A stretch of DNA of 64,000 nt, taken from positions 1,076,666 through 1,140,665 of the forward strand of contig NW_003314316.1 in the NCBI RefSeq assembly GCF_000143415.4, written 5' to 3'. This stretch comes from Selaginella moellendorffii (taxonomy: Eukaryota > Plantae > Lycopodiophyta). Numbering within the stretch: position 1 is the stretch's first letter; the number at the start of each line of letters is the position of its first letter. Below the pieces are notes generated by a model that had not been told where the DNA came from, made no database searches, and worked only from the letters and a program-made list of their open reading frames with translations. The position numbers were made by a program, and so were the translations under genes. Of the stretch, positions 1 to 64,000 are shown one piece after another.

Positions 1-10925: not shown

Positions 10926-13507
10926 TGTAAGTGATTATATTACTATGTAGTTATACTCTAAAATATGGTTATATATGATTAAAAAACATAAACATAAAAA
11001 TATGAAAGGAATTAGTTACATTTTATGTTTCGAATATGAAAGGAATTAGTTACATTTTATGTTTCGAATATTTTATGTGATTCATAATAAGCAATGCTGC
11101 AATAGCAACGATCAAAATGGACAAATTTTATAAATAATAATAAAAAATATTATTGATAATGTCAAAAAGTAGATCATTTTAAATTTATAATTTATAAAAA
11201 TGACTTCCTTTTCAACATTATTTTTTGTTTTCTTAAGAAAATCTGTAGAGGACTAGGGTGGTAGTGGACATACCTAGAATATCCTTGGATATTCTTGGAT
11301 ATTCTACCATGTAACGGTTGCTATTCATTTAGATTAATATTGTATTTATAATTTATAAACTTTTCTAAGAACTTCTTATTCCTACTATCTGTGAGGGCCA
11401 AGTGTACGGCTACGATCTCGAGCTTGAGTTGCAGTCGTTGTGGGTGGTGCCGAGTCAAGCTTTTGCCATCATTATTGGTATGGATTGGTTGCAGCGCAAT
11501 CATGCCAAGTGTGCCTTTGAGGCTTTTCTCCCTTGTCTCATACTTCCTTATATTTCATCCATTCCTCTCACTTCCATACCTCTTCGTCCCTCTACTTCTA
11601 CATCTGTTTCTATTACTTTTGTTTCCCCACTATTTCCTCCTATGTTTCTATCTTGTTTTGCTCTTCCCTTTTCCGATCCCTCCAAAGATCTTTGTGTTGC
11701 AGCTGTTGACCGGCTCATGAAGGAGTATTCTGATCTCTTTGAATTTGACCTATCGTTTGGGGCCAAGATTGCCACACGTCATCCGATTCCAACCGGGGAT
11801 GCTCGTCCCATCAAGGTTTCGGTTCGTCATCGGTCACCCAAGGAGATCAAGATTTTACGTGTAAACGTCAAAGAGATGTTGGAGAAGGGTGTTATTCAGA
11901 AGTCGCGGAGTCCTTGGGTATGTGAACCTCATCTTATGACGAAGTCTGATGGGAGTATTCGTTTCTGCATCGACTATCGTCCGTTAAATGAAGTGACGAT
12001 CCCAGATGTGTACCCTCTTCCTCACACGGCTGATCTTTTGGATCGTCTAGGGCAAAGTCGTTGGTTCACCAAGCTCGATCTTGCTTCTCGGTACTGGCAA
12101 GTACCAATGGCCGAAGAAGATATTCCTAAGACTGCTTTTCGTACACCATTTGGTTTGTGCGAGTTCTTGGTGATGCTGTTTAGTCTGAACAATGCTCCAG
12201 CAACTTTCCAGCGAATGATGAACGAGGTTCTTTGTGATATGCTAGAGGTGACTGCTGACTTCATTAATGATGTCTTGATTCACTCGGAGGGGACGTGGGA
12301 GGAGCACATTCGTGATGTGTGTAAAGTGTTGGATCGGCTACGGGACGTTGGTTTAAAGCTGAAGCGGTCGAAGTGCGTATTTGGGTCCAAAGACACAACT
12401 TATCTTGGGTACCATATTTCTCGTGAAGGTTTGCAAGTTGATCCTGACAAACTTGTAGCCGTTCTAAAGTTCCCTACTCCGAAGTGTGTGAATGATGTGT
12501 AGCGTGTAAGCGACTAAATTTTTCCATTCTACTTTAGTCACTTAACCACACCTCCAACCACTTGGAGGAGTCTCATTCACAACCTCCATAAGTCCAATCC
12601 AGGACTTGGGACTTGCTAGCCCCGAGAATGGCATCCATGCCACTCAACATTTGCACTTGGTCCAAGTGCTCCACGTGTCCGATCCCATGACCGACACTCA
12701 AAGGTACCACCGACATAGCAGCTCGTTACGCTAAGGCCATGCCCAATCACCTTTGCCACACTGGTAGTCCACTACCACTTGCATCACCGTCTTGGCTCTC
12801 CAAGACTAGGCAAACCATCCGTGAGTGGTCATCTCAGATCCACTCCTTAGCATCCTTAGGATGCCCACCGACAAGGGGAATAGCCTTCCCCAATATCCCT
12901 CTGTCAGTTCCCACTAAGTCCCTTTCTGCCCCTGGCCGTGTTTGCCAACACTGCCACTAGATCGAGACCCACAGGCCCGACCACTAAGTCCCACGGTCCT
13001 CTGGGACTTCCTCACCACACGACTGTGTCCTTGGTCACTACCTCAGAGGACTATTCCTCTTCCTTTCCACAGTCTGGGCCTTCGGGACAACATTTCGGAA
13101 CACCGTGGCCTTACGCGAGCCACCTGGGTACTCTCCTCGCCTTTCGCCTTTAGGTGCTCTAGCCATGGGCTTAGAGCGAGGTTCCGTTGAGCCACGACAG
13201 GTGTCCAAGTAGGTAGTGCCACCCACACTTGGACTGGGAGCATCGGCCAGTCGATCTCCCGGGGGAACTAGAGCCGGCTCTTGAACACTTCACCAAGCTA
13301 CCCCACTTGTCCGTCTGTGTTCACTCTAGTCTTGGACTTCCCAGTGGGCAGCTCCTCACCCAACACTGGGTCCGGCCTTCCTGGGCCAAACTGGCCTTTC
13401 CTGGCCAAACTGGCTCCACTGCAGTCCTCCCCCTACTATACTTTTGGAGCTCACCAAACCCCCCAGGGTCTGGGAGACGAACGCTTTGGGCTTTCACCCT
13501 CTCAGGC

Positions 13508-13614
13508 TCCGGACTCGGCCTCGGACTCGGACTCGGACTCGGACTCAGATTCGGACTCGGACTCGGGCTCGGGCTCAGTCTCGGCCTTGGCCTCGGTCTC
13601 GGTCTCGGTCCCGA

Positions 13615-13646
<32 letters not shown>

Positions 13647-14180
13647 CCGGTCTCGGTCTCGACTTCGGACTCCATCTCGGACTCCATCTCGGACTCCATC
13701 TCGGACTCCATCTCGGACTCCATCTCGGGTCCATCTCGGGTCCATCTCGGACTCCATCTCGGACTCCATCTCGGGTCCATCTCGGACTCCATCTTGGACT
13801 CCATTTCGGGTCCATCTCGGACTCCATCTCGGACTCCATTTCGGGTCCATCTCGGGTCCACCTCGGACTCCATCTCGGACTCCATCTCGGACTCCATCTC
13901 GGGTCCATCTCGGGTCCATCTCGGACTCCACTTCGGACTCCATCTCGGACTCCATCTCGGGTCCATCTCGGACTCCACTTCGGACTCCAACTCGGGTCCA
14001 TCTCGGACTCCACTTCGGACTCCAACTCGGGTCCATCTCGGACTCCACTTCGGACTCCAACTCGGGTCCATCTCGGACTCCACTTCGGACTCCAACTCGG
14101 GTCCATCTCGGACTCCACTTCGGACTCCAACTCGGGTCCATCTCGGACTCCACTTCGGACTCCAACTCGAGTCCATCTTG
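13508..14180. repeat. Compound tandem array in the B LTR (GGACTC and GGTCTC 6-mers, CTCGGACTCCAT 12-mer, 36-mer); present in all six B LTRs
   Basis: Directly visible. Counterparts at ~19565-20050, 22645-23020, 28300-28645, 30715-31180 and 36565-36980. Confidence 0.95.
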
Positions 14181-14525
14181 GACACTCCCACGTGTCATGT
14201 GTTGGTCCTTTTGGGTCCCTTTTTGGAGCCTCGCCTTTTGCTCGCTTCGTGCTCGTTCCTCGAGCACTTCGTTGGGAGTTCCACTCCCACTCTTGACTTT
14301 TCAAGTCGGAGCTTTTGGTCCAAACGTGTTACGCTCGTTTGGCTCTCGCTTCGGCCACTACCATGTGGCGCCCTTCTGGCTCCACTTTGGGGCCTAGGGA
14401 TTTTGTGTCTCACAACTCCACCACCCATAGACGAAGTTCGATGTCCTCATCGAACGGTAAACCATTTTTTAAAGTAACACTCACATGTGTTACCATTTCC
14501 ATCCTTGGCACCTAGCCAATATTTG

Positions 14526-14650
14526 TCAATGGTTTGACATTGAAGGCTCACCATGCCTTCTCCATATTCGTCAATGGTTTGACATTGAAGGCTCACCATG
14601 CCTTTTCCATATGCCTCAATGGTTTGACACCAAAGGCTCACCATGCCTTG
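14526..14650. repeat. 45-bp tandem repeat (about 3 copies) next to the PPT of family B
   Basis: TCAATGGTTTGAC..GGCTCACCATGCC recurs at 14526, 14571 and 14616; also present in B2 and B3. Confidence 0.85.
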
Positions 14651-17600
14651 CCTATCCTCTAAGGAGGGTAGTCTCTCCAACTTAGAGACTGATTGGACCA
14701 CATATAGTGGTTCTCTCCTTTTATTGGTTTAGTTCTCGCTAAACTTCTTAGAGACCCTTCTCTAAGTCAATCCCGCTACTCCTTCTCGAGTAGTCTCAAT
14801 TTCCATCTATTGAACGTTTGCACCTTGGAACTTTTACTCTTTTGACTTTTTGGAAGTCAATTTCCTAGGTGTCTCCAACACCTTGCATTGCACAGATTGT
14901 GCAACTCCACTTCCCCATCCTAGGAAGTTCTCTACTCGAGGGCACCATCATCCTCTCTTCTATTTCGTGCCAAAGTTCCAGTTATCATACTTTGTGCTAG
15001 GGCTGTTCATGGCCCTATCATTTGGCTACCTTACCGCTCCCTCCCTTGGAGCTTCCACTTTCGCCAAATCGGAGCATTTCGGAATCCCTCCTTGGAAACA
15101 CACTTCCTTTCCCGCAACTTGTTAGTGTCCAACACATTAGTGTTCCTCGCCTAACTTTGTCACTTGGATTCCTTCCAAGGGATTCCATGGCCCTATCTTG
15201 GCCACTCATCTTTTGCTCCTATCCGTTGATTGTTGCACTAAGCAACATCGAATCTCTACCTCCCTTCTTGAGGTATTGTTTCGGTTCCATAGCAAAGACT
15301 CTTCTTTGCCAAGTCCGGAGGATGTTCACCCCTAGTATGTCTCTTTAGCATCTTCTGCTATGGGCTCTATCCACGGCCCAACTTCGTGACCCTCCCATGG
15401 GTCTTTTATAGAGACTACTTTCCTCGGACTCACTATGCCATCGCACGGACATAGTTTATTTCCCTTAGGTGCTCTTCCCACTTGGTCATCACGACCAAGC
15501 CACACCACCTTAAACAGTTCAATTTCAACATTTTGAACCAGGAACTTCGTTCCTTAGCCAACCAAGGACCTTGTCCTTATCTGGCCATAAGATCACCTAG
15601 TGATCTCACCTTGGCACCTTAACAGAGTTGCCAAGAGGTACTTGGTCTTCTAGACCTCCAAGTTGTTGACTATAACCCCGGGGGCATCCCCCACACTTGG
15701 CGGTGCACCCAAGCCAGCCCTTACGGCCAAGGGTTCATAGCAACTGAGATTAGGTGTCCCCATCTCACTCACCACGACCTTGGTGCCACTTGCACCAAAG
15801 CGTTCAAGTTAGATATGCTAAGCTTTCACACTAAGCAATCTAACCGTGCATCACGACTCCGAGGCATCCCTCGCTTGGCGGTGTGCCCAAACCAGTCTCC
15901 CCACTGAGAGTCCATGACCACCGAAATATGAGTGTCCTCATATTCCAAACCATCACCACGCCCTAGTGATTTGGGACTCGAACCCAAGCACTAGAGGGTC
16001 GGGACTCGAACCCAACCTCCGTATATGCATCTACGGACGGCATCACACAAGATGCCTGGCGTGACTCCCCACGCCGGTGCACCAACTTATTTTTAAAGCG
16101 CGCTACAGATCACAGCTTAGGAATCTAATTCCTCCACACTGCCAAGTCCTCTCACTTGACATGTCTGTGATCATGCATGGACTCCTCCATGCTCGGCCCC
16201 ATGGCCCACCCTTTTTGGAGTTATCACCTTCAACTAGGGTATTTGTTCCCCCGACGTGCCAATCTCGCTTGGCAAGTCCTCCGACCACTGTAACATGGTT
16301 CCTGCATAAGCGTGAAAGTCCTTGACCATCGACTTTCGTTCAAAGCCCTCTCTTTGAACACTCGGGAACTACTTCCCTAACCTTGATAGCCTTGCCTCAT
16401 GGTAAGCTTCAAGACCACGCTTCTGCTGCGCCACTCTGATTTCACGCGTTCCATGAACCATTTACACTTGGCCTTTCTAGGTACTAAGCTACCTAGAATT
16501 GTCTTTGGGAACCTTAAAAGAACTCTGTCCCTCAGCTTGCTAAGGCCTCCCTTTTTGCAAGCCTTCCAATTGCCACATAGTCTAACATGGACAATTCCAT
16601 ATTTTAGACTTTACATGGCATCACGGTTGCTAGCGGCAACACCCTCGAGCCCCCACTTGATTCTCCACTCCCAGCTGGCATAACCAACCTTGGTTATGCC
16701 CTTTGATTCCTATGGTTCGGTTTTATCCCCTTACTTCTTGCTTTTTGGCTTCACACCTTTCCTTTGGTCATTCTCCTCCAGACCAGGAGGATAGCTTTGC
16801 ACTTTCTATCATGCTTTAGCAAGTATTCTTAGGGATGAACCTACCCAATAGCGTAGGGAGTGGTTCCTCAATCCGGGTATGCTCACCTTATAATCCCACA
16901 CACTGGGATTACATTGTTGCTTATGGGCCTTTACATGCCCATCACTAGCCTTGCCAAAATTCCATTTTTGGCTTTGTCCAACTCGGGTAGACAGTCCTCT
17001 CCTGTCTCCGCAACCTTGGACATTTGGATAGCACCTTCTATCCATCATTCGCTAGGGACTTAGTCCCTTGGGCTTTATCCATTGCCCTCGCGACATCAAA
17101 CACCACCTTCTGGTGTTCTAGAGTGTTCGGGTGTCCCAATGATGGCTTTCTTGACAATGAGTATTTCCTTTTATGACATTGACTTACTATATCGCAACAC
17201 AAGCAACTTATCCCCCGTAAGGGTATATCCAACTTCCTTATGCTATTAAGAAGTCTTGGGTAGCTACCTTCTACCCATTTAACCAGTTATTTTGCACCTC
17301 TTGCTTAGTTGCCTCATAGTTGTCAAGTCCTACAACTCATTGCTTGGTGCTTTCACACCTCCATCATTATCTGGGTCACCACACTCCAACTGCATGCTCT
17401 GCAGCTTAGGCTATGCTATTCCCATTTCCATTGGGATTCCTTTGGCAAGGGGTTCTCATGAACCCACCAACATAGCCTCAAGGTATCACACCTTGGCACA
17501 TTTGGTGTCTCCACACCATCGGCTCCACGAGCCTACCTCTATGACATTTCCCTTTCGTGTCTAAGTCTTTGCCAAGACCAACACCGCTCTTTCTCATGCC

Positions 17601-19485
17601 AACCATCCGTTAGCATTGCACCATAGAGGTCACACACAACTTTATGTCGAAGTTGTTTTCTTCTGGGAACACCTTTCCCATAACTTTAGCATGGCACATT
17701 TTGCCATCGATGAGATACCCTCTGTTCTCATCCTTGGATCCTATGATCCCCCCCCATCCTTTGTGGGGTACAACACACCTCAGTCCAAATGCTTCCATCA
17801 GTCCTTTTAGGACCATCCGTTGACTCTACTTGAGTCATCCAGCAGTTTTGGACTTGGTTAATCCACAGACCCGTAAGGTCCTACTTGTGAGGCACTAGCT
17901 CACTGGAATACACTTCTTGCATTCCTGTCCTACTCAAAAGGACTATTTTCACAAGTGTTACTCCGACACTTGATTTTGTTCTCTGGGGGCAACCTTTGCC
18001 CCTTAGGACTACTTGTCCATATGATGAGAACACCAACTCATCCACTTAATACACCCCCAACTCCTTGGGTTGTTCCAGCATTTATTAGAGGTAGCCCCGG
18101 CTACCTTTTCAAGGACTTGAGTCCTCTTCCGTATTTGACCTCCCACGGTCATTACTTCTGGTCTCACATTCATGAGCACCAACCTCAACTATATGAGGAA
18201 AATCTTGTGACTCCTTTATTGCTTTGGAGTCTTTATCTTTCCCGTGATCCCAACTGTAGTTGTTTACCACAACTACATTAGCCAGTTTGCTAAGTCAAAC
18301 GCTCCTCTGGATCACATCCTCAACTCTTTGAGGAAAACCATATACTGTTCCCAAGATCCCAAAGTCGTTCCATTATTGGCCCTTTTCTATCCACCACCTC
18401 GTCTACAAGTTCACACATGAACTGTAATGGAGAGCCATGTCTTCCCGACTTGCTACTCCTCAAGGATAGGCCCAATCCTCGGACCTTCCGATGCCAACAC
18501 TAGTGGTGATATACTTGAGCACCAATAAAAGTCGGACTAAGGAACAGCTCCGATACCAAATTGTAAGCGACTAAATTTTTCCATTCTACTTTAGTCACTT
18601 AACCACACCTCCAACCACTTGGAGGAGTCTCATTCACAACCTCCATAAGTCCAATCCAGGACTTGGGACTTGCTAGCCCCGAGAATGGCATCCATGCCAC
18701 TCAACATTTGCACTTGGTCCAAGTGCTCCACGTGTCCGATCCCATGACCGACACTCAAAGGTACCACCGACATAGCAGCTCGTTACGCTAAGGCCATGCC
18801 CAATCACCTTTGCCACACTGGTAGTCCACTACCACTTGCATCACCGTCTTGGCTCTCCAAGACTAGGCAAACCATCCGTGAGTGGTCATCTCAGATCCAC
18901 TCCTTAGCATCCTTAGGATGCCCACCGACAAGGGGAATAGCCTTCCCCAATATCCCTCTGTCAGTTCCCACTAAGTCCCTTTCTGCCCCTGGCCGTGTTT
19001 GCCAACACTGCCACTAGATCGAGACCCACAGGCCCGACCACTAAGTCCCACGGTCCTCTGGGACTTCCTCACCACACGACTGTGTCCTTGGTCACTACCT
19101 CAGAGGACTATTCCTCTTCCTTTCCACAGTCTGGGCCTTCGGGACAACATTTCGGAACACCGTGGCCTTACGCAAGCCACCTGGGTACTCTCCTCGCCTT
19201 TCGCCTTTAGGTGCTCTAGCCATGGGCTTAGAGCGAGGTTCCGTTGAGCCACGACAGGTGTCCAAGTAGGTAGTGCCACCCACACTTGGACTGGGAGCAT
19301 CGGCCAGTCGATCTCCCGGGGGAACTAGAGCCAGCTCTTGAACACTTCACCAAGCTACCCCACTTGTCCGTCTGTGTTCACTCTAGTCTTGGACTTCCCA
19401 GTGGGCAGCTCCTCACCCAACACTGGGTCCGGCCTTCCTGGGCCAAACTGGCCTTTCCTGGCCAAACTGGCTCCACTGCAGTCCT

Positions 19486-19556
19486 CCCCCTACTATACTT
19501 TTGGAGCTCACCAAACCCCCCAGGGTCTGGGAGACGAACGCTTTGGGCTTTCACCC
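19486..19556 (-). promoter_or_regulatory. rDNA-IGS-like, putative Pol I promoter module in the 5' LTR of B1
   Basis: Minus strand GGGTGAAAGCCCAAAGCG-N41-TATAGTAGGGGG. Same module at 13429-13499, 30641-30711 and 36488-36558; at 28666-28746 (+) with a longer G-run spacer; TIS-like motif alone at 23055-23064. Confidence 0.6.
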
Positions 19557-19671
19557 TCTCAGGCTCCGGACTCGGCCTCGGACTCGGACTCGGACTCGGA
19601 CTCAGATTCGGACTCGGACTCGGGCTCGGGCTCAGTCTCGGCCTTGGCCTCGGTCTCGGTCTCGGTCCCGA

Positions 19672-19703
<32 letters not shown>

Positions 19704-22412
19704 CCGGTCTCGGTCTCGACTTCGGACTCCATCTCGGACTCCATCTCGGACTCCATCTCGGACTCCATCTCGGGTCCATCTCGGGTCCATCTCGGACTCC
19801 ACTTCGGACTCCATCTCGGACTCCATCTCGGGTCCATCTCGGACTCCACTTCGGACTCCAACTCGGGTCCATCTCGGACTCCACTTCGGACTCCAACTCG
19901 GGTCCATCTCGGACTCCACTTCGGACTCCAACTCGGGTCCATCTCGGACTCCACTTCGGACTCCAACTCGGGTCCATCTCGGACTCCACTTCGGACTCCA
20001 ACTCGGGTCCATCTCGGACTCCACTTCGGACTCCAACTCGAGTCCATCTTGGACACTCCCACGTGTCATGTGTTGGTCCTTTTGGGTCCCTTTTTGGAGC
20101 CTCGCCTTTTGCTCGCTTCGTGCTCGTTCCTTGAGCACTTCGTTGGGAGTTCCACTCCCACTCTTGACTTTTCAAGTCGGAGCTTTTGGTCCAAACGTGT
20201 TACGCTCGTTTGGCTCTCGCTTCGGCCACTACCATGTGGCGCCCTTCTGGCTCCACTTTGGGGCCTAGGGATTTTGTGTCTCACATAGCGCTTCTTGGGC
20301 AAGGTGCAATATCTCGGTCGTTTTGTGGATCATCTTTTTGATCGCACTGCACCGTTGCGAGCATTGCTGAAGTCATCAACATCATCTTTCATCTGGTCTT
20401 CAAATTGTGAGCAAGCGTTTGTGAATCTCAAAGAGCTATTAACGACTCCTTTGGTTTTGGCATATCTGATTACACTTGACTTTTTATTTTGCGTGTAGAT
20501 GCTTCTGATATTGGTCTTGGAGGTGTGTTGATGCAAGAAAGCCCGAGTGTGCCTGGTCAGCGTCATCCCATTGCATATATAAGTCATACGTTACAACCAG
20601 TAGAAGTGAACTACTCCACGATAGAGAAGGAGTGTTTAGCAGCAGTTTGGGGTTTCGAGAAACTTCATGCATATCTACATGGTTCTCGGACGTTACTTGA
20701 AGGTGACCATGCTGCCATTACTTCATTATTGAAGTGGAAGAACCTGGTTGGTCGTACTACTTGGTGGGCTTTGAAGCTTCAGATATATAATTTTGATGTT
20801 GTTCATCGCCCAGAGAGTTCTATGGCTGATGCTGATGCCCTTTCTTGAGCTCCTCTTCCTTCTTCGCTCTCTTCTCATGTTTCTGATGAGCCTATTGTTC
20901 CAGCATCTATGGATTTTCTAGACGAGGATTCTGTGCCGTCGGCGGTGGCTGTACTTGACGTTCAGTGTCCACAAGGCGCAGAGCAAGATCTACCTTCTCT
21001 TGATGAGGTTCGTGAGGCTCAAAAGATTGAGCCATGGATTCGAAGACTTTGAGATGCATTTGAGAATCTTGCATCACTTGCTGATGACTTGCTTTTTCGG
21101 CATTTACATTCTCAATATCATCTTGAAGATGGCCTTCTTTATTTTGTGGGGACGGATCTTGATGATCCTTCACAGCTAGTGGTGCCTTCTATCTTTATTC
21201 CGCGGTTTCTCCATGCCTACCATGATTCTCCTGTTCTAGGTGGGCATCTGGGACATCATCGTGTGACCGAGAAGCTGCATAGGTCTTTCTATTGGCCGGA
21301 AATGCAACATGATGTTATCCGATATGTGTGTAGCTGCATTTGGTGCCAAGCTCGTAATACTCCCCCTTGTGCTGGGGAAGGACGGTTAAAGTCAATTGCA
21401 GTTTCTCGTCCGTTTGAGTTGGTGGCATTTGATCTTATGGGACCTTTTCCACGGTCGACTGCTGGCAATGAGTATGTTATTATTTCTTCTGACTACTTGA
21501 CTCGTTGGGTGGAAATTGGTGCTCTTGCTAGCGCCTCTGCAACTGCTGTTGGATACTTCCTCCTCAATTGAGTGGTGTTCCAGCATTTTTGTCTAGAGTG
21601 GATTCTTTCGGATAATGGTCTTGTATTTATGGCTGAGGTATTTCATGTTTTGACATCTTGGTTGGGGATACGCCACACTTTTACGAGTGCTTATCATCCA
21701 CAATCAGACGGTCTAGTGGAACGGCTCGTTCAGACATTCAAAGGGATGATTGCGAAGTATGTGAACTTTCAGCATTCGGATTGGGATGGTTATTTGCTGT
21801 CTCTTCGGTATGCCTATGTCACAGGGGTGTAGAGTTTTGTTGGTGTATAAACTTCTATATGGTCATAATCCAATATTACCAACGGAGCTAGGTCTACCTT
21901 CGCGATTGCCACGAGCTCCTGATGCTAGGTCATGGAATCAATATTTAACGAGCATTCTTCCACTTGTCCGAGCAGAGTCTGTTGAACATTTAGGCCGCGT
22001 ACAAATGGGACAACAACGGCGCTACAACTCCCATCATTGTCCACCTGTAGAGTACAAAGTGGATGATTTGGTGTTAGTCCGTTTTCCCCATCTTACAGTA
22101 CGTGGTTTATCTATAAGGGGCTCCTTGCGTAGTGGAAAGGACTGTATCGGGTGTTGCGGCAAGTTGGACTGCAAGTTTATGAGGTTTAGCATGACATCCA
22201 GCAGGCCGATCCTCCGGAGATTGTGCATGTGCAGCGGTTGAAACGCTTCATACAAAGGGATCAGGAGCAGTTAATACCATCTATAGATCCGCCGATGCCT
22301 CCTTCTGACATTCCTCCAGATCCCGGCCCATCTACAAGAGAACCTTGATGGCCTTCCATTATTCTGAGAGGAGGGGATGATGTGAGGGCCAAGTGTACAG
22401 CTACGATGCCGT

Positions 22413-25400
22413 TGTGAGACACAAAATCCCTAGGCCCCAAAGTGGAGCTGGAAAGGGTGCCATGTGGTAGTGGCCGAAGCGAAAGCCAAACGAGCATAAC
22501 ACGTTTGGACTAAAAGTTCCGACTTGGAAGGTCGAGAGTGGGAGTGGAACTCCCAACAAAGTGCTCGAGGAGCAAGCACGAGGCAACCAATAAGCAAGGC
22601 TCCAAAAAGGGACCCAAAAAGGACCAACACATGACATATGGAAGTGTCCGAGATGAAGTCCGAGGCGGACCCGAGTTGGAGTCCAAGATGGACCCGAAGT
22701 GGAGTCCGAGATGGACCCAAAGTGGAGTCCGAGATGGACCCGAAGTGGAGTCCGAGATGGACCCGAAGTGGAGTCCGAAGTGGAGTCTGATATGGAGTCC
22801 GAGATGGACCCGAAGTGGAGTCCGATATGGAGTCCGAGATGGAGTCTGAGATGGACCTGAGATGGACCCGAGATGGAGTTCGAGATGGACCCGAGATGGA
22901 GTCCGAGATGGAGTCCAAGATGGAACCGAGACCGGGACCGAGACCGAGACCGAGACCGAGTCCGAGTCCGAATCCGGGACCGAGACCGAGTCTGAGTCCG
23001 AGTTCGAGTCCGAGTCCGAATACTAATACAGGGGGCTGCGGGGGATTCCAAAAGTATAGTAGGGAGAGTGTGGGGGTTGGAGCCCAGTGGAGCCAGTTTG
23101 GCCAGGAAAGGCCAGTTTGGGCCAGGAAGGCCAGACCCAGTGTTGGGTGATGAGCTGACCACTGGGAAGTCCAAGACTAGAGTGAACACAGACCGACAAA
23201 CGGGGTAGCTTGGTGAAGTGTTCAAGAGCCGGCTCTAGTTCCCCCGGGAGATCAACTGGCCGATGCTCCCAGTCCAAGTGTGGGTGGCACTACCTACTTG
23301 GATACCAGGCGTGGCTCAACGGAACCTCGCTCTAAGCCCATGGCTAGAGCACCCAAGGGTGGAAGGCGGGGAGAGTACCCAGGTGGCTCGCGTAAGGCCA
23401 CGGTGTTCCGAAATGTTGTCCCAAAGGCCCAGATTGTGGAAAGGAAGAGGAGCAGTCCTTTGGGGTAGTGACCAAGGACACAGTCGTGTGGTGAGGAAGT
23501 CCCAGAGGACCATGGGACTTAGTGGTCGGGCCTGTGGGCCTCGATCCAGTGGCAGTGTTGGCGAACACGGCCATGGACGAAAAGGGACTTAGTGGGGATT
23601 GGAACGAAGATATTGGGGAAGGCTAATCCCCATGTCGGTGGGCATCCTAAGGATGCTAAGGAGTGGATTTGGGATGATCACTCATGGATGGATGGCCCAG
23701 TCTTTGAGTGACGGGACTGGGATGCAGGTGGTGTCAGACCATCGTTGTGACCAAGGTCAATGGGCATGGCCTTAGTGTAACAAGCTGATATGTTGGTGGT
23801 ACCTTGGGGTGTCGGTCATGGGATCGAACACGTGGAGCACTTGGACCAAGTGCACGAAGTTGAGTGGTGGGGATGCCATTCTCGGGGCTAGTAAGCCCAA
23901 GTCGAAAATAGGACTTATGGAGGTTGTGAGTGAGACTCCTCCAAGTGGTCGGAGGTGCAGTTAAGTGACTAAAGTAAAATGGAAAATTTAGTCGCTTACA
24001 ATTTGGTATCAGAGTTGTTCCTTAGTCCGACTTTTATTGGTGCTCAAGTATATCACCATTGATATTGGCATTGGAAGGTCCTAGGAGTGGGCTTATCCTT
24101 GAGGAGTAGCATGCCGAGAGGACATGGCTCTCCACTCAAGTTCATGCGTGACTTGGGCGCGATGTGGTGGATAGAAAAGGGGCCGGTAAGGGAACGACTT
24201 TGGGATCTTGGGAACAGTATATGGTTTTTCTCAAAGAGTTGAGGATGTGATCCAGATGAGCGTTTGACTCAGTAAATGGCCAATGTAGTTGTGGTAAACA
24301 ACTAAAGTTGGGATCACAGGAAAGATAAAGACTCCAAAGCAATAAGGGAGTCACAAGATTATCCTCATATAGTTGAGATTGGTGCTCATGAATATGAGAC
24401 CAGAAGTAATGACCGTGGGAGGTCAAATACGGAAGAGGACTCAAGTCCTTGAAATGTTAGCCGGGGCTACCTTTAATAAATGCTGGAACAACCCAAGGAG
24501 TTGGGGGGTGTACTTAGAGATGAGTTGGTATTCTCATCACATGGACAAGTAGTCCTAAGGGGTAGAGGTTGCCCCAGAGAACAAAAACAAGTGTCAGAGT
24601 AACACTTGTGAAAATAGTCCTTCTGAGTAGGACAGGAATGTAGGAAGTGTATTCCAGTGAGCTAGTGCCTCACAAGTGGGACCTTACGGGTCTGTGGATT
24701 AACCAAGTCCAAAACTGCTAGATGACTTAAGTAGAGTCAAGGAATGGTCCTAAAAGGACTGATGGAAGCATTTGGACTGAGATGTGTTGTACCCTACGAA
24801 GGATGGGGGGGGGGGGGGGGGGGGATCATAGGATCCAAGGATGAGAACAGAGGGTATCTCATCGATGGCAAAATGTGCCATGCTAAAGTCGTGGGAAAAG
24901 TGTTCCCAAAAAGAAAACAACTTTGACACAAAATTGTGTGTGACCTTTATAGTGCAGTGCTAACAAATGGTTGGCATGAGAAAGAGCGGTATTGGTCTTG
25001 GCAGAGACTTAGACACAAAGAAGAAGTGTCATAGAGGTAGGCTCGTGAAGCCGATGGTGTGGAGACACCAAATGTGCCAAGGGGTGATACCTTGAGGCTA
25101 TGTTGGTGGGTTCATGAGAACCCCTTGCCAAAGGAATCCCAATGGAAATGGGAATGGCATAGCCTAAGCAGCAGAGCATGCAGTTGGAGTGTGGTGACCC
25201 AGATAATGATGGAGGTGTGGAAGCACCAGCAATGAGTTGTAGGACTTGACAACTATGAGGCAATTAAGCAAGAGGTGCAAGATAATTGGTTAAATGGGTA
25301 GAAGGTAGCTACCCAAGACTTCTTAATGGCATAAGGAAGTTAGATATACCCTTATGGGGAATAAGTTGCTTATGTTGCGATATAGTAAGTCAATGTCATA

Positions 25401-28400
25401 AAAGGAAAATACTCATTGTCAAGGAAGCCATCATTGGGACACCCGAACACTCTAGAACACTAGGAGGTGGTGTTTGATGTCGCGAGGGTAATAAATAAAG
25501 CCCAAGGGACTAAGTCCCTAGCGAATGATGGATAGAAGGTGCTATCCAAATGTCCAAAGGTGGCGGAGACAGGAGAAGACTGTCTACTCGAATTGGACAA
25601 AGCCAAAAATGGAATTTTGGCAAGGCTAGTGATGGGCATGTAAAGGCCTGTAAGGAACAACATATTCTCGTTGTGTGGGATTATAGGGTGAGCATGCCTG
25701 GATTGAGGAACCACTCCCTAGGCTATCGGGTAGGTTCATCCCTAAGAATACTTGCTAAGGCATGATAGAAAGTGCAAAGCTATCCTCCTGGTCTAGAGGA
25801 GAATGACCGAAGGAAAGGTGTGAAGCCAAAAGCAAGAAATAAGGGGATAGAACTGAACCATAGGAATCGAAGGGCATAACCAAGGTTGGTTATGCCAACT
25901 GGGAGTGGAGAATCAAGTGGGGGCTCGAGGGTGTTGCCACTAGCAACCGTGATACCATGGAGAGTCTAAAATATGGAATTGTCTATGTTAGATTATATGG
26001 TAATTGGAAAGCTTGCAAAAAGGGAGGCCTTAGCAAGCTAAGGGACAAAGTTCCTTCAAGGTTCCCAAAGATGATTCTAGATAGCTTAGTACCTAGAAAG
26101 GCCAAGCGTAAATGGTTCAAGGAACGCGCGAAATCAGAGTGGCGCAGCAGAAGCGTGGTCTTGAAGCTTGCCATGAGGCAAGGCTATCAAGGTTAGGGAA
26201 GTAGTTCCCGAGTGTTCAAAGAGAGGGCTTTGAACGAAAGTCGATGACCAAGGGCTTTCATGCTTGTGCAAGAACCATGTTACAGTGGTCGGAGGATTTG
26301 CCAAAGCAAGATTGGCAAGTCAGGGGAACAAATACCCTAGTTGAAGGAGTCCATGCATGATCACAGACTTGTCAAGTGAGAGGACTTGGCAGTGTGGAGG
26401 AACTAGGTTCCTAAGTTGTGATCTATGGCGTGCTTTGAGTATAAGTTGGTGCACCGGCGTAGGGAGTCACGCCAGGCATCCTGGGTGATGCTGTCCGTAG
26501 ATGCATATACGGAGGTTGGGTTCAAGTCCCGACCCTCTAGTGCTTGGGTTCGAGTCCCAACTCATTAGGGAGTGGTGATGGTTTGGAATATGAGGACACT
26601 CATTTTTTGGTGGTCATGGACTCTTAGTGTGGAGACTGGCTTGGGCACACCGCCAAGCGAGGGATGCCTCGGAGTCGTGATGCACGGTTAGATTGCTTAG
26701 TATGGCTCAGCATATCTAACTTGAACACTTTGGTGCAAGTGGCACCAAGGACGTGGTGAATGAGATGGGGACACCCAGTCTCAGTTGCTATGGACCCTTG
26801 GCCGGAAGGGCTAGCTTGGGCGCACCGCCAAGTGTGGGGGATGCCCCCGGGGTCGTAGTTAACAAGTTCAAGGTCTGGAAGACCTAGTACCTATTGGCAA
26901 ACCTGTTAAGGTGCCGAGGTGAGATCACTAGGTGATCTTGTGGCTAAATAAGGACAAGGTCCTTGTTTGGGCTAAGGAATAAGGTTCCTAGTTCAAAATG
27001 TTGATTTGAATTATTGATGATGGTGTGGCTTGGTCAAGGTGACCAAGTGGGAAAAGCACCTTAGGGAAATGAGCTATGTCATTGCGATGGCATAGTGTGT
27101 CCAAGGAAAGTAGTCTCTAAAGAGACCCATGGGAGGGTTACAAAGTTGGGCCGTGGATAGAGCCCACAGCAGAAGATGCTAAAGAGACTTACTAGGGGTG
27201 AACACCCTAGTCTTGGCAAAGCAGAGCCTTTGCTATGGAATCAAAAGAATACCTCAAGGAGGGAGGTAGAGATTCAGTGTTGCTTGGTGCAACAATCAAC
27301 GGATAGGAGCAAAAGATGAGTGGCCAAGATAGGGCCGTGGAATCCCTTGGAAGGAATCCAAGTGGCAAAGTTAGGCGAAGAACACTAATGTGTTGGACGC
27401 TAACAAATTGCGGGAAAGGAAGTGTGTTTCCAAGGATGGATTCCGAATTGCTCCGATTTGGCGAAAGGGGAAGTTCCAAGGGAGGGAGCGGTAAGGTAGC
27501 CAAATGATAGGGCCATGGACAACCCTAGCACAAAGTATGATAACTGAAACTTTGGCACGAAATAGAAGAGAGGATGATGGTGCCCTCGAGTAGAGAACTT
27601 CCTAGGATGGGAAGTGGAGTTGCACAAAAGGTGCAAGGCAAGGTGTCAGAGACACCTAGGAAATTGACTTCAAGAAGTCAAAATTCAAAGTTCCAAAGTG
27701 TAAAGGTTATATCAATGAGAACTGAGACCACTCGAGAATGAGTAGTGGGAATTGAGTTAGAGAAGATGTCTCTAACAGGTTTAGTGAGAACTGAACCAAT
27801 AAAAGGGAGCGAACCACCCCAGGTGGTCGAATAAGTCTCTATGTTGGAAAGACTATGCTCCTTAGAGGATGGGTAAGGCATAGGGAGCTTTTGGTGTCAA
27901 ACCATTAACGAATATGGAGAAGGCATGGTGAGCCTTCAATGTCAAACTATTGACAAATATTGGCTAGGTGCCAAGGATGGAAATGGTAACACATGTGGGT
28001 GCTACTTTATAAAATAGTTTATCGTTCGATGAGGATATCGAACTTCGTCTATGGGTGGTGGAGTTGTGAGACACAAAATCTCTAGGCCCCAAAGTGGAGC
28101 TGGAAAGGGTGCCACGTGGTAGTGGCCGAAGCGAAAGCCAAACGAGCATAACACATTTGGACTAAAAGCTCCGACTTGGAAGGTCGAGAGCGGGAGTGGA
28201 ACTCCCAACAAAGTGCTCAAGGAGCAAGCACGAGACAACCAATAAGCAAGGCTCCAAAAAGGGACCCAAAAAGGACCAACACATGACACATGGAAGTGTC
28301 TGAGATGGAGTCCGAGGCAGACCCGAGTTGGAGTCCAAGATGGACCCGAAGTGGAGTCCGAGATGGACCCGAAGTGGAGTCCGAAGTAGAGTCCAGTCCG

Positions 28401-29674
28401 ATATGGACCCGAAGTGGAGTTCGATATGGAGTCTGAGATGGAGTCCGAGATGGACCCGAGATGGACCCGAGATGGAGTCCGAGATGGACCCGAGATGGAG
28501 TCCGAGATGGACCCGAGATGGAGTCCGAGATGGAGTCCGAGATGGAACCGAGACCGGGACCGAGACCGAGACCAAGACCAAGACCGAGACCGAGTCCGAG
28601 TCCGAATCCGGGACCGAGACCGAGTCCGAGTCCGAGTCCGAGTCCAAATACTAATACAGGCAGTTGGGTGAAAGCCCAAAGCGATTGTCCCCCACATGGG
28701 GGGGGGGGGGGGGGGGGCTGCGGGGGGTTCCAAAAGTATAGTAGGGAGAGTGTGGGGGTTGGAGCCTAGTGGAGTTAGTTTGGCTAGGAAAGGCCAGTTT
28801 GGGCCAGGAAGGCCAGACCCAGTGTTGGGTGATGAGCTGACCACTGGGAAGTCCAAGACTAGAGTGAACACGGACCGACAAGCGGGGTAGCTTGGTGAAG
28901 TGTTCAAGAGCCGGCTCTAGTTCCCCTGGGAGATCAACTGGCCAATGCTCCCAGTCCAAGTGTGGGTGGCACTACCTACTTGGATACCAGGCGTGGCTCA
29001 ACGGAACCTCGCTCTAAGCCCATGGCTAGAGCACCCAAGGGTGGAAGGCGGGGAGAGTACCTAGGTGGCTCGCGTAAGGCCACGGTGTTCCGAAATGTTG
29101 TCCCAAAGGCCCAGACTGTGGAAAGGAAGAGGAGCAGTCCTCTGGGGTAGTGACCAAGGACACAGTCGTGTGGTGAGGAAGTCCCAAAGGACCGTGGGAC
29201 TTAGTGGTCGGGCCGGTGGGCCTCGATCCAGTGGCAGTGTTGGTGAACACGGCCATGGACGAAAAGGGACTTAGTGGGGATTGGAACGGAGATATTGGGG
29301 AAGGCTAATCCCCATGTCGGTGGGCATCCTAAGGATGCTAAGGAGTGGATTTGGGATGATCACTCATGGATGGATGGCCCAGTCTTTGAGTGACGGGACT
29401 GGGATGCAGGTGGTGTCAGACCATCGTTGTGACCAAGGTCAATGGGCATGGCTTTAGCGTAACAGGCTGATATGTTGGTGGTACCTTGGGGTGTTGGTCA
29501 TGGGATCGGACACGTGGAGCACTTGGACCAAGTGCACGAAGTTGAGTGGCAGGGATGCCATTCTCGGGGCTAGTAAGCCCAAGTCCAAAATAGGACTTAC
29601 GGAGGTTGTGAGTGAGACTCCTCCAAGTGGTCGGAGGTGCGGTTAAGTGACTAAAGTAAAATGGAAAATTTAGT
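22413..29674 (+). mobile_element. Family B copy 2, inserted in the 3' LTR of element A; last ~8 nt of its 3' LTR missing
   Basis: 5' LTR 22413-24000 ends GCTTACA. PBS TGGTATCAGAG at 24004. PPT then 3' LTR from 28065, which stops at ..AAATTTAGT before a T run. No TSD found. Confidence 0.92.
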
Positions 29675-29718
29675 TTTTTTTTTTTATATACCTTTTCTTT
29701 AGTTCTTGGTTTGGTATA

Positions 29719-32700
29719 TGTAAGCGACTAATTTTTCCATTTTACTTTAGTCATTTAACCACACTCCTGACCACTTGGAGGAGTCTCATTCACAACCTCC
29801 ATAAGTCCCAGTTAGGACTTGGGGCTTGCCAGCCCTGAGAATGGCACCTAAGGCACTCAACCTTTGCACTTGGTCCAAGTGCTCCACGTGTCCAATCCCA
29901 TGACTGACACCCCAAGGTACCACCGACATACCAGCCCATTACGCTAGGCCATGCCTAATCACCTTGGTCACACCGGTGATCTAACGCCACCTACATCATA
30001 GTCCCGTCTCTCAAAGATTGGGCCATCCATCCATGAGTGATCATTCCAGATCCACTCCTTAACATCCTTAGGATGCCTGCAGACATGGGGAATAGCCTTC
30101 CCCGACAACTCCTTTCCAGTCCCCACCAAGTCCCTTTTAGTCCGTGGCCGTGTTCGCCAGCACTGCCACTGGATCAAGGCCCGCAGGCCCGACCACTAAG
30201 TCCCACTATCCTTTGGGACTTCCTCACCATGTGACCGTATCCTTGGTCACTGCATTAGAGGCCTGCTCCTCTTCCCTTTCACCGTTTGGGACTTTGGGGC
30301 AACATTTCGGAACACCGTGGCCTTACGCAAGCCTCATGGGTACTCTCCCCACCTTTCGCCTTTAGGTGCTCTAGCCATGGGCTTAGAGCGAGGTTCCGTT
30401 GAGCCACGACAGGTATCCAAGTAGGTAGTGCCACCCACACTTGGACTGGGAGCATCGGCCAGTCGATCTCCCGGGGGAACTAAAGCCGGCTCTTGAACAC
30501 TTCACCAAGCTACCCCACTTGTCGGCTTGTGTTCACTCTAGTCTTGGACTTCCCAGTGGGCAGCTCATCACCCAACACTGGGTCCGGCCTTCCTGGGCCA
30601 AATTGGCCTTTCCTGGCCAAACTGGCTCCACTGCAGTCCTCCCCCTACTATACTTTTGGAGCTCACCAAACCCCCCAGGGTCTGGGAGACGAACGCTTTG
30701 GGCTTTCACCCTCTCAGACTCGAACTCGGACTCGGACTCGGACTCGGACTCGGACTCGGACTCGGGCTTGGTCTCGGCCTCGGCCTCAGCCTCGGTCTCG
30801 GTCCCGGTCTCGGTCTCGGTCTTGGTCTCGGTCTCAGTCCCGGTCTCGGTCTCAACTTCGGACTCCATCTCGGGTCCATCTCGGACTCCATCTCGGACTC
30901 CATCTCGGACTCCATCTCGGGTCCATCTCGGACTCCATCTCGGGTCCATCTCGGACTCCATCTCGGTCCATCTCGGACTCCATCTCGGACTCCATATCGG
31001 ACTCCATCTCGGACTCCAACTCGGGTCCGCCTCAGACTCCATATTGGACTCCACTTCGGGTCCATCTCGGACTCCATATCGAACTCCATCTCGGACTCCA
31101 TTTCGGACTCCATATCGGACTCCACTTTGGGTCCATCTCGGACTCCATCTCGGGTCCATCTCGGACTCTATCTCGGACACTTCCACGTGTCATGTGTTGG
31201 TCCTTTTTGGGTCCCCTTTTGGAGCCTTGCTTATTGCTCGCTTCGTGCTCGCTCCTTGAGCACTTTGTTGGGAGTTCCACTCCCACTCTCGACCTTCCAA
31301 GTCAGAGCTTTTAGTCCAAACGTGTTACACTCGTTTGGCTTTCGCTTCGGCCACTACCACGTGGCACCCTTTCCGGTTCCACTTTGGGGCCTAGGGATTT
31401 TGTGTCTCACAACTCCACCACCCATAGACGAAGTTCGATGTCCTCATCGAATGGTAAACCATTTTATAAAGTAACACCCGCATGTGTTACCATTTCCATC
31501 TTTGGCACCTAGCCAATATTTGTCACTGGTCTGATATTGAAGGCTCACCATGCCTTCTCTGTATTCGTCAATGGTTTAACATTGAAGGCTCACCATGCCT
31601 TCTGCATATTCGTCAATGGTTTGACACTAAAGGCTCACCATGCCTTGCCCATCCTCTAAGGAGGGTAGTCTCTCCAACTTAGAGACTGATTGGACCACAT
31701 GTAGTGGTCCTCTCCTTTTATTTGGTTTAGTTCTCGCTAAACCTCTCAGAGACCCTTCTCTAAGTCAATCCCACTACTCCTTCTCGAGTAGTCTCAATTT
31801 CCATCTATGGAACGTTTGCACCTTGGAACTTTTACTCTTTGACCTCTGGAAGTCAATTTCCTAGGTGTCTCCAACACCTTACATTGCACATTTTGTGCAA
31901 CTCCACTTCCCCATCTTAGGAAGTTCTTTACTTGAGGGCACCATCATCCTCTCTTCTATTTCGTGCCACCTTGGGCACTAAGTTCCATTTATCATACTTT
32001 GTGCTAGGGCTGTCCATGGCCCTATCATTTGGCTACCTTACCGCTCCCTCCCTTGGAGCTTCCACTTTCGCCAAATCGGAGCAATTCGGAATCCATCCTT
32101 GGAAACACACTTCCTTTCCCACAAGTTGTTAGCATCAAACACATTAGTGTTCCTTGGCTAACTTTGCCATTTGGATCCCTTCCATTAAATTCCATGGCCC
32201 AAACTTGGCCACTAGTCCATTGCTCTTATCCTTGATTGTTGCACCCAGCAACATAGGATCGCTACCTCCATTTTTGAGGTATCCTTTCGGTTCCATAGCA
32301 AAGACTCTTCTTTGCCAAGTCCGGAGGATGTTCACCCCTAGTACGTCTCTTTAGCATCTTCTGCTGTGGGCTCTATCCACGGCCCAACTTCGTGACCCTC
32401 CCATGGGTTTCTTATAGAGACTACCTTCCTCAGACTCACTATGCCATCGCACGGACATAGTTTATTTCCCTTAGGTGCTCTTCCCACTTGGTCATCATGA
32501 CCAAGCCACACCACCTTAAACAGTTCAATTTCAACATTTTGAACCAGGAACTTCATTCCTTAGCCAACCAAGGACCTCGTCCTTATTTGGCCATAAGATC
32601 ACCTAGTGATCTCACCTTGGCACCTTAACAGGGTTGCCAAGAGGTACTTGGTCTTCTAGACCTTCAAGTTGTTGACTATAACCCCGGGGGCATCCCCCAC

Positions 32701-35700
32701 ACTTGGCGGTGCACCCAAGCCAGCTCTTATGGCCAAGGGTTCATAGCAATTGAGATTAGGTGTCCTTATCTCACTCACCACGTCCTTGGTGCCACTTGCA
32801 CCAAAGCGTTCAAGTTAGATATGCCGAGCTTTCACACTAAGCAATCTAACCGTGCATCACGACTCCGAGGCATCCCTCGCCTGGCAGTGTGCCCAAACCA
32901 GTCTCCCCACTGAGAGTCTATGACCACCGAAATATGAGTGTCCTCATATTCCAAACCATCACCACGCCCTAGTGATTTGGGACTCGAACCCAAGCACTAG
33001 AGGGTCGGGACTCGAACCCAACCTCCGTATATGCATCTACGGATGGCATCACACCGGATGCCTGGCGTGACTCCCCACGCCGGTGCACCAACCTATATTT
33101 AAAGCGTGCTACAGATCACAGCTTAGGAACCTAGTTCCTCCGCACTGCCAAGTCTTCTCACTTGACATGTCTGTGATCATGCATGGACTCCTCCATGCTC
33201 GGCCCCATGGCCCACCTTTTTTGAAGTTATCACCTTCAATTAGGGTATTTGTTCCCCCGACGTGCCAATCTCGCTTGGCAAGTCTTCCGACCACTGTAAC
33301 ATGGTTTATGCATAAGCGTGAAAGTCCTTGACCATTGACTTTCATTCAAAGCCCTCTCTTTGAACACTCGGGAACTACTTCCCTAACCTTGATAGCCTTG
33401 CCTCATGGCAAGCTTCAAGACCACGCTTCTGCTGCGCCACTCTGATTTCGCGCGTTCCATGAACCATTTACACTTGGCCTTTCTAGGTACTAAGCTACCT
33501 AGAATCGTCTTTGGGAACCTTGAAGGAACTCTGTCCCTCAGCTTGCTAAGGCCTCCCTTTTCGCAAGCTTTATAGTTGCCATATAGTCTAACATGGACAA
33601 TTCCATATTTTAGACTCTCCATGGCATCACGGTTGCTAGCAACAACATCCTCGAGCACCCTCTTGATTCTCCACTCCCAACTTGCATAACCACTGTAGGA
33701 TATGCCCTTTGATTTCTATGGTTCAGTTCCATCCGAATACTACTTGCCTTTTGGCCCCATATGTTTCCTTTGGTTATTCTCTTCCAGACTAGGAGGATAG
33801 CTTTCCACATTTTATTATGCCTTAGCAAGTATTCTTAGGGATGAACCTACCCGATAGCATAGGGAGTGGTTCCTCAATCTTGGGCATGCTCACCTTATAA
33901 TCCCACATATCGGGATTAACGTTGCTGCTTATGGGCCTTTACATGCCCATCACTAGCCTTGCCAAAATTCCATTTTTGGCTTTGTCCAATTCGGGTAGAC
34001 AGTCTTCTCCTGTCTCCACAACCTTGGACATTTGGATAGCACCTACTATCCATCATTCGCTAGGGACTTAGTCCTTTGGGCCTTATCTATTGCCCTTGCG
34101 ACATGAAACACCACCTCCTGGTGTTCTAGAGTGTTTGGGTGTCCCAATGATGGCCTCCTGACAATGAGCATTCCCGTTTACGACATTAACTTACTATATT
34201 GCAACATAAGCAATTTATTCCCCATAAGGGTATATCTAACTTCCTTATGCCATTAAGAAGTCTTGGGTAGCTACCTTCTACCCATTTAACCAATTATCTT
34301 GCACCTCTTGCTTAGTTGCCCCATAATTGTCAAGTCCTACAACTCATTGCTTGGTGCTTCCACACCTCCATCATTATCCGGGTCACCACACTCCAACCGC
34401 ATGCCTTTCAGCTTAGGCTATGCCATTCCCATTTCCATTGGGATTCCTTTGGATGGGGTTCTCAGGAACCCGCCAACTTGACCTCAAGGCAGCATGCCTT
34501 GGCACCTTCGGTGTCTCCACACCATCGGCTCCATGAGCCTATCCTTATAACACTACTTATTAGTGTTTAGGTCTTTGCCAAGACCAATATAGTTGTTCCT
34601 CATGCTAACTATCCGTTAGCACCGCACCATAGTGTTTGCACCCAACTCTGGGCCAAAGTTGCTTTCTTCTGGGAACATCTTTCCCACGACTTTAATATGG
34701 CACATTCTGCCATCAATGAGATACTCACTGTTCTCATACTTGGATCTTATGATCCTCCCCATACCTCATGGGGCACCATACACCTCCGTCCAAATGCTTC
34801 AACCAATCCCTTAGGACCATTCCCTGACTCCACTTGAGTCATCCAGCATTTTAGACTTTGCTAATCCAATGACCTGCGAGGTCTTAGTCTTCGAGGTGTC
34901 AACTCGCTGGAATACAACTTCTTGTATTCAGGTCCTACTCACAAGGACCATCTTTGCAAGTGTTACTCTGACACTTGATTTGTTCTCTTGGGGCAACCTT
35001 TTGCCCCTTAGGACCACTTGTCCATGTGATGAGAATACCAACTCATCCTCTAAGTACACCCCCAACTCCTTGGGTTGTTCCAGCATTTATTAGAGGTAGC
35101 CCCAGCTACCATTTCAAGGACTTGAGTCCTCTTCCGTATTTGACCTCCCACGGTCATTACCTCTGGTCTCACATTCATGAGCACCAACCTCAACTATATG
35201 AGGATAATTTTGTGACTTCTTCATTGTTTTGGAGTCTACATCTTTCCCGTGATCCCAACTATAGTTGTTTATCACAACTACGTTAGCCCGTTTGCTGCGT
35301 CAAACACCCATTTGGATCACATCCTCAGCTCTCTGAGGAGACCTTATACTGTTTCTAAAATCCCAAAGTCGTTCCATTATTGGCCCTTTTCTATCCACCA
35401 CATTGTGCCCAAGTTCACGCATGAACTTGAGTGGAGAGCCATGTCCTTTCGACATGCTACTCCTCAACGATAGGCCCACTCCTAGGACCTTCTGATGCCA
35501 ACATCAATGGTGATATACTTGAGCACCAATAAAAGTCAGACTAAGGAACAGCTCCGATACCAAATTGTAAGCGACTAATTTTTCCATTTTACTTTAGTCA
35601 CTTAACCACACTCCTGACCACTTGGAGGAGTCTCATTCACAACCTCCATAAGTCCCAGTTAGGACTTGGGGCTTGCCAGCCCTGAGAATGGCACCCAGGC

Positions 35701-37210
35701 CACTCAACCTTTGCACTTGGTCCAAGTGCTCCACGTGTCCGATCCCATGACCGACACCCCAAGGTACCACTGACATACCAGCCCGTTACGCTAGGCCATG
35801 CCCATTCATCTTGGTCACACCGGTGGTCTAACGCCACCTACATCATAGTCCTGTCTCTCAAAGACTGGGCCATCCATCCATGAGTGATCATTCCAGATCC
35901 ACTCCTTAACATCCTTAGGATGCCTGCAGACATGGGGAATAGCCTTCCCCGACAACTCTTTTCCAGTCCCCACCAAGTCCCTTTTAGTCCGTGGCCGTGT
36001 TCGCCAGCACTGCCACTGGATCAAGGCCCACAGGCCCGACCACTAAGTCCCACTATCCTTTGGGACTTCCTCACCATGTGACCGTATCCTTGGTCACTGC
36101 ATTAGAGGCCTGCTCCTCTTCCCTTTCACCATTTGGGACTTTGGGGCAACATTTCGGAACACCGTGGCCTTACGCAAGCCTCATGGGTACTCTCCCCGCC
36201 TTTCGCCTTTAGGTGCTCTAGCCATGGGCTTAGAGCAAGGTTCCGTTAAGCCACGACAGGTATCCAAGTAGGTAGTGCCACCCACACTTGGTCTGGGAGC
36301 ATCGGCCAGTCGATCTCCCGGGGGAACTAAAGCCGGCTCTTGAACACTTCACCAAGCTACCCCGCTTGTCGGCTTGTGTTCACTCTAGTCTTGGACTTCC
36401 CAGTGGGCAGCTCATCACCCAACACTGGGTCCGGCCTTCCTGGGCCAAACTGGCCTTTCCTGGCCAAACTGGCTCCACTGCAGTCCTCCCCCTACTATAC
36501 TTTTGGAGCTCACCAAACCCCCCAGGGTCTAGGAGACGAACGCTTTGGGCTTTCACCCTCTCAGACTCGAACTCGGACTCGGACTCGGACTCGGACTCGG
36601 GCTTGGTCTCGGTCTCGGCCTCGGTCTCGGTCTCGGTCCCGATCTCGGTCTCGGTCTCGGTCCCGGTCTCGGTCTTGACTTCGGACTCCATCTCGGGTCC
36701 ATCTCGGACTCCATCTCGGACTCCATCTCGGACTCCATCTCGGGTCCATCTCGGACTCCATCTCGGGTCCATCTCGGACTCCATCTCGGTCCATCTCGGA
36801 CTCCATCTCGGACTCCATCTCGGACTCCATATCGGACTCCATCTCGGACTCCAACTCGGGTCCGCCTCAGACTCCATATTGGACTCCACTTCGGGTCCAT
36901 CTCGGACTCCATATCGGACTCCACTTCGGGTCCATCTCAGACTCCATCTCGGGTCCATCTCGGACTCCATCTCGGACACTTCCACGTGTCATGTGTTGGT
37001 CCTTTTTGGGTCCCCTTTTGGAGCCTTGCTTATTGCTCGCTTCGTGCTCGCTCCTTGAGCACTTTGTTGGGAGTTCCACTCCCGCTCTCGACCTTCCAAG
37101 TCAGAGCTTTTAGTCCAAACGTGTTACACTCGTTTGGCTTTCGCTTCGGCCACTACCACGTGGCACCCTTTCCGGCTCCACTTTGGGGCCTAGGGATTTT
37201 GTGTCTCACA
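29719..37210 (-). mobile_element. Family B copy 3, complete
   Basis: LTRs at 29719-31411 and 35566-37210. TSD GTATA at 29714-29718 and 37211-37215. PBS ~35551-35562, PPT at 31412-31423. Confidence 0.95.
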
Positions 37211-37620
37211 GTATATACCTTCTATAAATCATACCACATCCTTGTGGTACCATCCTTTTTCATAATAAAAAGGACCAGTGCTCAACTTACTTGGTCACAT
37301 ATGATATTTGTCAAGAAGCTCCTAAATTGCTTCTTGAGTTTAGTTATCTCTTTAATGCTTAAATGATATAAAGCCTTCATAGATGGTTTAGAACCCAGAA
37401 CAACCTCAATTTGATTATCAACCTCATGGATATGAAGTAGCCTTAGTGGTAAATCCTTTGAAAAGATATCTTAATTCTTTACCAGCAACTTCAATATTTC
37501 CTTTAGTACAGAATCAACTTATCACCAAATCTAATTGAGTCACGATCACCCTAGCTTCCATCACTTCAACTCAGAAGATTTAACATCCCGTCTTAGTTGT
37601 TTTTTGAGCAACTCTTGTAA
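37211..37620 (-). pseudogene. Highly decayed gypsy RT N-terminal remnant, the target of B3
   Basis: Minus strand reads HEVDNQIEVVLGSKPSMKALYHLSIKEITKLKKQ..KKDGTTRMWYD, resembling REVDHxIELxPG..KKDGxxRMCxDY. Confidence 0.6.
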
Positions 37621-37822
37621 TTAGGAACTTGGCATCCCAATCTCTCGAGGAGCACTTTTACAATTAAAAAGACATATTAGGATGTCCTTTTGACCTCAAT
37701 GTAATACGAGTTTGTCTAGCACTATATATCCCTTGAATATACTTGTTGAAGAAATTTATTAACAAATATCATCTAAAATTTTTGTATCTTCAAAACTATT
37801 AAATCTAATATTTCTTTCCAAT

Positions 37823-38971
37823 TGTAACACATCTTATTTCTCTTCTATTAAGCCAACTGGAAAAGGGGCAATTGCTTGATGAGAGAGCCCTTAGTGGCTA
37901 TTTTATCCCCATTTATCACACAAGGTTCCAAGGATCCACGGTGATAGTATATCCAAATCTCATCCCATGATCACATACACTACACTCACCCCCCCTTTAG
38001 AGATGTTAATGTCTTCATTAACTATTGACTAATAACCCCTATTGAGCAAAGGGGGAACCAACACCTCCATTTCCGCACTGAATCTATCAATCCTAATCTC
38101 ATCCCATGATAGCGAGGGTGTTTGGCAGACACGGTAAGCTATCATTCAGCAATATTGAGGGACTAGTCTCAATACGCGGGGGTTCTTGATACTAGCAAGT
38201 GCAAGCCAATGACAGGAGTTTCTCAAACTAGGCCGAGTATGCTCAGCAAGAAACACATATGGTTCCTACCTTATGTTTATCCGATTTAAGTACACGGTCA
38301 TTGACTAGTTTCTCAACTAGCTCAAGCGGGAACGATAAAGGGAACCAACTGTACCGACCTTCTGCCGTCATGGCAGTAAGGAAAGAGTGTCCGTAAGGAC
38401 TGGCCGATAAGTATCTTTCGATACCCGAAATCACATTCTAGACACCCCCCCCCCACCCCCCCACCCCCCCTTTCAAACATGTCAATATCCTCATTAACTA
38501 TTGACTAATAACCCCTACTAAGCCAAAAGGAACTAGCACCTCCATTTCTGCACTAAATCTACCAATCCTTCATTGTATAGATTAGCTATTCCATGTAAGG
38601 CAATTAGTCATCTACCTATACCGCAGTCCCACGGTGAATACTTTCGTCCATAGATACTCCACACAAGAAGAAGGATGTACGCATGGATGCCCAATATGTA
38701 CAATTTCAAATTTAAGGGTAGGAATATACCTTGCTCAAAAGTATATTATATTTTTAAGTAGCCATTAATCAATGGGAATCGAACCCGTGCCATTTGCTTT
38801 GATACTACATGTAACACACCTTATCTTTCTCCCTTTAAACCAACTGAAAAAGGGGCAATTGCTTGATGAGAGAGCTTTTAGTGGTTATTTTATCCTTATT
38901 TATCCCCTAAGGTTCCAAGGATCCACGGTGACAGTATATCCAAATCTCATCCTATGATCACATGCATTACA
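37823..38971 (-). mobile_element. TRIM family D with 162-bp LTRs, containing a C-like LTR segment
   Basis: LTRs at 37823-37984 and 38810-38971 (TGTAACAC..TACA). TSD CCAAT on both sides. Degenerate iMet PBS at ~38796-38807. C-run PPT complement at 37985. Confidence 0.85.
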
Positions 38972-38976
38972 CCAAT

Positions 38977-41190
38977 GTTCTAGTAGTGGGACATGGTGGT
39001 AAACAAAAAACTTTTGCCTCATTGAAAAAGGGTTTTTTTTATATTAGTATGAAAGATGATATAGCGGATTATATCCATTTTTGCCCTATATGCTAAAAGT
39101 GTAAGTATAGAATTAAGAAACAAGCTGGGAAGTTACAATGTATTCTAGCATTGGCATGGCCATTTCAGAGTATGATACTTGACTTTGTCATTTGCTTGTT
39201 GAAGTCTAAAAGGTATAACATTTTAATGGTGGTTGTGGATTAGTTGTCAAAGATTACACAATTTATTTTAACTATAGAAACAATGAATGCGAAGCAAGTG
39301 GCAAAACTCTTTTTCCATGAAGTAGTACGAATTCATGATCTTCCTGAAGAGATGATCTTGAATAGGGATTTGAGATTCACAGGGAAGTTTTAGACTAAAT
39401 TAAAGTTTAATAAAACTTATCATCCTCAAATAGATGGGTAGATAGATTTTTAGTACTATGTCACAATGGACTAATGTGGCTAGGTTGAGCATTTGAACAT
39501 AGCAAAAATCTATTATAATAACACATTTTATAACACTATTAACTATTCTTCATGGGAGATGCTATAAAGAAATGATTGTGGGGTTCCTTAATAAATTTTT
39601 ATCCTAAAACCAATGTTTGTGGTGTTGGTCCCAACCATTGAGACTTATGTGGGGTAGCTGCACCAAGGTTAGTCTAGGGCTATTGAGGTGATGGGTAAAG
39701 CTCAAGATAGGTATCAATGTGATAAAAATCAACATCATTGAGATGTATCCTATTGAGTGGGAGATTAGATATGGCTATCTTTCAATGTTAAGGGGTTTTT
39801 GTCCCAAAAGCTATTAGCAAAATATATTAGACCCTATCGGGTATTGAAATCGGTTAGTGATGTATTCTATAAATTGGATCTTTTGGATGAGTTATCTGTA
39901 AGCAACCAAAGGGAACGACTCGAGAGGCGATCCGTTGGGGTTCAAATATAGAGGGAAAGGGCCCATGAACAAGAGTGCACCCCTTTTTCCAATCAGTCAA
40001 AGGTCTTGGGATATTTGGGGTTAAGCGTCCTTGGGTTTGAATAGTACTGGGTTGGGTGACCTCCCGGGAAGTCCAAACTCAAGAGCTTACATTTGGTATC
40101 GGAGCGGTCTCGAGTCCGACCTTGTTGGTTGGCTAAGGGAATCACACCACATGTTGATTGACATCTGGCTGGTCCAGTGTGCTCCCACTGGGCTCGACCC
40201 GAGGGGTAGGGTGTCAAGAGAGCGAGGCTCTCGGGAGAGCTGCGGCTCTCAGCTTCCGTTCACGAGGGTGTGAACTTGCAGGGAAGCGTGGTGGATTGTA
40301 AGCAACCAAAGGGAACGACTCGAGAGGCGATCCGTTGGGGTTTAAATATAGAGGGAAAGGGCCCATAAACAAGAGTGCACCCCCTTTTCCAATCGGTTAA
40401 GGGTCTTGGGATAGTTAGGGTTAAGCGTCCTTGGGTTTGAATAGTACTGGGCTAGGTGACATCCCGGGAAGTCCAAACTCAGGAGCTTACATTTGGTATC
40501 AGAGGGGTCTCAAGTCTGACTCTGTTGGTTGGGGTCTCAAGTCTGACTCTGTTGGTTGGCTAAGGGAATCACACCACATGTTGATTGACATTTGGCTGGT
40601 CCAGTTTGCTCCCGCTGGGCTCGACCCGAAGGGTAGGGTGTCAAGAGAGCGGGGCTCTCGGGAGAGCTGCGGCTCTCAGCTTCCGTTCACGAGGGCGTGA
40701 ACTTGTAGGGAAGTGTGGTGGATTGTAAGCAACCAAAGGGAACGACTCGAGAGGCGATCCATTGGGGTTCAAATATAGAGGGAAAGGGCCCATGAACAAG
40801 AGTGCACCCCCCCTTTTCCAATCGGTTAAGGGTCTTGGGATAGTTGGGGTTAAGCGTCCTTGGGTTTGAATAGTACTGGGCTGAGTGACCTCCCGGGAAG
40901 TCCAAACTCAGGAGCTTATATTATCCCACGTCCATAATGTGTTTCATGTCAATTTATTGACACCATATCATGTTGTTGTAGAACACTCTATGCACATTTG
41001 TCCCCTACTAGCGGTTGTTGATGGTGAACTGAGTATGAAGTTGAAGCTATTTTGGATAGTCATTGGACCAAACATTTTTAATATCATAAGTACCTAGTCA
41101 AGTGGCATGGCTACCTAATGTATGAATCTACTTAGGAGCCTCTTTGTAATCTTACAAATGCCCATGAGTTGTCATAGAGTATGAGAATCA
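38977..41190 (+). pseudogene. Decayed chromovirus integrase and chromodomain, interrupted by Cassandra
   Basis: LDFVICL..ILMVVVD, YHPQIDG, PYRVLK..YKLDL|HVHNVFHVNLL and chromodomain YEVEAILDS..YLVKWHGY..EST*EP, with many stops. Confidence 0.8.
39897..40920 (+). mobile_element. Cassandra TRIM in a tandem array (LTR-int-LTR-int-LTR)
   Basis: Three ~195-bp LTRs at 39897-40091, 40297-40491 and 40724-40920, each with 5S-like GTTAAGCGTCC..GAATAGTACTGG..GGGAAGTCC. iMet PBS after LTR1 and LTR2. TSD TTATC at 39892-39896 and 40921-40925. Confidence 0.95.
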
Positions 41191-42196
41191 TAATAAAAAG
41201 TAGTTTTTATAAATCTTTGTAATAAATCTTGCAAATTAATAAAGTAATACATTTCCATTATACATTTCTCTCATTCGTTAATTTTGGGTCAGTTTTGGAA
41301 GATTGACTTTGGCATTTCGGTGCATAGATTCAATTCATAACCATAGGGATAAGTATTATAAATTAATCACAAGTCCTCACCTCTCTCTTGTTGACCCATT
41401 TTTGAAAAGGGCATGGTCATATAAACAACTTCATTTGCCAATTTATAATAGTTGTTTAAATCTTTCTGACGAGGTTGATTTGTCCTTAGGAGAGTTGGGC
41501 CTTTAGTTCTCTCTCAATATCCTTACAAACATGGTTGTGTCATTCTCTTATAAATTGAGTGGTACTTGGAATAGTAAATATGGCTAATTCTATTAGTCAT
41601 TTCCTTATCATTGATGGCCGGAAGGTGTTTGAGTCTTAACGTTTTTAGCCGTAGAGAAAAGGTCATTCCCCACTCATTTAAGTTGATGTGTTTCCCACAA
41701 AGTATATTTTCTATGAAATTTAAGAATTATTTCCTTAATGATTTGCTATTGATGAAGACATCAATCTTCCCTAAAGAGGGGAGAGTGTTGCAAATGTGAC
41801 TTTGGGTATCAAAAGATATTTGTTAGTCAGTCTTTACAAATATTTTCTCCTTACTGCCACAACAGTACAAGATTAATACTATTGATTCCTTTCATTAACC
41901 CCTCTTGTTCAAGTGTTAATAAATTAGACTTAGCATCTATACTTAGCTAGATGAACAGAAAATAGAAAATTATATGTTTCTTGACCTAGCTTTTAGTTTT
42001 TTTTTTGTTCTGTTTTGCACTGGCTTAGCAAAAACCCTTGTATATTGAGTCTAGTCCCTCAATATCACTATATAATAATTTACCATGTCTACCAAACACT
42101 CTTGCTATCATACCCTATATATTCATTCCATTCTGATCCTATATGCAATTTATAATAAGTGTCTATATCTGCTCAAGGACTATATTTATGAAATTT

Positions 42197-42757
42197 AAGG
42201 ATCCATAGTGACAATATATCCAAATTTCATCCCATGATCAAATATGTTGTACTCACCTCCCTTTCAAAGATATTAATGTCCTCATTGACTATTGACTGAT
42301 AACCCTTACTTAGCTAAGGGGAACCAACACTTCCATTTCCGCACTAAATTTACCAATCCTCCTATTGTGTAAACTAGTTATTCCATATGAGGCAACTAAT
42401 CATCCACCTACAGTATCGCAGTCCTACAGTGGATACCTTCGTTCGTATATACTCCACACAAGAGGAAGGACATATGCATGGATGCCAATACATATGATTT
42501 CAAATTTAGGGGTAAGAATATACTTTGCTCAAAGGTATATTTTTAAGTAGCCACTAATCAATGAGAATTAAATCTGTGCCATTTGCTCTAATACCACATG
42601 TAGCACACTTTATCTCTCTCCCTTTAAATCAACTGGAAAAGGGGCAATTGCTTGATGAGAGAGCCTTTAGTGGCTATTTTATCCCTATTTATCCCCTAAG
42701 GTTCCAAGGATCCATAGTGACAGTATATCCAAATCTCATCCCATGATCAAATGCAAT
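42197..42757 (-). mobile_element. Second, older and truncated copy of TRIM D
   Basis: Collinear with 38470-38971. LTR from 42599 (TGTAGCACAC), PBS complement GCTCTAATACCA, partial left LTR at 42197-42251. Confidence 0.75.
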
Positions 42758-45700
42758 AAAGCTCTATTTTGTTAAATTCGGATTTATTCAGTAAAATGGG
42801 ACTAGGTACAAATTTTCAAGTATTTGAAAATGACGTGAAATTATATGTTTTTTGTCCAGGAAATAGATATATCTGGGGCATGGTGACTAGCGCGGTGACT
42901 TTGTGTCCAGACTGAGTCCATCTGGTTGTATAATAAATCTCATTGTCAAGGTGAACAAGCCGAATCTGAAGCTAAAGAAGAGCGATGGCATACGCGCACA
43001 CACTATTTGTTTGTTCATTGAGCGTGTGGTGAGCTTTCCAAGATGAACGTCATTCCTATTAGCCAGACATATAACTTAATGGTGAGAACATTTAGATATT
43101 ATTCAATGGTATCTTTTTCTAATGAATCTAATTGTGAAGGTGTAGCAAGAGGCATTGCTAGTCTGGAGAAGTCATTTAACTCATTTGACCCTTAGTGTAT
43201 TTTCATGAAACTAAATAACATTCATATTATTAAGGAATTTCTCTAGTACCTTTTTTTTACGACATAGAGGCTTGCATTTCTTTCAAAGGTGATTTAGTAA
43301 AAGGCCTGAGGGCACATGCCATTCTATTTCTTAGACCGGTATTAAGATATACTAGTGCAAAGGGAAAAAGGTATTTGGTGATCAAGTAAATGGCATGAGG
43401 GCACACGCCATTATAAGCCTAAGCGCTAGTGGACACCTCCTTTTTGGTACTCTCAGCGGTACTATCATCCTTCTCCGGGTCAGTTGTTTTGCTTTGGATT
43501 GTTGTCTCTAACGTTACTGGGGCGTTCTCGATAGTTGTTAATGTTGCCGTTTGTTCAGAAAAATGATCACCTGGAGTATAGTACGGGGAGTTTGGAAGAT
43601 TTATATATTCTACATCTTCACCTATCTCCTTCTCCGTCTCCTTTTCTGCCTCACTTACAGATTTTGTGCTTGCCATGAGAACGCTCTTCACCCTAAAATA
43701 TGGAGTTTGTTGTGTTATAAAAGGAAACCAACACACACGCTGCAAGGGAATGATGGTACATAAAGCACGTAAGCCCACAATATGGGTTTATGTGCCATTA
43801 ATATGGGCCACACGCCATATTATTAGATTTATGCACGTGTGATTGGTAAATGCATATGTCACATCATCTTTGTTTTACCTCACACACTATATCAGGCCTA
43901 ATGAACCATATCACATGTGCGCACATGCTATATATATGGAGAAGTATTATGCAAGGATAGAAAAATTCAATGCATGATTGTGGAGAGCAATGGCATGAAG
44001 CCACATGCTAAATAGCATTTTAGAGAAAGAATTAAAATAAAAACATGCAAACAGTACTGAGTGGACCAAGACTTAGAAGTGCACAATTGAATGAGGTATT
44101 TCTAATAAATATTTCACTCACCTCATATAGGAATGGCTACCACTCTCAAATGGCGTATCGCCTCATGCCATCACCTCGCAATTTGTTATAACAATCCGAT
44201 GAATTCATATTCGGCTTGTTCACCTTGAACTTTAAGTAAGATTTGCTAGAACAACTAAGAATTTATACTTGTTATTTGTATCATCTCACCTAGGAATGGC
44301 ATAAGGCCACATGCCATCACGCCTCCTCTGATTCAAATTCGGATTGTTCACCTTGAAATAAAATACCTTAGAAACTTAGTAAAGGAATATTAATGAATCT
44401 CACCTTGAACCCGGGTTATGAATGCTCTTGCTGCATCTCTTGCATGGTCTGGCAAGGTGATGGTGGCACTCTGCTTCCGCATCCAACCATGCACAACATT
44501 ATCCACCGATATACTCATGCTGGGATCCCTTGGATTCAGCACCCATCTCTTTTCTAGGCAATCCTTCGTATATCCAGAACTTGGCTTGAACCACTCCACA
44601 GTTACATTGAAGGAGTTAGTTTCTACGTCCTCCTCTGCATCAGTGATGCAGCGCAAACACGACCATTCCTTTGCAGACCTGTACTGGATTGAATGCTGAA
44701 TCCGGCTTCTTGTTCCTCGGCCCACAATAGTGATCCTCAACATCGTTATCTGTCACTGCATTTCCAAAGGACATTGTTCCGCTACTATCTGGTGCTCTGG
44801 GTTCTGGCCAAAAGGACTCTTCCAATTCTTCATATACAACCGGCCCATTTTGGATAGCAGATATAATCTCCACCAAACACCAACCCCCTCTTCCAGAAGG
44901 CAATATGCTGTCTAATCCCGGCCACTATACTTTCTTGGTCTTTGAGTCCATCCGGGTGCATCGGCCGTGGGGAACCCTAAGGAATCATAGGTTCCCCAGT
45001 TATGGGATCTCTCTTGAAGAGTTCAATGACGTCCACTAGCAGCCACACTGTGTCCCATTCTCTCATCTTGTACCTCATCACTGGAGCACCGTCACGCATG
45101 CTGAAATGAAACTGAAGAGGCTTGGAGTGGCCAATCAGTGTTTCGGATCCGTCCCTGATGTAGCCTCTTACAAACCCCTTAAAGTTTGGAACCTCTGTCA
45201 CAAGTGCAGCTTCAACAGTGCCTTTGATGCAATTTTGGAATTCATCGTAGAGTTGTGGGAGGGTGAGGACATTGGATCGTCGGAGGGACTCTGCCAGGTG
45301 AATGAACATGGCATCGACGTCTTCATGAGTGTGCCCAACCATGAGAAAGCCAAGTGTAACCGTTTCAAATATGCCTTTGGCAACAAGCATCGCTGTAGCG
45401 CACGTGGTTTTGACCCTTTATCCTATGGTGATTTACCATAGGATAACACCACGAAGCGGTACCTAAACCCTCTTTGTGCCACGTGACAGATGCCATGTGT
45501 CACATGCCATGTGTCCATGCCACGTGTCCATAGGAACCCGAGGTTCAGAGCCTTGGGCCACTGAACGAAGGAACAGTGCCAAACTCCCAAGCATGGAGCC
45601 AAGGAGTGATGGAACCGAACCACGGAGCAACTCCCGAGCATAAAGCCCAAGGAGCGAAGGGACAAGGGCCCGGAGCGACTTGGAACAGTCCTAGAGTAGC

Positions 45701-47590
45701 TAGCATCCCAATGCTAGGACCAGCACGCAAAACGGAGCCAAACGAAGTCTGGCACTATTTCGGCATACCGGTGGCCTAACGCGAGGATATGGGTACTCCA
45801 CCAACTAGCATGGAATGGAACTTGGGCTTAGACCCAAGCCGGACGCAGAACAAGGACAGGCACGCAAGCGGGAGCTAGACTATGCCTCAGGTTGGTCGGC
45901 CATGCCTGACCTACCCACTATCCCTATTATACATTTGGAACCCCCCACAGCGCCCCCCCCCCCCCTTGAGGAACACACGCTTTGGGCTTTCACCCCAAGC
46001 CTACCCTTAGTACCAGGAGTTAGTCTCTGGGACAAGCTTGAAACTTACTAAATATGGAATGGCGCTAGAATGCGAATTTGGACACGGGACGAACACCATC
46101 ATGTTCAGGCCGATATCTACATTCCGTAGATATGCCAAATGAGCAAATCTGGACACTTTCCATAAATAGCATTTGGGACCGGAATGAGACTAACACAAAG
46201 GGCATGATAGCGAGGGTGTTTGGCAGACACGGTAAGCTATCACCTAGCGAATATTGAGGGACCAATCTCAATATCGCGGGGGTTCCCAACACTAGCAAGT
46301 GCAAGCCAACATCATGAGTTTCTCATCACCGTGTCAAGTCTGCTTGACTAAATGACAACTTAGGATTTCCTTCCTTAGTGCCCTTCCGGTCTAAGTGCAC
46401 ATGTGATGACCAGTTTCTCAACTAGCTTAGGTGGAGACTAATAACGGGCCCAGCAATACCGACCTCCTGCCATCGTGGCAGTAAGGTAAGAGTGTCCGTA
46501 AGGACTAGTCGACAGGTAACTTTCGATACCCGAAGTCACATGCGCGACACTCTCCCCCCCTTGGGAAGATCGACGTCCTCGTCGATGCATACTCGAGTCT
46601 AGAATACCGCCAAGGAAACAACTCCAGAAAAAGTTCACGGTACTCACACTATGTGAGAAATGCACCAACTTAAATGAGTTAGGGGTAACCTCTTTGTCTA
46701 ACGCGGATGCGCTACCAGCTCAGACACCTTCCTGCCGTCGCCGACATGGAAATGACCAACGGAGTCAGCCACCCTTGCTGCTCTGGTTGTCATCCAACTT
46801 ACAAAAGTGTGATATGCCCTGCCCGCAGAGACATAGAGAGAGGAGCCAGGGGCCCCAACCCTCCTGAGCAAAGAAACCAAACCCGTCGGTAAGGTTTAGA
46901 TAGACTACTGTAAACAGGCAGTTAGAGTTGTTTACACGGTCACGCCCTTTCAATGGAATAAGGAACATCGACAGAGAGGCGGGTTATGTGACCAGTCGAC
47001 AGTAGCTACCCCATGATTAGAGATTTCAACATGCACACGAAGTGCCGAAGCCAGTCTGCCTATACTGGCCCAAACTCAAAGATCAATAGATGGACAATAT
47101 CAAAGTCATAAACAATGATATCTTAGAGACGTAATTATCAGTGAGTAAATCTTAGATTAGAACCCAAAAGTATTCCAAGTAAGTTATCATCCGATAAACT
47201 ACTATTGTAGAGTATAGGAACCACCAAGATCATCATAATTGGTAAACATAGGATTCACCATCCCACAAAATCCAATAGCAAGTATATCATCAAGGAAACT
47301 TAATGATAAAACTTAACTACCGAAGATAGCAGACAGTAAGCCAACAACTTACTAGAGATAACTCAAAGAACACAAAGTATCATTGACTAACAAGCACAAT
47401 GCTCGCGAATGTATCACCCAAAGGAAATAACATCCGAATCTATCAAAGCGAACTCAAGCAATAATCAACACAACAGAATGAATGTTGCATGGCCAACAAA
47501 CACTCAGTCATGCCAATCCGAATAGATCCCGGTCAACAATACCAAGGAACCAGAGTTGCTCAAAGCAAGTGTTAGCAACATCCTACTGAT

Positions 47591-47785
47591 TGTAAGCTCC
47601 TGAGTTTGGACTTCCCGGGAGGTCACCCAGCCCAGTACTATTCAAACCCAAGGACGCTTAACTCCAACTATCCCAAGACCCTTAACCGATTGGAAAAGGG
47701 GGTGCACTCTTGTTCATGGGCCCTTTCCCTCTATATTTGAACCCCAACGGATCGTCTCTCAAGTCGTTCCCTTTGGTTGCTTACA
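47591..47785 (-). mobile_element. Cassandra solo LTR
   Basis: 195-bp reverse complement of the Cassandra LTR, TGTAAGC..GCTTACA, flanked by TSD CTGAT. Confidence 0.95.
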
Positions 47786-50700
47786 CTGATGTCTCAAACC
47801 CTAAGAGACCAATCCAGAGAAAACCACAAAGAACATGTGGTATTGCGAAAAGCCAAAAGCTATCAAAGCGAACAACTAACCATCATAAAAGATGATCAAT
47901 TATCCCATCAAAAAGATATGTCAAATCATCGTCAAGTAGAATCTACCATCCCGAAGAATAGCAAATAATTCCAGACCAACAATAATCAAGCAAAACGTTT
48001 GATAAGGATAATCAACTACCCTAGATGATAGTCAATCATCACTAATGATTCCTAGATGCAAAAACCAACTTCAACATCGAAGCTAACAAGCTAAAATGCT
48101 TTCCCCAACAGCTCCTAACAAATGGAACAATGAGCATAAAACTCAAAGAACCAAAAGCTCGAAGAAGTCTATAGCCAAGTCATGCCTAGTAATGATCACA
48201 AGTCTCGCATAAACTAACTTCAATGCCAAAGAAGAAAGCATGGTATAACCCACAATATTCTCCTCAACACATCCATAAGCTAAACCTCATAATGCCAAAG
48301 CTAATGAAGAGCATGTCTGCATCAATCCAAAAGCTAAGCATAACGAAGCTATGCTGGACAAGTGATCACCAAACGATCCTCCATGAATCCATCTATAGCA
48401 AGACGTAATTCACTTCATAACAAGCACAAGAAGAATCATTAATGATCGATATATTCCAACTCAAACCCAATAAGGATTCAAACTTTCCAATAGCGATCAC
48501 TAACTCTTCTGCTTGTAGAGTTAGCATAGTCCATGACTGAATCACCTTTCAAGGAAAAGCCAGAACTCAACCCCTATTAAATAATCTCGTCTAGAACACA
48601 ACTAACTCAAACTTGCCACTTAGTTCATTTGAACGTTAATATAGTTGCTAACTAGCAAATGCTTGAATGCTAATAACACAAAGTCAGTGCCAAATCATCA
48701 ACACTATCTCTACTGAGACTAATGAAACTTAATATCAATTGAGAGAGAGACATCTCATTTCACTTAAATCTCAACATCAATATTGTCAACGACAAGGCAT
48801 CACTTCAATGTCATCAACACCATAACAAAGCTAAAAGAAAGTAAGAGTGAATCACCACTCAAAACTTTCTAGCAACCAAGCTAACCAAGGTCGAAGATAC
48901 TTTACTCAGTATCCAAAACCAATTCTTCAGCAAAACTCAGTTACAGATAACACTTCCTCAAGGAGTGAATCACCATGTCCAAGATTCAATGAAATCCAAC
49001 ACTATGAACTAAACACAACTAAATGATATCAATAGAGGTAGAGTCGACATGCCAACATGGAAAACCCACGTAAGTCAAATGACATGATCCTCCGCAACAC
49101 CATCCGGTAAAGTAAACCCATCACTGCTAAATCATCATCAAGTGAAGCAAGTGTCAAAAGCCTTTGACAAAGTCTACAAGCAATCACTAGTCGCAAAGCA
49201 ACTAACAATCACTCTTTCAACTTGCTTTCACAAGACCCAAACACTAAACTCATACCATCGAGTTATATACTTGTCTAATATCCCCAGGTTGAGATAAAGG
49301 TTCATGGACAAGCACAAACTAAATGACCACTCAAATCCAATTCAACCGCGATAAACTCACTAACACGTTTAGCCAATAGCTCTGAGCATGCCTTGAAGAG
49401 GCTAGCTATGCATGATCAACACTCAGTCGAAACTAAAGCGAAGACCATGAGATGGATCTATATCGGTACACAATCTCTTCATAGACAAAGCTATAGTATG
49501 GGTACCAACATCTCAACTTCAAACAACTAAGTTGGACATCACCATCCTTAGCCAAGGCGCAAAGCCACCGAGACCAAGTCAAGATCAGTAAGAGCTCACT
49601 ACTCTCATAGAGTCTAACGGAATGCAAGGTGCAACCTGCCACCAAGCATAATGCTACAAAAGAAAGGTACAAGGGTCACCTTTCTAGAAAAGCGCAATAG
49701 CCACTTTTCTACACCAATTCCAGACTCTATCCAACTCAATTGCCTTAGCCCCAAAAGTCAGCATCCCTTTCGGGTCGCATCATACAAACTACCTACTAAG
49801 GTCTAAGCTAACCGAAGTCAACTTCAACCCTTCACTAGTTTGTACTGGCTTACGAAACGGAAAGGTTTTCGGACAAAGTGACCAATAGATTAGCCATTGG
49901 AAAAGTCTAAGAAAAATTTGTGGAAAATTTTTCCATCCTAGAGAAAGAATGACTTTCAGTCCAGGAACACAAACTTTCAAGACTCAACCAACTTTCTCCT
50001 ACCAACAACTTCATATAAGTTCACCTCAACACAAATTCTCAAGACCCAATAGCATGCTTAAGCATCGAACATCTTTTTGCCCATACTTCCGACATCCAAC
50101 ATCGACATCCATAAAATGCAAATGGAACATCCAAGGCTTGATTACAAAGACCACATCTTTGAATATCCATATTGCACTAACACTCTTCTTCAACCACCTT
50201 CAAGATCCAATGTGAAGCCAAAACACTAACAAGAAAAATGACATGGAAAATCAAGCTTAAGGAAAATTCCTCATCACTCGAAATAACAATATCATCTCCA
50301 CTAGCACAAGTGCTAACAATGTCAATGCCTCAACTACACACCTTCTCCATCCAATAATCTACTCCAAGTGCTAACGGATAAACTAACAAGCTATAGCAAA
50401 TGAATGCTACAACCCTTTTCCAACACCTATTGGGCAAACCCTCAAGGAACAAGGAACCAACTTAAGATTAGCATAATGGTCCACCTTCGAGAATCCAGTC
50501 AAAGCTACTACAATGCTACTACTTGTAAGTAGACTAGCATCACCATCAATCACTTTGGGGTTGATTATCGTTTAAACAAGCAACTTCGTAAACACATTGC
50601 TTATTATCACATGGATATGATATGGAAATCACAATGTCTTGATCATCAATCAAGCAACACCACGAGCAATGCCAATGTCATTACTTCAAAGGTTTATGTG

Positions 50701-64000: not shown

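Follow-up and report, generated by a model that had tools for sequence, protein, structure and literature searches.

The window, by which we mean the whole 64-kb stretch of Selaginella moellendorffii DNA that was analysed, contains LTR retroelements of two families, B and C, and a piece of ribosomal DNA, which an assembly gap at 54907-55006 (about 100 N) separates from the remaining window. An open reading frame of the PPR type at 3784-6018 is 98% identical to SELMODRAFT_228785 of Selaginella moellendorffii. The elements B1, B2, B3 and C were delimited by self-comparison of the window (self-BLAST) as follows:

12505-20285, minus strand: element B1, with the target-site duplication TAGCG, nested in a gypsy pol gene
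18562-20285, minus strand: 5' LTR of B1, 1724 nt, with TG..CA termini and followed by an iMet-type PBS
12505-14414, minus strand: 3' LTR of B1
22413-29674, plus strand: element B2
29719-37210, minus strand: element B3, with the target-site duplication GTATA
45394-52840, minus strand: element C, non-coding, with the target-site duplication ATCGC, a PBS and a PPT

The LTR pairs of all four elements are 90-99.6% identical and have TG..CA termini; for the 5' LTR of B1, self-BLAST gave 97.3-99.6% identity to 12505-14414. Target-site duplications of 5 bp were seen for B1, B3 and C, the PBS after the 5' LTR reads TGGTATCGGAGC or TGGTATCAGAG (type TGGTATC(G/A)GAG, which presumably matches tRNA-iMet), and a purine tract precedes the 3' LTR in B1, B2, B3 and C. 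The LTRs measure 1.1-1.9 kb and the internal parts 4-5 kb. These internal regions hold no open reading frame longer than 108 aa, and a tblastn search with the two pol reading frames of the window (the gypsy pol at 61029-63944 and the RT fragment at 11402-12499) detected no pol similarity in them with an E value below 0.2. Because of these two results, B and C are classified as non-autonomous, LARD-like LTR retrotransposons, in agreement, for family B, with the original prediction, which had called its elements non-coding.

The elements have moved. B1 splits the gypsy pol gene into an RT part at 11402-12499 and an RNase H/integrase part at 20462-22139. The allelic scaffold GL377616.1 (L003), which matches the window on both flanks of the cluster with 95-98.5% identity, lacks B3 and has a precise empty site in its place, where window position 37211 is joined directly to 29718 and one copy of GTATA is kept. 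This precise empty site indicates that family B transposed after the split of the two haplotypes. Together, the target-site duplications, the nesting in the gypsy pol gene and the empty site of B3 show transposition.

On the other side of the assembly gap, three ribosomal features were found:

59088-60607, minus strand: 3' half (positions 1889-3399 of the Rfam model) of a 25S rRNA gene that is truncated on the 5' side
57179-58965, minus strand: rDNA IGS1 subrepeat array, about 7.5 copies of 220-240 nt units
55711-55829, minus strand: linked 5S rRNA gene of an L-type unit, matched by Rfam

As the subrepeats lie between the 25S 3' half and the 5S gene, this is a piece of a linked (L-type) rDNA unit. 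On its 5' side the piece ends at 60607, where it is cut by transposon sequence. Rfam detected no 18S in the 64-kb window, which holds neither the 5' ETS nor the rRNA gene promoter. A protein search with an IGS open reading frame gave no matches, nor did exact look-ups of the reading frame embedded in the 25S gene and of a 551-aa reading frame.

The LTRs and the spacer share a module that begins with the 18-mer GGGTGAAAGCCCAAAGCG, of which the window contains 14 exact copies, compared with 0 expected from 100 shuffles. Its copies are distributed as follows:

19464-19559, minus strand: module in the 5' LTR of B1, with the 18-mer at 19539-19556, a 41-nt spacer and TATAGTAGGGGG at 19486-19497
13407-13502, minus strand: module in the 3' LTR of B1
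28664-28761, plus strand: module in the 3' LTR of B2, C-like, with a poly-G spacer
30619-30714 and 36466-36561, minus strand: modules in the LTRs of B3
45901-45998 and 52192-52289, minus strand: modules in the LTRs of C
13482, 19539, 28666, 30694 and 36541: the 18-mer in five of the six B LTRs
45978 and 52269: the 18-mer in both C LTRs
57316-58715: seven copies of the 18-mer in IGS subrepeats

An exact-match recount thus gave the same numbers as the original prediction for the spacer (seven subrepeats) and for family B (five of six LTRs), and the two C LTRs also carry the 18-mer. In the 5' LTR of B2, a deletion of about 55 nt has removed the 18-mer, and just the downstream half of the module is left (23031-23080). 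In the spacer, the module is present in seven full copies and one partial copy (in the first spacer repeat), all on the rRNA strand between the 25S and 5S genes, and every IGS1 unit carries it together with a block of hexamers, the module reading in the rRNA sense direction. All spacer 18-mers lie on the rRNA strand; judged by PBS and PPT, the seven LTR copies are without exception in the sense orientation of the element that carries them. An nhmmer profile of the module retrieved 14 full and two partial copies from the window, the latter being the first spacer repeat and the 5' LTR of B2, and nothing further. A motif match, TATAGTACGGG at 43577, was set aside as a chance occurrence, as it has no 18-mer nearby.

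Within each copy, the 18-mer is followed by GTCTCCC, a run of G and a downstream box, which reads TATAGTAGGGGG in B1 and B3, TATAGTAGGGA in B2 and C, and GATAGTGGGGG in the spacer. Counted from the 18-mer, this box follows after 40 nt in the IGS and 41 nt in B1 and B3; a poly-G run widens the interval to 45 nt in C and 53 nt in B2. In the 5' LTR of B1, the module occupies positions 730-800 of 1724 and is directed into the element, and in the C LTR it lies at about 555-627 of 1132. The original prediction had placed it about 800 nt from the 5' end of the LTR and pointing inwards, with a spacing of 41 nt in B1 and B3 as against 40 nt in the IGS, and had described a further downstream match between B2 and the IGS. 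Position, direction and spacing agree with our measurements, and the B2 match was recovered as GAGTGTGGG, common to B2 and the subrepeats at 57.3-57.8 kb. The shared module is therefore real and oriented; it comprises two boxes within about 90 nt and lies mid-LTR in non-coding elements.

In an alignment of B1, B2, C and the IGS, all 18 positions of the 18-mer are unchanged, compared with 23 of the 95 remaining columns (24%), and a second conserved island, ATAGT.GGG, is present. Two fixed boxes in a drifting background argue for constraint on both boxes rather than for a recent copy, and the module has the appearance of a two-box promoter under constraint. In the 72 nt that follow the 18-mer, B1/B3 and the IGS are similar (z values of 5.5-7.3, with none of 300 shuffles reaching the score); for B2 and C against the IGS, the z values of 0.7-2.4 are not significant, and B2 against C gives values of 11-14. 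B2 is a B element otherwise, yet it carries a C-type module. Since B2 resembles C in this way and families B and C share the module only, the module must have been exchanged between elements or acquired repeatedly. Within family B, conservation is higher in the roughly 300 nt that follow the module than in the module itself, and we therefore rejected the notion of the module as the most conserved stretch of the B LTRs.

The downstream box also resembles known start sites of rRNA transcription. The plant Pol I start consensus TATA(G/T)TA(A/G)GGG is matched by TATAGTAGGGG in B1 and B3 and by TATAGTAGGGA in B2 and C. The motif TATAGTAGGG, which had been put forward as the Pol I initiation motif of cereals, is the Pol I start motif in Avena rDNA (PMC5407837), so that this attribution is supported for Avena. 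Similarly, the module box resembles TATATAGGGG, a motif of putative, sequence-inferred genic and spacer promoters of Cucurbita, upstream of which GC-rich minisatellites are located (PMC6589552). We consider it likely that the B and C LTRs carry an rDNA-related promoter module, the designation 'promoter' being based on motif resemblance and position. A literature search returned no description of a lycophyte rDNA promoter. A homologue search with an RRT15-like open reading frame returned no Selaginella entry, and the best short match led to metagenome rDNA of other organisms, in which the 18-mer is absent.

Based on these features, we propose the following scenario, in which (i) the module would be the core promoter of the B and C LTRs, pointing into the element at a possible U3/R boundary; (ii) its source would be the rDNA gene promoter or its spacer duplicates; (iii) capture may have occurred via recombination or via template switching onto read-through spacer transcripts; (iv) family B would have taken up the hexamer block that precedes each spacer module and expanded it upstream of its own module. 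An origin in rDNA is the simpler assumption because the start motif is old in plant rDNA; we infer both the promoter action of the module and the direction of transfer from rDNA to LTR. Overall, we assign a probability of roughly 55% to the reading of the module as an LTR core promoter derived from rDNA. Several observations weigh against this reading: outside the two boxes, B2 and C show no significant similarity to the IGS, the module is less conserved within family B than the sequence downstream, and the spacing of the boxes varies between 40 and 53 nt. Moreover, the IGS copies lie just past the 25S 3' end, where terminators are also expected.

The sequence directly upstream of the module bears on the direction of transfer. 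In the 5' LTR of B1 it is occupied by a repeat block:

19567-20054, minus strand: minisatellite of 6/12/35-nt units, directly upstream of the module

With transcription starting at the module, this region would belong to U3. Its building unit is the 15-mer CTCCATCTCGGACTC, which occurs 32 times in the window, in B LTRs and the spacer only, and which is found once per IGS subrepeat in the opposite relative orientation. In a 238-nt IGS unit, positions 1-88 correspond to the B LTR in direct orientation. Positions 146-235 form a block based on hexamers and containing CTCCATCTCGGACTC, and correspond to it in inverted orientation, which brings the matched share of the unit to about two thirds (65-75%). 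That the homology continues collinearly into the minisatellite was rejected, as the block matches better when inverted. The inversion means that at least two rearrangement events are needed, which speaks against the proposed capture. The extent of the match is also what would be expected if transfer had run the other way, with an LTR fragment consisting of minisatellite and promoter landing in the rDNA spacer and being amplified there, the module then being an ordinary Pol II LTR promoter. Such a transfer would agree with the IGS box GATAGTGGGGG, which departs more from the plant consensus than does the LTR box, and with the state of the rDNA piece in the window, a decayed and truncated copy beside transposons. 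However, the start motif ATAGTRGGG is old in plant rDNA, and the minisatellite block is inverted relative to the module; we therefore regard transfer from LTR to rDNA as improbable.

A second alternative to a captured rDNA promoter concerns the nature of the boxes. The region from -31 to -11 upstream of the linked 5S gene reads TATAAGAGTAGGGGGAGTGTG, which is closely similar to the module box and lies at the usual TATA position of plant 5S genes. The occurrence of a similar box at the TATA position of a Pol III gene suggests that the box may be a general TBP site. The LTRs could then be read by Pol II from a general TATA/TBP element, with the 18-mer serving as the site of a growth-linked factor; it contains TGGGCT, which we take to be the site II/TCP motif of ribosomal protein gene promoters, and the 3' LTR of C has a better TATA box, TATAATAGGG. 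A general TATA element is nevertheless difficult to reconcile with the identical 18-mer, the similar spacer in B1/B3 and the IGS, and the uniform order and orientation of the 14 copies, and we consider it an unlikely account of the module as a whole.

If the module is a captured rDNA promoter, it may be read by Pol I. In that case, the genomic RNA of B and C would start at the A before the G run, at 19491 in B1. With this A as the putative +1, the 18-mer lies at -65 to -48 and the start-site box at -6 to +6, a layout that we take, from Arabidopsis work, to have the size of a plant Pol I core promoter, and which favours Pol I. As the elements are non-coding, they could do without cap and translation. 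Pol I transcription would also be consistent with the nature of the conserved part, which is ATAGTRGGG including the G run and not TATA (the IGS copies read GATAGT), and with the presence of the module in two unrelated non-coding families. Three raw RNA-seq runs with about 27.6 million reads, from libraries probably unsuited to Pol I products, gave 0, 4 and 2 reads on positions 17800-19566, a region chosen clear of the minisatellite, and these 6 reads include no pile-up of starts or ends and no poly(A) loose ends. This near-absence of reads and of a start site lends no support to Pol I or to a promoter in general. A contig (X1) covers the LTR at a depth of 50, in a run that may be DNA; it continues into a different flank and thus represents another LTR copy. 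Downstream of the box, no poly(A) signal, terminator or R boundary is recognisable within about 930 nt, which weighs against Pol I. To our knowledge, every LTR retrotransposon studied so far uses Pol II, and we have counted this against Pol I as well. Pol I synthesis of B and C genomic RNA therefore appears doubtful to us: as the reader of the module, Pol II is about an even bet and Pol I has about half that chance, closely followed by the reading of the module as a relic that is no longer used, which we hold to be rather unlikely. A stronger claim would make B and C the first LTR retroelements to have their genomic RNA produced by Pol I from a captured rDNA promoter, and thereby a Pol I counterpart of Cassandra, with the promoter gained in at least two unrelated families and maintained by selection; we rate it slightly below Pol I synthesis as such.

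Should Pol I control of the LTRs be true, it would mean that transposons can also borrow a Pol I control region. The elements would then lend themselves to a natural test of Pol I promoter function away from the nucleolar organiser, and their activity might be tied to ribosome synthesis. As a sequence kept invariant, the 18-mer is moreover a candidate promoter element for lycophyte rDNA. New here are the invariance of the 18-mer, the inverted hexamer block, the C-type module in B2 and the empty site of B3.

LTR retrotransposons are regarded as Pol II units, with Cassandra and its Pol III promoter as the one proposed exception. Our literature searches returned no LTR element with a Pol I promoter, in line with the original prediction, which knew of no described case. 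With LARD elements, B and C share long LTRs, a long non-coding internal domain, a PBS, a PPT and 5-bp target-site duplications; we know of no LARD reported to carry an rDNA-related promoter. Pol I makes the RNA of R1/R2 and other rDNA-resident non-LTR elements, which are co-transcribed in pre-rRNA and have no promoter of their own. In contrast, the module of B and C is portable, and these elements are located outside rRNA genes. The putative genic and spacer promoters of Cucurbita (Pg/Ps) resemble the present arrangement in that promoter duplicates bearing the start site lie in the spacer, co-directional with the rRNA gene and preceded by minisatellites (PMC6589552); they differ in that the repeats described here directly follow the 25S 3' end, before the linked 5S gene. 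Pokey, a piggyBac element of Daphnia, has IGS-derived tandem repeats upstream of its own transcription unit, which are common to two diverged lineages and form its best-conserved part (PMC3849761). However, Pokey belongs to the DNA transposons and has its target site in 28S, whereas B and C are LTR retroelements outside rDNA, and its repeats stem from a non-repetitive IGS region, with no start-site motif claimed. Another near case is the TRIM element Cassandra, which is likewise non-autonomous and in whose LTRs part of a host rRNA gene promoter is conserved (bioRxiv 10.1101/2023.07.14.548913). Cassandra contains 5S gene sequence with an internal Pol III promoter, whereas the B and C module is of an upstream type and shared with the 35S spacer; the B and C LTRs have no 5S similarity, the sole Rfam 5S match in the window being the gene at 55711-55829. 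Further differences from Cassandra are the large size of B and C, with their long LTRs and internal parts. Beside these systems, the B and C elements would represent promoter capture by transposons in a new form, real and unusual as a sequence arrangement and putative in its function.

The allelic S. moellendorffii scaffold GL377616.1 (L003) holds a precise empty site for B3, a non-coding LTR element of family B (window 29677-29719 plus 37211-37532; L003 3163-3521). In the same scaffold, an unrelated, AT-rich stretch of about 780 nt takes the place of the window block 11391-29676, which comprises a gypsy fragment and the elements B1 and B2, and this exchange is a large haplotype-specific indel. 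The B elements themselves (window 12000-37000) have a sense strand that is strongly purine-rich along its full length, with a GC skew of approximately 0.25 and an AT skew of 0.1-0.2.

Within the two-box module of the LTRs, which combines an 18-mer with a downstream start-site-type box, the copies in B2 and in the non-coding element C have their boxes separated by a poly-G run of variable length, about 14-20 nt (28684-28720, 45945-45977 and 52236-52268), by which the box spacing is shifted by up to 12 nt. This run may be unstable or liable to misassembly, and it could form a G-quadruplex. A close counterpart of the start-site box of the LTR/spacer module is found at -31 to -11 of the linked 5S gene (window 55830-55860), where the sequence reads TATAAGAGTAGGGGGAGTGTG. 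The Pol I-like module thus has a box in common with a gene transcribed by Pol III.

A scaffold gap of about 100 N (54907-55006) separates the rDNA piece from the remainder of the window, so that the rDNA fragment is tied to the LTR cluster by scaffolding only. The gap is flanked by the following features:

52927-54582, minus strand: ORF of 551 aa that opens with a normal ATG, located between element C and the gap
within 55009-55436: tandem array of 16-nt units of the CCGGGGCCGGACATGT type
within 55009-55436: tandem array of 64-nt units, each containing a CACGTG palindrome

The ORF has no Pfam match, and an exact entry for it was not found in the protein collection. Both arrays are located 3' of the linked 5S gene and may represent IGS2 subrepeats.

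Window 60637-61042 contains a pair of TG..CA repeats of about 113 nt (TGTTAGG...CCTAACA), spaced 290 nt apart; a TGGTATC(G/A)GAG primer binding site follows each copy. The pair adjoins the truncated 25S on one side and leads on the other into a gypsy RT-RNaseH-integrase ORF (61029-63947). Upstream of this ORF, gag and protease are absent. Repeat pair and ORF together may constitute a TRIM-like or recombinant tandem element.

In the metagenome rDNA contig ENA ERZ25039513 (L001 4565-5419), which stems from an unrelated organism, the 25S-18S spacer contains two 5S and four tRNA genes; this rDNA is another L-type unit.
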